Shown: piece after piece, positions 1 through 64,000 of the stretch | Layout of the letters: each line of letters begins with the position of its first letter | How positions within the stretch are numbered: position 1 is the first letter of the stretch | Virus record (IMG/VR): IMGVR_UViG_3300012933_000171 | Coordinates: 13,908-77,907 of that record | From: a virus | Taxonomy: Duplodnaviria > Caudoviricetes | DNA length: 64,000 bases | Strand: one strand, 5' to 3' | Made by a program: the position numbers and the translations under genes | Notes under the pieces: generated by a model | Told to the model about the DNA's origin: nothing | What the model saw: only the letters and a program-made list of their open reading frames with translations | Databases searched by the model: none

Positions 1-3000
1 TTAACTTGAACATTGACTTAGATTACTATCAATATAGTTCTACGTTTGACCAATATTTGACCAACGAACGTTATAGAATTTCTCCTCCTGAAATCACAAT
101 TTACGGGACTGATGACACCACTGCTGCTCATAGTTACATCAATTGGATTGTTGACTATGTTAACCACAGCGGTTCAGTTGGTTCTGAAGATATCAAGTCA
201 TTGTTTAGTAACACAGATGTGCGTTTGACTTATAACGTAGCTGGCTTTACTAATAAAGATATGATTAAATTCTTTACAGAAAATAGTTCAACATCTTCTT
301 CTAAAGCATCTTTAATTCCAGAAGATAGCTATAGTATTCTATTACACAGAAACCAAGCAGTTGATACTATCACTTACAGTTCAGTGATTGTACAACGCAC
401 ACAAACCGGGTATAAAGTTTACGGCAACAGACAATCAAGTGCTTTCTTCTTAGCGATGACACCTGTATCTGGTTCGTATGAAACATTATCAGTAAACGGT
501 AAAAACATACAGTTGGCGAAAAAGTATTCGGCAGCTAAAGTAACGGTCCCTTATGGATATGAATTCAAGACGATTGAAAGTCTTTTAGAATTCATCAAGG
601 GCTACGGCAAGTATTTAGAATCACAAGGTATGACTTTCATTGATGTTGAGAATAGCATCGAATTGTCATGGGATCAGATGATTGCAGAAATATTATACTG
701 GATTCAAACAGGTTGGGACGTTGGCAGTACAGTTAACGTAAACCCTGCAGCAAACGTCTTGAGAATCAACACACCTAATGCAATTGTTGAACCATTGACA
801 TTGACTAAGCAGAACTTTGTTCTAAATCAAAACTTGCTTCCAATCTCTTTATCTGATTTGTCAGTACACAGAAACGGAACCGAACTTACAATCAAAGCAT
901 TAAACGCAGGAGATGCATTAAGTTTCTTCTCCGGACACGTTGGCTCAATTGAGCATGTTGTTGTGTTTGATAATAAGACAGTTTTCGGAGACACTATCGC
1001 TAATTTAACTACAGGCTTGCGTCAGCAACGTATGTATGTTAAGGGTACAAAGACCGCAGAATGGCAAGGTTATGTGAACAACGCAGGCTTTATTATGTCG
1101 CTAGACTCTATCACTGATTGGGTTCCTAACGCAAAATACGTAAAGGGTCAAGTTGTAAAGTACAAGAATGATTATTGGATGGCTAATCAAACGGTCATCA
1201 ACCCAACAAATAAATTTGACCTAACTGATTGGATCAAAACGTCATATGAAATGGTACGTCAACGCATGTTGCCGAACCAGTCATCTCGCTCAGTAGAATC
1301 AACATTGTTCTATGATATTAACAATGCTAACATGGCATTGGATTCTGATTTACTAGGCTTCTCGTTAGTTGGATTTAGACCACGTGATTATTTGGCAAGT
1401 GCAGACTTGTCGGAAGTTTCTCAGGTTAAGATGCACGTTGATACTATTGCTGTTAAAGGAACACCATTAACAGTAGCGGGCTTGAATAACGCAACCATTA
1501 AAAATGAAACAGTTAGTTACTCTGTACACGAAAACTGGGCAATCAAGAACAGTGAATTCGGCGGGGTGAATAACCACAACTACGTGCAATTTGGACTTTC
1601 TGAAAGTAAACTTTCTAGCAACCCGTCTGTAGTTTCATTAGTCAATAACGTCCGTGTTCCAGACGTAAACCAAGAAGTTTCATTTGCAGATGTTACTAAT
1701 TATGGTAGAACTCTAGCGAATGAATTTATTCTACCACAACGTGCTGTTGGAACAGACGACATTTTACGAAGTGCCGGTTACGTACACCTCGATGATGTGA
1801 TTGAAATGGGATACTCGATTGATAGTTTCAATGATGCTGCAATTGGTGCAATCTACAGAAACGATTATATTTGGGTAGCAAATAAAGATAACAAATGGGA
1901 CGTGTTCACTCCTATCACAGTACCGTCTCAAGTAGTATCTGCGACCAATAATTTAAATGGCACTGTTACTATTACATTCGACAAACCTCACGGCATCCAG
2001 ATTAATCAAGTAATCGGTTTGCAGAATTTTGATACAAGATTTGATGGTTACCATGTTGTAGCTGATGTTCCTGGACTTACTGCGTTGACAGTTTACAAGA
2101 CAGTAGACTCTACTATTACTAGTGTTACTAGCACAGGTTTAGCTTTCTTGTTACAAAGCCACCGTGTCACTACACCAAGAGACATCCCGTATCTTCCATT
2201 GAATCACAGTGAATATGACCCTGCTAAAGTATGGGTAGACCAATCTAGTGACGGTGATTGGAAAGTATATAAGAAGGAACTAAACTACAAACACACTCAA
2301 GTTAATGAAGGTTCAACTTCATCTAGCTTAGGTGATGCTGTTGCATATGTACCTGGTATCGGTTACTTTGCTGGAGATAAAACAGAAGGTGTAGTAACTG
2401 TTTATGCATCGTTAAAAGATGACGGAGTCTACTATCCAAAGAATACGTTATCATATCCAGGTACCAACTTTGGTTCTGTGATTAAACATGCTAACAAGAC
2501 TATTGTTATCTCTGCTCCTCATTCAACCATCAGTCAAATCTTTGTATACCGTGATGCAACTGATGAGGGTTTCTCTCAACCAGTATTAGAACAAACTATT
2601 GTTTGGGCAGGCGAAGCATCTGATATTGTCGGTAACTCTATCGCTATATCAGGCGACGGTAACCACATCTTTATGAATGCACAGTCAGGTGACTACGATT
2701 CTGTATTCATGTACACATTAGATCCTTCATTGCTAAAAACAGGTTTAGGTTTAGCAGTTGCTTCTGATATCGTTGTCAATTCAAACTCATTTACAGTTGC
2801 AGGTAATGCAACACAAACTGTAAAGGACGGTCAGCGTGTGACGTTCGCAACATCATTTGCTCAGTTGGCTGTATTGGCGGAAGAGTTTGTTCCTGATAGA
2901 AGTGATGCAGTCGACCGCATCCGCGAATCGTTTAAACTTGAAGGTAATCAAACTTCATTGTTGTCAAACGGAGATACTATTTCTTTCGGTGACACACATC

Positions 3001-6000
3001 TTAAAAATACATTGTTTACAGTGATATTGTCAAGTTATGTACCTTCCGAGAATAAGACAATGTTCTATATTGAGCAACAACCTGTGTTGATGGTTGGGTT
3101 AGAGAATGGTGTACCTACATACTTCCCTAATATCCCACTTGGCACAATGGTTTATAAAGTCTCATTCGATGATACTGCAACTTACACTGTTTCAACTAAA
3201 TCATATAACAGCACAACTGATAAGACTACTTTCTACGTAATGAGTAAGTTTACTCATAGTATTCCTAGTGGTTCTCAGTTATATGTTGCAACAATGAACT
3301 ACGAGTTAGTTGAAATTTTAGCTAACCCAGTGTCATATGTAGCTGGCGACCAGCTAGGTGCTAGTATCGCAACTAACTATGATGGTACGAAGCTGTTCAT
3401 CGGTGCTCCTAAGCACAACCAATCAGGTTCTCAAATTGCTACAGGACATATCTATGCGTTTGATAGACTAGCAGAATCATTTGAAGTACAAAGAGATGTA
3501 CCAAAGTCAAGCACACACTTGGTAATTCTACCATGGTACCCTGGCATTTCTGCAATGGTTTATAAAAACGGCAAGAGACTGCGTACTAACCAATACTTGA
3601 TTATCCTGAATGCAATTTATTTCGGACCAATTGGGTTTGACGCAGGTGACATTATCACAGTCAAGGATTCTAAAGTAGTTCAAACAGGAACATTTATCAA
3701 CGGTGCTCCCGAAGACTTGCGCTCAGGTCAGTGGTTCGGTTATTCTATGGACTGTTCTAGTGACGGTACAGAATTGATTGTTGGAGCTCCATATGCATTA
3801 ACTTCTGACGGTTACGAGGGTGCAGTCTATCGATTCACAGATCCAGGCAAACGCTATGGTATGTTAGTTGGGTCGACTCCTGCATCATTGAACGAACCCA
3901 CATACATACTCTTGAACGGATATCGTGTGAATGCGTTTGGTATTTCTAATATCACTACGACTGTAACTCAAAACTCTACTTCAGTGACTATCGATCCAAA
4001 CGAAGCAAAACTATTACCTGAATCTGGCGTGATTAGATTTGTTAAGTTTGCAGGGGACTCATATGATATTGCATATAGTTCAGTCAATGACACTACTGGC
4101 GTGATTACATTTAGCGTACCTTTCCCGTACAATGTAAGTTGCGCACCATCAACAAGTCAACTATACACACCATTAGGGGCAGCTACTAACATTGCTAACT
4201 GCATCAATAATTCAAATATTACAAACATATTTGCGTATGCAACTGAAGATAACAGATTAATTATTCGCTTGCGTGACATGTCGTTAGCACCTAGCATGAA
4301 CAAATTAAATCTAAGTGTGTTTAACGGTAACTTCTGGACAATGTTAGGTATGATGCCTTATCCAATGTCGCAAACTATTGTTGCTCCACATAAAGAGCAT
4401 CAAACACAGTTCGGTTTCGCAGTTAAGTATAATGAGGTGAATTCATTCGTAGTCGGTGCGCCGACAGCAACTAGATTTGCAGCTACACGTTTCGATTACA
4501 CAGATGAAACTACTGCACATACTGATACTGCCTTCGATAATAATATGATAATCTGGGAGGATTCTTTCACTCGTGCTGGTGCAGTCTACATGTACGACTA
4601 CATCGATTCATATGAAGAGGCGTTAGATAACATGGGCAAATATGTCTACTCTCAACCATGTAATGACATAACTAGTGCGTATGGATCCCACCCGATGTAT
4701 GGTGCTTCTGTTGATTTTACTAACAACAGAGTCATCATTGGCTCACCTGGTTTCGAATCTTTAGGTGGCAAAGTTACTATCTATAGAAATGACACTGGAA
4801 CACCTAACTGGTCTGTACATCGCTCATCTGAACAAGTAGTTGATATTAACAAAATAAGCAAGATCCAATTGTTCAATAACTCAACTAATGTAACTGAAGT
4901 CTCATTAGATTACTTTGATCCATTGCAAGGAAAATTACTAAGTGTTGTAGAATCGAACATCGATTTTGCCCGCTCTGTTGACCCTGCAGCATATAACAAT
5001 GGTAGCACTAATACTACGATTGCTTGGGGTAAAGACCACGTTGGTAAAATTTGGTTCAATACTGCGAACGTAAGATTCTATAATTACCATCAAGCTAATG
5101 ATGTTGCCTACAATAGTAAACACTGGGGTGTTCCGTTCCCAGGCAGCTCAGTCGATGTATATACTTGGGTTGAGAGTAGCACTCCACCTAACGAATACAC
5201 CGGTCCTGGCATAGTGTTAAACACTACACAATTTAGCGTGTCATTTACAACTGATTCGTCTGATGCATTGGTTGCAAAATACTATTTCTGGGTTAACGGT
5301 ACTAACATGCTTAGTTCAAAATTAGGCAAGACGTTGACCGACTCTGCAATCGCAACGTATATCAAATACCCACAAGAGTCTGGTGTACCTTTCGTTGCTC
5401 CATTACGCACTAATGTGTTTGGATTGTATAACTCATTAGATTTTATTCGAGGTGATGATACATTCATACACGTTGGTTTCAGTACGACCGACAGAGATGT
5501 TCGAGGTCACACTGAATTTAAGTTGATTAGTACAAATACAACTGAGTTCTTACCAGGATTACCTGATTTCAAGAAAGGTGTTTCAGAGCCTTACGGTCTA
5601 TACGCAAAATATGTTGACAGCTTTGCAGGTGAAGACGCTGCCGGTGCAACAGTACCTGATGCATCTTTACCAAAACTGATGCAAGTCGGCGTAAGCGTAA
5701 GACCAAGACAAAGCATGTTTGTCAATCGCTTGCTGGCGCTAAAGAACTTGGTTGAGTACACTAATAAAATTATCATCCAATTCCCAGTAGCAGAAACAGC
5801 TTCGGCTACATTCTTGCACTTCGCTACAGAAACTATCGACACTACAAAATATTGGGATTACTCATATTGGTGGGCAACGGGTTACTCTGAAAAGAATAGA
5901 CCTAAGTTTGAAGTTGAGTCGGTTGATATTTTGAAAACTATCGAACCAGTTGAGAATTTAATTGTGTCAGTCTCTAAGAATTCTAACGGAAACAGAGAAG

Positions 6001-9000
6001 TCTATGTAGTTCAGAATTCTGAATGGGTTCGTATTGGTTTAGAGAATGGAACTTATCAATTCTTATCTACTGTGTACGACTACGCACCAGAGGGTATTGG
6101 TTTCGGTAATGGTTTCTATGACTTAGAACTATACGACAACAACACTGCACAGGAGACTAGATATATTGTACGTGCAATCAATGAACAGCTATTTGTAGGT
6201 GACTTAGAAATCCACCGTAACAAGAGTTTGACATTGATGTTTGAATTCATTCAAAGTGAGAACATTGAATCTCATAACTATCTACCATGGTTGAATAAGA
6301 CAAAGTTTGCTGATGTTAACTACACAGTTCGCACGTTGAAACAAACTCCTAAGTATATAGCAGACGAGACTTCTTTAATCGAAGGGTATGTTAACGAAAT
6401 TAAACCGTTCAGCGTTGTTCTTAAAGAGTTTGTTGAAACATATAAAGTATCTGATGTAGTCAACGGTACAGCTACGGACTTTGATTTGCCGTCATACTAC
6501 GACTTTGAAGCAGGTAAATTTGTATCTCCTCAAGTTGTGTTCGGTGTATCTGCAAACGCAGAACAAAAAACAATCAACGACTCTGTTTGGGGAGACTATA
6601 GATACTTTGACTGGATTAGCAATTTAGGAATGGGCGTTAAGGGTGGAGAGGCTCAGCACATCACAAACTTGACTCAGTACATTAACGAGACCATGATTGA
6701 TGTTTATGTCGAAAATGCGTACACACTTCCTTATCAAGGTATCATGTACTTGGGCGCAGAACAAATCGGTTATACCAGTATCGACAGACAGCTTGGCAAG
6801 TTAACTGGAGTTTCTCGTGGTGTCAATAATACACCTCGTTCAGTACATCATGTAGGCACACCTATCTTTATGTATACACCTGATGTGTTTGTTTTAAACC
6901 CTGGTAAAAACTATCAACTCCCTCCAAAGATTACAGCGGTGATTGACACTACTGTTTACCCAGCCCCACGAAGCGAAGCATTATTCGAAGCCGTGATGCA
7001 AGCTGATAAAGTAGTAGCAGTAAAAGTAATTCAACCAGGTGAAGGTTATGTAACTACTCCTGAATTGATTGTCGAACCTAGCGCAACATTCACGTTTGAT
7101 AATTTTAGCACTGATACTCTTGGCGCTGATAATCTAATTGATGTTGCCAATAGTAAGTTAGTCACAACAGTTAATGTAACTGCTGATATTAGTTCATATG
7201 ATGTTGTAAAAGTTGAATCGGTCACTGACGGTGAGCCAGTAATTGCCGATGGGTTCTATTATGTAAAAGTATCAGAGAGCAGTGGAAGTTATGTACTTAC
7301 ATTCTTTGAAACATACAAAGATGCAAAAACTGATTCTAAAGGAATTCAGTTCAACAATACAGTAAAAACAGCTGGCTATGTACTGAACGTACATGTCACT
7401 GCACAACTAGTACCTACAATGAGAACTACTGGTGTTCGTGATTTGAAAACAACTATCAAATTTGACAGAGTTAGTTATTCAAGTAAAGTTAAAGAATGGC
7501 AACCAGGTTTATTCTGGTCAGCTCCTTACTCTAGTTTAGGTAACGATTCTTCTTCATCTGAAGAAAGTAGTTCTACAACAATCTTATCAAGCTCACAAGG
7601 TGTAGTGTTACCAATTAATGGTCTGCGTAATGATAACGGCTTTGCAGTCGTAGGATTTGACTACGCATACAGTAACATTAGCCCTGGGCAAATTGATAAC
7701 GCAATGCTGCAATTCTACAAAGTTACTCCTAGTTATACTCCATCGATTGTTGATGGAACAAACGGACGTGCTGAGATTCAAATCTTTAGACCAAAATTCG
7801 GTAACAACAAGTTATCAGAAGTGTACACTATTAAAGTAGTATCTCCGGGAACTATCTACACTAACGACTATGTAATTAGAATTAGTGGCTCAGAACTAGG
7901 TGGACAAGATGGTGTAAATGATGCGACTATTCTAATCAAGTATGCTGATGAAAACACTGGTGCGATTATAATTGCAACTGTATCAGGCAGAGCAGCCGGC
8001 ACATTTGATGAATTCTATGTTAAGCCAGTTAATAGCACAGAAGTTAACGTATACTCAGACCCGGCAATGATCCGTAGAGTACCATTCACATCATTCATTT
8101 GGAATGGTGCGTTGAATCTAACACAGGACTTCGGTGACGTAGGCAATGATTATGCTTACTTACCTGAACCAGTGTCTCACGATATCTTCTCGCAGCACGA
8201 GACTGTCTCGATAGTAACATATGCCGGAGTAATTTGGGCATGTAAGGAGAGTAATTTTGATGAGGTGTTTGACCCATCTAAGTGGACTCCGTTGACAACT
8301 GCCGACGTGTCAATGACAGCGTTGGAACGTATTGACGGATTCTATCAGCCAACAATTGGTATGGTTCCGAAAGACCATCAGCAATTATTAAAAGGCATTA
8401 CTTATCCAAACACTGTGTACTTTGGTAACAAGTTTGCACCTGAAGACGTTGTTGAAGAAGATGTAATCTTGACTGATAACTTGTTCACAAATAGCGAAGC
8501 TGATGTTAAGGGTGTAGTCTTTAACGGTACAAATTATGTCGCAGTCGCTACATGTGACGGACTAACGTTCGTGTTGACACAAACTGAGGTTGGCACATGG
8601 AAATCAACTAGAATTTCTCTACAAGAATTGCCAGTGACAAGTTTCTCTTATTCCGATGAAAAGTACGTAATCACTCTTGATGATGATACTAATCCACTAT
8701 TGGTTAGTTTTGATGGAGCTCGTTGGATCAGCTTAGGTGATAGAACTACTTACGATTCGTTAGATTTTGATGATGGTTCATATGATGACTCTACTTTACA
8801 AATTAGTTTAGGTGGCATTTTGAATTCCGCAACAGTGGATGGTGAGTTCATCACTGTCGGAAGTAAAATTGATGTATCATCTGGATGCTTAGTCTGGACA
8901 ACTACTCACTCAGTCGGTGATGCAATTAGAACATTTAATACTCTCAGAGATGTGGTATTCTTAGACACTGAGCAATATAAAGGATATGTTGCTGTAGGAT

Positions 9001-11378
9001 CTAGAATAATTGTGACTGATGGAGTCGATACTCCTGCACCAACACTCGGTACTGCTGCATTAGTCTTGACTAGTGTTGACGCAAAGACATGGTCAGTGGT
9101 AAATTCAGTGAATACTATGTTTGTTCCGGTAGCAGCAACAGCAACACCTGAAGGATTGGTAGCAGTAGGCGAATCTGGTAAGATAATGTTCAGCGGAAAT
9201 GCAGTAACATGGATTGAAGCATTTATCGACGGTGACGATATCAATGAATCTATCATTGACGTTGCTTACGGAAATGGAATGTTAATTGCAATCACTGCGT
9301 CTGGCATCATTTTAACGTCAGATGATGGTTTGACATGGGTACAACAGTCAGTTACCGTCAATGAAACATTGTTCTCGATTGTATTCATTAATAGCAATTT
9401 TGTAATTTCTGGACAAAACGGAACATTGCGAGTTAGCTCTAACGGTTCAACTTGGACAAACATCTTGACTCAAACTTTATCTGACACTACTTATGTAGTT
9501 AAGGGCAACGACTTCTTGTTTGGTTATGGACCAGAAGAAATGGTTGCTGGTATTATTTCAGATAAAGTCAACATGACTGTTACATCAGCGCCCGGTGCAT
9601 ATTGGAACAGAGACGGATCTGAACAGATTTGGTACTATGCGTCTGGATTTAGTATGATCCAAGTCAAGCGTGAAATCAACGAAACTCTAACAGCATCTTT
9701 CGCGGAAACTGTAGCCAACGGTGCAGGTGCAGCGGTATTCATTATAAATGAAGATGGTACCATGACTCGTTTGTATGAAAACTTCTCAACAGTAGCAACC
9801 CCGTACACTTACACAATCAACTGGAATTCTAAAACTGTTACAGTTAACAGTGAAGATTTGATAGGGAAAACTGTGTTATTAGAACTTTATGAATTTGGTA
9901 ATGCGACAGAGAGACAACGTGAAAGCACTGAGACTATGCCGTTGTTCGATGACGTTAATACCGGACATAGCTCTATTAACACCGGACTACCAATGTTGTA
10001 TGGTAAAGACCTTACTCCAGTCGTTCTTGCACAAAAGCAAGGCGAAGTTTTAACACGCTTAGAGTTTGGGGTAGACTTCACAACGTATGAAGGTGACAAC
10101 AATTCGTTAATCTTGTCACTGAATGAAACATACGATTCGGAAACAGATTACATTGTATATTCTATTGTACGTACTGGTAAATCTTCGGACAACATTGATG
10201 AGCATTATGTCTCATTGCCAGAAACCCAGTTGTTCACTGAAGGTGGTACTGAGTTTGTTATTTCATTAGGAGTGACAGCTCTACCTATCCCTAACTTTAG
10301 AAATTCAATTCCAAGTGCAATCGTTGAAGTCGACGGTGTTCGTTTAAGATTCTTAAACGACTACTTAATAGATGAAAACAGTTTCACACTAACTTTATTG
10401 AACGAAGTTCAGGAAGGACAAACTGTAGCAGTAACTATGTTTAATGGTATTACTCGTCAATATATGTCTACTGCTAGTGAAGTGTCAACTGACAATTACT
10501 CAACATACTCGATAACAGTACCGAGTCCAGATACGTTGGTACCGAGCCCAATGTCTCCGATTGTATACAGCAACGGTCAACGTGCTTGGGTGACGGTTGA
10601 TGGTCTTCGCATCGACCCTGCGTTAATTACATTTGGGGATGACAACTTGATGACTATCGACTATCCTGTACAAGAAGGTCAAGTTGTAATGGCAACTGCT
10701 ATGGTATCGTCAGCTTCACCAAATCAGCAAACATATCGCATCGAGATTGACAAGAACAACAATAAAGTTATTCGCCGTATGAATATGGAAGACACAACAT
10801 GGTTGGTTAAAGAAATCAACGATGTTGACACAGAAATCCATGTTCAAGATGCTGAGTACTTGATTGAGAAGTCAAATACACAATCAATTGTAGAACAGAA
10901 TGCCGATGGTACACTATATGCATTTGTTAACGGCTTCTTCACTGATGTGTCAGGCGTGTCAATCTATGATATAACTAAAGACGTTCAGGTTCCTTACGAT
11001 TTCACAGCATTGAGAATGATTACTGGTCGTCCTGCAGTAGTGTTTGACGATTTTGTTGAAGTTGGTGATGAATTGACCTTGACAATTTACCGCGGTGATA
11101 CTATCGAAGTCAACGGTGAAAAGATTCATTTTGCAGAAGTTGACTTAGAAAATAACGTATTGCTTGGAATCACAAGAGGTTCGTATGGAACACAGATTCA
11201 ATCATATCACCCTGTCAATAGCAGAGTAATCAGTTTAAGTAGCGCAAAGGTAATGGACCCAGCGTACTATGACAGAGTTTGGACAGATACTACAGTGTTC
11301 CAATATCATACGTTCGAGATTCCGTTGCAGTTGAGTCAGACTGAACCTGCGAAGTTCTTGCAAATGAACAATATTTGA
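1..11378 (+). CDS. Giant virion structural protein (baseplate/tail-associated), 5'-truncated by the window edge
   Basis: Frame is open from the window start for >3790 aa. It has FG-GAP-like beta-propeller repeats (FIGAP, IVGAP, VVGAP, IIGSP) and BNR-like SxDGxxW repeats, and lies upstream of tail genes. Confidence 0.75.
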   Translation, partial: NLNIDLDYYQYSSTFDQYLTNERYRISPPEITIYGTDDTTAAHSYINWIVDYVNHSGSVGSEDIKSLFSNTDVRLTYNVAGFTNKDMIKFFTENSSTSSSKASLIPEDSYSILLHRNQAVDTITYSSVIVQRTQTGYKVYGNRQSSAFFLAMTPVSGSYETLSVNGKNIQLAKKYSAAKVTVPYGYEFKTIESLLEFIKGYGKYLESQGMTFIDVENSIELSWDQMIAEILYWIQTGWDVGSTVNVNPAANVLRINTPNAIVEPLTLTKQNFVLNQNLLPISLSDLSVHRNGTELTIKALNAGDALSFFSGHVGSIEHVVVFDNKTVFGDTIANLTTGLRQQRMYVKGTKTAEWQGYVNNAGFIMSLDSITDWVPNAKYVKGQVVKYKNDYWMANQTVINPTNKFDLTDWIKTSYEMVRQRMLPNQSSRSVESTLFYDINNANMALDSDLLGFSLVGFRPRDYLASADLSEVSQVKMHVDTIAVKGTPLTVAGLNNATIKNETVSYSVHENWAIKNSEFGGVNNHNYVQFGLSESKLSSNPSVVSLVNNVRVPDVNQEVSFADVTNYGRTLANEFILPQRAVGTDDILRSAGYVHLDDVIEMGYSIDSFNDAAIGAIYRNDYIWVANKDNKWDVFTPITVPSQVVSATNNLNGTVTITFDKPHGIQINQVIGLQNFDTRFDGYHVVADVPGLTALTVYKTVDSTITSVTSTGLAFLLQSHRVTTPRDIPYLPLNHSEYDPAKVWVDQSSDGDWKVYKKELNYKHTQVNEGSTSSSLGDAVAYVPGIGYFAGDKTEGVVTVYASLKDDGVYYPKNTLSYPGTNFGSVIKHANKTIVISAPHSTISQIFVYRDATDEGFSQPVLEQTIVWAGEASDIVGNSIAISGDGNHIFMNAQSGDYDSVFMYTLDPSLLKTGLGLAVASDIVVNSNSFTVAGNATQTVKDGQRVTFATSFAQLAVLAEEFVPDRSDAVDRIRESFKLEGNQTSLLSNGDTISFGDTHLKNTLFTVILSSYVPSENKTMFYIEQQPVLMVGLENGVPTYFPNIPLGTMVYKVSFDDTATYTVSTKSYNSTTDKTTFYVMSKFTHSIPSGSQLYVATMNYELVEILANPVSYVAGDQLGASIATNYDGTKLFIGAPKHNQSGSQIATGHIYAFDRLAESFEVQRDVPKSSTHLVILPWYPGISAMVYKNGKRLRTNQYLIILNAIYFGPIGFDAGDIITVKDSKVVQTGTFINGAPEDLRSGQWFGYSMDCSSDGTELIVGAPYALTSDGYEGAVYRFTDPGKRYGMLVGSTPASLNEPTYILLNGYRVNAFGISNITTTVTQNSTSVTIDPNEAKLLPESGVIRFVKFAGDSYDIAYSSVNDTTGVITFSVPFPYNVSCAPSTSQLYTPLGAATNIANCINNSNITNIFAYATEDNRLIIRLRDMSLAPSMNKLNLSVFNGNFWTMLGMMPYPMSQTIVAPHKEHQTQFGFAVKYNEVNSFVVGAPTATRFAATRFDYTDETTAHTDTAFDNNMIIWEDSFTRAGAVYMYDYIDSYEEALDNMGKYVYSQPCNDITSAYGSHPMYGASVDFTNNRVIIGSPGFESLGGKVTIYRNDTGTPNWSVHRSSEQVVDINKISKIQLFNNSTNVTEVSLDYFDPLQGKLLSVVESNIDFARSVDPAAYNNGSTNTTIAWGKDHVGKIWFNTANVRFYNYHQANDVAYNSKHWGVPFPGSSVDVYTWVESSTPPNEYTGPGIVLNTTQFSVSFTTDSSDALVAKYYFWVNGTNMLSSKLGKTLTDSAIATYIKYPQESGVPFVAPLRTNVFGLYNSLDFIRGDDTFIHVGFSTTDRDVRGHTEFKLISTNTTEFLPGLPDFKKGVSEPYGLYAKYVDSFAGEDAAGATVPDASLPKLMQVGVSVRPRQSMFVNRLLALKNLVEYTNKIIIQFPVAETASATFLHFATETIDTTKYWDYSYWWATGYSEKNRPKFEVESVDILKTIEPVENLIVSVSKNSNGNREVYVVQNSEWVRIGLENGTYQFLSTVYDYAPEGIGFGNGFYDLELYDNNTAQETRYIVRAINEQLFVGDLEIHRNKSLTLMFEFIQSENIESHNYLPWLNKTKFADVNYTVRTLKQTPKYIADETSLIEGYVNEIKPFSVVLKEFVETYKVSDVVNGTATDFDLPSYYDFEAGKFVSPQVVFGVSANAEQKTINDSVWGDYRYFDWISNLGMGVKGGEAQHITNLTQYINETMIDVYVENAYTLPYQGIMYLGAEQIGYTSIDRQLGKLTGVSRGVNNTPRSVHHVGTPIFMYTPDVFVLNPGKNYQLPPKITAVIDTTVYPAPRSEALFEAVMQADKVVAVKVIQPGEGYVTTPELIVEPSATFTFDNFSTDTLGADNLIDVANSKLVTTVNVTADISSYDVVKVESVTDGEPVIADGFYYVKVSESSGSYVLTFFETYKDAKTDSKGIQFNNTVKTAGYVLNVHVTAQLVPTMRTTGVRDLKTTIKFDRVSYSSKVKEWQPGLFWSAPYSSLGNDSSSSEESSSTTILSSSQGVVLPINGLRNDNGFAVVGFDYAYSNISPGQIDNAMLQFYKVTPSYTPSIVDGTNGRAEIQIFRPKFGNNKLSEVYTIKVVSPGTIYTNDYVIRISGSELGGQDGVNDATILIKYADENTGAIIIATVSGRAAGTFDEFYVKPVNSTEVNVYSDPAMIRRVPFTSFIWNGALNLTQDFGDVGNDYAYLPEPVSHDIFSQHETVSIVTYAGVIWACKESNFDEVFDPSKWTPLTTADVSMTALERIDGFYQPTIGMVPKDHQQLLKGITYPNTVYFGNKFAPEDVVEEDVILTDNLFTNSEADVKGVVFNGTNYVAVATCDGLTFVLTQTEVGTWKSTRISLQELPVTSFSYSDEKYVITLDDDTNPLLVSFDGARWISLGDRTTYDSLDFDDGSYDDSTLQISLGGILNSATVDGEFITVGSKIDVSSGCLVWTTTHSVGDAIRTFNTLRDVVFLDTEQYKGYVAVGSRIIVTDGVDTPAPTLGTAALVLTSVDAKTWSVVNSVNTMFVPVAATATPEGLVAVGESGKIMFSGNAVTWIEAFIDGDDINESIIDVAYGNGMLIAITASGIILTSDDGLTWVQQSVTVNETLFSIVFINSNFVISGQNGTLRVSSNGSTWTNILTQTLSDTTYVVKGNDFLFGYGPEEMVAGIISDKVNMTVTSAPGAYWNRDGSEQIWYYASGFSMIQVKREINETLTASFAETVANGAGAAVFIINEDGTMTRLYENFSTVATPYTYTINWNSKTVTVNSEDLIGKTVLLELYEFGNATERQRESTETMPLFDDVNTGHSSINTGLPMLYGKDLTPVVLAQKQGEVLTRLEFGVDFTTYEGDNNSLILSLNETYDSETDYIVYSIVRTGKSSDNIDEHYVSLPETQLFTEGGTEFVISLGVTALPIPNFRNSIPSAIVEVDGVRLRFLNDYLIDENSFTLTLLNEVQEGQTVAVTMFNGITRQYMSTASEVSTDNYSTYSITVPSPDTLVPSPMSPIVYSNGQRAWVTVDGLRIDPALITFGDDNLMTIDYPVQEGQVVMATAMVSSASPNQQTYRIEIDKNNNKVIRRMNMEDTTWLVKEINDVDTEIHVQDAEYLIEKSNTQSIVEQNADGTLYAFVNGFFTDVSGVSIYDITKDVQVPYDFTALRMITGRPAVVFDDFVEVGDELTLTIYRGDTIEVNGEKIHFAEVDLENNVLLGITRGSYGTQIQSYHPVNSRVISLSSAKVMDPAYYDRVWTDTTVFQYHTFEIPLQLSQTEPAKFLQMNNI

Positions 11379-11394
11379 GAGATAAATATAGTTT

Positions 11395-11544
11395 ATGAGT
11401 GATAAACCCGAAGACAAAGAACCCCAAGAAAAAGTTGAACAGTCCAAAGTAGATGAGTTCAACGGGGTTTTCTTTAGTACAAGTGTGAAAATACACGACC
11501 CTAACACGGAAGAAGTGTTAGTACAATTACGAGGCGACATTTAA
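11395..11544 (+). CDS. 49-aa hypothetical protein missing from the ORF track (MSDKPEDK...VKIHDPNTEEVLVQLRGDI)
   Basis: ATG lies 6 nt after TAAATA and the stop abuts the next ATG at 11545. The C-terminus resembles the next protein's N-terminus. Confidence 0.7.
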   Translation: MSDKPEDKEPQEKVEQSKVDEFNGVFFSTSVKIHDPNTEEVLVQLRGDI

Positions 11545-12165
11545 ATGGCACAAGTTTTAATCCCTATGCAAATCGAGGGCTTTTTGAAGATTTTTGACCC
11601 AACTACTGGGGAAGTTTTAGTGGATAAGAAAAACGCTATTCACTATGAGAATATGAGTATTGCGTTAGCTAATGCTTTGAGCAATCGCGGTACAGGGGCA
11701 ATCTACAAGATGGCTTTCGGTAACGGTGGTTCAAGCATTGACCAAACTGGTGTTATTACGTATTTGCCACCGAACGTTACTGGTGCAAGTGCAACTTTAT
11801 ATAATCAAACGTTTGCAAAAGTGGTTGATGATACTAACATTTCCAATACGAATCCATCACGTAACAAAATGTCTATTAGTCACCCATTGGGGAAAGTCTA
11901 CTCTGATATTGTTGTCTCTTGCTTACTAGACTACAGCGAACCAGCTGGTCAAATGGCATTCGACAACGGCACGGAAACCCAAACTCCATACGTTTTTGAT
12001 GAATTGGGCTTGGTGAGTTTCGACGGTATTAACGAAAGCGGGGATGAATTGACAAAAATGCTAACCCATGTCATTTTTCATCCGGTACAAAAGTCACTAA
12101 ACAGACAGATTCAGATTGATTATACAGTCAGAATCCAATCATTGACAAACTTGATTACAGGTTAA
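11545..12165 (+). CDS. Putative baseplate/tail structural protein
   Basis: 206 aa with MAFGNGG, FDELGL and HPVQKSLNR...IDYTVRI motifs typical of tail-fibre-attachment-like proteins; structural context. Confidence 0.55.
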   Translation: MAQVLIPMQIEGFLKIFDPTTGEVLVDKKNAIHYENMSIALANALSNRGTGAIYKMAFGNGGSSIDQTGVITYLPPNVTGASATLYNQTFAKVVDDTNISNTNPSRNKMSISHPLGKVYSDIVVSCLLDYSEPAGQMAFDNGTETQTPYVFDELGLVSFDGINESGDELTKMLTHVIFHPVQKSLNRQIQIDYTVRIQSLTNLITG

Positions 12166-12195
12166 AGATAAATATAATAATAACGGAGCATTTTC

Positions 12196-13428
12196 ATGGC
12201 ATATACGATTCTAAGAACTAATAATTCTACTCTAGTAACGATTCAGGATGGAGTTCTTGAAACTCAGAGAACTACATTGGGCTTACCAGGACGTAACTAC
12301 GCAGGTTACGGCAACGTCCTAAACACTAACTTTGTTCATTTGCTAGAAAACTTTGCAAATGACACCCCTCCTGCTCACCCATTGAAGGGTCAGTTGTGGT
12401 ATGATACAAGTGACAACAAACTTAAAGTTTGTCCAGCTGACGGTACAACAGTTACTTCTGATTGGGTGGTTTTAACATCATCAAATGCAGTGGGTGACTC
12501 TTTCCTAGGTAACTTAGAAGTAACTAACTCTATTGTTGCAAACACTATCACAGCAAATATTGATGTTCTAGTAGGTCGTGATGTTATTGCTCAAGGTAAC
12601 GGTATTTTCAACACACGAGTATACTCCGCGCTTGCAAACGTCGGTACTGCTAACATAGGTACAACTGAGACTCGTGTAATTACTACAGGTGGTGCAACAA
12701 CAGGTGGCACATTTACTGGGGCTTGGACTGTTGTAGGTCCTTCTACTGGTAATGCTTTCAATATTACAAGCGGCAATATCTCATTGGGTACAACACAATC
12801 AGTTCGTTGTGACAATTACTTGAATACTGATGGTTCTCCTTGGGTTCCGTCAGGTACATATACTAACGCTAACGTTGCTGAATATCTATCAGGTACTAAC
12901 GTATCCGTAACTAAGTTTACTGGTAACATTTTCCCTCACACAGTTCAAACTGGAAACATTACTACTGGTGCTGAAGGCACACGTGGTAACATTACAGGTA
13001 ACTGGGTACTTCAAGGTACATCACGTTTGACAGCTACTTACTCTGCTGACATTGCAGAACGTTATGCTGCTGACGGTGTTTACACTGTTGGTACAGTAGT
13101 TGAATTGGGTGGTGATTATGAAGTTACATTAGCTAAAGCTGAGTTGAGTTCAGAAGTATTCGGCGTTGTGTCTAACACATACGCATACTTGTTGAACGGT
13201 GGCGCAGGTACTGATGAAACTCACCCACCAATCGCATTGTCTGGACGTGTATCTGTTCGTGTCGTCGGGCAAGTTAAGAAGGGTCAACGTTTAGTCTCTG
13301 CTGGTAACGGTCTTGCCCGTGCTGGTAAAGACGAAGAATTGACAAGTTTTAATGTAATCGGTCGTTCTCTAGTAAATAAGACAGATGACGGTGAAGGCAT
13401 CATTGAAGCCGCTGTCAAGATTAATTAA
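12196..13428 (+). CDS. Tail fibre/baseplate protein
   Basis: N-terminal NFVHLLENFA...GQLWYD motif, Thr/Gly/Asn-rich shaft, C-terminal ADIAERY...GRVSVRV domain; GGAG RBS. Confidence 0.7.
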   Translation: MAYTILRTNNSTLVTIQDGVLETQRTTLGLPGRNYAGYGNVLNTNFVHLLENFANDTPPAHPLKGQLWYDTSDNKLKVCPADGTTVTSDWVVLTSSNAVGDSFLGNLEVTNSIVANTITANIDVLVGRDVIAQGNGIFNTRVYSALANVGTANIGTTETRVITTGGATTGGTFTGAWTVVGPSTGNAFNITSGNISLGTTQSVRCDNYLNTDGSPWVPSGTYTNANVAEYLSGTNVSVTKFTGNIFPHTVQTGNITTGAEGTRGNITGNWVLQGTSRLTATYSADIAERYAADGVYTVGTVVELGGDYEVTLAKAELSSEVFGVVSNTYAYLLNGGAGTDETHPPIALSGRVSVRVVGQVKKGQRLVSAGNGLARAGKDEELTSFNVIGRSLVNKTDDGEGIIEAAVKIN

Positions 13429-13437
13429 GAGGATAAC

Positions 13438-14355
13438 ATGACATATCAACAATATGGATTAATTCAAGCGGAAGATTACAATAGTTTGGTAGGAACTCTA
13501 AACGCAGTTTGGGGTTCTGGTTCTGGAAATTCTGGCTACGGACAAACTAGTCTTCCAGTAGTTGCTGCTGGTGGAAAAGTGGGAGCTACAGAATGGGCAG
13601 ACTTAGTAAACAAAATCAGCTCGATTGCCTCGCATCAGAATTCTACAATCACTGCGGTCACTGCACCAGCAGCTGGGGATTCAGTTAAATTCGTGAATGC
13701 TATCAATACGAATTTGGCAACTATCACTACAAACAGATTGAATGCTTCCGCGCAAGCAACGTCAGTCACTACATCAAAGGCAACAACTACAACGTTCTTA
13801 GATAAAGTAACATACACAACTACAGTTACATTTACATCTGGAGCTGCTGCACGTTATTTCTTTAATGCAGGCGGACAACTAGCTATTACATGTTCACATG
13901 GTTCAAATCTATCTTCCGGCATCGATAAAGTGTTCTATGATTTATGTCGTGCATTTGGTACAGTTACGTTGAGTGCTGGCACATCAACTATCGCTGGAAC
14001 AAGTTTTACAGGAACAACAAAGACAGGTGGTTCTGGTTCAGTGGGTACTGACTTTACTATCAGTACTAATACTGGATATCATGCGTTAACAACAACTTCA
14101 GTTGAAATATTCAAACAATCTGCTGTGGGTGCATTGTCAAAATATGTTACATCTTTCATTAATGTAACTGCAAAAGTTGACGTAACCGGCGGTATAATTA
14201 CATTCGTAACTACAATTGATGAAAACTGGTCACAGGGTGTTGGCTTAACTGTATCTACTGGGACTACGATGAACTTGACTGTCAAGCCACCGTCAACAAC
14301 GTATGTAACTTCTAATGCTTGGGGCACCCCAACTGTATTGACGAACTACGCTTAA
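13438..14355 (+). CDS. Thr/Ser/Gly-rich virion structural protein
   Basis: 305 aa, GAGGA RBS, composition and context. Confidence 0.55.
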   Translation: MTYQQYGLIQAEDYNSLVGTLNAVWGSGSGNSGYGQTSLPVVAAGGKVGATEWADLVNKISSIASHQNSTITAVTAPAAGDSVKFVNAINTNLATITTNRLNASAQATSVTTSKATTTTFLDKVTYTTTVTFTSGAAARYFFNAGGQLAITCSHGSNLSSGIDKVFYDLCRAFGTVTLSAGTSTIAGTSFTGTTKTGGSGSVGTDFTISTNTGYHALTTTSVEIFKQSAVGALSKYVTSFINVTAKVDVTGGIITFVTTIDENWSQGVGLTVSTGTTMNLTVKPPSTTYVTSNAWGTPTVLTNYA

Positions 14356-14408
14356 TAAAATATATTGGGCAACTGGTATTCATTTAAATATTCTACGGAG
14401 TATTTTAA

Positions 14409-14714
14409 ATGGATACCAAAACCATATTGAGCCAGGCTAAAGCTAGATTTAGTCACAACCAAAACAAAGAATATCTTAAAGCAAAGTATCAAGGTAAACT
14501 CATATTCGCCCAACAAGGTGGAATGTGGACAGCGTCCCCTGAGCTTTTAGCACAGTTAGCAAGTAGCCCTGCTAAGTCATTAGTATTGTTAGATAACTAT
14601 GAGAACCCTATCAAGGTAGACCGTTTCGATTTGTTAACGTTTGCTAACGATTTGTACGTTGCAGTCATGCACGAGTGGCACGAAGAATACAGTAAACTAC
14701 AGTCATTGCGATGA
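14409..14714 (+). CDS. Hypothetical protein
   Basis: 101 aa, GGAG upstream, ATGA overlap with the next gene. Confidence 0.6.
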   Translation: MDTKTILSQAKARFSHNQNKEYLKAKYQGKLIFAQQGGMWTASPELLAQLASSPAKSLVLLDNYENPIKVDRFDLLTFANDLYVAVMHEWHEEYSKLQSLR

Positions 14715-15484
14715 GGGGAGTAATGTTCTTTGCCTTTAATAATCCTAAAGTAGATTATTACACAATGGCAGTTAAAGCAGCCGAACGAGTAAAACACTTT
14801 CTAAACTTACCCGTTACTATTGTTACGGATATTCAGCCCGAGAACCCAGAGTTCAATATCATTAACGTAAGTGCTGAAACAAGTAACGAGAAAGACAGTA
14901 ATCCATGGTATAACAAGGGTAGATACAGAGCATACGACTTAACACCCTACGATGAAACTATCTTATTAGACACAGACTATCTAGTAAACAGTGACCAGTT
15001 ATTGAAAGTCTTTGATATCTACGATGACTTTATGTGCCATGACAGTACATTCTTTCTAACTGAAGGGCATGATACTGAATACGTCAGTGACAGAAGTTTT
15101 AAGACATTATGGGCTACAGTTATTGTATTCAAAAAGACCGAGAGAGTTAAACATATCTTTCAGTGTTTAGAAATGGTTCAGAATAACTACAGTCACTATA
15201 TTAACCTCTATCATATCAATAGCCCTATGTACCGTAATGACTATGGTATCACTATTGCTACACGCATTGTTGACGGGCACTATGACGAGAAACGTAACTA
15301 TATCCCGTGGACATTGAATCACGTAAACAGTTACGTGAAAGTATATCGCACAAATGATACTTCATTTAATACAGAGTATGTGTTATTAAATGAGACAGGA
15401 AAACGTGCTGAGTATATGAAAATCAAAGACATGGACTTTCACTGTATGAGCAAAGAAACATTTATGGAGTTAGTAGATGAGTAA
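14711..15484 (+). CDS. GT-A fold glycosyltransferase-like protein
   Basis: YDLTPYDETILLDTD (DxD) motif. Confidence 0.65.
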   Translation: MRGVMFFAFNNPKVDYYTMAVKAAERVKHFLNLPVTIVTDIQPENPEFNIINVSAETSNEKDSNPWYNKGRYRAYDLTPYDETILLDTDYLVNSDQLLKVFDIYDDFMCHDSTFFLTEGHDTEYVSDRSFKTLWATVIVFKKTERVKHIFQCLEMVQNNYSHYINLYHINSPMYRNDYGITIATRIVDGHYDEKRNYIPWTLNHVNSYVKVYRTNDTSFNTEYVLLNETGKRAEYMKIKDMDFHCMSKETFMELVDE

Positions 15485-16190
15485 GGGCTTTGTTATTATG
15501 GCTCAGAACTCAGACACTACAGACTATGTTAAGTGTGCTGAAACGTTGCGTGACAGTATTGAGCGACACATGCCCGACATTCCCGTGACAATTATCACTG
15601 AGGGTAAGCCATCATTCAGTACAGATAGTGAGGTATACAATCTATCACCCTATGACGATACAATCAAATTAGAAGCTGACATGATTATGACTAAGAATGT
15701 TGACTACTGGTTCGATGTGTTATCACAAAAAGATATCGTAGTGTGTAATACAATCAGAGACTATAAGGGTAATATATCTAATGTGAAAGCGTACAGAGAG
15801 TTCACCCGTGCCAACAATCTCCCAGACGTATATAACGCTATGACTTACTTTAAGAAAAGTAAATTCTCAGAGGATTTCTTTAACTTAACTAAGGAAATCT
15901 TTCAAAACTGGGAAGAATACAAGAAAATCTTAATCTGTGACACTGACGAAGAGGCTAGTACAGATTGGGTGTACTCTATTGCATGTCACATTATGGGTAC
16001 AGAGAATACAACTATGAACTACGATGACTTTTCTTTTGTCCATATGAAACAATTTATCAACAACTTAGCGACAGAAGACTGGACAAGTGAATTAGTCTAT
16101 GAGTTCAACCCGTTACGTATTCAAACTATCCCGCAGCAGTACCCGTTTCACTACTATGTAAAAACGTTCGGAGACAAGTATTATGGTTGA
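15477..16190 (+). CDS. GT-A fold glycosyltransferase-like protein, paralog of the preceding gene
   Basis: YNLSPYDDTIKLEAD motif parallels the upstream gene. Confidence 0.6.
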   Translation: MSKGFVIMAQNSDTTDYVKCAETLRDSIERHMPDIPVTIITEGKPSFSTDSEVYNLSPYDDTIKLEADMIMTKNVDYWFDVLSQKDIVVCNTIRDYKGNISNVKAYREFTRANNLPDVYNAMTYFKKSKFSEDFFNLTKEIFQNWEEYKKILICDTDEEASTDWVYSIACHIMGTENTTMNYDDFSFVHMKQFINNLATEDWTSELVYEFNPLRIQTIPQQYPFHYYVKTFGDKYYG

Positions 16191-16467
16191 ATTTAGACTA
16201 TATTATGATGACACAGGGAAAGTTTTATGTTATACTTGTGAGAATATTGAGGGTAATTATATCGTCATCGATGGTGACACTTACCATGAATGCAGACCTG
16301 ATGTGTATGTAATTAATGGTGAGATTGTTAAAAAGAGTGAGATGACGGTGATTAGAAAACTAAAGCCCTCAACTAAAGGAATCACTTGTAGCAGTGATGA
16401 CATATCAATGATTACAAGTGAAGGTATAACATGGGATTTAACCGTAAATGAATTCAGACATAATTGA
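16183..16467 (+). CDS. Hypothetical protein
   Basis: 94 aa, overlaps both neighbours in the operon. Confidence 0.55.
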   Translation: MVEFRLYYDDTGKVLCYTCENIEGNYIVIDGDTYHECRPDVYVINGEIVKKSEMTVIRKLKPSTKGITCSSDDISMITSEGITWDLTVNEFRHN

Positions 16468-17395
16468 AGTACAGGACTTAGATTGCATTTATCTAAGCTA
16501 TGACGAACCACAGAAAGAAGAATTCTGGGTTAAGATTAAGAACATGGTGCCGTGGGCACGTAGAGTAGATGGGGTCAAGGGTAGTGATGCAGCACACAAA
16601 GCCGCTGCAGAGGAATCAGACACAGAACGATTTATTCTAATCGACGGAGATAACTTACCCGACTTTAACTTCTTTGACTTGACTTTAGACTTCACGGGCA
16701 AAGACGAATCATATAAGCAAGCACAGTTTCGCTGGAGAGCACGTAACAATATCAACGGGTTAGTGTATGGCAACGGTGGTATGTCCAGCTGGACAAAAGA
16801 CTATGTGATGAACATGAAGACACATGAGGCTAGTGATGGTAACAACACTACCACCGTTGACTTCTGCTTAGACTATAACAACAGTTTATACTGGAGTATG
16901 CACGATTGCTATAGCACAACATACCCTAACTACACACCCTTTCAAGCATGGCGTGCAGGCTTCAGAGAGGGTGTAAAGATGTGCTTAGTAGATGGGCTAA
17001 CTCCCAGTATCAATGAGTTCAAACGTTCGGTATCTGGTCGCAACTTTGACAATCTTACTATCTGGCACAACGTAGGCGCAGACGTAGAGAATGGAATCTG
17101 GGCTATCTACGGAGCTAGACTTGGCACTTACATGACAATGCTACATGACTTTGACCCTAAGCAAGTTCAATGGTTCGATAATCTAACTACTATTTGGGAA
17201 GACTATAAGGACAGAGACCCTCATTATTCATCTAAGTTCTTTGGAGAAGCCTTAAGCGATAAACTTGACTTGCCAATGTGTACACTCTCAGCAGAGCAAA
17301 GTAAATTCTTTAAACGTCATGCAAATAAAGACAAAAAGAATTTAGGACCATTGGTCAAAGAGATAGATATCATACGACAACAAGAAGGCTGGTAA
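16448..17395 (+). CDS. Glycosyltransferase-like protein
   Basis: RVDGVKG...FILIDGDN (DxD); NGLVYG and WRAGFREG motifs are shared with the C-terminus of 28266..30002. Confidence 0.6.
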   Translation: MNSDIIEVQDLDCIYLSYDEPQKEEFWVKIKNMVPWARRVDGVKGSDAAHKAAAEESDTERFILIDGDNLPDFNFFDLTLDFTGKDESYKQAQFRWRARNNINGLVYGNGGMSSWTKDYVMNMKTHEASDGNNTTTVDFCLDYNNSLYWSMHDCYSTTYPNYTPFQAWRAGFREGVKMCLVDGLTPSINEFKRSVSGRNFDNLTIWHNVGADVENGIWAIYGARLGTYMTMLHDFDPKQVQWFDNLTTIWEDYKDRDPHYSSKFFGEALSDKLDLPMCTLSAEQSKFFKRHANKDKKNLGPLVKEIDIIRQQEGW

Positions 17396-18789
17396 TGGAT
17401 TATAACACACACTTAACTAAAGTAAAACAAGAGCTAGATGAAGTAAGTCCTAGCTTCTGTGTTGCTAAATGGAAGCAAGTTACGATGCACTTGCAAAACG
17501 GACACACGCATTCATGTCATCATCCCACAACGCATTTTGTTTCTGTTGACGAGATTAAAAAGAATCCAACAGCATTACATAATAGTCAATTCAAAAAAGA
17601 ACAACGTAAGTTAATGCTTGAGGGCGAACGTCCTAGCGAATGCGACTATTGCTGGCGTGTAGAAGACAATGCGAAAGACAGTTTCAGTGATAGAATTCAC
17701 AAGTCAGCAGACGATTCGTGGGCACGTCCATATATCAATGATATATTAACTAAGCCTTGGGATGATAACACAGACCCATCGTATGTAGAAGTCTCATTCG
17801 GTAACGTGTGTAACTTCAAGTGTAGCTATTGCTCACCCCACATCTCAAGTCAATGGATGGAAGAAATTGAACGATTTGGTCCCTACCCTACAAAGCATAA
17901 CTTCAACAACTTGACTTGGATCAAGCAACAGAATCAGATGCCTATTCCAAACAATCAGGACAATCCCTATGTTGATGCGTTCTGGGAATGGTTCCCTACT
18001 ATGTACAAAGAATTAAAGTACTTTAGAATCACGGGCGGCGAACCATTATTGAATAAGAATACGTTCAAGGTCTTAGACTATATTATTGCTAACCCTAACC
18101 CTAATTTAGAAGTGGCAATCAATACGAATATGAATCCACCTAAAGAACTATTTGACAAGTTCTTAGAGAAGGCTAAGATTATTATTGACGGTAAGTTACT
18201 AAAGAACTTTAAACTATTTACCTCAGCAGAGGCACATGGTAAACAGTCTGAGTATATTCGATTTGGTATGGATTATGACTTGTGGCTTGAGAACATCCAT
18301 AAGACTTATCAAACAATCCCTTCAATGCAGTTTACTATTATGAGCACCTACAACGTACTTAGTTCAACTACATATACACAATTCTTGCAGGATGTTCTGG
18401 CAATCAAACAAAAGTACGGTACTCCAACGTATAACCCTATGCTATTAGATATTCCTTACTTGCGCTACCCTGAGCATCAGTCAGTCTTTATTATGGATGA
18501 AGAGCAATTGAATATGCTAAAAGAGCAAGTAACATTCATGTACAAGAACTTAGAGAACAAAGACTGGCCTGATACAATTAATCGCGGGTTCTTTGTTAAT
18601 GAAGCTGAGAAGCTAAAAAGAATTTATACAATGGTAGAGCATAGTATTAAAAACCCCACAGAATACACAGAGCAGAACCGTAAAGACTTTGCTATCTTTG
18701 TGTTAGAACATGATAAACGTAGAGGAACTAACTTCGCTGAGACATTCCCTGAACTATCAGACTTTTTGAGAAAGTGTAAAGACTTATGA
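17395..18789 (+). CDS. Radical SAM protein with N-terminal twitch/SPASM-like Cys cluster
   Basis: CNFKCSYC (CxxxCxxC), GGEP motif, N-terminal C..W/CHH/CDYCW. Confidence 0.85.
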   Translation: MDYNTHLTKVKQELDEVSPSFCVAKWKQVTMHLQNGHTHSCHHPTTHFVSVDEIKKNPTALHNSQFKKEQRKLMLEGERPSECDYCWRVEDNAKDSFSDRIHKSADDSWARPYINDILTKPWDDNTDPSYVEVSFGNVCNFKCSYCSPHISSQWMEEIERFGPYPTKHNFNNLTWIKQQNQMPIPNNQDNPYVDAFWEWFPTMYKELKYFRITGGEPLLNKNTFKVLDYIIANPNPNLEVAINTNMNPPKELFDKFLEKAKIIIDGKLLKNFKLFTSAEAHGKQSEYIRFGMDYDLWLENIHKTYQTIPSMQFTIMSTYNVLSSTTYTQFLQDVLAIKQKYGTPTYNPMLLDIPYLRYPEHQSVFIMDEEQLNMLKEQVTFMYKNLENKDWPDTINRGFFVNEAEKLKRIYTMVEHSIKNPTEYTEQNRKDFAIFVLEHDKRRGTNFAETFPELSDFLRKCKDL

Positions 18790-20216
18790 AATATAGAATT
18801 CCCTTCTTTTACGATTATGTATTCCCTAGTTTCGTGATGCCAAACGCATTGGTTACCGAAATGGGTTTAATTGATTTCCTCCACTCACTACACTCTACGA
18901 AAATTGCAAAGAATACAAGTTTTTTTGACCAAACTGAGGGTTATAAAGACCAGACTCCGGTGGTAGCACTATTTGGTGATGCGTTTGGCTCTTGGCCTAA
19001 CAGTCTTTCTAGTTCTAATTTATACAGCCCTTGTTATGAAAGGTATATGGATGCAGTACTTGACTCTGTTTATTTTGGTAAAAAGAAGTATGGTGAAGTT
19101 GAATTCAATCGATATGTCTATTTGATTAACGTTACTCCGCATTTAGATATGTTTACGGGGGTAGCTCCTATCGGCAGTAAGATGAACGGCGAGTACTTCT
19201 GGAAGCATATGTCAGCCGAAGCATTACATGATGCCCAACAGGGAACTGCTATTATCTTATTAGATTACGGGCAAGAAAACTTTGTCGAAAGACAAACTTA
19301 TGTTAACTTGCATAAAGGATTAGAAAATTCAGGAATCCATAAGTCTAATGTTATTTTAGCACTCAACAGTTTCAATGCAAAAGAAATATACGAGTCTTGG
19401 TTTACCCCTGAAGAACGATTGATTGAAGTGTTTAACTGGCCATTCGTTACTATGCATACAGTTGAGGAGTTTTGCAACAATCCCCATATTAGAGTTAGTC
19501 CCGAAGATTTTCAAGCGTCACGGAACACATTAAGAGACAACCATTATCTATTTAAAATTCGCAGAGCAAGAACACATCGTCAAGCATTGCTATTTAAATT
19601 AGCTTCAGATGACTTATTACAATACGGAGATTGGTCATGTCTGTCACCAATCGAATTTGACCAACGTGAATATATAGGTCTAACTCAAAGATATTATTTT
19701 GAATTCGATGATGACAAAGTTAAAAATTTAATATCCAATACCCCTAAAACACTAAAGCACGAGAGTAATCTAGATTATACTCAAATCAGTGCATGGACTG
19801 ATACTAACCCTGATGCTCATATTTCATCATATTTTTATATTTGCACAGAGACATTCACGCACGGTGAGCATAAGTCACTGACAGAGAAGGTTTTTAAGCC
19901 TATTGCTAACTTCCAACCATTCTTGTTCATGGCTTATCCGGGCGCACTAAAAATGCTACAATCCTTAGGGTTCAAAACGTTCAGCCCCTTTATTGACGAA
20001 TCATATGATGATGAACTTGATGAAGGGAAACGTTTGAATATGATATACCGAGAGATAGTTAGACTATCTAGTATGAGTAAAGAAGAAATTCATGCATGGT
20101 ATTGGTCTATGGAAGCTATTCTAATATACAATCAAAAGCACTTATTAAGTCTTAGAGATAATGAAGAATTAGCTAGTAGCTTGATAAAATATCTACATGC
20201 AAGGGTGACTCAATAA
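18786..20216 (+). CDS. Putative glycosyltransferase (ET...TEK.FKP family)
   Basis: C-terminal TET...LTEKVFKPIANFQPF...LGFKTFSPFIDESYD; paralog of 21380..22768. Confidence 0.5.
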   Translation: MKYRIPFFYDYVFPSFVMPNALVTEMGLIDFLHSLHSTKIAKNTSFFDQTEGYKDQTPVVALFGDAFGSWPNSLSSSNLYSPCYERYMDAVLDSVYFGKKKYGEVEFNRYVYLINVTPHLDMFTGVAPIGSKMNGEYFWKHMSAEALHDAQQGTAIILLDYGQENFVERQTYVNLHKGLENSGIHKSNVILALNSFNAKEIYESWFTPEERLIEVFNWPFVTMHTVEEFCNNPHIRVSPEDFQASRNTLRDNHYLFKIRRARTHRQALLFKLASDDLLQYGDWSCLSPIEFDQREYIGLTQRYYFEFDDDKVKNLISNTPKTLKHESNLDYTQISAWTDTNPDAHISSYFYICTETFTHGEHKSLTEKVFKPIANFQPFLFMAYPGALKMLQSLGFKTFSPFIDESYDDELDEGKRLNMIYREIVRLSSMSKEEIHAWYWSMEAILIYNQKHLLSLRDNEELASSLIKYLHARVTQ

Positions 20217-20226
20217 ATATTCTGCT

Positions 20227-20772
20227 ATGAATTACAAAAATAACAGTTGGGATCATTTTGCTGTTTCATATTTGAACACATTTGGTACAGACGTTCCGGT
20301 ATATTCCCCCTCAATATACCGTGAATATCGTGGGGAAATCTTTACAACATATCATACAGACAAACACCCAGTTTCACAGGTTATACCGTCAAGAGCCAAT
20401 GTACACGGAAGGTTCTCGAAGTCGTATCAGAACGTCCTAAGGGGCTTACACTATGATACCAAGACTTGGAAACTAGTTCAAGCAGTAGTAGGGGACATTT
20501 ACTTAGTTGTACTTGACGTTAGAGAAGATAGCAAAACGTTAGGTAAATGGGAATCATATATTATCACGGAAAAGACACGTGACCAAGTATTAATTCCCCC
20601 GGGTTTTGCTAACGGGCACTATGCTCTTACTGACTGTATCTTCCACTATAACTTATTCTACGAGGGCGACTACGTAGACGAGAATCAGCAGGGCGTTATT
20701 AAGTATAATGACACACGATTCAACATCGAATGGCCTACAGATAAACCAACATTACAAAGACGAGACAGATGA
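20227..20772 (+). CDS. rmlC: dTDP-4-dehydrorhamnose 3,5-epimerase family (cupin)
   Basis: VLRGLHY, KLVQAVVGDIYLVVLDVR and IPPGFANGH motifs. Confidence 0.85.
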   Translation: MNYKNNSWDHFAVSYLNTFGTDVPVYSPSIYREYRGEIFTTYHTDKHPVSQVIPSRANVHGRFSKSYQNVLRGLHYDTKTWKLVQAVVGDIYLVVLDVREDSKTLGKWESYIITEKTRDQVLIPPGFANGHYALTDCIFHYNLFYEGDYVDENQQGVIKYNDTRFNIEWPTDKPTLQRRDR

Positions 20773-21395
20773 TTAACTTAGAACAATACCCTATCGTGCG
20801 TGACGCACAATATACCAAAGACGACTTGATTAATTTTGAGAATTTAATCGTAAGTCACTGGGAAAATGCTAAAATTAGAGGCCCAGTGCATCTATCTAGT
20901 AATAATGAAGAACAACTGATTGAGATATTCAAAAGAATTAAAACAACTGATTGGGTGTTTAGTAATTGGCGCAGTCATTACCATGCTTTATTAAAGGGAA
21001 TGGATCCTAGCTATATTGAGAATGAGATTCTTAACGGTAAGTCTATCAGCGTTTGTAACATTGATGAAAAGTTCTATAGCTCTGCTATTGTCGGCGGTAC
21101 TCTATCGATTGCTTTAGGAGTTGCTCAAGCTATTAAAAGTAACGGTCTGCCAGATAAAGTATGGTGCTTTGTGGGAGACATGAGTTTTGAGTCAGGAATC
21201 TTCTATGAAGTACACAAGTATGCACGTAACTTTGACTTACCGTTATACTTTATAGTCGAGGATAATGATGTTTCTACATACACACCCACTGTTGCAACAT
21301 GGGAAAAGAAACGAGAAATCCCCTCAGACGTTATTCACTATTCTTACAAAAGTAAATATCCTCACTATGGTTCAGGAAAATGGATCGCATTTTAA
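20769..21395 (+). CDS. ThDP-dependent dehydrogenase E1 alpha-like subunit
   Basis: GPVHLS, WRSHYHAL, and GDMS...EDN ThDP-binding motif. Confidence 0.85.
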   Translation: MINLEQYPIVRDAQYTKDDLINFENLIVSHWENAKIRGPVHLSSNNEEQLIEIFKRIKTTDWVFSNWRSHYHALLKGMDPSYIENEILNGKSISVCNIDEKFYSSAIVGGTLSIALGVAQAIKSNGLPDKVWCFVGDMSFESGIFYEVHKYARNFDLPLYFIVEDNDVSTYTPTVATWEKKREIPSDVIHYSYKSKYPHYGSGKWIAF

Positions 21396-22768
21396 AATTA
21401 GTATATGATAACTGGACTACTGATGGGTTCCCATTACCCAACGGTCGCCATCCACTCATTAACAAACTATTGCGTCAAGATATCAAAGAAAATCACAGAG
21501 AGTCTTGGTCACATGCACAAAACTATCTTAGTGAAAAGATAGAAGGAAACGCTTTTCTTTATGACCACTCTAATTTCTGGAGTTACTTTAAAAGATTTAA
21601 TAACAAAACAGAGATTGTAAGCCCTAATCAAGTCACTGATGACAATTCAGTGTATGTATGGCCTATCGAAGTTCGCACTGGTTTACATGATACACCAAAG
21701 AGTCACACTTTAGTTATTAATGGAAAAACAGATAGATATTCACTAAAGGATACTATTAGTCCTGAGTTACTAAAACTAATGAAGTTGGGTAAAGTTAAGA
21801 TAGCAATCAACTATGCACACGACCCGGCTAACAACATGAGAGATATCAAGGAAATCGAAGACTATTTTTCTAATTTAGGTATCTTGGGATCCAATATCTT
21901 TCTTATTCCTGGAAACGATTGTTCCCGTGAGTACAAGTTAGCAAACCCTAAGGCTAAACTACATATCACCGCAACTAAATTATTAATGTGCCAGCAGCTT
22001 GCAGCAGAAATACAGTCATTTCCGTGTGTGACCTCTTTGGGATATGTATCAGATATTGTACGAGAGAGTGACTTAGACCAATCAGTAATAAGACCTAAAC
22101 GATTTTTGTGTTTTAATAGAACCATGCGCCCACATCGTTACATATTGGGTTATATGGCATTAAAATTAAATCTGTTAGATAATAGTATCTTTAGCTTTTT
22201 GAATAAGTTTGATTATAATGTCGAGTCAGTTCTTAATGAACTTGAAACCTTTGAGTTCAGTGATAGTAATGACTTTTCTAAGGCTCTACATGATTTGATT
22301 CCATACGAATTAGATACTCAGCATTTATCACAAAATGAACGTCAAGGATTTAACTCAGCTAACAGTAAACAATCTTGGTTCAAAGACACTTATCTTCATA
22401 TAACTAGTGAGACTAGGTTTATAGAAGGTGAGACACCGTTTGTATCAGAAAAGACTTGGAAACCAATTGCCAATCTTCAACCCTTTGTTATGGTTGGGAA
22501 TCATCATACTCTTAGTTATTTAAAAGAGTTAGGGTTCAAAACATTCAGTCCGTTTATTGATGAATCATATGACGAAATCACGGACTATAAACTTCGCATG
22601 AAGCATATCTATAGTGAAATCGAACGATTAAACAATATGCCAATACAAGAGCTACATGATTGGTATTACTCTATTAAAGATGTTCTATTACACAATCAAC
22701 AATTATTAATGACTATGAGTTCATTGAACCCATACGAAGAAACATTCACATACTTAAAAGGAAATTAA
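21380..22768 (+). CDS. Putative glycosyltransferase, paralog of 18786..20216
   Basis: FLCFNR..RPHR; SET...SEKTWKPIANLQPF...LGFKTFSPFIDESYD. Confidence 0.5.
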   Translation: MDRILKLVYDNWTTDGFPLPNGRHPLINKLLRQDIKENHRESWSHAQNYLSEKIEGNAFLYDHSNFWSYFKRFNNKTEIVSPNQVTDDNSVYVWPIEVRTGLHDTPKSHTLVINGKTDRYSLKDTISPELLKLMKLGKVKIAINYAHDPANNMRDIKEIEDYFSNLGILGSNIFLIPGNDCSREYKLANPKAKLHITATKLLMCQQLAAEIQSFPCVTSLGYVSDIVRESDLDQSVIRPKRFLCFNRTMRPHRYILGYMALKLNLLDNSIFSFLNKFDYNVESVLNELETFEFSDSNDFSKALHDLIPYELDTQHLSQNERQGFNSANSKQSWFKDTYLHITSETRFIEGETPFVSEKTWKPIANLQPFVMVGNHHTLSYLKELGFKTFSPFIDESYDEITDYKLRMKHIYSEIERLNNMPIQELHDWYYSIKDVLLHNQQLLMTMSSLNPYEETFTYLKGN

Positions 22769-23752
22769 ATGGAATTCAAAAACAAAACAGTAGTAATTAC
22801 TGGCGCTAATGGTTTAGTGGGTCTACCTACTGTAAAGAAGTGTTTAGCTGAGGGTGCATCTAAAGTGTACGCAGTAGACATTAAGATTGGTAATGAGTTA
22901 CTAGCACTTCAGAATGATAATCCTAACTTGGTTATCGTTAATAAAGACTTAACTTACTTAACTAACTGCGAAGATTTGTTTGCAGGGGAGAAGATTAACA
23001 TTGTACTCCATATTGCGGGTATTAAGGGTTCCCCCGCACGTAGTTCTAAGCAACCGTGCGATTATCTATTCCCCATGCTTATGTTTAATACAAACATGAT
23101 TAAGGCAGCGTTTGATGCCAAAGTTGATTGGTTTGTATATCTATCTAGTGTTGGAGTATATCAGCCAGCAGAATTAATGCGTGAAGACGATGTATGGGTC
23201 ACAACTCCTAGTAAGAACGATTGGTATCCTGGCTGGACAAAACGTATGGGTGAAGCTACACTAGAATCATTGACTGTACAGTACGGTTGGGATAACTGGA
23301 CAGTAATTCGTCCTAGCAATATCTACGGTACAAACGATAACTTTGCAGAAGATGCAACCGTTATTAGTACGAATATCTGGAAACTATACAATGTGCCCGG
23401 AGATGATATTGTATGCTGGGGTAACGGTTCTGCACGTAGAGACTTTGTATTCGGTGATGACGTTGCCCAAGCTACTATTGACGTAGTTAAGAAAGAAGTC
23501 AAAGACATTATTAACTACGGATGTGGAGAAGCAGTATCTATTAAAGAAACAATTGAAACAATTGTGGAAACATTTAAAGAAATATCCGGAAAACAGTTGA
23601 CAATTGTATGGGATGAGAGTAAAATGAACGGAGATCCTGTTCGCTGTTTAGATGGAACTCGCCAAGCAAAGTATGGCATTGTCCCTCAAACTACTCTTAA
23701 AGAGGGTATCAAGCGTTCAATGATTGCATACAAAGAAAGACTTGGCAAATGA
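22769..23752 (+). CDS. NAD-dependent sugar epimerase/reductase (GDP-fucose synthase-like extended SDR)
   Basis: TGANGLVG, RPSNIYG and WGNGSARRDF motifs. Confidence 0.85.
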   Translation: MEFKNKTVVITGANGLVGLPTVKKCLAEGASKVYAVDIKIGNELLALQNDNPNLVIVNKDLTYLTNCEDLFAGEKINIVLHIAGIKGSPARSSKQPCDYLFPMLMFNTNMIKAAFDAKVDWFVYLSSVGVYQPAELMREDDVWVTTPSKNDWYPGWTKRMGEATLESLTVQYGWDNWTVIRPSNIYGTNDNFAEDATVISTNIWKLYNVPGDDIVCWGNGSARRDFVFGDDVAQATIDVVKKEVKDIINYGCGEAVSIKETIETIVETFKEISGKQLTIVWDESKMNGDPVRCLDGTRQAKYGIVPQTTLKEGIKRSMIAYKERLGK

Positions 23753-24741
23753 AAAAGACAGACAGAATATTAGTAACAGGTGCAAGTGGATTTATTGGAT
23801 CCAACATATTGCGTGTGTTATATCAGCAAGGTTTTACGAACCTAGTAGCAAATTCAATGACTCGTGACTTGCGAAACGATTTTCCCGGTTGTGAAACTAT
23901 TAAACTAGTTAAGGGTGATTTAAACAGTGAGGCATTTTGCAAGAGCCTCACTGAGGGCATCGATGTTGTAATTCATGGTGCAGCTAACACAAGCAATGCA
24001 CTAGATACTAAGTTTAATCCATTACTACATGTCACTCCTAACGTGACAATGAACACTATTTTAATGGAACAATCTTGGATTAATAAAGTACGCAAGTTTA
24101 TCTTTATTAGTACAGCTAACGTTAACGGAGACTTGGGTGAAGTTTATGCTGTAGAAGATCCAAACTTTATGAATATGCCCCTAGTTCCTGTATATAAAGC
24201 AGTTGGGGCTATGAAAAGATTTGGAGAAATGATGTGCGATTTCTTTAGTAATCAAATTCATGACCCAATGCAGTGTATTATTATTCGTCCTAGCAATGCG
24301 TTCGGACCTAATGACAAGTATGACTTTGAAAAATGTCACGTTACCCCTGCAAATATTCGCAAAGTGGCAGACGGATTAAACCCCATCCCAGTATGGGGTG
24401 ACGGTACTGAGATTCGTGACGTACTACATGCTGACGATATGGCTGGTGGCATTGTCTATGTTGCAGAACACGTTGACAAATACGATATCTATAACGTTAG
24501 TTACGGAGAAGGTTTCAGTGTGAATCAATTGCTTGAGTGGATGAAAGAAGCAGATAATAACACTAACCCAATTGAATACGTGAATAACAGAGCGCCCATG
24601 ATTCCTGTTCGATTAGTTTCTAATGAGAAATTAAAACAATTGGGCTGGAAGCCAAAGCGTGAGATTAAAGAAGCATTGAAAGATACTATTGAATGGTATC
24701 GCTCACACAAAGACCAATTTGATCCTAATTCTAAGCCATGA
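23749..24741 (+). CDS. NAD-dependent sugar epimerase/reductase (GDP-fucose synthase-like extended SDR)
   Basis: TGASGFIG, RPSNAFGP, HVTPA and WGDGTEIRD motifs. Confidence 0.85.
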   Translation: MKKTDRILVTGASGFIGSNILRVLYQQGFTNLVANSMTRDLRNDFPGCETIKLVKGDLNSEAFCKSLTEGIDVVIHGAANTSNALDTKFNPLLHVTPNVTMNTILMEQSWINKVRKFIFISTANVNGDLGEVYAVEDPNFMNMPLVPVYKAVGAMKRFGEMMCDFFSNQIHDPMQCIIIRPSNAFGPNDKYDFEKCHVTPANIRKVADGLNPIPVWGDGTEIRDVLHADDMAGGIVYVAEHVDKYDIYNVSYGEGFSVNQLLEWMKEADNNTNPIEYVNNRAPMIPVRLVSNEKLKQLGWKPKREIKEALKDTIEWYRSHKDQFDPNSKP

Positions 24742-25676
24742 GTAAAGTTTTAATTACCGGGGGAGCAGGATATCTTGGCTCCACACTAGCAGAATATCTA
24801 TTAATTAATGGATACGAAGTCACAATATTAGACAATCTAATGTACAAGCAATTGTCAGTACTACACTTGTTCAAACGTGATAAGTTTAAGTTCATTAAGG
24901 GTGACGTTAGAAACACTACAATGTTGCAGAAACTAGTAGAACAGCATGACGTTATTATCCCCTTAGCAGCTATTGTGGGTATGCCCGCGTGTAGAGATAA
25001 CCCTCAACTAGCAATTGACGTTAACTATATTCACATTAAGAACATTGTAGACGTATTACGTGATGACCAGAAACTAATCATCCCTAATACTAATAGTCAA
25101 TATGGCTCTAGCCCGGATATCATCACAGAAGAATCACCATTTAAACCATTGAGTTTATATGCTGAAACCAAGTGCAACGCAGAAGCATGTGTGCTACAAA
25201 AGGGTAACGGCGTTGTATTACGTTTAGCTACTGTATTCGGAGTAAGCCCAAGAATGCGTCAAGACTTACTGGTAAACGACTTTACTTACAAAGCAGTGAC
25301 AGATGGTTATCTAGTTTTATTTGAGGGTCACTTCAAGCGTAACTATATACATGTACAGGATATTGCTAGAACCTTTCAGTTCATCATTGAAAACTATGAA
25401 CAGTGTAGAGGTGAAGTATATAATGTGGGACTATCTAGTGCTAACTTGAGCAAACTTGAGTTAGCTCAGACGATTAAGAAGTATATTCCAAAATTAGTTA
25501 TTAAAGAGGATGAATTTAATAAAGACTTTGACCAGCGTAATTATATTGTCTCTAACGAGAAATTAGAGAGTTTGGGATGGAGTCCTAGATTTGATATTGA
25601 TTATGGGGTCAAGCAACTAATTGAAAGCTATCAGTTAATCACAACAGTAAACAACACAAATTTCACAAACCTATGA
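24738..25676 (+). CDS. NAD-dependent sugar epimerase/dehydratase (extended SDR)
   Basis: TGGAGYLG, catalytic YAETK, RLATVFGVSPRMR. Confidence 0.9.
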   Translation: MSKVLITGGAGYLGSTLAEYLLINGYEVTILDNLMYKQLSVLHLFKRDKFKFIKGDVRNTTMLQKLVEQHDVIIPLAAIVGMPACRDNPQLAIDVNYIHIKNIVDVLRDDQKLIIPNTNSQYGSSPDIITEESPFKPLSLYAETKCNAEACVLQKGNGVVLRLATVFGVSPRMRQDLLVNDFTYKAVTDGYLVLFEGHFKRNYIHVQDIARTFQFIIENYEQCRGEVYNVGLSSANLSKLELAQTIKKYIPKLVIKEDEFNKDFDQRNYIVSNEKLESLGWSPRFDIDYGVKQLIESYQLITTVNNTNFTNL

Positions 25677-26134
25677 GCAAAAACAAACAACCAAAACAAC
25701 GTAGATACATTCAGACATTGAGCGAATTGATTGACCGTCTTTCAATCGTTCAATTAAAAGAAGTGTTTATTTCAGAGCATAAAGAGATGTATGCACAGGA
25801 GATTAGCGATATCGTACATGATATTCAGATTATCCTAGACGAATCTGACGCAGTATTAGATGCTGAAACTATCCGTGCTATTATTGTATGCTCACAGATG
25901 AACTTACATATCTGGCACAACGAGAGTAATTACCGTCGTGGTATCAAAGATGGAAACAACTTAGAACTAACACACGGATTGAACGGTATTCGTAATACTA
26001 GTAAGAACATTATCCAAGAAGTTATTGGTGGGCGTAAAGATTATAAAGTAGACTGCTTAGCCGCAGACTTTAAAGACTGGGAAATCAGTTGGAATCGTGA
26101 CGTATCTAAAGATAACAAGCCATCAACACCATGA
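25673..26134 (+). CDS. Helical hypothetical protein (DUF4254/DUF6165-like) in the glyco locus
   Basis: TLSELIDRLSI...IWHNE pattern. Confidence 0.45.
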   Translation: MSKNKQPKQRRYIQTLSELIDRLSIVQLKEVFISEHKEMYAQEISDIVHDIQIILDESDAVLDAETIRAIIVCSQMNLHIWHNESNYRRGIKDGNNLELTHGLNGIRNTSKNIIQEVIGGRKDYKVDCLAADFKDWEISWNRDVSKDNKPSTP

Positions 26135-26670
26135 CTAAACCACAAACTACCCTGTACAAGGACGAATTGACACGAGCAATGACGTTCTTGGGACAACAAG
26201 ATAACACAATCTTTATTGGACAACAGATTGTCTATGCAGGAAACCCTATGAGTACTACACTTACTGAGGTTTCTAAAGACAAGATGATTGAATTACCCGT
26301 CATGGAAGAAACACAAATGGGTATGAGTCTGGGATTAGCAATGGTGGGTAAGACTGTTATTAGCTTTTACCCACGTTGGGACTTTATTATCTCAGCAACT
26401 AATCAAATGGTTAATCACTTAGACAAGTATGAATCAATGACTGGTAAACAAGCTAATGTCATTGTTCGTTTGGGTAAAGGTTCTGACACCCCGTTAGATC
26501 CGGGCGTACAACACAAGAATAGTTATTTGGATGAGTTTAAGTCTATGTGTAAGAACATTACATTCCATGACTTACAAACGTCCGAAAACATTTACGAAAC
26601 TTATATTAATGCGTATAATCAAGGTGGAGTTCACGTTATTGTAGAATATCCACAAAAGTATTTTGAATAA
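26131..26670 (+). CDS. ThDP-dependent E1 beta/transketolase pyrimidine-binding-like subunit
   Basis: ELPVMEETQMGMSLGLA, NQMVNH and GVQH motifs. Confidence 0.85.
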   Translation: MTKPQTTLYKDELTRAMTFLGQQDNTIFIGQQIVYAGNPMSTTLTEVSKDKMIELPVMEETQMGMSLGLAMVGKTVISFYPRWDFIISATNQMVNHLDKYESMTGKQANVIVRLGKGSDTPLDPGVQHKNSYLDEFKSMCKNITFHDLQTSENIYETYINAYNQGGVHVIVEYPQKYFE

Positions 26671-26774
26671 TGTTTAAAAAACTATACGATTTAACAATCG
26701 GGAAATTGATAAAAGAGTACCGATATCGTAAACGCTTGAAAGAGTTACGGGGACGAGATCCCTTTATCTATTAA
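26670..26774 (+). CDS. 34-aa peptide (MFKKLYDLTIGKLIKEYRYRKRLKELRGRDPFIY)
   Basis: TAATG coupling to the upstream stop; ends 1 nt before the carbamoyltransferase ATG. Confidence 0.65.
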   Translation: MFKKLYDLTIGKLIKEYRYRKRLKELRGRDPFIY

Positions 26775-26775
26775 T

Positions 26776-28266
26776 ATGAATTATATTGGTATCAGTTGCG
26801 GGTTTCACGATGCCGCAATATCCGTCGTCAGTGACAAGGGTGAAGTACTATTTGCTGACCATTCAGAACGTCATAGTAAAATCAAGCACGACAAAGAGTT
26901 GTGTGAAGGTTTAATACAAGAAGCATTGAAACACGCAGGTAGTGACTATGAACTTCACTTCTATGAAAGACCAGTAAAGAAGTTCTTGCGTAGACTACGT
27001 GCAGGGGAGAAACCCTCACTATCTTCAATGTTCACTTGTATGAATATTGGATTAAAGAATACCAAACTGTTACGTAACGGTAAGTATCGTACTCTACACA
27101 CGCATGACCATCACAAGACTCATGCGGCATCAGGGTTTCAAACTAGCCCCTACGATGATGCAACTGTAGTAGTGATTGATAGTATCGGAGAGTTTGAAAC
27201 TATCACTATATGGGATGCTACATACGTTAATGGCATCGCACAGTATAAGAAGATATATAGTCAGACATATCCTGATTCAATTGGATTGTTCTATAGTGCT
27301 ATGACTAAACGTGTAGGACTCAAGCCCCTAGATGAAGAATATATCTTAATGGGTATGAGTGCTTATGGCAACCCAACACATGCATCCAAAATGTATAGCG
27401 ACTTTATCGAAGATGCAGTAGAATTAAAGTTTAGAGAGAACTTGCATGTTGGTGTACCTGATGATTATCTAGAGGGTGCCGATATTATGGATATTGCTAA
27501 TTCTAGTCAACTGGTAGTTGAGCATTTGATTGACAAAGTAATATTAAAAGCTAGACTATTAGGTAAGAGCAAGAACCTAGTATATAGTGGTGGAGTAGCA
27601 TTAAATTGTCTTGCTAACAGAAACTTAGGGAAATACTTTGAACAAATATGGATTATGCCTAATCCCGGTGATGCTGGGAGTAGCCTTGGCGCTGCCTGTC
27701 TGGCTTATGGGGGTAAAGTTAACTGGAACAATAGTTATCTTGGGTTTGATATTCATGGTGATTATCCTGTTGATGACTTACTTAATGAGTTGCTTACTAC
27801 ACAAATTGTGGGAGTGGCTTCCGGGCGAGCCGAATTCGGACCTAGGAGTCTTGGAAACCGCTCGTTACTTGCTGACCCCAGAAGAAAAGAAATCAAGGAA
27901 AAAGTAAATGACATTAAACGTAGACAACAATATAGACCCTTTGCGCCAGTTATTCTGGAAGAGTTGGTTCATCAGCATTTTATCATGCCTAGTAATTGGG
28001 ATAACAGTCGGTATATGCAAGTCGTCAGTACTTGCAGGCATCCTGACTTATTTCCTGCTATCGTTCATCATGACGGGACTAGTCGTGTCCAAACTGTCCC
28101 GAACGACGGATCGGGAATAAGAAAACTCTTAGAAGCATGGTATAAAGAAACGGGCTGTCCTATGTTACTTAACACAAGTTTGAACATTAGAGGTGAGCCA
28201 ATGGTTAACGATAGATATGATGCAGATAGATTTGAAACTATGTACGGAGTGAAAGTTTGTAGCTAA
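26776..28266 (+). CDS. O-carbamoyltransferase (NodU/CmcH/TobZ family)
   Basis: HDAA, HHKTHAAS, SGGVALNC, EFGPRSLGNRSLLADP, RPFAP and LLNTSLN motifs. Confidence 0.93.
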   Translation: MNYIGISCGFHDAAISVVSDKGEVLFADHSERHSKIKHDKELCEGLIQEALKHAGSDYELHFYERPVKKFLRRLRAGEKPSLSSMFTCMNIGLKNTKLLRNGKYRTLHTHDHHKTHAASGFQTSPYDDATVVVIDSIGEFETITIWDATYVNGIAQYKKIYSQTYPDSIGLFYSAMTKRVGLKPLDEEYILMGMSAYGNPTHASKMYSDFIEDAVELKFRENLHVGVPDDYLEGADIMDIANSSQLVVEHLIDKVILKARLLGKSKNLVYSGGVALNCLANRNLGKYFEQIWIMPNPGDAGSSLGAACLAYGGKVNWNNSYLGFDIHGDYPVDDLLNELLTTQIVGVASGRAEFGPRSLGNRSLLADPRRKEIKEKVNDIKRRQQYRPFAPVILEELVHQHFIMPSNWDNSRYMQVVSTCRHPDLFPAIVHHDGTSRVQTVPNDGSGIRKLLEAWYKETGCPMLLNTSLNIRGEPMVNDRYDADRFETMYGVKVCS

Positions 28267-30002
28267 TGGATATTCAACGTAGAATAGAATTATTTAAACA
28301 AGGTTATTGGGAAGTTCCTGATAACCTTGATACCACTCACTTCGATTTTAATTGGAGACCTGATCCTTATGATAGACCCTATATCCACCAATTTGGTACT
28401 CAATGGCAAAAGACCGGAGGTCCACGATTCATTATTCCAGAGAATGAAGGAATCAAGTATCAATCACATCAACACGCTATTAGACTGGCTCAGCCAAACG
28501 AGCGCAACTGGCGCCCCCTTAAAGCGAATGTTAGCATGGATTATAGTTGGCATCCTGATGATACCGAGCCTCCCTTTATATATGTTTTTGGAAATCAGTG
28601 GTATGATGTTCACACTATGCCTACGATTCAGTACCGTGTTAAAGGTGCTACTGAGAAAAAGTATATCACGGACATCAGAGCAAAATTGGACCCATGTATG
28701 GACAGATGGGAGTCGCCGGACGATATTGGAGACTTTGACTACAGCTGGGAACCGCATCCTGATGAACCACCATTCATCTGGCAGTTCGGCACTCAATGGC
28801 AAAAGAACGGCGGTCCCAAGTATAAGGCTGAAAATGCGACCGTAGTGAAATACTCAGATGTCCAACGTGCAACTAAACTACCCAATAAAGATAATCGCAA
28901 TTGGAGAATAATCGAACCCATTGATATAGAGAGTTTTGATTTTTCTTGGCATCCTGATGATACAGAAGAACCATACAGATATATCTTTGGTAACGAGTAT
29001 CATTCAAGTAAGATTATGCCAACAGTAATGTATAAAGTTTCCGGAGCAAGTTCTGTGAAACACATTACAGACATTAACGCAAAACTCTTAGTCGATAAAG
29101 TATCATTTGTAGATTCTATCTATGATGCAGTTATGGAACATCGATTTGATACAGGATATGTACATTTTCAGAATAGCCAGCATCCAACAGACTACAAGAT
29201 GTTTATCCCTAACTATGAGAATGAAAAACAATATATTCACATCATAGACAACAACGCAGCAATCGTTCCAAAAGGAATCAAACATACTTTATATGACAAG
29301 TTGACAGATTATCCTTATATTAAGCATGATTGCAGTACATATGAAAAGCCACTAGACATTATCTTCTTTAGTAACGGAGAAACTTGTGCAGAAGAAAACT
29401 ATCAACGTTTAGTTGATATGAACTTACCTAATCGTTTAGTAAGAGTTGATGGAGTTAACGGTCGTGTAGCTAGTCAACATGCCGCAGCGAATAGCAGCGA
29501 AACACCGTGGTACTTCTTAGTCAATGCAAAGTTAAGAGTTGACGAATCATTTGACTTTAGTTGGCAACCCGACATTATGAAGTCACGTAGACATTATATC
29601 TTTAGAGCAAAGAATCCTATCAACGGATTAGTCTATGGACATATGGCTATGGTCGCTAACAATAAGAAACTTACACTAGAGACTACGGGTAATGGACTTG
29701 ACTTTACAATGGAAAGAGCCCATGAAGTTGTAGATATATTGTCTGGCGAAGCTGTGTTTAACAGTGAATGGGATATATGGCGCACTAGCTTTAGAGAATG
29801 TATTAAGCTGTGTAACGCAACCGACGAACAATCTAAAGAACGTTTACATATATGGACAACTGTTGCTTCTGGTCCGTTTGCCCAAAGTTGTTTACAGGGT
29901 GCTAAGGATGCAGTAGAATACTATGAATCAGTCAACGGAGACTTTGAAAAACTCAAATTATCCTATGATTGGGCATGGTTAAGAGAGAAATTCAATAAAT
30001 AA
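28266..30002 (+). CDS. Glycosyltransferase-like protein with N-terminal Trp/Pro repeats
   Basis: Four (F/Y)(S/N)W.P....P(Y/F)I..FG repeats; C-terminal domain paralogous to 16448..17395. Confidence 0.6.
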   Translation: MDIQRRIELFKQGYWEVPDNLDTTHFDFNWRPDPYDRPYIHQFGTQWQKTGGPRFIIPENEGIKYQSHQHAIRLAQPNERNWRPLKANVSMDYSWHPDDTEPPFIYVFGNQWYDVHTMPTIQYRVKGATEKKYITDIRAKLDPCMDRWESPDDIGDFDYSWEPHPDEPPFIWQFGTQWQKNGGPKYKAENATVVKYSDVQRATKLPNKDNRNWRIIEPIDIESFDFSWHPDDTEEPYRYIFGNEYHSSKIMPTVMYKVSGASSVKHITDINAKLLVDKVSFVDSIYDAVMEHRFDTGYVHFQNSQHPTDYKMFIPNYENEKQYIHIIDNNAAIVPKGIKHTLYDKLTDYPYIKHDCSTYEKPLDIIFFSNGETCAEENYQRLVDMNLPNRLVRVDGVNGRVASQHAAANSSETPWYFLVNAKLRVDESFDFSWQPDIMKSRRHYIFRAKNPINGLVYGHMAMVANNKKLTLETTGNGLDFTMERAHEVVDILSGEAVFNSEWDIWRTSFRECIKLCNATDEQSKERLHIWTTVASGPFAQSCLQGAKDAVEYYESVNGDFEKLKLSYDWAWLREKFNK

Positions 30003-30006
30003 GTAC

Positions 30007-30102
30007 ATGACGTACTTATTTTGGATAGTCATCGCAGGATTAGTTGGTGGAGCCATCTATTGGATAATGGATTGGAAGAAGCAATTTCCTGACGGTGAAT
30101 GA
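30007..30102 (+). CDS. 31-aa single-TM membrane peptide (MTYLFWIVIAGLVGGAIYWIMDWKKQFPDGE)
   Basis: ATG 5 nt after TAAATA; hydrophobic stretch followed by KK. Confidence 0.5.
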   Translation: MTYLFWIVIAGLVGGAIYWIMDWKKQFPDGE

Positions 30103-30106
30103 TTAT

Positions 30107-30480
30107 TGCTGTATGAAGCGGATAGAAAAGTGTTCTGGACGCGGGTTCGACTCCCGCCAGGTCCACCATAAAGCATACTAGTCGGCGACTAAGCGTATTG
30201 CACGGTCTCTTCGGAGTGAAAGGGTCAGTGGTTCGATTCCACATAGTGTGTTTTATAATGGGCCTGTCATGGTTTCGACAGGGCAACAAGTAAGTAAGTG
30301 GACAGCACGGGAATGTGAAACCCGTAGGATTGGGGGTAAGAGTACAGTAATGTCATGTCAATATGATATCAGTATTTCCCGGTCGCAGAAGCAAAAAACT
30401 TAAATGCAAATGACGAAAGTTACGCATTGGCCGCTTGATAAAAGCGTCCTGGGGTAAGACATACCTCGCAACAGAAACTC
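30107..30480 (+). ncRNA. ssrA: Circularly permuted (two-piece) tmRNA, tag ANDESYALAA
   Basis: The 3' acceptor part GACGCGGGTTCGACTCCCGCCAGGTCCACCA ends at 30168, upstream of the 5' part GGGCCTG starting at 30260. The acceptor stem has G3-U70. Helix-2 pairs are CAGGGCA/TGTTCTG and ACAGCA/TGCTGT. The tag frame is 30406-30438. Outer ends are approximate. Confidence 0.93.
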
Positions 30481-30510
30481 AGAAAAGGCTCTTCGGAGCC
30501 TTTTTCTTTG
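30481..30510 (+). terminator. Intrinsic terminator after the tmRNA
   Basis: AAAAGGCTC-TTCG-GAGCCTTTT then T-rich tail. Confidence 0.9.
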
Positions 30511-30555
30511 TCAACGTAATGTAAGGCAAAGGCGTTGTATATATAAGGAGCTTAT

Positions 30556-30690
30556 ATGCAACTAACTAAACCCAAAGAACATTCCGACGACAAGCCTAGC
30601 AAGTACGAGACAATTTTTCTAATTAGAACTTGCTCACGAGGTTGCCCTAATTGCGACAAGAAACGCATAGGAACATGTCAGTGTAAGTAA
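30556..30690 (+). CDS. 44-aa Cys-rich peptide (…CSRGCPNCDKKRIGTCQCK)
   Basis: AAGGAG RBS; five Cys in the C-terminal half. Confidence 0.55.
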   Translation: MQLTKPKEHSDDKPSKYETIFLIRTCSRGCPNCDKKRIGTCQCK

Positions 30691-30733
30691 CCTTTTTTGT
30701 TGCACTAGTCCTAGAATAATATATACTAGCACT

Positions 30734-31042
30734 ATGAGTAACGAAACAGCTAAATTTATCAACAGCCAACGCCGTCACAAAACGGACGTTCACATTGCTA
30801 GACAAGTGAAGATTGCCAGACAAAGTTTGTCACATGACACTTCTAAAGTTGCTAGACAACCACACCGTTTAGCAAAACGACATGCTATGGATTGCGGTAA
30901 TCCAAAGTGCTATCTATGTGGTAACCCACGCAAAACTCACAAAGACAAATTAACAGCGCAAGAAAAACGTTTGTACCAAGATGTAGATAAGACTACTGAT
31001 AGACATTCAAACGGACTTCCGTCAACAGACATTGATGAATAA
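30734..31042 (+). CDS. Basic hypothetical protein with CxxxxCxxC
   Basis: 102 aa, CGNPKCYLCGNPR; TTGCAC-16-TATACT just upstream. Confidence 0.65.
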   Translation: MSNETAKFINSQRRHKTDVHIARQVKIARQSLSHDTSKVARQPHRLAKRHAMDCGNPKCYLCGNPRKTHKDKLTAQEKRLYQDVDKTTDRHSNGLPSTDIDE

Positions 31043-31045
31043 TTT

Positions 31046-31068
31046 AGGGCACATAGGTGCCCTTTTTT
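31046..31068 (+). terminator. Intrinsic terminator
   Basis: AGGGCAC-ATAG-GTGCCCT followed by a T run. Confidence 0.8.
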
Positions 31069-31069
31069 G

Positions 31070-31098
31070 TTGCATAACCTAATATATACGTATATAAT
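31070..31098 (+). promoter_or_regulatory. Sigma70-like promoter
   Basis: TTGCAT-17-TATAAT. Confidence 0.6.
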
Positions 31099-31167
31099 GT
31101 ATCTCATAGAGCACTAAGTAAATGTTCTGAGTGCTCTACTCAAGTGCTCTAGTATAGAAAGAAGGAA

Positions 31168-31533
31168 ATGTCAAATTTAGGTTGTTTTACTTGTTTAAGT
31201 TGTGGAAAAGTTAATCCTATCAAAGGTCACTCATACACTAACAAGTACTGTAATAATAGTTGCCAACAAGAACACCAACGCAGAAACAAGGCGTTTGAGA
31301 ATGTTCAGAAATGGAAAGAATCAGCTACGCCACAAGCGTGGGCAAAGATTCCCGAGTGGGTAAGACAGTACTTGATTAATCAAAGAGAACATCGTTGCCA
31401 GGAATGTGATAACACACATCATAACGGTCTAGCTATCCCATTAGATGTAATCTATAAAGATGGTGACAGTTACAACAACAAAGAAGATAATCTAATGTTG
31501 ATATGCCCTAATTGCAAGTCACAAAGAAAATAA
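31168..31533 (+). CDS. HNH-family zinc-binding endonuclease, possibly degenerate
   Basis: CxxC pairs; CQEC...DG...NN..DNL.LICPNC. The usual HH/HID His appears replaced (LDVIYKDG). Confidence 0.7.
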   Translation: MSNLGCFTCLSCGKVNPIKGHSYTNKYCNNSCQQEHQRRNKAFENVQKWKESATPQAWAKIPEWVRQYLINQREHRCQECDNTHHNGLAIPLDVIYKDGDSYNNKEDNLMLICPNCKSQRK

Positions 31534-31557
31534 TTCATTAACATAAAGGAAATTAAA

Positions 31558-32103
31558 ATGAAAACAATCGGCGATAAAATCACAAGTTTTGCAGTCACAG
31601 GCGTTAAGCCAGGCGCACTCACACCAGATGGCGCATTCGAAACAATTACTGAAAAGAGTTTTGAAGGCAAGTGGAAAGTAATTGTTTACTACCCAAAGGA
31701 CTTCACATTCGTGTGCCCAACTGAAATCGTAGCATACGACAAATTGAATGGCGACTTCGCAGACCGCGATGCTGTTCTAATGATTGGCTCTACTGATAAT
31801 GAATTCTGTAAGTTGGCATGGCGTAATGCACATGAAGACTTGAAGAAGACTAACTCATGGTCATTCGCAGACGTGGCACGTGATGAGAACAGCTTGGCAG
31901 AACAATTGGGTATCTTCTATGGTCCAGCAGGTGCGGCACTTCGTGCAACATTCATCGTTGACCCAGACAACATCATCCAACACGTTACAGTCAACAACTT
32001 GGACGTTGGTCGTAACCCAGACGAAGCATTGCGTGTACTTGACGCATTGCAAACTGGCGAGTTGTGCCCATGCTCACGCCCAATCGGTGGAGAAACATTG
32101 TAA
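31558..32103 (+). CDS. ahpC: Peroxiredoxin (alkyl hydroperoxide reductase C)
   Basis: YPKDFTFVCPTE, GRNPDE and ELCP motifs. Confidence 0.95.
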   Translation: MKTIGDKITSFAVTGVKPGALTPDGAFETITEKSFEGKWKVIVYYPKDFTFVCPTEIVAYDKLNGDFADRDAVLMIGSTDNEFCKLAWRNAHEDLKKTNSWSFADVARDENSLAEQLGIFYGPAGAALRATFIVDPDNIIQHVTVNNLDVGRNPDEALRVLDALQTGELCPCSRPIGGETL

Positions 32104-32621
32104 TGACTGCTTGGGTAGACGCACTTAAAGAGTCTAGTATTCCTGACTATGCTAAGGATACTAAACTAAACATTGACGCTGTAATTAAGCGTAGTACTCT
32201 ACCTGTTGAAGAAGCGGAAGCTGTTGCCCTCGCGGCAGCTTTTGCTACTGGCAACAGTAAGTTGTGGACTTGGATGGAAAGTCAAATTGAAAACAAGACT
32301 GAAACACAAGCCGCATTAACAGCAGGTGCATTGATGGCACAAAACAACATGTGGTATCCATTTGTTGAAATGGCTGACGATGAGAACTTGAAGGGCTTGC
32401 CCGCACAACTTCGCATGAACGCTATCACAACAAGCGGTGGCACAACTAAAGAACGATTTGAAGCATATTCATTGGCTGCAAGTATCGTTGGTAAGTGTCA
32501 CTTCTGTGTGAAAGCACACTACGAAGGATTGAAGAAGATGGGCTACACTGTAGAACAACTTCGTGATATCGGTCGCATTGCAAGTGTCATTAATTCAGTA
32601 GCAAAAGTGGTAGCAAACTAA
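32103..32621 (+). CDS. ahpD: Alkylhydroperoxidase D
   Basis: IPDYAKDTKLN, MAQNN.WY and SIVGKCHFCVKAH motifs; start reassigned to the TAATG-coupled ATG at 32103. Confidence 0.92.
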   Translation: MTAWVDALKESSIPDYAKDTKLNIDAVIKRSTLPVEEAEAVALAAAFATGNSKLWTWMESQIENKTETQAALTAGALMAQNNMWYPFVEMADDENLKGLPAQLRMNAITTSGGTTKERFEAYSLAASIVGKCHFCVKAHYEGLKKMGYTVEQLRDIGRIASVINSVAKVVAN

Positions 32622-32622
32622 A

Positions 32623-33015
32623 ATGGCAAACATGGCAGAGTACTTTGAAAAGAATCGTTATCATGGCTCATATGAGTTCGGTGAACGAGTTTTCGGTTAT
32701 TACAATAAGATTCCTTTCATTGGCTCTGTCGGTAGTGACAGTGTAAGGAGTATGGATGAAGGTCCTATCATCACTGTCACACTTGATTTGCCCATTAGTG
32801 TTGATGGACAATCAAAAAATGTTATAATTGTAAAACACAAAGACATTAAATCTTTGTTGAGAGATTACGATGCGTCGGGAGTTCCAAAGGCCGGAGCGAC
32901 TGATTCTAAACCAGTAGGTAGTGGGTTCAATTCCCATCCGACGCACCAAGAACAACCAAAGTCTAATAGTAAATCACTGTTAGAAAACTTAAAGAAACTT
33001 AAAGGTAAAAAATAA
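32623..33015 (+). CDS. Hypothetical protein whose 3' part overlaps a tRNA gene
   Basis: 130-aa ORF; its stop overlaps the next ATG. Confidence 0.6.
   Translation: MANMAEYFEKNRYHGSYEFGERVFGYYNKIPFIGSVGSDSVRSMDEGPIITVTLDLPISVDGQSKNVIIVKHKDIKSLLRDYDASGVPKAGATDSKPVGSGFNSHPTHQEQPKSNSKSLLENLKKLKGKK
32801..32828 (+). promoter_or_regulatory. Putative internal sigma70 promoter for the tRNA
   Basis: TTGATG-16-TATAAT with extended -10 (TGtTATAAT), 43 nt upstream of the tRNA 5' end. Confidence 0.5.
32872..32948 (+). tRNA. Amber suppressor tRNA (anticodon CUA)
   Basis: Acceptor GCGTCGG/CCGACGC, discriminator A, encoded CCA. D-stem GTTC/GAGC. Anticodon arm ACTGA-TT CTA AA-CCAGT. T-arm GTGGG-TTCAATT-CCCAT. 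Confidence 0.85.
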
Positions 33016-33260
33016 TGGATATGGATAATGCGGCAGTTTTCTTAGCCGGTACAATCTTATATGCTATTGGTTTGATTGTGATTCTAGCAGCCACTATCTT
33101 CGCAAACAACTTGATTCACAAATATTGGAAATCATTTGGCTGGTCATGGTTCCCTGCATTCTTGCAACACGATGCACCGAGATTCATGTCACCGGAAGAA
33201 GCTGCAAAGATTGACCCATCGGTAGATCCAATCAGCGGTGAAAAGCATAAACCAAAATGA
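33015..33260 (+). CDS. Membrane protein with an N-terminal TM helix
   Basis: 81 aa with a hydrophobic N-terminal segment. Confidence 0.65.
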   Translation: MDMDNAAVFLAGTILYAIGLIVILAATIFANNLIHKYWKSFGWSWFPAFLQHDAPRFMSPEEAAKIDPSVDPISGEKHKPK

Positions 33261-33281
33261 TTTGTACGGGGCACATGCCCC

Positions 33282-33289
33282 TATAAATA
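33282..33289 (+). promoter_or_regulatory. T4-type late promoter TATAAATA
   Basis: Exact T4 late consensus, preceded by a GGGGCA-CA-TGCCCC inverted repeat. Confidence 0.65.
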
Positions 33290-33316
33290 CAATGTCATAA
33301 CTTAAGGAGAACCAAA

Positions 33317-33892
33317 ATGACACAACAATAGATTGAATACGCATGTAAAGATGTAGTGTTCCACTTTAACAAGGCACACTTACAAGACGAGACCATTCCA
33401 ATGTGGGTCTTAAAATCACATGGAGAAACCTTTTATGTTAATCATGTGGAATGCAATGTTCCGTGGAGTACGAAAGAGACCCCTGATAACCCAAGTACAA
33501 AAGGTAGCATCAAAGTCAAGAATGTATTATTGACGATTGATCCAGACAACAACGCAAACTTAACCAAGCTAACTGTTTTTGATAAAGTACGATTACGCAA
33601 CCAGAAGATGGGCATTACTCGTATTATGTTCTTGCCTAACTCTGACATTCACACTGCATTATTAGAAGACAAACTAAAGCATGGACCAATGAAACGAATT
33701 ACTGCACCTTGTACTACAGCATACATTGTGTGTGACTTGCTTGATAAAGCAGAGGCTACATTCGCTACATTGAAGTATGACACTTTCAGAGTACTACAAC
33801 CTAACGATAGCTACTACCAACGATATGACGAAGACAAAGACCACATCAGTCCTGACTACTCGGATAAAGACACCCCGTATGAGTACAGTTAA
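33317..33892 (+). CDS. Hypothetical protein with in-frame TAG at codon 5 (MTQQ*IEYACKDVVFHFNK...), 191 aa if read through
   Basis: AAGGAGA RBS (33304-33310), ATG at 33317, TAG at 33329-33331, in frame with the track ORF 33356..33892. Confidence 0.75.
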
Positions 33893-34088
33893 CCTATTTG
33901 TTAAGGGTAATGACTTTAACGAAGTCTTTAAACATGTCACTATGAGCGGGGTAAAGTATTACCCTGTTCGTAGATGGAGTACGCTAGTACCAGTCTATAC
34001 GTTCGGGTACAAAATTGAATTGGAAAAGGATCATCCGGTCGTTACCCTTTTGTTGCTCAAATATGACCTAAAAGTTTTAGATTACTAA
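33879..34088 (+). CDS. Hypothetical protein (MSTVNLFVKG...)
   Basis: Start reassigned to the ATG overlapping the upstream gene end. Confidence 0.5.
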   Translation: MSTVNLFVKGNDFNEVFKHVTMSGVKYYPVRRWSTLVPVYTFGYKIELEKDHPVVTLLLLKYDLKVLDY

Positions 34089-34183
34089 GGCTTGTGTTAT
34101 AATAAATACATTGCTAGATAGGCTAGCAGTTCTAACACTCTTTAAACAACATGACCTTAGAGTGTGGTCAGTAAAAGGAAATT

Positions 34184-34987
34184 ATGATGTACGCAAACAA
34201 GCTCGTGGCGAGCCTAAAAGCCAATGGTAAAATTCTCCGCGAATTTAAAGACAATGTTTATATTCCCTTCGGCAGCGAATATAGCTTCTTACTAAAAAAC
34301 CTCAACACAAAACGAGCATTAGTCAATGTATTCATTGACGGTGAAGACATGACACCCGGTGGTCTTGTTATCAATGCAGGTCAAGAGATTGACTTGGAAC
34401 GCTCAATCAAAAACGGCAATCTACGTGAAGGCAACAAGTTCAAGTTCATTGAACGTACCGGTGCAGTAGAGAAGCATCGCGGTATCAAACTAGAAGATGG
34501 ATTGATTCGTATTGAGTTTCAGTTTGAATTGAATCACCCAATGCAATCGTTCTTTGACAACAATGCTAATAATTGGTCAAAGAGTACTATGCGTGGATTC
34601 AGTGATATCACTTACGCAGCACCACAGGGCACTGGTTCAGCATGGTATGCTACTACAAATGCTACTGACGCTCGTTGGATTGGTGCTAGTGGATCAACTT
34701 CTATGAACATTTCTGCACAAGCACAATCAATGCCAGCTAACGATGTTGGTATCACTGTAGCAGGTAGCAAGAGCACACAGTCATTCACTACAACTACAAT
34801 GGGTGTGATGGAAGCCGAGAAGCATTCTATCATCTTTATGTTGTTGGGCGAGACCGAAGACAACAAGCCTGTGTTAGAACCAGTCAACGTCAAGATGAAG
34901 CCAAAGTGTACTAGTTGTGGTAAGCAAAACAAAGCAACTGCAAAGTATTGCTCGGAATGTGGAACACATTTAGAACTATTTGCTTAA
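34184..34987 (+). CDS. Hypothetical protein with C-terminal zinc ribbon
   Basis: CTSCG...CSECG; AAAGGA RBS. Confidence 0.7.
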   Translation: MMYANKLVASLKANGKILREFKDNVYIPFGSEYSFLLKNLNTKRALVNVFIDGEDMTPGGLVINAGQEIDLERSIKNGNLREGNKFKFIERTGAVEKHRGIKLEDGLIRIEFQFELNHPMQSFFDNNANNWSKSTMRGFSDITYAAPQGTGSAWYATTNATDARWIGASGSTSMNISAQAQSMPANDVGITVAGSKSTQSFTTTTMGVMEAEKHSIIFMLLGETEDNKPVLEPVNVKMKPKCTSCGKQNKATAKYCSECGTHLELFA

Positions 34988-35016
34988 TTGACTTTTACCC
35001 TAAGTTGTGATATACT
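34988..35016 (+). promoter_or_regulatory. Sigma70-like promoter overlapped by a 10-bp inverted repeat
   Basis: TTGACT-17-TATACT. Confidence 0.7.
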
Positions 35017-35022
35017 TAGGGT

Positions 35023-35277
35023 ATGCAAATACAAACTTCTCTTGACTGGCAAGCTGTTCACGCTGAATTAAGAACTCAGATTGGACAGCTTCCTTATAAT
35101 CCCGATTTGCGTAGAATGTTGAACAACATTAGTAACATGGTGTCTGAGTTAAGTCAAGCAGAAGTTGAATCAAGGCGTATCAATAAGCCAGAGTACAATA
35201 AACTAAAGGTCGATAGTATTAATAAAGCTATCGACCACTTAGAGAAACTTTTGCTTATCGCAAAGTTAATGAGTTAA
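35023..35277 (+). CDS. Helical hypothetical protein
   Basis: 84 aa, directly after the promoter. Confidence 0.6.
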   Translation: MQIQTSLDWQAVHAELRTQIGQLPYNPDLRRMLNNISNMVSELSQAEVESRRINKPEYNKLKVDSINKAIDHLEKLLLIAKLMS

Positions 35278-35504
35278 CTTATAATTACTTTGCGAACTGT
35301 TGGTGCAGAGAACGGAGTTACTACTGTTGTCTCAATATAGGATATTAAGTTATTAGGTGGAGTAGATACCACCTTAGTCACTACAGTAAGCGGCTGCAAG
35401 TTAATATCAGTAGCAGGTGACTTGTCACTGATAATTATTTTATTTACTACTTGTGTAGCTGTATAACTTGCATCCAATGCAGTTCCGCATGTTATTGTTG
35501 CCAT
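35274..35504 (-). CDS. Small MATIT-type protein (copy 2)
   Basis: N-terminus matches 37913..38113. Confidence 0.55.
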   Translation of the reverse strand: MATITCGTALDASYTATQVVNKIIISDKSPATDINLQPLTVVTKVVSTPPNNLISYIETTVVTPFSAPTVRKVIIS

Positions 35505-35506
35505 AG

Positions 35507-36703
35507 TTATTTCTTAGGTACACCTAATCCTATTCTATATGATGCTGAAATTGCGATTGAGTTTATCGGCCAAAGTGAATATGTTATTCCATCAACTGTA
35601 TACTCATCTCCCGGAGTGTAGTCACCGTTGAAAAGAAACACACCGGATCTATCAGAAATGCTACCACCCATTGCAAGATAATAGTCATGTATCCACCCTA
35701 GTGGGTAATGTAAATAAGTTGTACCGGTTAATGTTTTATTTGGTACTTTTTCATTGACGGTATTGCTTAGTAATTTGTTAAAAACGATTGCGTAATCAGA
35801 ACCATCTTGAACAGTACTATTATATAGACCCGCTCTGCCGTCACATGACGATATACCACTAACTGTGTGAGCTACTTGAACATTATTAGTTATAGGCCAA
35901 GAAAAAACATTTGAGCTATTTTGATTGACGATAAAGTTTAAAACTTTAAACGGAACTACGCTACTAGAATTAGTAGCAACGAATCCTGGATTCTTATTAG
36001 CAGCAAAGTCGGTAGAGTCTAGAGAACTATTAGCTGAATCTCTTGCGGGGTTAGGGTAGATAACCGGAAACACCCCATTATCCATTGTGTTGATATAATC
36101 ATATCTAGTATATTGACTGATGATATACGGACCTAATGCTGATGTACCTGAACCCCAACCAGTTGGGGAAAGTGCCGTGTTATACGACCATACTATGCAG
36201 TCATTTGTAATATACGCCCACACAGAATATACGTCAGTATCAGCGTGTGCATTTGCATTTGTATCTGAAGTTCCTGAAGTCGAAAGTATGCTTAACCCTG
36301 AAGCTGAAAAATCAGTTAGGGATAACTGAGTTGATGACATAGTACCACCGGTTAATGCAGTACCTACACTAAATCCAGCCATAGAACTCCCTGTAGTAAT
36401 ATGACCTACTTGTGCATAAAACGGTGTGCTAGGGCTATCATACACTGAAAATTGAAATGTGCTTTTCCACACATCATCACTCATCGAAAAATGCGAAGTA
36501 ACGTTGGAGTCTGCGGCAGTCCTGACAATCTCACTAGTTGCTGTTTCAAGATTTGCAGTCAACGCCGAGTTGTAATTTGCACTTGTTGCTCTTGCCATTA
36601 ATGAAGTAATGTCAGTGACACTTGGAGTATTCACGATATCAGTTATGATTCTCCAAAATGTTTGCATTGGCTTCGCTGATGTGTAATTTAATTTTATAAA
36701 CAT
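35507..36703 (-). CDS. ~400-aa putative virion protein, paralog 4
   Basis: Shares MFxKL, GP..SQY, LFNGDYTPGDE and VPK motifs with three neighbours. Confidence 0.7.
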   Translation of the reverse strand: MFIKLNYTSAKPMQTFWRIITDIVNTPSVTDITSLMARATSANYNSALTANLETATSEIVRTAADSNVTSHFSMSDDVWKSTFQFSVYDSPSTPFYAQVGHITTGSSMAGFSVGTALTGGTMSSTQLSLTDFSASGLSILSTSGTSDTNANAHADTDVYSVWAYITNDCIVWSYNTALSPTGWGSGTSALGPYIISQYTRYDYINTMDNGVFPVIYPNPARDSANSSLDSTDFAANKNPGFVATNSSSVVPFKVLNFIVNQNSSNVFSWPITNNVQVAHTVSGISSCDGRAGLYNSTVQDGSDYAIVFNKLLSNTVNEKVPNKTLTGTTYLHYPLGWIHDYYLAMGGSISDRSGVFLFNGDYTPGDEYTVDGITYSLWPINSIAISASYRIGLGVPKK

Positions 36704-36705
36704 AG

Positions 36706-37896
36706 TTATTCCTTAGGGACCGCAATACCTAAACGATAAGTTGTAGGGTCAAAACCGAATGGCATGATAATAAAGGTCCTGTTACCGTCGGTGATTTCAT
36801 CTCCTGGAGTATAATCGCCGTTGAATAAGTAAATATCGCTTACCGCAGAGATATCACCTCCCATAATATTAAACATTGAGTTTTTAAATGTTATTGGATA
36901 GAGTGCATAACCTTTGTTCAACAAATTTGGATGGGGAACTCGATGTTGAGTAGTAGTTGATGCAAATGCTCCAGTTGAAGTACTACTAGATGAGGTACTC
37001 AATACGCTACTAAATAATGCCCTGGCACAAGAATTTCTAGGCCCGATGCCTATGGTTGCACGAACTCCGGATGTTACTGCCCAAGGACCAGTGCTAGTTG
37101 ATGGGCCCGAGTTAGTAATTGCATGTGCCATTCTGAATGGAGTTTGATTCAGTGTTGTACTGATAGGGTTACATACGTTGTTAAATATTGCGACATCATT
37201 GAATAAATTCCTAGACACACCGTATGTAGTGACCGCAGGGAACATACCATTATCAAGGGTGTTCCAATAATCGTAGGGTTTATATTGTGCCATCATATGA
37301 GGACCAGACCAAGTTGATACGTTATACGCAGTTGGAAAGCCTGATGCAGTTGCAGTACCTAATGACATCCAAACCATAACGCAATTGTTATTCACATATG
37401 CGAAAAACGAATTAAAAGTATCAGCGGTTGATGCAATTCCCAGAAATCCAATTTCATCAGTCATTGATAGCCCAGTACCTGTCGCTGTCGTGTTCGACCA
37501 TCCCGTAGCAGTAAACCCGTACTGTGCGCTTGCCATTGTACCACCGGTTAATGTTTTGCCACTAGTAAAATTTGATGCGGAAGTATTTTGAAATCGAAGA
37601 TAATGTTTTACTGCATTGTTTGTGTAAGCACCCATTTCAATCGTCAGGTTAGCACTATATGCAGTTGAAGTTTTTGCAATGTGGGCTTTGATATTTGATG
37701 TGTCGTTTGTGCGATATAATTCACATGCTGGTAAATTGATTAAGTTTAAAATCTCACTATTGGTACTTATTGCAGCTCTCAGCCCAGCAGAATCTGTTAT
37801 AGATGGCGATGATAGAATGTGAGCTAGTATTCTGTGACCGACGTAACCGCCCGCAGCAGCATTTGGTGAACTCTTGTATACTATTTTTAAAAACAT
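36706..37896 (-). CDS. ~400-aa putative virion protein, paralog 3
   Basis: Same motifs; TAAATA 4 nt before the ATG. Confidence 0.7.
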   Translation of the reverse strand: MFLKIVYKSSPNAAAGGYVGHRILAHILSSPSITDSAGLRAAISTNSEILNLINLPACELYRTNDTSNIKAHIAKTSTAYSANLTIEMGAYTNNAVKHYLRFQNTSASNFTSGKTLTGGTMASAQYGFTATGWSNTTATGTGLSMTDEIGFLGIASTADTFNSFFAYVNNNCVMVWMSLGTATASGFPTAYNVSTWSGPHMMAQYKPYDYWNTLDNGMFPAVTTYGVSRNLFNDVAIFNNVCNPISTTLNQTPFRMAHAITNSGPSTSTGPWAVTSGVRATIGIGPRNSCARALFSSVLSTSSSSTSTGAFASTTTQHRVPHPNLLNKGYALYPITFKNSMFNIMGGDISAVSDIYLFNGDYTPGDEITDGNRTFIIMPFGFDPTTYRLGIAVPKE

Positions 37897-37912
37897 ATTG
37901 TATTTATCCTTT

Positions 37913-38113
37913 TCATCCCCAGGCTCTATTGCGCTTCAACACATCGCTCGGTGGCACGGTCGATATTACTGCTAGTTTAACTGCTAGCGGAGGATTTTTT
38001 GTATTAACTGAAGCAGTCAATGATGAGGTTGCAGTGGGGTAAATTTCTTTAATTTTCTGAATACCCTGCACGATGTCAGGACCTGCATTCACTACAGTTG
38101 TGATAGTAGCCAT
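37913..38113 (-). CDS. Small MATIT-type protein (copy 1)
   Basis: Coupled to the upstream paralog stop. Confidence 0.55.
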   Translation of the reverse strand: MATITTVVNAGPDIVQGIQKIKEIYPTATSSLTASVNTKNPPLAVKLAVISTVPPSDVLKRNRAWG

Positions 38114-38114
38114 A

Positions 38115-39341
38115 TTATTCTTTCGGAATAGCTAATGCTATGTTGTTTGTATATCCTGCCCAAGTTGGTATTAACACATAAGTGGTAGACCCAATAGATA
38201 ATTCATCACCGGGTGAATACGGTCCATTGTATAGGTATATGTTAGAAATTTCACTAATGCTACCACCAAAGCAGTTGTATACACTCATTTCCCAACCCAA
38301 ATCGTATAAAGCATAAACCGGAGTTGTGATAGTATCATCAGGTACTTTCATCACTGAGCTAGTTCCAAGGACTAGTGGCCAAGATGTAGCGTAATTCGCT
38401 ACACTAGAAAGTGCATTCCCGAGCGGGCGTTGTGCAGCACTATACCCATCAACGGTCAATGCAACGTTTTGTATAGAGTACGTAGTGGGAACATCAGTTG
38501 AGGTACTAGGAGTGTTGTTTATTAGATTTAGTACACGTAAAGCAGAAGTAGTTATATCTGCTCCCGTATACAATGGATTTCCATAACCGCTATTCCCGAA
38601 GTCACCTGAATTAGAACCAAAGTTGCATCCTAGACCAACACCAAGACCGCGTGGCGAAGAAAATACTACTGGTAAAATGTTTGCCGGGGTGTTTAATATA
38701 TCATCACGTGTGTATTGACTAAAGATGAACGGACCATTAAAGACCGAACTATTACTATAAGTCGTCGGCCAACCATTTGCTGCTACTGTCTCGTTAACTG
38801 CAAACATCATTGAATTGTCGTTGATGTGCATATACAATGTTTTGACTTTAGTAAGTCCGGTTCCACCGTGGACTGATAACACCGGAGAACTAGTACCACC
38901 ATACCCAAGCGCAGATCCTTGTGCAGTAGAAGCAGTCGCTAGTGTACTTAAAGGAATGCTTGCGTTAGCCATTGTCCCAGAGGTTAACGCAGTGTAAACG
39001 ACTATATAGCAGTAATCACTAGTTGTAGTGGTATTGTAAAATCTATAATAGATTTTTTTACTAGGATCATCGAATATACTTTGTTCAATAGTGAAACTAT
39101 ATACACCGGTGGATGGGCTAGTTGAACTAATATGAGCTTTCGTAGTCGATAGAGTATTAGTCCTCACGATTTCACTTGAAGCATCATTCAATGCAGAGAG
39201 AAGCGATGTAGCGTAGGTACCGGTGGCACGTGAGCGTAGAGTGCTTATGCTAGTAATAGAGCCAGTGTTAATAATGTCTGTTACTACTCGAAGAACAGAC
39301 AGAAACGTTTGACCTGTTGTAAAATTTAATTTTATATACAT
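38115..39341 (-). CDS. ~400-aa putative virion protein, paralog 2
   Basis: Start reassigned to MYIKLNF to match the paralogs. Confidence 0.7.
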   Translation of the reverse strand: MYIKLNFTTGQTFLSVLRVVTDIINTGSITSISTLRSRATGTYATSLLSALNDASSEIVRTNTLSTTKAHISSTSPSTGVYSFTIEQSIFDDPSKKIYYRFYNTTTTSDYCYIVVYTALTSGTMANASIPLSTLATASTAQGSALGYGGTSSPVLSVHGGTGLTKVKTLYMHINDNSMMFAVNETVAANGWPTTYSNSSVFNGPFIFSQYTRDDILNTPANILPVVFSSPRGLGVGLGCNFGSNSGDFGNSGYGNPLYTGADITTSALRVLNLINNTPSTSTDVPTTYSIQNVALTVDGYSAAQRPLGNALSSVANYATSWPLVLGTSSVMKVPDDTITTPVYALYDLGWEMSVYNCFGGSISEISNIYLYNGPYSPGDELSIGSTTYVLIPTWAGYTNNIALAIPKE

Positions 39342-39343
39342 TG

Positions 39344-40567
39344 TTATTCTTTCGGTACAGCCCAAGCAACACGGTAACTTACACCTTCATTACCTGTCAT
39401 CGGCATTAGCATGTATTTTTTCCCGTCGTTGTAAATTTCATCACCCGGAGCGAAATCACCGTGAAACAAAAATATACCAGATTGGTCTGTTATGTTTCCA
39501 CCACGGCTCCCGTTACGCCTGAATGATATTGGATAAAGAGGAAATACTTTCTTCGACATATCACTTGAAAATATTCTAGCTTGTTTAGTAGTTGAAAACG
39601 GCGAGCCGTTCGCTACATACCCGGCAGCAGCATCGACTGAATTTACTGTACTTAACGGCACAACGTCACCGTATCTACTTAAAATTCCTAATGCTGTTTT
39701 TTTATTATATTCAATAGTCCAGGATACAGCAGTCGCACTAGGTACTCCTGAAATAGTATTGTACATATAAAACAAACACTCTTCGGGAGTACTTGACAGT
39801 GTATTATTAGGGGTAGTGATGTCACTCTCTCTAAAAAACGAACCAATTGTTCTATTCGGGTTAGCGTACACAACTGGTAATATCCCGTTCGAACTGGTAT
39901 TCCAATAATCTCTAGGAGAGTACTGGGAAATTATTAACGGGCCTTGATAATTTGGGGTAGCGAGTGAGCTTGTAAATCCGTTTCTACTTCCAGAGTTATT
40001 GCAACATGATATCACAAACGTAGTAGGTGTTATGTACGCCCAGACAGTGTTGTATAAAGTTAGTGTGCTAAAGTTTTTAACTTCTGTCGGGAACCCAGCG
40101 TCATTTACTAGAGCTAAATCAGTTCCATTAGCGTTATAATCATATGTAGGTGCTGTTACGTCCCAACTCGATGATGCAATGCTATTGTCAATCGTAGTGC
40201 CTACTCGAAATGTTGAAACAGTGTCTTTACCTGGATTACTTAATTGGGTGTAGTATAATGATTCAGAGTTATATACCTTTTGTTGAATGGTAAATTTATA
40301 CCCGTGACCAAGAGTTGCATAATAATCACTTGATACAATTCCGGGTTTTGAAATGTGTGCAACGGTGTTATCAGTGGTAGCAGTCCTTATAATTTCAGAG
40401 TATGCTGCGTCAAAATTATTAGTTAGGTCAGTGTGATAATTTGCAGTGTTCATTCGTGTTAGCAAATGAGACACGGAAGTGATGTTGGTGTTGTTGATTA
40501 TATCAGCTAGTACCCGTAGGAAATTCGAAAGCGGTCTACTAGTGGTGTATTGTAATTTTACAAACAT
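39344..40567 (-). CDS. ~400-aa putative virion protein, paralog 1
   Basis: MFVKLQY...LFHGDFAPGDE...AVPKE. Confidence 0.7.
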   Translation of the reverse strand: MFVKLQYTTSRPLSNFLRVLADIINNTNITSVSHLLTRMNTANYHTDLTNNFDAAYSEIIRTATTDNTVAHISKPGIVSSDYYATLGHGYKFTIQQKVYNSESLYYTQLSNPGKDTVSTFRVGTTIDNSIASSSWDVTAPTYDYNANGTDLALVNDAGFPTEVKNFSTLTLYNTVWAYITPTTFVISCCNNSGSRNGFTSSLATPNYQGPLIISQYSPRDYWNTSSNGILPVVYANPNRTIGSFFRESDITTPNNTLSSTPEECLFYMYNTISGVPSATAVSWTIEYNKKTALGILSRYGDVVPLSTVNSVDAAAGYVANGSPFSTTKQARIFSSDMSKKVFPLYPISFRRNGSRGGNITDQSGIFLFHGDFAPGDEIYNDGKKYMLMPMTGNEGVSYRVAWAVPKE

Positions 40568-40570
40568 AGT

Positions 40571-40864
40571 TTACTCAGTCGGTGTAGGCTCAACAGATGA
40601 TTCTTCTGGAACATCAGTAATCAACGACACAGTTGTTCCCTCAATGAACGAAGTAGTTTTTGCAACATAGATGAATGTCAATGTTCGTCCTCGAAAGAAA
40701 TTAAATGATTTTTCTTCATCACTGTCAGCAAACACTACATTAGAAAACATCAAGTTTGCAAACTCTTGGTCAGATGATGCAGTTAGAGTTGTAAAGTAAA
40801 AATCATAATTCCAAGGATCTTGGATATTGAAATTTATTATTGAAAGCATCTCATTGTATGTCAT
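40571..40864 (-). CDS. Hypothetical protein
   Basis: 97 aa, AAGGA RBS. Confidence 0.55.
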   Translation of the reverse strand: MTYNEMLSIINFNIQDPWNYDFYFTTLTASSDQEFANLMFSNVVFADSDEEKSFNFFRGRTLTFIYVAKTTSFIEGTTVSLITDVPEESSVEPTPTE

Positions 40865-40873
40865 TATTATTCC

Positions 40874-43800
40874 TTAAATTTTTGAAAATAGTAGAACCAC
40901 ATGCAAGTCAGATGCACTGGTGCCTGCACTTGTGATATCTACGGTTAGATAATCATCTTCTAATAAAGTACTGTTCGGAGTTGTCTTAACTAATAACTCT
41001 CCGGCAGCAATTGTTACAGTCGTAACCACGGTTGAATTATTCTTCACTACGCTAATCGTAGTAGCAGACGATCCAGCGTTCTGCAAGTAGCACGACACTT
41101 TAGATAACGACCCGCTAATCGGGACATAGACTCGGTCTTCACCGAGACTGTAAGTTAATGGACCTGACCAGTAGTATGTTTTTGATTGATAAACCTCAGG
41201 CATTACTGTAATAAAACTAAATGTTCCGTCACCGTTAGCTGATAGAAGTTGCCCAGTAGTGCCGTCTTCGATTCCTAAATCAAGTAATGTAGTTGCCCCA
41301 GAGCCACCACCTCCACCTGAAGACTGGGCAACCCAAGATAAGTTTCCAGTTCCATCAGTCGATAGAACTTGACCAGTTAAGCCACCGGATATCTTTACAT
41401 TCGAATTGGCTCCTAGTGTAGTGATGCCGTTGACTGTAAGTGCTGTTAAGGTACCCAATGATGTAACAGAAGGTTGTGACGAACTTGTGACTGTCGATGC
41501 AACAATGTTTAAATTATCGATGTATGTTTTAGTAACTCTATTATCAATAGCAGTATTTGCACGTGCTACTGTGTAGTATAAGTTGGCGCCTTCAGATAAA
41601 TTAGTTGTTGATTTAGTTCCTAGCCACGTTGTTGCAGTACTAGCAAAGTCAGCCGTAGCAAGTTTTGCCCCAATCAAAGATGTCATTGATGTAGCAAAGT
41701 TAGGATCATCTCCCAATGCAGCAGCTAATTCATTTAATGTGTTTAATGTAGTGGGTGCAGCATCTACTAGGTTGCTGATTTGAGTACCTACATAACTCTG
41801 AGTTGCATAACTGGTTAGTGCAGATGCCTGTAGTGCTGTATCAGCTTTTGCACCTTGCGCCGCAGTAGCATAAGCAGTAGAATTAGTTGCCGCCGCAGTG
41901 CCTAATGTTGGCTTATCAGTTAAATCGTTATACGATGTTACACCACCTCCGCCCAACAAGCTAGTAGTGTCAGTCAAGTCACTGATATCTGCTGGGATAG
42001 TTGGCTTGTCGGTTAAATTATTATACGATGTAACTCCACTACTTAATAAATTCGTAGTGTCTGTCAAGTCACTAATGTCTGCTGGAATAGATGGTTTGTT
42101 AGTTAAGTCAGAATAGCTGCCGCTAAAAGTACTATAACTTGATAAGTCAGGTGGAGTGAAAGCAAACACACCAGTCGTGTTATCGTATGCAAGATTAGCA
42201 ACACCTGATGGCTGAACCGATACGCTCAAGTCAGTTAGCTGAATGCCAGTTGCTACGGTACTGAATGTCAACACACCTGCACCGTCTGTGGTCAATACTT
42301 GTCCAGTTGTGCCGTCAGTTATTCCTAAATCAAATACTGAAGTAGGAATTGATGGCTTATCAGATAATTCGTTGTATGAACTAATTAACAAGTTGGTAGT
42401 GTCAGTTAACTCACTAACGTCATACGGGATAAATGGCTTATCAGTTAAATCAATATACGAAGTTACACCACCGCCTCCGCTAGTCCCGGAAGTAGCATCA
42501 GTACCGTTAACCCAGTTAGTCCCATCATATTTTAGAACTTGTCCAGTCGTCAATGTACCTGAGTTAATAACAACACCAGTTAACTCAGTTAAAGCTGATA
42601 CACCTAATAAATTAGTCGTGTCAGTTAAGTCACTAATGTCTGCTGGAATAGATGGCTTGTTAGTTAAATCAGCGTAACTACCACTGAACAAAGATGGCTT
42701 ACCTGTTAAGTTTGCATACGTGCCGTCAAATAATGTAGGCTTGTTAGTTAAATCAGTGTAACTTCCACTCGTAGCAACAGTTGATAGAGTTGGCTTGCCA
42801 GTAATGTTAGCGTATGTAAATGCGTTTGCATTTAACTTGTTAGCTAGTGTATTCGTGACAGTCGTAGAAAAGTTAGCATCATCACCTAATGCAGCCGCTA
42901 ACTCGTTCAATGTGTTTAATGTAGTAGGAGCTGCATCAACTAGATTGCTAATTTGCGTGTTGACATAAGTTTGTGTAGCGTACCCGGTTAAATCTGTAAC
43001 TACACCGGTTAATAAACTACCGTCACCTGCAAACTTAGTTGCAGACAATGTACCTGTTGTCTTGTTAAATGTAAATGCTGAATTACCGGCAGTTGTGCCG
43101 TTATCATTAAATTGAACTTGAGTGTTTGTTCCTGCAGGGGCAGATGAACCTACACTAATACCAGTAAGTTGACTACCGTCACCTATGAATTTTGTCGCAG
43201 TTACGTTACCAGCAACTGTCAAATCTATTAGCGTACCAACACTAGTGATATTAGGCTGTGCATTCATAAACACAGTGCCAGCCATATGTGAACTTGGAAC
43301 TTCACCGTATATATTTGCAGCACGAATGTTACCTATTTGATAACCGTCACCCTTTAAGAATGATGCTTGCAACACTCCAGTAGAAGAATTAAATGTGAAG
43401 TTTGGACTAGCACCCAAATCACCGTTGTTATTGTATTGAACTTGCGTGTTACTTCCAGCGGTAGTTAAACCTCTAGCAAGATAGGTAGTAACTTCAATTA
43501 TTTCACCACTAAACGGAGGCTCAGAGAAAGTTAGTACATCACCGCTAATGTCAAATGCAGAGCGTTGCTGTGTGATACCGTCAATGTTGACGTATACGAA
43601 GTCTCTACTATCAGGTGTAGTAGATAAAGTGAAATCTATTTCAGTGCCGTCGCCGGTGAATGTATCTTGGGTGATACCAGTGAAGCCAGAAACAACAACT
43701 TGCTCGCCGCCTGCACCACCGTCAGCCCAAGATAAGTTACCTGTCCCGTCAGTGGATAATACTTGTCCCGCTGAACCGCCTGTAATTGTGATGTTTGCGG

Positions 43801-43915
43801 CAGAACCTAAATTTGTCTCACCGTTAACAGCTAGATTGCCAGTAATGTTGGCATCGGCAAACGTAAATGTTGCACTAGTGTTTACGCTTTTTGGTTCTAA
43901 TTTTGTAAATGCCAT
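40874..43915 (-). CDS. Long repetitive tail fibre protein
   Basis: GQVLSTDGTGNLSW, QVQFNDNG, two LVDAAPTTLNTLNELAAALGDD copies and many SYxDLTxKP repeats. Confidence 0.8.
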   Translation of the reverse strand: MAFTKLEPKSVNTSATFTFADANITGNLAVNGETNLGSAANITITGGSAGQVLSTDGTGNLSWADGGAGGEQVVVSGFTGITQDTFTGDGTEIDFTLSTTPDSRDFVYVNIDGITQQRSAFDISGDVLTFSEPPFSGEIIEVTTYLARGLTTAGSNTQVQYNNNGDLGASPNFTFNSSTGVLQASFLKGDGYQIGNIRAANIYGEVPSSHMAGTVFMNAQPNITSVGTLIDLTVAGNVTATKFIGDGSQLTGISVGSSAPAGTNTQVQFNDNGTTAGNSAFTFNKTTGTLSATKFAGDGSLLTGVVTDLTGYATQTYVNTQISNLVDAAPTTLNTLNELAAALGDDANFSTTVTNTLANKLNANAFTYANITGKPTLSTVATSGSYTDLTNKPTLFDGTYANLTGKPSLFSGSYADLTNKPSIPADISDLTDTTNLLGVSALTELTGVVINSGTLTTGQVLKYDGTNWVNGTDATSGTSGGGGVTSYIDLTDKPFIPYDVSELTDTTNLLISSYNELSDKPSIPTSVFDLGITDGTTGQVLTTDGAGVLTFSTVATGIQLTDLSVSVQPSGVANLAYDNTTGVFAFTPPDLSSYSTFSGSYSDLTNKPSIPADISDLTDTTNLLSSGVTSYNNLTDKPTIPADISDLTDTTSLLGGGGVTSYNDLTDKPTLGTAAATNSTAYATAAQGAKADTALQASALTSYATQSYVGTQISNLVDAAPTTLNTLNELAAALGDDPNFATSMTSLIGAKLATADFASTATTWLGTKSTTNLSEGANLYYTVARANTAIDNRVTKTYIDNLNIVASTVTSSSQPSVTSLGTLTALTVNGITTLGANSNVKISGGLTGQVLSTDGTGNLSWVAQSSGGGGGSGATTLLDLGIEDGTTGQLLSANGDGTFSFITVMPEVYQSKTYYWSGPLTYSLGEDRVYVPISGSLSKVSCYLQNAGSSATTISVVKNNSTVVTTVTIAAGELLVKTTPNSTLLEDDYLTVDITSAGTSASDLHVVLLFSKI
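41890..42820 (-). repeat. Degenerate tandem coding repeats (SYxDLT[N/D]KP.IP.DISDLTDTT.LL)
   Basis: Near-identical DNA AAGTCACTAATGTCTGCTGGAATAGATGG near 42066 and 42627; bounds approximate. Confidence 0.75.
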
Positions 43916-43973
43916 TCTATATTCCCGATTATTTAGTATTTAGTCAAAAAATAACCAAACACTAGACGGGAAT

Positions 43974-45161
43974 TTAGATAAACCAAGTAATGATACTGTA
44001 TCTAGTACCGTTAGTGACGGGTAATATTTCATGAGGATACATGAAGTTGCTAGGGAACAAGACTACTGAGCCTTTTTTGGTCTTTAGCTTTAGGTCTCTA
44101 TTCCAAAAAGCCCATTCCCCGCCCTCATAATCATCGTTGAGTGCAAATGAGCAGGAAACTGCTCTAGGCTGTGCTTTGTAGCTATCAGTGTGTTGTTTGT
44201 AGAACTGTCCAGTTTGATACCTAAGCAACTCGTAACCGGAATCAGACTCAATTCTTGCTTCAGGGAACTTCTCGTTGTAGCGTTTAATCGCTTCAGCGGC
44301 ACCCTTAAACAATTCATTGTCTAATAGACGCCTTGTATAATTACTACCTATCACTTCGTTTCGTGAGATAGGAATAGCATCAACATTTCGGATATCTCTA
44401 TCAAGTATACCCTCACCTACATAGGTGGGAATCCATTCACCATCGGGAGCATACTCTTTCAGGATAGCATCACATAACTCATCAGGGATGACATTATCAA
44501 ACACTTGAATGTAATCTTGTAATGTCTTTGCGTATGCTGTGGGTTTTTCTTGGATAGTCTCTATGTCAGATATCACAGGTGTATTGTCCATAAACAACTT
44601 TGGTTCTTCGGGTTTAAATCTATCTCTATCAAAGAATGCCCAGTTGTTATCTCCTCTGCTCCTTACATAGTGCAAAAAGACCTGAACATATTCCTCACCT
44701 TCAAATCTATCTCGCCAGTGGTCGGCGATGTTGCCTCGATACATCATTGCATCACCTGAAGCTAAATCTAGTTGAACTTCCTCACCGTTAGGCTTTTGAA
44801 TATAGATTGGCCAGTCATTGTCACTACGAAGATGAAGGGTAAGACTAATCTCACATGCTTCTCTGTCACGGTGTCGCTCTAGTGTTGCACCTTTTTTATA
44901 TACTCTTGCGTAAGTGTAAGTAGGCAATACAGTCTCACCCAAGAACCTACTGACTTCAGGAGTTTTTTCACATAGTAATTCTAGAAAATCAATGTAGTTA
45001 TAAACTGAGTGTGATTCTGGAATCTGACTATCACCATCTAAGTCATTTTCTGCACAACACTTGATGAACTTTTTAGCTAACTCATTAGCACGTTCTGTGC
45101 TAATGAAATTGGGGATATGGATGTAATTATTTTCTTTAATAATTTCATTCATTCGATTCAT
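43974..45161 (-). CDS. Tandem two-domain 2OG-Fe(II) oxygenase (prolyl 4-hydroxylase-like)
   Basis: Domain 1 HRD...HWR; domain 2 HTD...YEGGE...FPSNFMYPHE...GTRYS. Confidence 0.85.
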   Translation of the reverse strand: MNRMNEIIKENNYIHIPNFISTERANELAKKFIKCCAENDLDGDSQIPESHSVYNYIDFLELLCEKTPEVSRFLGETVLPTYTYARVYKKGATLERHRDREACEISLTLHLRSDNDWPIYIQKPNGEEVQLDLASGDAMMYRGNIADHWRDRFEGEEYVQVFLHYVRSRGDNNWAFFDRDRFKPEEPKLFMDNTPVISDIETIQEKPTAYAKTLQDYIQVFDNVIPDELCDAILKEYAPDGEWIPTYVGEGILDRDIRNVDAIPISRNEVIGSNYTRRLLDNELFKGAAEAIKRYNEKFPEARIESDSGYELLRYQTGQFYKQHTDSYKAQPRAVSCSFALNDDYEGGEWAFWNRDLKLKTKKGSVVLFPSNFMYPHEILPVTNGTRYSIITWFI

Positions 45162-45495
45162 CCTTGGGCGTAACGTCTTTGACTTCCTCGATTTGAGTTA
45201 ACTTGCGTTCCAGTGCTTTGGTATCATTTGTCGCTACTGCAAGAAATAATTCTTGAGATGCTTGCGTTGACTTAACCATTTCATTTCTGAAACTTTCAAC
45301 TGCTGCACCTGTTTGACGTTGCATCCCTGAGTTCTCGATTAGCAACATTGGAAGATATGAAACAGTGCAGTTCCAATCATCAATTTGTTTTCCTGTGTTG
45401 ATATCGTATCCTGCAATCTTTACGAACCAAGCACAGTCTAGTCCGATGCATTCTTTTTTAAGTAGTGGGCAAAGATTCTTTCTCTTTAGTTCCAT
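45145..45495 (-). CDS. Cys-rich hypothetical protein
   Basis: CPLLKKECIGLDCAW...WNC; AAVESFRNEMV. Confidence 0.65.
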   Translation of the reverse strand: MELKRKNLCPLLKKECIGLDCAWFVKIAGYDINTGKQIDDWNCTVSYLPMLLIENSGMQRQTGAAVESFRNEMVKSTQASQELFLAVATNDTKALERKLTQIEEVKDVTPKDESNE

Positions 45496-45547
45496 ATAAA
45501 CCTCTCTATTCAGTTATTTACTGAGTACGAGGCTTGCCCATATAATT

Positions 45548-45805
45548 TTAGACGTTGGGGTCAGCTTGGTATGCTTCTTCCCATTTTGCAATGCACTTGA
45601 TTGCCCACTCGGGAAGTTCAGATATATCCTCATTAGATACAAATGGACTTCGATATTCAATGTGCCCTGCATTGTTTAACCATTGCAGTGCGTGAACGTC
45701 TTCGGGAATGCCGCACTGTGAAAAATCTAACGGCAAGTAAGTGTCTAAGTCTAAGTATACTGCCCCATCGTCAACGATGATGCTAACTCTGTTACTTTCT
45801 ATCAT
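45548..45805 (-). CDS. Small acidic protein, possible tail fibre assembly factor
   Basis: VHALQW...GHIEY; follows collar-like genes. Confidence 0.5.
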   Translation of the reverse strand: MIESNRVSIIVDDGAVYLDLDTYLPLDFSQCGIPEDVHALQWLNNAGHIEYRSPFVSNEDISELPEWAIKCIAKWEEAYQADPNV

Positions 45806-45806
45806 A

Positions 45807-46283
45807 TTATTCCTTAGATGCTAGAATGAAATCTATGTATTTTACAGCGAAGCCGGTGGGATTACCTACTACTGTCCCTGATCCTACTTGAATTCCGTGA
45901 CTGTGTACCCCGGTGCCAGTGCTCACCCCGGACGTTGTTATACCCATTCCAGTAACTAAATATTGTCCTGCTAGTGGGTTCGCTGGGTATGAAATCATAA
46001 TAGCGCCGTTAAACCTAACAGTTGTGTAACTATAAGTGTGTTGGTGCGCCGGTAAATCTGCCACTGCAGGCGCAACTGAACCATTAACGTCTGTTATAGT
46101 TCCATCCCATGTAGAATCAACTAATGCGGTAGTAGCAGGGTTTAGTCCGCGAAGTGTCCCGCCGGTAATCCCCGAAGTGACACATAATGTGTAATCATCT
46201 TGGCTAGCTGTATCTTTAACCCATCCAGTCGGGGCTATAGTTTGATTGAAAAATGTCTTAGTGGTTCTGACAAACGCTCCCAT
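45807..46283 (-). CDS. Short tail-collar-like protein (paralog C)
   Basis: APTGWVK, HQH/HSH motifs, FAVKYIDFI. Confidence 0.65.
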   Translation of the reverse strand: MGAFVRTTKTFFNQTIAPTGWVKDTASQDDYTLCVTSGITGGTLRGLNPATTALVDSTWDGTITDVNGSVAPAVADLPAHQHTYSYTTVRFNGAIMISYPANPLAGQYLVTGMGITTSGVSTGTGVHSHGIQVGSGTVVGNPTGFAVKYIDFILASKE

Positions 46284-46284
46284 A

Positions 46285-46797
46285 TTAATTCCTTTGACCT
46301 AATATTACATCAACATAGTTGATAGCAAAGTCTCTAGTTGCTCCGGTAACCGGACCGTTTAATGATGCGGGTGTTGAGATAGAGTGAGTATGACCCTGTC
46401 CGCCACCTGCCGGGTTAGTACTTGCACCAGTTGGTCCAAACGTTGGTCCAGGCCAAGTATAAAGACTCTGTGTTGGCGCAGGCAACGTGGGCGGCTTCGA
46501 ATAAGTAGGTCCAGCCGCCCTAGATGCAGGTCCTGATGAGAGTCTTGCACTAGAATTATGTGAATGCCCAGCGGCACTAGAAATTGAATTATCAGATGCT
46601 ATTGTAAGACTTCTAGTTCCTGATGCAGTTTTACTAACAAATGCAGAACTAAAGGGAGTTGAACCACCTGAACCAACTGTACCTGTCGTTACACGAAGGA
46701 TGCAGTCGTCAACACCTGAAGTTATTTGAGTCCAACCTACAGGCACAGTCGCCATAAAAAATTTTGTAATTGATGTACTTGGTATAGATGGTTGCAT
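46285..46797 (-). CDS. Short tail-collar-like protein (paralog B), Pro-rich
   Basis: VPVGWTQ, HSH/HTH, FAINYVDVI. Confidence 0.65.
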   Translation of the reverse strand: MQPSIPSTSITKFFMATVPVGWTQITSGVDDCILRVTTGTVGSGGSTPFSSAFVSKTASGTRSLTIASDNSISSAAGHSHNSSARLSSGPASRAAGPTYSKPPTLPAPTQSLYTWPGPTFGPTGASTNPAGGGQGHTHSISTPASLNGPVTGATRDFAINYVDVILGQRN

Positions 46798-46798
46798 A

Positions 46799-47362
46799 TT
46801 AATGATACTTTGCTATGAGTACGTCTTTGTATTTGATGTTGAAATTGAACGGACTGCTGTATGTGATTGAAGTAACTGATCCTGAAGTATGAGCATGTCC
46901 ACCGCCAGAACCCGCCATGCCACCGGCTGCTGCCGGATAGGCATTAACTGGGTTCACGATTCCAGTGAACGGGGAACCAGGGCCCGAACCAGGCCATCCC
47001 GTTGTGTAACCTGATAAACTCGCTCCACCGCTTGCACCCGATGAATGAGAATGGGTTCCCATTTGCGCCACACTGAGAGTTGCGGTTTGCGCCGTTACAG
47101 GCCAATCACCGCTCTCAGGTGAATATAATTCTGAACTTGTACTCATTACTGTAGAAAACGGTTGATTAGACGAAGTAGCAACACCACCGGTGCCACTTAC
47201 TACTCTTAAAGCGTAATCATTATAAGTTGTGTTTTTAATCCAACCAGCAGGTGCTGCAGGCTGTGCGAAAATCATTGATGCCCCGATGTATTCGGGCTCA
47301 AGGCTTGACGCCACAATTGATGATAAGCCTACAAATCCTTGTATAGAGTTAATACGTCCCAT
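46799..47362 (-). CDS. Short tail-collar-like protein (paralog A)
   Basis: APAGWIK, HSH/HAH, FNIKYKDVL. Confidence 0.65.
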   Translation of the reverse strand: MGRINSIQGFVGLSSIVASSLEPEYIGASMIFAQPAAPAGWIKNTTYNDYALRVVSGTGGVATSSNQPFSTVMSTSSELYSPESGDWPVTAQTATLSVAQMGTHSHSSGASGGASLSGYTTGWPGSGPGSPFTGIVNPVNAYPAAAGGMAGSGGGHAHTSGSVTSITYSSPFNFNIKYKDVLIAKYH

Positions 47363-47371
47363 AGTTTATAT

Positions 47372-49357
47372 TTATAGGAAAAATGATGAAGACCCTAAAA
47401 TTTGCACCCAAGCACTACCGGCTCTCAATAATGCAAACGAGAATACATCTATACCGTTTGATGTACCAGAAGGAGCACTCCCCGATGACCACTTGAGTGT
47501 TTGTGTTACCCCATCGATTTGAATTGTGCTAGGTACATAAGGAGTAGCACCTTGAACTGCGATGATAGTCACGACAATTGACCTACCGTCAGTTGTTGGC
47601 ACGTTTGTAAAGTTTGCAGTCCAGTTTGCACCTGATGTTACACTACTGTGATAAAAAGATGCTCCAGTCAACAAATTGTATGTTGCACTAGTGCTTGACA
47701 ATGCACCTGAAGCAACTAAAATTTCAGTAGATTGCTGTGAAGTCAACCACCCACTAAATGAAGCGTTAGTGTTTGCATTGATGTTTGCAACGTTAGCGTT
47801 ACCCGACACAGAAACAGAAGTTAATATACCCACTGATGTGATGTTAGGTTGCGCCGCTGTTGAGACTGTACTAGCATAACCATCAATGCTAGAGATGCCA
47901 GTTAATGCCTGTGTGCCACTTGCACGATTTAGAGTAATACCTGTAGTACCAATATAATGTGTGCTGTTACCCAAGATACTTGATGGGATAGTACCCGATG
48001 AAATATTACTTGCATTTAATGCAGATAGCAACGAGCCGTTACCACTGATATAAGAAGCACTTACTAAGTTACCACCTGAGATTTGCGATGCTGTACCACT
48101 CATTGTGATGTTGCCGTTGGCGGCGAATGTCAAACCAGTGAATGAAGTGCTGACTGAGGTGATGTTAGGCTGAAGTGCTGTTGTTAGCGTACCCTCTAAG
48201 TAAGTCGCCTTTGTTAGATTGCCGCCGTCTATGTTACCGGCGATGACGTTTCCAGTGAATGTACCCGCACCTACTACATCCAATTCAACAGTTGGTGCTG
48301 CTTTCTTTACACCAATTCGTCTGTTAATTAAATCGACCGTCATAGTTGGGGTACCCGAGAACCATGGTGAGAAATTGATAACATTGGCAGAACCGTTCAC
48401 ACCGTTGCCTGCTTGGATGTAAGTTGAGCCACCTGACTCAACTAATCTCATTCTAGTCCCGCCTGTTGCTAAGTTACCTAAAACAACCTCACCGTTGATG
48501 TTGGCTCCTGTCAACGTACCAACACTAGTGATGTTAGGTTGAGCTGATGAAGATACAGTAGGTGCATAACCGTCGATGCTAGTAATCCCTGTCAATGATT
48601 GAGCACCACTTGCTCTGTTTAACGTAATGCCTGTAGTGCCTATGTAATGTGTACTGTTACCCAAGATACTTGATGGGATAGTTCCGGTCGCAATGTTGCT
48701 TGCGTTTACGTTAGAAACTAAACCACCGTCAACACTAATTCGGTGAGTAGAAACAAAAGCATTTGATGTGCCGTTGTACGTGAAGTTAGCACCGGCGCCG
48801 TTAATAGTGATACCCGCGCCATCTGCCTGAATACTGGTTGTTGCGTTTTTTGCTAGAACTAGAGAGGAATCAGCTATCTCTAATACAGTTGAATTAATTA
48901 TAGTAGATGTACCACTGACAGATAAGTTACCTGTGAGATACAAGTTACCACCAACTGTGGCGTCATTTGTGACTGCTAAACTTGTTAAAGTACCTAAACT
49001 CGTGATTTGTGGCTGACTTGCAGTTAACACGGTGCCAGTGACGCTACCCACAACAGGACCAGTGTGAGTACCAGCAGTGTTACCGGTGATGTTTGCTACT
49101 ACTGTGTCGGTTGTAAGAGTTTGTGTTGATTTGTTGAATGTTAAGTTTGCACTAGCATCAAAATTGTTATTTGTATTAAACTGCACTTGGGATGATGCCC
49201 CAGCCGCTTGTTGCAAGTCCCATGCTACCCCGTTTGCATAGAGCAAGTTGTTAGTTTTAACATTCCCTGCATCGACATTGCCCTGAACAGCAACATTTGC
49301 CATGCTGAATGGGTCAAGGATGTTTATACTTGTGGGTTTAATTCTAGTTAGTGCCAT
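47372..49357 (-). CDS. Tail fibre protein with an internal duplication
   Basis: QPNITSVG repeats; ~60-aa block GTIPSSILGNSTHYIGTTGITLNRASG... occurs twice. Confidence 0.8.
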   Translation of the reverse strand: MALTRIKPTSINILDPFSMANVAVQGNVDAGNVKTNNLLYANGVAWDLQQAAGASSQVQFNTNNNFDASANLTFNKSTQTLTTDTVVANITGNTAGTHTGPVVGSVTGTVLTASQPQITSLGTLTSLAVTNDATVGGNLYLTGNLSVSGTSTIINSTVLEIADSSLVLAKNATTSIQADGAGITINGAGANFTYNGTSNAFVSTHRISVDGGLVSNVNASNIATGTIPSSILGNSTHYIGTTGITLNRASGAQSLTGITSIDGYAPTVSSSAQPNITSVGTLTGANINGEVVLGNLATGGTRMRLVESGGSTYIQAGNGVNGSANVINFSPWFSGTPTMTVDLINRRIGVKKAAPTVELDVVGAGTFTGNVIAGNIDGGNLTKATYLEGTLTTALQPNITSVSTSFTGLTFAANGNITMSGTASQISGGNLVSASYISGNGSLLSALNASNISSGTIPSSILGNSTHYIGTTGITLNRASGTQALTGISSIDGYASTVSTAAQPNITSVGILTSVSVSGNANVANINANTNASFSGWLTSQQSTEILVASGALSSTSATYNLLTGASFYHSSVTSGANWTANFTNVPTTDGRSIVVTIIAVQGATPYVPSTIQIDGVTQTLKWSSGSAPSGTSNGIDVFSFALLRAGSAWVQILGSSSFFL

Positions 49358-49396
49358 TGGGTTTTCCTGTAATACTTAGTATTTAGCTTTTTGGGC

Positions 49397-49425
49397 TTGA
49401 CAATAAATCCAAATCCTGATATACT
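49397..49425 (+). promoter_or_regulatory. Sigma70-like early promoter
   Basis: TTGACA-17-TATACT. Confidence 0.8.
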
Positions 49426-49431
49426 ACGTAC

Positions 49432-49890
49432 ATGGAAATCAAAATTGTTTCACGTTCTAATGCTCGTAAACTTACGATTGACTTAGCCACTAAGTTCTTG
49501 CGTAAGGAGCTTAAATTAGAACGTAGTACTTACGTACTAACTATCCATACTATGTCAGGATTGCGTAAGCATGAGGGGTATAATGGTGTAGTTGCCCAGA
49601 CAAACGACCGTGAAATCACTATGATGCTTGACAGTCGTTTGGGTGAGGCTGACTTAATTCAATGCGTTTCACATGAAATGGTTCACGTGAAGCAAATTGC
49701 GAAAGGTCAACTTACTATTGATACCCGAAATAACCAACTTTGGTTAGGACAACGTGTCAATAAAGTTTACCATGAACGCCCCTGGGAACAGGAAGCCTTC
49801 AGCCGTGAGCGTTTGTTAGCCGCCCGAGCCCTTAACTTTTGCGAAAAAGAATTGGGCAAGATGGTTAAGAAACTATCAAAAAATGTTTGA
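49432..49890 (+). CDS. HExxH zinc metallopeptidase-like protein
   Basis: SHEMVHVKQ...PWEQEA. Confidence 0.75.
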   Translation: MEIKIVSRSNARKLTIDLATKFLRKELKLERSTYVLTIHTMSGLRKHEGYNGVVAQTNDREITMMLDSRLGEADLIQCVSHEMVHVKQIAKGQLTIDTRNNQLWLGQRVNKVYHERPWEQEAFSRERLLAARALNFCEKELGKMVKKLSKNV

Positions 49891-49915
49891 CAAATAATCC
49901 AATCTGTCATATAAT
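49887..49915 (+). promoter_or_regulatory. Sigma70-like early promoter
   Basis: Perfect TTGACA-17-TATAAT. Confidence 0.85.
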
Positions 49916-49959
49916 ACAAGTTCTTTCAGTAAATCAACGTCATTAACAGGAGTTAATAA

Positions 49960-51084
49960 ATGGCAAAAACTAGTTCTAGTGCAGTGAGCGACAATCACAC
50001 AATCACAGCTATTCAAGCTACCAAGTCTTTGAAGCAAGCTATGAAAGCAAAACGTCCCGTATTCTTGTGGGGCCCTCCCGGTATCGGTAAGTCTGATGTT
50101 GTCCAACAACTCGCAGTTGAACTCGGTGGCTCTAAAGAAGCTATGATTGACTTGCGTATGGCTCAGATGGAACCAACTGACATTCGCGGTATCCCATTCT
50201 TCAACAAAGACAACGGCAAAATGGATTGGGCTGAGCCAGTCGATTTGCCAAGCGAAGAATTCGCAAAACAGTTTAAGACAGTGGTCTTGTTCTTGGACGA
50301 AATGAACTCAGCACCCCCAGCTGTTCAGGCTGCAGGTTATCAGTTGATTCTTAACCGTCGTGTAGGTAAGTATCGTTTGCCAGATAACGTTGTTATCATT
50401 GCAGCCGGTAACCGCGACAGTGACAAAGGTGTGACATATCGCATGCCAATGCCCCTCGCTAATCGTTTCGTTCACTTAGAAATGCGCCCTGACTTTGCTT
50501 CTTGGCAATTGTGGGCTGTTAACGCAAACATTCACAAAGACGTTGTTGGTTACTTGTCTTTTGCAAAGCAAGACATGTACGACTTTGATGCTAAGTCTTC
50601 ATCACGTGCATTCGCTACACCACGCTCATGGTGCTTCGTGTCCGACTTGTTGAATGACGAAGATAACATTGATAGTGATTCATTGTTTAACTTGGTCGCA
50701 GGTGCAGTTGGTGATGGTCTTGCTGTTAAGTTTATGGCTCACCGCAAAGTTGCAGGCAAGATGCCCGAGCCAGCAGACATTCTTTCTGGTAAAGTGAAAA
50801 CTTTGTCTGTGAAAGAAATCTCGGCAATGTACTCATTGACAATTTCAATGTGCTATGAATTGAAAGATGCTATCACTAACAAGAAAGTGGACAACAAACA
50901 GTTCCACGAAATGGCATATAACTTCATTCAGTACATGATGGACAACTTTGAAACAGAGTTGGTCGTTATGGGTGCTAAGATTGCGTTGAAGACATATCAA
51001 CTCCCAATCGAGCCAAGTCAACTCAAGAACTTTGACGAGTTCCACAAGAAGTACGGCAAGTACATCGTTGACGCCGGTAACTAA
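49960..51084 (+). CDS. MoxR/dynein-related AAA+ ATPase
   Basis: GPPGIGKS (Walker A), LFLDE (Walker B), AAGN, LANRF, TPRSW. Confidence 0.9.
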   Translation: MAKTSSSAVSDNHTITAIQATKSLKQAMKAKRPVFLWGPPGIGKSDVVQQLAVELGGSKEAMIDLRMAQMEPTDIRGIPFFNKDNGKMDWAEPVDLPSEEFAKQFKTVVLFLDEMNSAPPAVQAAGYQLILNRRVGKYRLPDNVVIIAAGNRDSDKGVTYRMPMPLANRFVHLEMRPDFASWQLWAVNANIHKDVVGYLSFAKQDMYDFDAKSSSRAFATPRSWCFVSDLLNDEDNIDSDSLFNLVAGAVGDGLAVKFMAHRKVAGKMPEPADILSGKVKTLSVKEISAMYSLTISMCYELKDAITNKKVDNKQFHEMAYNFIQYMMDNFETELVVMGAKIALKTYQLPIEPSQLKNFDEFHKKYGKYIVDAGN

Positions 51085-51132
51085 TAAAGTTTGTCAATTT
51101 AACGATTGACTCCCTAGTGTCGCAAGGCACTT

Positions 51133-51168
51133 TAAGGGTGAGTGTAATATTATGCTCACCCTTTTTTT
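51133..51168 (+). terminator. Intrinsic terminator
   Basis: AAGGGTGAGTGTAA/TTATGCTCACCCTT stem followed by a T run. Confidence 0.8.
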
Positions 51169-51182
51169 CTTAAAGGTATAAA

Positions 51183-51350
51183 ATGGCTACAAAGATTTTG
51201 ACAGGTAAAATGTACTTCTATTCACTTGGTATGCGCTGCCGAACCAAAGGAATCAGTAAGGATGCTGGAATGGAATTGTACAAGGTTGATGCGGCATTGC
51301 CCTACGCAAGGATCGCATTTGACGCTGGTTTCCGCGGGCTTGCAATTTAA
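51183..51350 (+). CDS. 55-aa hypothetical protein (MATKILTGK...)
   Basis: AAGGT RBS; fills the gap between genes. Confidence 0.5.
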   Translation: MATKILTGKMYFYSLGMRCRTKGISKDAGMELYKVDAALPYARIAFDAGFRGLAI

Positions 51351-51368
51351 TCAGACCTGTGTTATAAT
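51340..51368 (+). promoter_or_regulatory. Sigma70-like promoter
   Basis: TTGCAA-17-TATAAT. Confidence 0.7.
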
Positions 51369-51391
51369 ATAGTCATTAAACAGGAGTAAAC

Positions 51392-52663
51392 ATGAGCGAA
51401 GTTCTCGACAAATCATCTAAGAAAACTCGTAACAAAAAGTTCGACAATCTTGTAGGTCCCACAGACCCAAAAGTAGACCACGATGCACGTGAGCGTCTAG
51501 TGTCTGCACGTATCGGTCTCTTGCTACGTCATTCATTCTTTGGTAACTTAGCTACACGAATGAAACTTGTCAACGCAGACGAGTGGTGTGGCACAGCGGC
51601 TACTGACGGTCAAACGTTCTATTACAACAGCCGCTTCATTATGATGTTGAAGCCGAAAGAAGTTGAATTCTTAGTAGCCCACGAAGTGTTGCACGTTGTA
51701 TATGACCATATGGGTCGCCGCAATCATCGTGACCCTCAAATCTGGAACATTGCTGATGACTACTGTGTTAACGCAGACTTGAAGCGTCACAAAGTGGGTC
51801 AGTTCATCACTACTGTACCTTGCTTGTATGAGCAAAAATATGACGGCAAGCCAGCAGAAGAAGTCTATGATGACTTGATGAAGAATGCTCAGAAGATTAG
51901 CATGGACGACTTGATTGACCAAATGCTAGACGAGCACATGGATGGCGAAGGTGATGACGGTGATGGTGAAGATGGTGACCGCCCAGGTAAGGGTCGTCCT
52001 AAACTCACACAAGAAGAAAAAGACCGCATTCGTCAAGAAATGAAGCAGGCGATTATCAACGCCGCACAATCAGCAGAAGCAGGTACATTGCCTCTAGGTG
52101 TTGAGCGTCTTGTTCGAAATGTCACTGACCCAGTCATGCCTTGGCGTGAATTGATTCAGACTAACTTGACCAGTGCTATTCGTACTGACTACTCTTGGAT
52201 GCGTCCAAGTCGTCGGGGCTGGCACATGGATGCAGTTATGCCAGGTATGACACCCGGTGAAGAAATTGACGTTGTTGTAGCAATCGACATGTCAGGCTCT
52301 ATTTCAGACAAGCAAGCGCAAGCGTTCTTGGGTGAAGTTGGCGGCATGATGGATGCATTCGATGGCTACAAAGTACACATCTTCTGCTTTGATACTGACT
52401 ATTACAATCCTCAAGATTTTACATCTGAGAATATGGACTTGATTGATTCTTACGAACCTCAAGGTGGCGGTGGTACTGACTTCGATGTTATCTTTGACTA
52501 CTTGAAAGAAGTCGGCAATGTGCCCAAGCGTTTGATTGTCTTCACTGACGGCTACCCTTGTGGCTCTTGGGGTGATCCTGACTACTGCGATACTACTTGG
52601 ATCATTCACGGAGATAAGGACCCGCATCCCCCATTCGGTCAGTTCGCACTCTACGATGAATAA
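51392..52663 (+). CDS. DUF2201-type metallopeptidase plus vWA-domain protein
   Basis: TAATDG, HEVLH, DMSGS (MIDAS), GGGGTDF and FTDG motifs. Confidence 0.88.
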   Translation: MSEVLDKSSKKTRNKKFDNLVGPTDPKVDHDARERLVSARIGLLLRHSFFGNLATRMKLVNADEWCGTAATDGQTFYYNSRFIMMLKPKEVEFLVAHEVLHVVYDHMGRRNHRDPQIWNIADDYCVNADLKRHKVGQFITTVPCLYEQKYDGKPAEEVYDDLMKNAQKISMDDLIDQMLDEHMDGEGDDGDGEDGDRPGKGRPKLTQEEKDRIRQEMKQAIINAAQSAEAGTLPLGVERLVRNVTDPVMPWRELIQTNLTSAIRTDYSWMRPSRRGWHMDAVMPGMTPGEEIDVVVAIDMSGSISDKQAQAFLGEVGGMMDAFDGYKVHIFCFDTDYYNPQDFTSENMDLIDSYEPQGGGGTDFDVIFDYLKEVGNVPKRLIVFTDGYPCGSWGDPDYCDTTWIIHGDKDPHPPFGQFALYDE

Positions 52664-52666
52664 GGA

Positions 52667-52798
52667 ATGAGTATGTTTGAAGTTCTAGGCGAGACTGTGG
52701 GTATTGTTATTGCTTTGGTTCTATTGGGAGGCATGATATATGCTTTCTATTGGTTCCTAAAGTACATGCTTGATGGTGTGCGAAAAAGTGACGATTAA
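52667..52798 (+). CDS. 43-aa single-TM protein
   Basis: AAGGA RBS and a hydrophobic core. Confidence 0.5.
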   Translation: MSMFEVLGETVGIVIALVLLGGMIYAFYWFLKYMLDGVRKSDD

Positions 52799-53051
52799 CA
52801 TACCCATTAACGATGGATATGTGTATGAGAGTCCAGACGGTGGTAATACAATTTACCGCCGTCTTCCTGGTGAGAGTGAGCGTGAATTGTATTACGAATC
52901 ACCAAAAATAAAATCATTACATGAAAAATTAATGGAAGATAAGCTGTGGGGCGAGATTCGTAGACTTGCAAAAACGAATCATGCATTAAAAGATGCAGTG
53001 GATAAAGTAATCACGGTGTACAATTTGGTGAAAGATAATGAAAGAACTTAA
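52788..53051 (+). CDS. Hypothetical protein (YESPDGGxTIYRR family)
   Basis: Track ORF 52770..53051; start uncertain. Confidence 0.55.
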   Translation: MTINIPINDGYVYESPDGGNTIYRRLPGESERELYYESPKIKSLHEKLMEDKLWGEIRRLAKTNHALKDAVDKVITVYNLVKDNERT

Positions 53052-53307
53052 CCCAATCGCTTGGTTCGGGACCCGAGAAACATTAACTGTCCCCAGACAT
53101 TTTGTTAAAGCTAGTACACCACGTACTGATGAATCATATCAATGGGTTCTTACCAAATTGCAAGGTAGATTTTGTGTCTCGACTGATATGAAATCATCCA
53201 ATGCCGTACTTGACTTTTCCCAATATTTCTATTTTGAAGATAGCGGTGAAGCAATGATGTATGAATTGCGCTGGTCAGGACACTCAGGAAATAATTCACT
53301 GTTCTAA
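53038..53307 (+). CDS. Hypothetical protein
   Basis: 89 aa, in operon. Confidence 0.55.
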   Translation: MKELNPIAWFGTRETLTVPRHFVKASTPRTDESYQWVLTKLQGRFCVSTDMKSSNAVLDFSQYFYFEDSGEAMMYELRWSGHSGNNSLF

Positions 53308-53352
53308 ACTCATAGTAAATATCACTAGCCGAATGGCATAAGGAGATATAAT

Positions 53353-54030
53353 ATGAGTTTTTTACGACATGTAGGTAAACATGGTGATAGAAAAGTAGCA
53401 ATCGTTTTCAGAGAGCTACCAGGCGAAGAACACATGTGTTTGGTAGTTTATACTGAGACATTGAATCGTCACATCCATGACCCAATGATGAAGTGCATCG
53501 AAAGTCAAATTGGACAAGCAAGTGAAAATCTTGCAGACGCATTGAACCGCTTTCACACAGACGACGGTAAGTTCATTTTGCAAGTTTTGCACAAGCAAGG
53601 TTTGTTGCGTAAAGTTCAAACTGAACAAGTTACGATGACACCAAACACAACTACTAAAATCAACTTGTCCGAGTTGAACAAAATTTTAGATGATATGGCT
53701 GGCGCAGAAAACGCCACTAAGAAATTAGCTGAAATGGATGCTCAAGCAACGAAGGGTACTAAACCATCTGAGGTTGCAAAAGCAATGCGTAACACACCAC
53801 CAGTGACAACACCTGCACAAGGTATTTTAGCTGATGACCAAATCGCAAACAATTTACGTAGCCAAGCTCAACGCATGGAAGCAGAAGCAAAGGGTTTGTT
53901 AGCAGAAGCACAACGCTTGATGACCGAAGCCGCAGAAATGACAGGAGTTCCTCTTGCAACAGCACCCGCAGAACCGGTAAAACGAGGACGTGGTCGACCA
54001 CCAAAGGTACAAGCAACAGCAACGGCGTAA
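53353..54030 (+). CDS. Hypothetical protein with C-terminal AT-hook-like KRGRGRPPK
   Basis: AAGGAG RBS; coiled-coil followed by RGRP. Confidence 0.7.
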   Translation: MSFLRHVGKHGDRKVAIVFRELPGEEHMCLVVYTETLNRHIHDPMMKCIESQIGQASENLADALNRFHTDDGKFILQVLHKQGLLRKVQTEQVTMTPNTTTKINLSELNKILDDMAGAENATKKLAEMDAQATKGTKPSEVAKAMRNTPPVTTPAQGILADDQIANNLRSQAQRMEAEAKGLLAEAQRLMTEAAEMTGVPLATAPAEPVKRGRGRPPKVQATATA

Positions 54031-54031
54031 C

Positions 54032-54334
54032 ATGACACCTGATTTTTTGAGTAAGTGGTCTCACGTACTTGAAGGTGTGGATAAGACAACTTCCCCGGTC
54101 CCGCCTGAGTTCATTAGAAAAATTGTCGTTAAGTTAGTAGGCAAGAAACAGCATACTATTAACATACAAAATCTATACAAACAAAGTTTATGTACGGAAG
54201 AAATTGAAGAAGTTGTAAGTAGAAAATTAAATGAGCTTGACCCATTGATTGTAAACATAGAAATTATTTTAGATTTAGAATCGATTGCGAATACAGTTCA
54301 ACCACACACAGACAATCTATTAGGAAAATTATGA
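54032..54334 (+). CDS. Hypothetical protein
   Basis: Start reassigned to MTPDFLSKW. Confidence 0.55.
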   Translation: MTPDFLSKWSHVLEGVDKTTSPVPPEFIRKIVVKLVGKKQHTINIQNLYKQSLCTEEIEEVVSRKLNELDPLIVNIEIILDLESIANTVQPHTDNLLGKL

Positions 54335-54777
54335 AGTTAATTATAGCCTTTGATCCTAAAGGAGGAATTGGTTATAATGGTACATTGCCCTGGACTAACC
54401 TCCAGGGCGATTTACCTAGATTCAAGGAGTTAACGACCGGCAAGAGTATTGTTATGGGTCGTGCTACTTGGGACAGTCTACCAAAGAAGCCCTTACCAAA
54501 CAGAACCAATTATGTGTTCTCACATGCTCCTCTTGATGGTGCAATTACATTAACCGATCCAGTGTATCTAAGTTCAGTATCAGATGCTTGGGTCATCGGT
54601 GGTGCTAAAGTGATTGAAACATGTTGGGACTATATTGACGAGATACATGTTTCAAGAGCTTTCACCGAATACACTTGCGATACTTTCATTGATATAGTAA
54701 AATTAGAAAAAGAATTTATGTGTTGGCAGAAAGAAGATTTTGCCGACCACTCTTATGAAATTTGGAAAAGAAAATGA
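54331..54777 (+). CDS. folA: Dihydrofolate reductase
   Basis: IGYNGTLPW, MGRATWDSLP..PLPNR and VIGGA motifs. Confidence 0.95.
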   Translation: MKLIIAFDPKGGIGYNGTLPWTNLQGDLPRFKELTTGKSIVMGRATWDSLPKKPLPNRTNYVFSHAPLDGAITLTDPVYLSSVSDAWVIGGAKVIETCWDYIDEIHVSRAFTEYTCDTFIDIVKLEKEFMCWQKEDFADHSYEIWKRK

Positions 54778-55685
54778 AACAGTACTTAGATTTATTACAA
54801 GATATTTTAGATAACGGAGAAGAAAAAGATGATAGAACTGGCGTGGGCACCATTAGTGTTTTTGGACGTAATCTTCGCTTTGATTTGCGTAGGGGCTTTC
54901 CCGCAGTCACTACTAAGAAACTTGCTTGGCGTGCTTGCAAAGGTGAGCTTCTCTGGTTCCTTGAGGGCTCTAGTGATGAACGTAGATTGGCAGAACTCAC
55001 CCATGGTACTGCCGAAGGAAAGGTTACTATCTGGACGCCAAATGCACTTGCGCCGTATTGGAAGCATAAAGCCAAGTTTGAAGGTGACCTCGGACGAGTA
55101 TACGGAGTTCAATGGCGTCACTGGCAAACCCCAGTCGCTCACAAGCAAGAAACGTTCAAAGACGACTTCGGCAGTCAATACAACAGGGGCGGCTCGTTTC
55201 ACGTTAAAGAAACGGATCAAATCAAAAACCTCATTGAAGGTCTAAAGAAAGATCCTAATGGACGTAGACACATTATCAACGCATGGAATGTAGGTGAACT
55301 AGACCAAATGGCGTTGCCACCTTGTCACGTTATGTCACAATTTTACGTAAACAAGAACAACGAACTAAGTTGCCACATGTATCAACGCAGTGTTGATGTG
55401 TTCTTGGGTCTCCCGTTCAATATCGCTAGTTACGCTTTGTTAACTCACATGATTGCACATGTATGTGGTATGGGTGTAGGTGAGCTTGTTATATCGACAG
55501 GTGATACTCATATTTACAAAGACCACGTGACTCAAGTTAAAGAGCAACTAACTCGAACTCCAATGGAAGCACCTACATTAGAATTGAATAGTGCAGTGAA
55601 CGACATTGACCAATTCGATATGGACGATATCCAATTGAAAAATTACAAGTCAATGGACTCTATTAAAGCAAACATGGCAGTTTAA
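54774..55685 (+). CDS. thyA: Thymidylate synthase
   Basis: DRTGVGT, MALPPCH, YQRSVDVFLGLPFNIASY; ATGA-coupled start. Confidence 0.97.
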   Translation: MKQYLDLLQDILDNGEEKDDRTGVGTISVFGRNLRFDLRRGFPAVTTKKLAWRACKGELLWFLEGSSDERRLAELTHGTAEGKVTIWTPNALAPYWKHKAKFEGDLGRVYGVQWRHWQTPVAHKQETFKDDFGSQYNRGGSFHVKETDQIKNLIEGLKKDPNGRRHIINAWNVGELDQMALPPCHVMSQFYVNKNNELSCHMYQRSVDVFLGLPFNIASYALLTHMIAHVCGMGVGELVISTGDTHIYKDHVTQVKEQLTRTPMEAPTLELNSAVNDIDQFDMDDIQLKNYKSMDSIKANMAV

Positions 55686-55686
55686 C

Positions 55687-55923
55687 ATGGAATATATTGT
55701 GAAGCAAATTCGCATGGGGGACTGTGAAGACCCTGACTTGTTTGTTTCACAGCCTATCTATGAGTGGCAACAAACAGAGGCAGGCAAGTATGTTATGAAG
55801 CATAGTAATCCAGAACCTATGTGGTTACGTAGGTTCGATAATAACACATACGGATATATGTATTCTATCAAAGCATACTTGACGCCAGAACAATTAACAT
55901 TTTATAAGTTGAAATTTGAATGA
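55687..55923 (+). CDS. Hypothetical protein
   Basis: 78 aa, MGDCEDPDL motif. Confidence 0.6.
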   Translation: MEYIVKQIRMGDCEDPDLFVSQPIYEWQQTEAGKYVMKHSNPEPMWLRRFDNNTYGYMYSIKAYLTPEQLTFYKLKFE

Positions 55924-56882
55924 ACATTCTAGTAACAGGTGGCTTGGGTCTTATTGGACACAACGTAGTTAAGAGACTACAAGACTTAGGTCACCAAGTA
56001 TCAATCATCGACAATCAGACGAACTACGGGATTATCCCTCAAGACCAAATTGACTATCTACTAGCAGAACGAAAGAAGAAGATTCAATTAGGTGACTTCA
56101 TTTACACTGCTGATATTTCAGACGCACGAAAAGTAAGTTCCATCTTCCATATCGAAGAACCTGAGATTGTGATTCACTGCGCTAGTTTCCCTAGACAGAA
56201 AGTAGTTAACAACGATCCAGCGATGGGTAGTCGGGTAATGAGCGAGGGTCTACTCAACTTATTAGAAGCAAGCAACACTTATGATGTGCGTAAGTTCATC
56301 TATATCAGTTCGTCAATGGTATATGGTGATTTCAAAGACGATGTGAAAGAAGACTATGACTGCAAACCACAAGGGCAATATGGAATCCTCAAACTCGCAG
56401 GCGAATGGCTTGTCAAAGATTATACTCGCCGTACTAATCTTGTTCATACTATTATACGCCCCTCTGCTGTATATGGTCCACTTGACGTTGAAGACCGCGT
56501 CATCAGCAAGTTCATACTCCGCGCTATGCGGGGCGATACTCTTAGAGTCAATGGAGCTGACGAAACCCTCGACTTCACCTTCGTTGACGACGCCGCAGAT
56601 GGAATCGTTGCCGCTGCCCTATCAGATAACACAGAAAACAAAACCTACAATATAACTAAATCACATAGTCACAGTTTACTTGATGCAGCCAAACTAGCTG
56701 TGAACGTAGCCGGTAAAGGTGAAATTGAAGTGGGCGAACGTGATTTAGACTTCCCTAGCAGGGGAGCATTGAATATTGATGCAGCCAGACAAGACTTTGG
56801 ATTCGACCCTAAAGTTGACGTAGAAGAAGGCTTTCAAATCTACTATGATTGGCTAAAGAACTCCTCATATTTTAATAAATAA
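55920..56882 (+). CDS. NAD-dependent nucleotide-sugar epimerase/dehydratase
   Basis: TGGLGLIG, SSSMVYG, YGILK. Confidence 0.9.
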   Translation: MNILVTGGLGLIGHNVVKRLQDLGHQVSIIDNQTNYGIIPQDQIDYLLAERKKKIQLGDFIYTADISDARKVSSIFHIEEPEIVIHCASFPRQKVVNNDPAMGSRVMSEGLLNLLEASNTYDVRKFIYISSSMVYGDFKDDVKEDYDCKPQGQYGILKLAGEWLVKDYTRRTNLVHTIIRPSAVYGPLDVEDRVISKFILRAMRGDTLRVNGADETLDFTFVDDAADGIVAAALSDNTENKTYNITKSHSHSLLDAAKLAVNVAGKGEIEVGERDLDFPSRGALNIDAARQDFGFDPKVDVEEGFQIYYDWLKNSSYFNK

Positions 56883-56886
56883 GAGC

Positions 56887-57315
56887 ATGTTCATCTTTGA
56901 AATTACACCATCTTGGGTCTTCCATTCACTATTCTATCTTAGCATAGTTTCGATTATTCTTGGCTTTGCCTTTGGTAAAGCTAAGTTGATTAAGAGATAC
57001 GCACTGATGCTTAAAATCTCAGGTGTAATTGGATTTGCTGCTGCCACATTCCTTGAAGGGGCATTATATGATTACAATGTCATGCAGACTCGAATCGAAG
57101 AAGCAAAGCAACAGACCGCAGAATACGAGCAGAAGAACAAAGAATTGAACGACAAGTTAGCAAAGAAAGCTACTGCTACAAAGCAAAAGATTCAGGTCAA
57201 GAAAGAATACATCACTCGTTATATCGACCGTGAAGTTAAGAAGTATGATAACACTTGTGCAATTCCAAAAGAGTTTGTGAAAGCGCACAATGATTCAGCG
57301 GAGAAAGCAAAATGA
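56887..57315 (+). CDS. Putative i-spanin (Rz-like)
   Basis: N-terminal TM segments, coiled-coil and C-terminal Cys; overlaps a lipoprotein gene. Confidence 0.6.
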   Translation: MFIFEITPSWVFHSLFYLSIVSIILGFAFGKAKLIKRYALMLKISGVIGFAAATFLEGALYDYNVMQTRIEEAKQQTAEYEQKNKELNDKLAKKATATKQKIQVKKEYITRYIDREVKKYDNTCAIPKEFVKAHNDSAEKAK

Positions 57316-57623
57316 ACTACGATCCTAAAGAAATGTTCAAGGGTATCTTTACTTTTGTCGTAATCATGCTAGTTATCGTGTTTATATTGACAGGATGCAC
57401 GACTCCACCTGTCATACCTAAGTTCCCCGAAGCACCTGTTAAGGCTGGAGCTATGGAACAATGCCCCGACCTTGAAAAACTCAAAGACGGGGCAAAATTA
57501 AGTGATGTTAGCAAGACAATCACAATCAACTATTCAACTTACTACGAATGTGCAGTTAAGTCAGATACGTGGATTGAATGGTATCAAATTAACAAAATCA
57601 ACTTCGACAAAATCGGCAAGTAA
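57312..57623 (+). CDS. Putative o-spanin lipoprotein (Rz1-like)
   Basis: Lipobox LTGC, Pro-rich, additional Cys residues. Confidence 0.65.
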   Translation: MNYDPKEMFKGIFTFVVIMLVIVFILTGCTTPPVIPKFPEAPVKAGAMEQCPDLEKLKDGAKLSDVSKTITINYSTYYECAVKSDTWIEWYQINKINFDKIGK

Positions 57624-58451
57624 TTACTCGTCAACTGCACCTTTGCACTTGGCACGTTTAGCGTTCGTTAAAGCGCCAAAGTTTACTGGCCATTCAGTTC
57701 CCGGAGCTAACTCTTTAGCATTTGCTGGGAACATATACTGAACCCCTGCTTCTTTCATAATGTCGGCAACTGGCACACGGAACTTAGTCAAATCATTTCC
57801 TAAGTTAACGTATGGCTTAGTGTGAGGGAATCTCCAACCTGCAACTTGTCCTGTTTGATTGTTGATAACAATCTTGTAGAACCCATGAGGAACGATAACG
57901 TCTTTGCTCTTGCCAATGAATTCATCACCAGCGCCATACATAGCTCCAACGAATATCGTATAGCTTTGGTTCGTTTGTACTGCCCAACCACGTACTGAAG
58001 TTTCCAGTAACTTCCAGATTCCACGGTTTAGACTTCCATGCTGTGGATACATGTTTGTCATTAAAAAACTCTCGTATTCCACTTGCTGGGTGTAAGATAG
58101 GTCACCATCCGGCGCCGCGTGTCCCTTGTCGTATCCTGTACCAGCATAGTCATCAGGTCTTGCACCTGTGCCATTTAAAGACTGGTCAGCCACGAAGGCG
58201 TTTGTTCTGGGAAAGCAACCTAATGCGTTTTCAGGCTTTAATGTATACGCTACATAAGCCGGAATTTTAACTGGTGCGTCATAAGCGACTAGATAGCCCT
58301 CTCGGCAAATTGCACTTACTTGACGCTGTGTGTTTGCAAACCCATATGGACTATGGACTTGACATTGTTGAACGGGTAGAGGGGCTCTTTGGTCCCATGC
58401 TTGTGCGGATGCTGATACAACTAACAACAATCCTAATAGAAATTTACGCAT
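57624..58451 (-). CDS. DNA/RNA non-specific endonuclease (NucA/EndoG family) with signal peptide
   Basis: YDKGH, SFLMTNMYPQ...NRGIW..LE; N-terminal MRKFLLGLLLVVSASAQA. Confidence 0.9.
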   Translation of the reverse strand: MRKFLLGLLLVVSASAQAWDQRAPLPVQQCQVHSPYGFANTQRQVSAICREGYLVAYDAPVKIPAYVAYTLKPENALGCFPRTNAFVADQSLNGTGARPDDYAGTGYDKGHAAPDGDLSYTQQVEYESFLMTNMYPQHGSLNRGIWKLLETSVRGWAVQTNQSYTIFVGAMYGAGDEFIGKSKDVIVPHGFYKIVINNQTGQVAGWRFPHTKPYVNLGNDLTKFRVPVADIMKEAGVQYMFPANAKELAPGTEWPVNFGALTNAKRAKCKGAVDE

Positions 58452-58532
58452 AAATGCTCCTTAAATAGTCTACTATTTATACCCAAAATGTTCCTTCGCT
58501 ACAGATAAATACATGATATTGGAATCTAAACT

Positions 58533-59321
58533 ATGACCACAGTTAATCAAGTTGATATAGGTATTGTACCTAACGATGCCGGCGGTGACCCGCTCAGAGT
58601 TGCCTTTGCAAAGATTAATGATAACTTCAACTATCTTTCAAGTCTCGCCCCGAACGGACCTGAAGGTGCAGTGCAATACATTTATGACGGTTTGTCTAAA
58701 GGTGACGCTAACCTTGTATACAATCAAGTTACCGGCGTACTTGATATTAATATCGACACGATTCCACTGAGGGACAATGAACTTGATTTAGGCTCAGACG
58801 TACAGCGTTTTGCTCATCTTTATTTAGGTACTACTGGTGTCTCTATCGGTCACGTATCCATTGCTCAAACTGACTTAAACACATTGTCATTCCCCGCTAT
58901 CGGAGGGTTAGAACCAGAGAATGCAAGCATCAACGTTAAGAACGTAAATGCAGACGGTAACGTAAACGTATCAGGATCATTAGTAGTCAACGGTTCTTCT
59001 AGCGGAACTATCACAGTCATTACAAATGATAACTCAACTAACCAAGTAGTATTTGAGTTACCAGTTTCAGATTTTGACAATGGCACATTTCAAATTACTT
59101 CACGCAGCTTAGTTGACACTAACAGTCAGAAAGTAACCTTAGAAGTATTGAAAGCAACGTCAAACATTGCTGTTAAGTTCTCGGCATTCGGTACATTGTT
59201 CTCAGGAGCACCTATCACTAGATATAATGCTGATGTAGGTTACGGCAATGTAAGAGTAATGGTGAATCCTATGTTCAATCAAGATATCGAGCACTCAATT
59301 AAGTTCACGATAAATACATAA
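58533..59321 (+). CDS. Baseplate gp9/gp10-like structural protein
   Basis: N-terminal IGIVPNDAGGDPLRVAFAKINDNF. Confidence 0.7.
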   Translation: MTTVNQVDIGIVPNDAGGDPLRVAFAKINDNFNYLSSLAPNGPEGAVQYIYDGLSKGDANLVYNQVTGVLDINIDTIPLRDNELDLGSDVQRFAHLYLGTTGVSIGHVSIAQTDLNTLSFPAIGGLEPENASINVKNVNADGNVNVSGSLVVNGSSSGTITVITNDNSTNQVVFELPVSDFDNGTFQITSRSLVDTNSQKVTLEVLKATSNIAVKFSAFGTLFSGAPITRYNADVGYGNVRVMVNPMFNQDIEHSIKFTINT

Positions 59322-59322
59322 T

Positions 59323-59691
59323 ATGAGAGCAACCGAATTCATCAGTGAGTCTAGTGAAAAGAAAATTTCTAAAAGACAGCAAGAGCCTACAAAGGGCTTG
59401 AACACATATGGCGATAGTGAGCACGTAAGCGGGGATTACACTGGTTATAGATTGGGCATGGCAGTTGCTGGAGCAGATGGTAAAACCCCGTTAGATATGA
59501 AGGCTAAAAGTTGGGTAGGTAAAAAGAAAACAACTCATCCATACACCAAAGAAGAACAAGATATGCTTAAACAAGCATACAAAGCAGTCGGTGCAGAATA
59601 TACTGACGTAAACAGTGGGGACATGGCTAGTAAAGAACTAGAAGATACTCACAAAGTCAGTCCTGTAACTGGCTTCAAAGGCTTCAAATAA
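59323..59691 (+). CDS. Hypothetical late protein (MRATEFISE)
   Basis: Late promoter upstream; N-terminus resembles head-internal proteins. Confidence 0.6.
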   Translation: MRATEFISESSEKKISKRQQEPTKGLNTYGDSEHVSGDYTGYRLGMAVAGADGKTPLDMKAKSWVGKKKTTHPYTKEEQDMLKQAYKAVGAEYTDVNSGDMASKELEDTHKVSPVTGFKGFK

Positions 59692-59728
59692 AAATTTTCA
59701 ACCTATACTTCTGTCTGTAAATAGAAGT

Positions 59729-60418
59729 ATGATTGACATTAACAACACCCTAGACTTACTTAAACTCAAATTCTATAACGAATGGTTGTACACTAGCCAT
59801 TTAGCAGACGAAGGAGAGTCAAAACTTCACAGTTCATTAACCAAGCAAATCGTACCTAATTATGTTGAACCATTAAACTTACGTAAAGATGGTTTTATCG
59901 TAGATATTGGCTGCGGCGTAGGTTACTTCTTGGACGAGATGAAAGAACGAGGATTCACTAATGTAGTGGGCACTACTCTCAGTGAAAACGATGCCAAGAT
60001 TTGTAAAGAAAAAGGACACGATGTACGCATTCATGACCCTAGCTTCTTGCCACAAACAGATGGGTTCCATGATGAAAGCGTTGATTTCATTTTCTTACGT
60101 CACACTTTACAACAAAGTCCATATCCTATTCTAAGTTTGACTGAATACAATCGTATTTTGCGTCAGTTTGGTAAAATGTACATTGAAGTACCTGCACCCG
60201 AATGCGAACGTAAGCATGAATTTGTTTCTAGTAACTACAGTGTTTTGGGTATGGTTCAATGGATTGCATTGCTTGAACGAACTGGATTTAACATTGACAA
60301 GTTCAACAATTTAGAGTTTGATGTGACAGTAACAACACCAGAAGGTGAATCAAAGTCTATCAAGGAAAAGTATTTTGCTATCTCTGTTACAAAACAAAGG
60401 CCGCTAGATATCAAATAA
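59729..60418 (+). CDS. Class I SAM-dependent methyltransferase
   Basis: VDIGCGVG motif I; RILRQFGKMYIEVP. Confidence 0.85.
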   Translation: MIDINNTLDLLKLKFYNEWLYTSHLADEGESKLHSSLTKQIVPNYVEPLNLRKDGFIVDIGCGVGYFLDEMKERGFTNVVGTTLSENDAKICKEKGHDVRIHDPSFLPQTDGFHDESVDFIFLRHTLQQSPYPILSLTEYNRILRQFGKMYIEVPAPECERKHEFVSSNYSVLGMVQWIALLERTGFNIDKFNNLEFDVTVTTPEGESKSIKEKYFAISVTKQRPLDIK

Positions 60419-60425
60419 ATAGTTG

Positions 60426-60695
60426 ATGACGTTCGACCCATTCAAACAAGCACAACTAATGAACGGATTTGATAAACTCAAGTCCGTTTCCATACCTGCG
60501 CAAAACGTTGATGAGTTGGGCGACCTAAAGAAACTAGCAGGGATAGATAATCAACCTAGCTACGGTGAGAACACTAGTGCTTACGCAACGAATTTAGGAC
60601 AGATACAACGTGAACGAAATATCAAACCGGGCACAGATGAATGGTTCAGATTGTGGTTTAGTAAAACTACACTCACTGGTGAGAAACCATATTAA
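60426..60695 (+). CDS. Hypothetical protein (IKPGTDEWFRLWF)
   Basis: ATG 4 nt after TAAATA. Confidence 0.6.
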   Translation: MTFDPFKQAQLMNGFDKLKSVSIPAQNVDELGDLKKLAGIDNQPSYGENTSAYATNLGQIQRERNIKPGTDEWFRLWFSKTTLTGEKPY

Positions 60696-60721
60696 CCAAA
60701 AAATACTAACTAAATAAAATT

Positions 60722-62269
60722 ATGAGCGGAACACCTACCTTAATCAAAAACCCGTACGAGAAAACGAAGTTTGCCGACGAGAAAGAATTAAACGACTTTA
60801 TCAAGTGCTGTGACCCTAACACAGGTCCAATGTACTTCATGGATAACTTCTTTATGATTCAGCATCCTACAAAAGGATCGATGAACTATCACCCGTACGA
60901 ATATCAGAAACGATTGATTGAAAACTATCACAACAATCGTTACTCAATCTCATTGATGCCTCGACAAACAGGTAAGTCAACAAGTGCTGCTGGATATCTA
61001 TTGTGGTACGCTATGTTTGTACCTGACTCAACGATTCTAATTGCGGCACACAAATATACAGGTGCTCAAGAAATTATGCAACGTGTGCGCTATGCATACG
61101 AGAACTGCCCTGACCATATTAAAGCAGGTGTCACAACATACAACAAAGGCTCATTAGACTTTGAGAACGGCTCACGTATTGTTTCAGCAACAACTACTGA
61201 AAACACAGGTCGTGGTATGTCTATTACACTATTATACCTAGACGAATTTGCGTTCGTTCGACCAAGTATTGCGAAAGAGTTCTGGACTGCTATCACTCCT
61301 ACTCTATCTACTGGTGGTAAAGCGATTATCACTTCAACTCCTAACTCAGACGAAGACCAGTTTGCTTTAATCTGGAAGCAAGCTAACAAGTGTGAGGATG
61401 CATTCGGTAATAAAACAGAGTTAGGCGTTAACGGCTTTAAAGCATACAAGTCTGACTGGAGAGAACATCCCGACCGTGATGATGCGTGGGCAGAGCAAAT
61501 GAAGGCTCAGTTAGGTGAAGATAGATTCCGTCGAGAAATCGGTTGTGAATTCTTGATTGCTGACGAGACACTAATTAATCCAAACACATTGATTGATATG
61601 TCCGGGGTCGAGCCTAGTTTTAGACAAGGACAAATACGTTGGTACAAGAAACCAGAGAAGGGTAATATCTACGTAGTAGGTTTAGATCCTTCTCTAGGTA
61701 CAGGTGGCGACAACGCTGCTATTCAAATCTTCGAAGCTAGTACTACTACACAAATCGGTGAGTGGAAACATAATAAGACTGATATACCTAGTCAAATTAA
61801 ACTGGTTGCCCAAATCAACAAGTACATTGTAGAGTGTACGAATGAACCTAACAACTTATACTACTCATTTGAAAATAACTCTATCGGTGAAGCCGCGTTA
61901 GTCTCACTTGCAGAGTATGGGGAAGCAAATATACCCGGTATCTTTATCTCAGAGCCCGGAAAGAAGCGCAAAGGCTTCAATACTAGTCACAAAACCAAGA
62001 TTACAGCGTGTGCTAAGTTTAAAACGTTATTAGAATCAAAGAAGATGCAGGTTCACAGTCATAGTTTGATTACTGAGCTAAAGAGCTTTGTTGCTCTGGG
62101 CAACAGTTTCCAAGCAAAAATCGGTGAGACTGATGACTTGGTAATGGCCTGTTTGCTAGTAGTGCGTATTTTACAGCAATTAAGCGATTTCCACTACAAT
62201 TTAGAAGAACAGATGCGAGACCATGACGATATAGTGATGCCTTTACCCTTCTTTGCAATCCTGGGTTGA
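60722..62269 (+). CDS. terL: Terminase large subunit (T4 gp17-like)
   Basis: PRQTGKS, YLDEFAF, ITSTPN, GLDPS and DDLVMA motifs. Confidence 0.95.
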   Translation: MSGTPTLIKNPYEKTKFADEKELNDFIKCCDPNTGPMYFMDNFFMIQHPTKGSMNYHPYEYQKRLIENYHNNRYSISLMPRQTGKSTSAAGYLLWYAMFVPDSTILIAAHKYTGAQEIMQRVRYAYENCPDHIKAGVTTYNKGSLDFENGSRIVSATTTENTGRGMSITLLYLDEFAFVRPSIAKEFWTAITPTLSTGGKAIITSTPNSDEDQFALIWKQANKCEDAFGNKTELGVNGFKAYKSDWREHPDRDDAWAEQMKAQLGEDRFRREIGCEFLIADETLINPNTLIDMSGVEPSFRQGQIRWYKKPEKGNIYVVGLDPSLGTGGDNAAIQIFEASTTTQIGEWKHNKTDIPSQIKLVAQINKYIVECTNEPNNLYYSFENNSIGEAALVSLAEYGEANIPGIFISEPGKKRKGFNTSHKTKITACAKFKTLLESKKMQVHSHSLITELKSFVALGNSFQAKIGETDDLVMACLLVVRILQQLSDFHYNLEEQMRDHDDIVMPLPFFAILG

Positions 62270-62293
62270 TAAATACATTATCGGATAATAAAA

Positions 62294-63493
62294 ATGCCAA
62301 AAAATCAAGATTCACTAAACAACAGCTTATTCTCATTCCTGCAAAGCAGAGGTTACGACCCTGTACTATTTGACAGTTCTGGTAAGGAAATGCCAGTTCC
62401 TGAAGAAGCAGAAGTATTCCAATTCAACTTTGTCAAGGACGATGTAGATTACGGAAAAGTCACAGTTACGATTGACGGCTTACGTCAATTGATTGTGTAC
62501 TATGGCAAGGATGTTGAATCTAGTCCAAAGGGCGGATCAGCAGACAGCGAATCATGGCATGCTTTATTAAAGAAACTATCATTGTTTTCACATAACAACC
62601 AATTGAGTTTCGACACACGTTATATGGATAGGTTAAAATACGATATGGCAAAAAGAGCACACAATAAAAAACTTGACGAGGGTTACTACCCAATGGGCAA
62701 GACAAAGAGTTTCAGTGACAACATTCCTGAATGTAAGATTGTCATTCAGCACAGCAGAGCTATTGAAGAAGGTGAACAACGTTACCGCAACGTTGCAAAG
62801 ATTTTCATTGAGAATGCTCAAGGTGAGCGTTTCTTAGCACCGACAACTAAGCCTGGCTTAGCACGTGTATATGCTAGACATATCGCGGAAGGTGGAACAC
62901 CGTACGATGAGCGTGGTCATCACATCACTAGCTTAATCGAAGAATACTCAAAGATGGCAGGATTTGTTCGTGCTACTCGTGGTGCGCAGTTCAATGAATC
63001 AGCACAGCGTATTGTAGCTGAAGGCATTAATCATTATCAAGGCTTACGTGAAACACTTCACAAGATGGCAGGTAAAAAGGGCTATACTAATTACTTTGAA
63101 TCTTGGACACCTCCTTTGATGGAAGATGAAGAACAAGCTGACTTATCAGAAATGTTTATGTCTAGTTCACTTGATCCTCGTATCGAATCAGTTATGCCAA
63201 TCTTAGGCAAACTTAGTAAGAACGTAACAGAGGACGCATCCATGAGAGAAGTTTCACAGTTTGAGAATTGGGCGAATGAAATCATTGAGAGCCAATTCTC
63301 TGATGATGACATGGAAGATTTGTCAGAAGCCAAAGATGAAGACGAAGATGAAGCCGATTACGATGACGACTATCAAGAAATGGTAAAGCGTGTCGGAGAG
63401 AAAGCTAAGGCGCAAGAGAAGGCTAAAGAACCTGAACCAGAAAAGGTTGACGAATCAGACGAACTAATGAAGATTCTACGACTAATCAAATAA
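62294..63493 (+). CDS. Hypothetical protein with acidic C-terminus
   Basis: 399 aa, downstream of TAAATA at 62270. Confidence 0.7.
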   Translation: MPKNQDSLNNSLFSFLQSRGYDPVLFDSSGKEMPVPEEAEVFQFNFVKDDVDYGKVTVTIDGLRQLIVYYGKDVESSPKGGSADSESWHALLKKLSLFSHNNQLSFDTRYMDRLKYDMAKRAHNKKLDEGYYPMGKTKSFSDNIPECKIVIQHSRAIEEGEQRYRNVAKIFIENAQGERFLAPTTKPGLARVYARHIAEGGTPYDERGHHITSLIEEYSKMAGFVRATRGAQFNESAQRIVAEGINHYQGLRETLHKMAGKKGYTNYFESWTPPLMEDEEQADLSEMFMSSSLDPRIESVMPILGKLSKNVTEDASMREVSQFENWANEIIESQFSDDDMEDLSEAKDEDEDEADYDDDYQEMVKRVGEKAKAQEKAKEPEPEKVDESDELMKILRLIK

Positions 63494-63547
63494 GGGAAAA
63501 TAAACCTCACAAAAATGTGAGGTTTGCCATATCTGGCATAAATACTA

Positions 63548-63575
63548 TTGACATAAGAGAATAGTCTGCTATACT
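63548..63575 (+). promoter_or_regulatory. Sigma70-like promoter next to a late TAAATA (63539-63544) for the SSB gene
   Basis: TTGACA-16-TATACT with extended -10 TG. Confidence 0.7.
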
Positions 63576-63653
63576 ATCACTTGTGTTAGTCACTAATAGG
63601 TAGTGGCGAATTTAAAAAAGAGACCATCTCAATTTATATAAGGAAAATTTATT

Positions 63654-64000
63654 ATGGCAACATCTTTAGCAGAAATCCGCGCTCGTCTTGCAGCGCAAGA
63701 AAACAAGTCTTCAGGCAAATCAAACGCCCAATCAGATAACTCAGTTTACCCCCACTGGAACATGGATGAAGGTACAACAGCTACCATTCGTTTCTTACCA
63801 GATGCGGACCCAAACAACACCTACTTCTGGGTAGAAAAACAAATCATCAAATTGCCATTCAATGGTGTTAAAGGTGATTCTAACATGAAGCAAGTTATTG
63901 TTCAAGTCCCATGTAACGACATGTACGAACCTAACAGTTGCCCTATCTTGGCAGAAGTTCGTCCTTGGTACAAAGACGAGTCATTGAAAGAAATGGCAAA
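63654..64000 (+). CDS. Single-stranded DNA-binding protein (T4 gp32-like), 3'-truncated
   Basis: MATSLAEIRARL...ATIRFLPD...FWVE...VPC...CPI; AAGGA RBS. Not in the ORF track. Confidence 0.85.
   Translation, partial: MATSLAEIRARLAAQENKSSGKSNAQSDNSVYPHWNMDEGTTATIRFLPDADPNNTYFWVEKQIIKLPFNGVKGDSNMKQVIVQVPCNDMYEPNSCPILAEVRPWYKDESLKEMA

Follow-up and report, generated by a model that had tools for sequence, protein, structure and literature searches.

Stop-codon recoding in gut phages has reportedly been treated by Peters et al. (PMC9523058). In the accessible part of the preprint by Borges et al., gut phages with recoded stops carry suppressor tRNAs, and the regulation of particular genes is proposed (bioRxiv 10.1101/2021.08.26.457843). 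In recoded gut phages (crAss-like, Lak, Agate, Jade), in-frame stops are spread over many genes, often over complete late or lysis modules, and the codon has for the most part ceased to serve as a stop. The phage described here resembles them in that a phage tRNA(CUA) would make an in-frame TAG readable in a standard-code host, but differs in having one gate per genome, within codons 2–10 of one operon and linked to the tRNA, while TAG still terminates.

Suppressor tRNAs are also carried by XacN1 and Atu_ph07, which, going by the available passages of their papers, are jumbo phages that resemble the group studied here in encoding a CUA or UCA tRNA along with a peptidyl-tRNA hydrolase and in otherwise keeping the standard code. 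In the passages available for XacN1, the search for a target gene, made by reading through amber stops at the ends of genes, ended without one (PMC5852040), and those available for Atu_ph07 name no specific target of its suppressor tRNA (PMC6102473). Unlike in the XacN1 approach, the candidate targets here, which include the PTH2 gene of Atu_ph07, are early in-frame stops at gene starts, a comparison in which XacN1 is known by its paper only.

The gene prfB, which encodes RF2, is autoregulated via an early in-frame UGA and a +1 frameshift, by which it senses its own product. As in prfB, an early in-frame stop would have to be bypassed here (TAG at codon 5, with coding continuing in frame 0), and it stands in a putatively termination-related gene whose output would depend on the efficiency of stop recognition; unlike in prfB, the frame is unchanged and a dedicated tRNA would read the stop. 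Minigenes of the lambda bar type load the cell with short peptidyl-tRNAs, which Pth must recycle. The leader described below (SD, AUG, one to few codons, stop) is similar to such a minigene, and in sister clades the gated gene is itself a peptidyl-tRNA hydrolase gene, but the mini-ORF is fused in frame, through its stop, to a conserved protein. A suppressor-tRNA feed-forward loop has been built as an engineered gene switch and, in the available part of that work, combines an early amber codon with a co-expressed suppressor tRNA as an AND-gate or leak damper (PMC7969014). Those switches are synthetic, whereas the phage version is natural and widely conserved. No description of such a gate was found in the literature outside subscription journals and supplements.

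The window, meaning the whole 64,000-nucleotide stretch analyzed, is part of a 77.9-kb contig of a freshwater giant phage, in which an amber-suppressor tRNA stands beside one UAG-gated gene. More than a hundred related phages retain the same pairing of tRNA and gated gene, and on this ground the arrangement looks like a natural one-gene translational switch.

The gated gene and its product

The gene is located on the plus strand at 33317–33892, and its upstream elements were read in the sequence. A GC hairpin, GGGGC-ACAT-GCCCC (33268..33281), directly precedes TATAAATA (33282..33289), which we take to be the T4-type late-promoter consensus, and a similar succession of ggggc...gcccc and TATAAATA is present in three related loci (L009, L010, and L013). 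The Shine-Dalgarno sequence AAGGAGA (33304..33310) stands 6 nt before the ATG of a four-codon leader, ATG ACA CAA CAA (MTQQ, 33317..33328), which is followed by the in-frame TAG (33329..33331, next base A) as codon 5; the frame then continues with ATT GAA and stays open to the TAA at 33890–33892, giving a protein of 191 residues. From the 3′ end of tRNA(CUA) to the leader ATG at 33317 there are 369 nt, in agreement with the earlier note, which had placed a gene with this SD and these first codons about 370 nt downstream of the tRNA and open to 33892. That note had also called it a late gene, which does not fit the relatives, as TATAAATA is found at most 100 nt upstream of the TAG in just 9 of 69 distinct contexts. 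An SD-like motif precedes the leader ATG in 68 of these 69.

Behind the gate, the protein starts with an all-beta N-domain, the FHFNK domain (33332..33574), which is the conserved core of the family and is modeled with a pLDDT of 92.3. The C-terminal part (33575..33892, including the stop; whole-protein model pLDDT 80.4) is predicted to have a beta-alpha-beta-beta-alpha-beta order, a ferredoxin/ACT/RRM-like arrangement, followed by an acidic tail. The databases searched yield neither a family nor a fold nor a named relative for the FHFNK protein. Neither Pfam, PF01981 included, nor PHROGs gives a match for the gated protein of the window (P0001), and the best hits of a profile against PDB sequences (E 0.26) and of Foldseek with the whole model against the PDB (E 1.1e-02) are uninformative. 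In the ESM Atlas the best score, 0.89, is below the lead level of 0.9, and BFVD returns uncharacterized proteins only. With VIA, the whole model reaches a best Z of 5.4 over residues 82–169, which reflects the common ferredoxin-like arrangement only, and for the N-domain alone the best values are a Z of 3.6 in VIA and an E of 0.47 in Foldseek against the PDB.

When the whole 77.9-kb contig is scanned with TAG read through, 19 of 80 greedily extended ORFs contain a TAG. In an ORF of 5293 codons, inspection of the sequence places the TAG upstream of the real ATG, and its apparent TAG at codon 6 is an ordinary gene boundary, not a second gate. The remaining TAG-containing ORFs are judged by their coordinates to be 5′ over-extensions, short ORFs or overlaps. 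The statement that no other in-frame TAG is evident holds in this sense: the contig has one credible case, most of the others being judged by coordinates alone.

The phage tRNA(CUA)

In the whole window, ARAGORN detects a single tRNA (32872..32948, plus strand); its anticodon, cta, is given at position 35, and the CCA is encoded. The same stretch is the sole tRNA match of Rfam in the 77.9-kb contig, where it fits RF00005 over the full model length with 45.3 bits (gathering score 29, E 2e-06), and the CCA-ending tRNA with anticodon CUA that had been read by eye is confirmed by both programs. Its cloverleaf has a 7-nt anticodon loop, UUCUAAA, with U33, CUA at 34–36 and a purine at 37. The tRNA is of the elongator type, with G1-C72, C2-G71, G3-C70, A73, and the encoded CCA, all of which are conserved among related tRNA(CUA). 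An amber initiator tRNA of the fMet type, in which 1–72 is unpaired and three G-C pairs close the anticodon stem, was considered and rejected, since G1-C72 is paired in 52 of 53 sequences and the anticodon-stem pairs vary (AU, UA, GU).

The related loci contain 65 tRNA(CUA) with 52 distinct sequences, including that of the window. In an alignment of 53 tRNA sequences, the CTA never varies and 12 of the 16 predicted pairs carry compensatory changes, which argues strongly that the tRNA is under selection. Position 8 is a G, as read in the sequence, and the innermost pair of the anticodon stem, A with C, is flagged by Rfam as non-standard. A weak or tuned suppressor had been proposed from this G8 and from A31-C39, but both vary among the 53 relatives and so tell little about suppressor strength.

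Among the 45 tRNAs of G001, a complete 364-kb relative whose gated gene is cut by the ends of the record, there is no close paralogue of tRNA(CUA), the maximum identity being 69%. The acceptor end GCG...CGC-A73 is also present in the tRNA-Leu(UAG, UAA) and tRNA-Val(GAC) of this genome, which is a lead only. The Gln/Glu-type synthetase family PF00749 was not found in G000, G001, G003, and G004. A sigma-70-like promoter match, TTGATG-16-TATAAT with TG before the −10 (32801..32828, plus strand, 10 of 12 positions), is situated 44 nt upstream of the tRNA and is a hint only; with 3 such sites observed in the region and 4.8 expected in shuffles, the count is no evidence of function.

Conservation of the gate in relatives

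The first upstream in-frame stop is TAG in all 83 analyzable loci out of 84 related IMG/VR loci, with neither TAA, TGA nor a sense codon at the gate position in any of the 83. This number comprises 82 loci in which the motif was found and L055, which was read by eye, while L007, cut by the contig end, was left out. The leader is variable in sequence and 1–9 codons long including the ATG (69 distinct contexts: 2 codons in 40, 3 in 8, 4 in 14), and the gate is always at codons 2–10, which points to function and not to random accumulation. The nine codons after the TAG keep their amino acids through synonymous change in the first-set contexts, for example with Ala as GCA 19, GCT 37, and GCG 5, Lys as AAA 27 and AAG 30, and Asp as GAC 22 and GAT 34. 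On this comparative evidence the codons after the TAG are under constraint at the protein level, and translation evidently continues through it.

The gate is present across proteins down to about 56% identity; in all, IMG/VR has at least 313 relatives. In the cultured Rhizobium phage RHph_I1_18, the gene, which is unannotated, reads ATG AGT GAG TTC ATG TAG AAC..., and tRNA(CUA) starts 12 nt past its stop. Three family members show no gate (L262, L265, L269), and of these L269 keeps a tRNA(CUA) 189 nt upstream; three others (L307, L258, and L291) have an ATG exactly where the TAG stands elsewhere, giving M-IELACKDVV, and L357, scanned at the gene start only, has an ordinary ATG start. Positions 33329–33331 are identical in the covering contigs of 4 public runs from 3 studies, which comprise two RNA-library runs and material of two DNA studies. 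The RNA-library contigs (X15, X16) contain the gated gene, which is no indication of its transcription, and they have no alignment over the tRNA stretch, for which they are uninformative.

Linkage to the tRNA and status of the genetic code

The co-occurrence of TAG and tRNA(CUA) that the earlier note had proposed as a check is found in the relatives: 64 of 84 loci have the tRNA at a distance of no more than 3 kb, in every case with the orientation of the gene. In the other 20 of these first-set loci there is no tRNA(CUA) within 3 kb, and 26 of 94 gated contexts of the wider sample show none; it is 4.4–8.5 kb away in three of four further genomes, and none was found in the examined genome pieces of G005 (48% complete). 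Usually tRNA(CUA) is the only tRNA at its locus, and in G001 it is about 120 kb away from the 45-tRNA cluster. In many loci 27–180 nt separate the tRNA end from a gate downstream on the same strand, a spacing that speaks for co-transcription more than for separate timing.

The in-frame TAG in many genes that would characterize code 15 is not seen in the contig or in the scans of G001; TAG is still a stop in G001 and RHph_I1_18, and tRNA(CUA) is present. Among the 336 ORFs of G001 with 100 aa or more, 14 end in TAG, including the clear cases 150344–150745 and 159636–160079, and behind the TAG-ended genes come genes that have an RBS and ATG of their own. Scans of G001 revealed no further gene with an in-frame TAG, be it a short-leader or a long one; two ORF pairs that share a frame there are ordinary gene boundaries. 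TAG stops number 15 of 183 in the 171-kb genome of the rhizobiophage RHph_I1_18, and 1 of 74 in the contig of the window (a doubtful 48-aa ORF; none among the 58 ORFs that reach 100 aa). The base after the real TAG stops (G001: A 4, T 6, G 2, C 2; RHph_I1_18: T 5, C 4, A 2, G 4) shows no clear contrast to the gate in these two genomes. An efficient suppressor would extend the phage proteins that end in TAG (14/336 and 15/183, respectively).

Taken at the level of sequence comparison, a single-gene gate and not a code change is supported. This part of the earlier note stands and has gained comparative evidence, whereas its qualifiers, the weak or tuned suppressor, the late gene and the early stage of reassignment, are not supported, the last because a state that is stable across deep divergence is unlikely to be transitional.

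Sister lineages and neighboring genes

All 11 short-clade loci show the same order: a tRNA(CUA), an ORF of the form M-x(-x)-TAG-PTH2 and a coupled FHFNK gene. Four of these gated ORFs were tested against the Pfam PTH2 family and score 29.7, 30.8, 31.0, and 31.8 bits (cut-off 23), and sister-clade gated ORFs also reach 72.8 and 73.6 bits against PF01981. In the sister lineages the PTH2 stop overlaps the start of the FHFNK gene, an arrangement of translational coupling. The PTH2 gene reads MKY-TAG in Sinorhizobium phage Phosso, which has a tRNA(CUA), and MIGEHF-TGA in Agrobacterium phage Atu_ph07, which has a tRNA(UCA) and, among the 30 tRNAs read, no tRNA(CUA). In both phages the Pfam domain extends 10 residues upstream of the annotated Met, with no canonical start between the early stop and that Met. 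Comparison of this one phage pair shows that the type of stop matches the anticodon of the resident tRNA. The FHFNK domain stands alone in RHph_I1_18 and the short clade and is C-terminal in Phosso and Atu_ph07. PF01981 was not found in G000, G001, and G004. In Xoo-sp13 and RsoM2USA, PTH2 starts with an ordinary ATG, so that gating is not universal among jumbo-phage PTH2 genes.

Upstream of the tRNA, the window contains a permuted, two-piece tmRNA with the tag ANDESYALAA (30059..30507, plus strand; ARAGORN bounds 30076–30529), which scores 116.9 bits with the Rfam model beta_tmRNA and 115.9 bits with tmRNA_permuted. It is a neighbor of the module, outside the gate itself. Of the 84 related loci, 21 have a tmRNA, and the one in G001 precedes tRNA(CUA) by about 0.9 kb. 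Complete relatives have an RF1 homologue that is N-terminally truncated and interrupted by an in-frame TGA, as in G001 and G004. The PTH2 gene of the sister clades, the tmRNA and the RF1 homologue form a wider module, which the earlier note had missed. A scan of 185,579 species genomes for the host of the phage returned only 5 MAG contigs of unrelated taxa and thus no host signal.

Alternative explanations

The leader could be a mini-ORF ended by the TAG, after which ribosomes restart without any tRNA at the next codon (AUU, AUC, or AUA), the protein beginning at Ile and tRNA(CUA) having another job. This is considered unlikely, although each of the 65 nine-codon first-set contexts has an Ile codon directly behind the TAG (ATT 61, ATC 3, ATA 1), AUU is a weak start codon that is used in infC, and three ungated members have ATG at the TAG position. 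Pure stop and restart would tolerate TAA or TGA, yet the stop is TAG in 83/83 loci; in gated members of the wider sample the following codon is often not start-like (AAC in RHph_I1_18; ACT, AAA, GTT, and CCC in others, with examples such as MT-TAG-TELACK, MA-TAG-KVELACK, and MLA-TAG-PVNAK); and both the tight same-strand linkage of tRNA(CUA) and the pairing of TGA/UCA in Atu_ph07 versus TAG/CUA in Phosso are left unexplained. It is scarcely credible that a sequencing error, minor allele or pseudogene lesion accounts for the TAG in an ordinary gene that starts at the GTG at 33356 or a later Met, as in the database gene calls P0013, P0014, P0041, and P0075, which begin at GTG or the Met of PMW. 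Both a read error and homologues starting at this GTG, named in the earlier note as grounds against its reading, are contradicted: the TAG agrees in 83/83 loci and in the contigs of 4 runs; the residues between TAG and GTG are conserved with synonymous variation; the Val codon at that position is GTG in only 37 of 65 contexts (GTC 24, GTT 3, GTA 1); and in 28 of 69 distinct contexts the stretch from the TAG to the conserved motif is free of ATG, GTG, and TTG. The tblastn comparison agrees, with homology to cultured phages starting at residues 9–11, upstream of codon 14.

Early or residual genome-wide reassignment of TAG towards code 15, in which this gene is merely the first or last with an in-frame TAG, draws on the rarity of TAG as a stop in the contig and in G001 and on the model in the accessible part of Borges et al., where stop depletion and suppressor gain come before in-frame stops (bioRxiv 10.1101/2021.08.26.457843). 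It is nevertheless very unlikely, as the same position is gated down to about 56% identity and in RHph_I1_18, always at codons 2–10, which is stable and position-specific and does not resemble drift, and as G001 has real TAG-ended genes and no further in-frame TAG in the scans. There is also a small chance that the gate is real but serves timing or lock-in and not sensing. An early-made tRNA could license a late gene as a simple delay switch, for which the sigma-70-like match before the tRNA and TATAAATA before the gene would be suited, or the UAG of an essential gene could make indispensable a tRNA that mainly reads through host and phage TAG stops; the suppressor would indeed act on host TAG stops as well, and the tmRNA and RF1 homologue of the lineage fit a global manipulation of termination. 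A delay switch is opposed by the scarcity of TATAAATA (9/69 contexts), by the short same-strand distance between tRNA and gate in many loci and by the promoter count, which does not exceed that of shuffles.

Proposed mechanism and significance

The reading preferred here, and a probable one on these comparisons, is a two-part, phage-borne translational switch, composed of a dedicated elongator tRNA with the anticodon CUA and a UAG-gated transcription unit, the first cistron of which would start with SD-AUG, 1–8 sense codons and an obligatory UAG. A ribosome starting at the leader AUG would meet the UAG almost immediately. Recognition by RF1 would release only a peptide of 2–9 residues, whereas decoding by the charged phage tRNA(CUA) would let translation continue to the 191-residue FHFNK protein. 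With this competition at the UAG, output would rise and fall with active suppressor tRNA relative to RF1 activity, while the remaining genome would keep the standard code. In sister lineages, an equivalent gate would act on the PTH2 gene whose stop overlaps the FHFNK gene start. Comparison establishes that the gate is conserved and linked to the tRNA and that stop and anticodon match; that tRNA(CUA) is charged and reads the gate is what we infer. Our best guess for the purpose is that the switch ties the output of PTH2 and its FHFNK partner, which may be viewed as termination- and rescue-related and are encoded next to the phage tmRNA, to the timing and degree of amber suppression in the infected cell.

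A broader reading is tentative and rather doubtful: tRNA(CUA), the amber-gated PTH2/FHFNK operon, the tmRNA and the UGA-gated RF1 homologue may together constitute a termination-control circuit that reprograms UAG and perhaps UGA, with FHFNK as a novel enzyme or adaptor whose target would be peptidyl-tRNA, aminoacyl-tRNA or RF1, and with the gate as its sensor.

The comparison also flags a systematic mis-annotation, as the annotation of RHph_I1_18 omits the gene and those of Phosso and Atu_ph07 give it in shortened form; the Q at the TAG position in many database copies probably comes from code-15 gene calling. With three cultured phage–host pairs, the gate is directly testable. For suppressor tRNAs of standard-code jumbo phages, the findings offer a concrete target class, namely an operon with the matching stop a few codons after its start. 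They would represent a natural regulatory use of nonsense suppression at a single gene that is stable over wide divergence, and would link suppression to peptidyl-tRNA hydrolysis and ribosome rescue. If the circuit is true, standard-code phages would possess a natural, evolvable stop-codon switch, which would explain the "orphan" suppressor tRNAs of jumbo phages in general.

The TAG-interrupted gene and the tRNA(CUA)

A tRNA gene with the anticodon CUA and an encoded CCA end, a putative amber suppressor, was found by ARAGORN at 32872..32948 (+) as the only tRNA of the window. It scores 45.3 bits against the Rfam tRNA model (gathering score 29, full model covered), is the sole tRNA match across the 77,907-bp contig, and carries an innermost anticodon-stem pair, A with C, that is flagged as non-standard in the Rfam alignment. 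The gated gene lies 369 nt downstream. A small GC hairpin, TATAAATA (33282-33289) and AAGGAGA (33304-33310) precede the leader ATG ACA CAA CAA (ATG at 33317), which is followed by the in-frame TAG (33329-33331), ATT GAA... and a frame that stays open up to a TAA at 33890-33892, for 191 codons in all. The earlier note's description of both elements is borne out by ARAGORN, Rfam and the sequence read. It had also seen no other in-frame TAG, and reading TAG through across the whole contig gave no second credible case: on inspection, the "TAG at codon 6" of a 5293-codon ORF stands upstream of the real ATG, and the remaining TAG-containing candidates, judged by coordinates alone, are 5' over-extensions, short ORFs or overlaps.

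The tRNA gene is spanned by a 130-codon ORF (32623-33015, +), of which it forms codons 84-109 and which has no match in Pfam or PHROG. Because only 8 of 52 distinct contexts place the tRNA(CUA) within a long ORF of the same strand, this ORF is probably a chance extension; were the tRNA excised from a shared transcript, the mRNA upstream would be left without a stop codon. A short way upstream of the tRNA, two overlapping genes encode an AhpC/TSA peroxiredoxin (31558-32103, +; 82.5 bits) and a CMD/AhpD-like protein (32064-32621, +; 42.9 bits). Elsewhere in the window, an ORF of about 5290 codons, beginning MTNRVRTLDFLPEIF..., occupies 3-11378 (+), with its start on the contig at window position -4503, and a run of sugar-nucleotide genes (20227-28266, +), comprising a dTDP-sugar epimerase, three NAD-dependent epimerase/dehydratases and a carbamoyltransferase, suggests modification of sugar or DNA.

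Conservation of the TAG

Among cultured phages, tblastn returned four records, the best being Rhizobium phage RHph_I1_18. Its homologous stretch, which is unannotated, reads TATAAATA..., an RBS and ATG AGT GAG TTC ATG TAG AAC GAA TCG TGC..., and no ATG, GTG or TTG then comes ahead of the conserved motif; 12 nt beyond the gene's stop, a tRNA(CUA) begins. Both the TAG-gated homologue and the nearby tRNA, which the earlier note had proposed to seek by tblastn, are thus present in this phage. In IMG/VR, 313 stretches encode relatives, and the best 80, with 13 earlier loci, gave 84 loci for analysis. The FHFNK motif, after which the protein family is named, was located by script in 82, in all of which the first upstream in-frame stop is a TAG that follows ATG and 1-8 further codons. 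One further locus (L055), where the motif takes the variant form FAFNK, reads ATG AAA TAG ATA GAG..., and another (L007), cut by a contig end, was excluded from the count. TAG therefore stands at the gate in 83/83 analysable loci, and TAA, TGA or a sense codon in none.

Codons were compared over 69 distinct sequence contexts, the window among them. Leaders have two codons in 40, three in 8 and four in 14 contexts, and are diverse in sequence (MK, MA, MS, MQ, MTQQ, MSQQ, MTDLNPIAI and others). After the TAG, codons vary synonymously and residues are kept (Ala GCA 19/GCT 37/GCG 5; Lys AAA 27/AAG 30; Asp GAC 22/GAT 34). The Val codon at window position 33356, at or after which homologues would start if the GTG there were the true initiator, is GTG in 37 contexts, GTC in 24, GTT in 3 and GTA in 1, and the interval from TAG to motif lacks a canonical start in 28/69. 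On this sequence evidence, the stretch directly after the TAG is translated and GTG 33356 is not the start. That the TAG might be an error or a minor allele is likewise not borne out, since 33329-33331 is unchanged in the contigs that span it from two DNA studies and two RNA-library runs; the loose ends of these contigs point to relatives with the leader ATG GCA TAG.

Linkage and features of the tRNA

The co-occurrence of TAG and tRNA expected by the earlier note holds in this family: 64 of the 84 loci have a tRNA(CUA) no more than 3 kb from the gate, always on the same strand as the gene and mostly as the sole tRNA of its locus. It is placed either upstream, with 27 to 2898 nt between its 3' end and the TAG, or downstream, with its start about 574-809 nt past the TAG. 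For four loci without one at this distance, the source records were searched; three have a same-strand tRNA(CUA) at a distance of 4.4-8.5 kb, and none was found in the examined pieces of the fourth, which is 48% complete. In the complete relative G001 (364,247 bp), 45 tRNAs form a single cluster (225.7-240.9 kb), and the tRNA(CUA) (363408-363482) and a tmRNA lie outside it, adjoining the gated gene. Within this cluster of G001, ARAGORN also reported three 77-nt "tRNA-Leu" without a long variable arm (226772-226848, 231700-231776, 234298-234374) and a tRNA with a four-base anticodon (tttc; 227532-227606).

The 65 tRNA(CUA) sequences comprise 52 distinct ones. In an alignment of 53, CTA is invariant, compensatory changes occur in 12 of 16 predicted pairs, and G1-C72/C2-G71/G3-C70, A73 and CCA are common to 51, the exceptions being L016 and L017. 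Because G1-C72 is paired, we take the tRNA to be an elongator and not of initiator type, going by the features that define the two classes.

The FHFNK protein family

In a set of 5.8 billion proteins, 1310 of 1338 candidates match the family at E 1e-3 or better, and none of the 120 matches listed carries a Pfam domain or a name beyond "hypothetical protein". Many database N-termini read "M..Q-IEYACK", with Q in place of the TAG, probably as a product of code-15 gene calling, and other entries are truncated at GTG or at a later Met. Among 185,579 species genomes there were five matches, all on MAG contigs of unrelated taxa, and the family is essentially phage-only. The N-domain is confidently modelled as an all-beta unit (pLDDT 92.3), for which structure searches were not informative (best VIA Z 3.6, best Foldseek E 0.47); the arrangement of the C-terminal part is a common, ferredoxin-like one (Z 5.4). 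Numerous invariant His, Lys, Asn, Thr, Glu and Asp residues suggest a putative binding or catalytic site.

Stop codon use

In greedy ORF sets, the window's contig has 74 ORFs ending in TAA (53), TGA (20) or TAG (1, a doubtful 48-aa ORF); at 100 aa or more, 58 remain (43, 15 and 0). The corresponding numbers for G001 are 534 ORFs (TAA 274, TGA 219, TAG 41) and 336 of at least 100 aa (188, 134, 14), and RHph_I1_18 has 183 of at least 100 aa (87, 81, 15). Clear TAG-ended genes in G001 precede genes that have an RBS and ATG of their own, and the long ORFs of this genome contain no credible internal TAG. When G001 was scanned for the pattern of SD-ATG, up to 10 codons, a stop and 80 or more open codons, TAG matched once, TAA twice and TGA once, the TAG match being an ordinary boundary with an ATG directly after; the gated gene of G001 spans the record ends and is outside the reach of both scans. 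TAG is thus rare as a stop yet still used, and no credible in-frame TAG other than the gate was found. The earlier note's view of a local switch rather than a code change is strengthened by the continued use of TAG as a gene end in G001 and RHph_I1_18 and by this single credible in-frame case.

Candidate gates on peptidyl-tRNA hydrolase genes

More distant relatives (159 loci, motif in 153, 114 distinct contexts, partly overlapping the 84-locus set) were scored by rule as gated in 94 contexts, 68 of them with a tRNA(CUA) within 3 kb, and as ungated in 20, 13 of them with the tRNA. Among these 20, L226 and L291 have an M-x-TAG leader further upstream, L213 and L222 are incomplete upstream, and eleven form a clade with short FHFNK proteins (82-87 aa). 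In 11/11 of the latter, the gene between tRNA(CUA) and FHFNK begins M-x(-x)-TAG-(I/V)...KLRVVTRRDL..., and its stop overlaps the FHFNK ATG (ATGnnTAA). All four such genes tested match Pfam PTH2, peptidyl-tRNA hydrolase (31.8, 31.0, 30.8 and 29.7 bits; cut-off 23), from 4-7 residues past the TAG. L258 and L307 have a similar-looking gated upstream ORF (19.1 bits or no match), and no gate was seen in L262, L265 and L269, the last still with a tRNA 189 nt upstream. Nearly all cases fit one rule: in a (PTH2)-FHFNK unit, the cistron that comes first opens with a few codons and then UAG.

In one locus, L219, both the tRNA(CUA) gene and the amber-gated PTH2-like ORF are present twice (L219:1832, L219:2637), the first ORF being open for 262 codons, as if with an insertion or fusion. 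A mini-ORF, M-x-TAG-(I/K)-x-x-x-P-(P/T)-TAA, recurs in L212, L216, L217, L339 and L210, downstream of both the short FHFNK gene and tRNA-Cys (for example MK-TAG-ILNKPP, MR-TAG-IIRAPT, MT-TAG-IRGPT), and is a possible further leader through which amber decoding would control the gene that follows.

Two cultured jumbo phages, Sinorhizobium phage Phosso and Agrobacterium phage Atu_ph07, have an ungated FHFNK domain that makes up the C-terminus of a 173-176-aa protein, whose gene is the second one after PTH2. The Phosso PTH2 gene reads AGGAGA-ATG AAG TAT TAG GTT...; Pfam matches its product from residue 45 on, ahead of the annotated Met at residue 55, and the interval from the TAG to this Met is free of canonical starts. 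The tRNA(CUA) of Phosso stands alone 4.4 kb upstream under the annotation "tRNA-OTHER", flanked by genes labelled cysteinyl-tRNA synthetase and a short "serine-tRNA synthetase" (L170, Phosso 169971-173142), a possible lead on its charging. The Atu_ph07 orthologue reads ATG ATT GGC GAA CAC TTT TGA ATT..., with the Pfam match from residue 30 and the annotated Met at residue 40; among 30 tRNAs read, tRNA(UCA), the opal counterpart, is present and CUA absent. Stop type and predicted anticodon thus match, TAG with CUA in Phosso and TGA with UCA in Atu_ph07.

In its available text, the Atu_ph07 paper notes a UCA suppressor and does not name a target (PMC6102473), and that on XacN1 describes two CUA tRNAs and read-through of 18 amber stops with no targets identified (PMC5852040). 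Stops are treated there as gene ends, whereas the candidate targets here are early in-frame stops. Because ordinary starts are seen in PTH2 of both Xoo-sp13 and RsoM2USA, the gate is lineage-specific. The Xoo-sp13 gene (L182, 179402-179806), considered as a gated candidate, is an ordinary mis-annotation: its annotated start is too far downstream, and an SD and ATG 105 nt (35 codons) upstream restore the domain N-terminus.

Rescue and termination genes

A permuted (two-piece) tmRNA with the tag ANDESYALAA lies at 30059-30507 (+), 2.4 kb upstream, and tmRNA occurs in 21 of the 84 loci, in G001 and in RHph_I1_18. The complete relatives G001 and G004 have no PTH2, and both encode an RF-1-domain protein nearest RF1 (195.8 bits over profile positions 107-333 of 347; prfB 115.5 bits; NCBIfam). 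This N-terminally truncated homologue (L353:1438-2106 (-), G001 about 221.1-221.8 kb; G004 copy, L354) is interrupted in both genomes by a conserved in-frame TGA after "...SKLG", with both flanks conserved. The interrupted gene resembles a second case of a stop gate on one gene, here a release factor; ARAGORN found no tRNA(UCA) in G001. Huge phages are described as carrying RF1, RF2, tmRNA and SmpB (PMC7162821), and no published description of such gates was found in the literature searched.

Proposed mechanism and possible function

The best-supported reading of the UAG start region is a suppression-dependent gate, in which the phage tRNA(CUA) and RF1 would compete at a UAG a few codons after initiation, and this competition would set the output of the first cistron. 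The main rival, reinitiation at the Ile codon after the TAG, is opposed by the exclusive use of TAG, by the non-start codons that follow it in RHph_I1_18 and many members of the wider sample, and by the match of TAG/CUA versus TGA/UCA. A drifting code change, which the earlier note had allowed as an early stage of reassignment, is disfavoured because the position of the gate is fixed and stable across deep divergence.

A suppression-dependent gate may serve simply as a timer or as a means of locking in the tRNA. The favoured purpose is a circuit that would couple rescue and termination proteins to active suppression, because in sister clades the gate sits on PTH2 and because it adjoins tmRNA.
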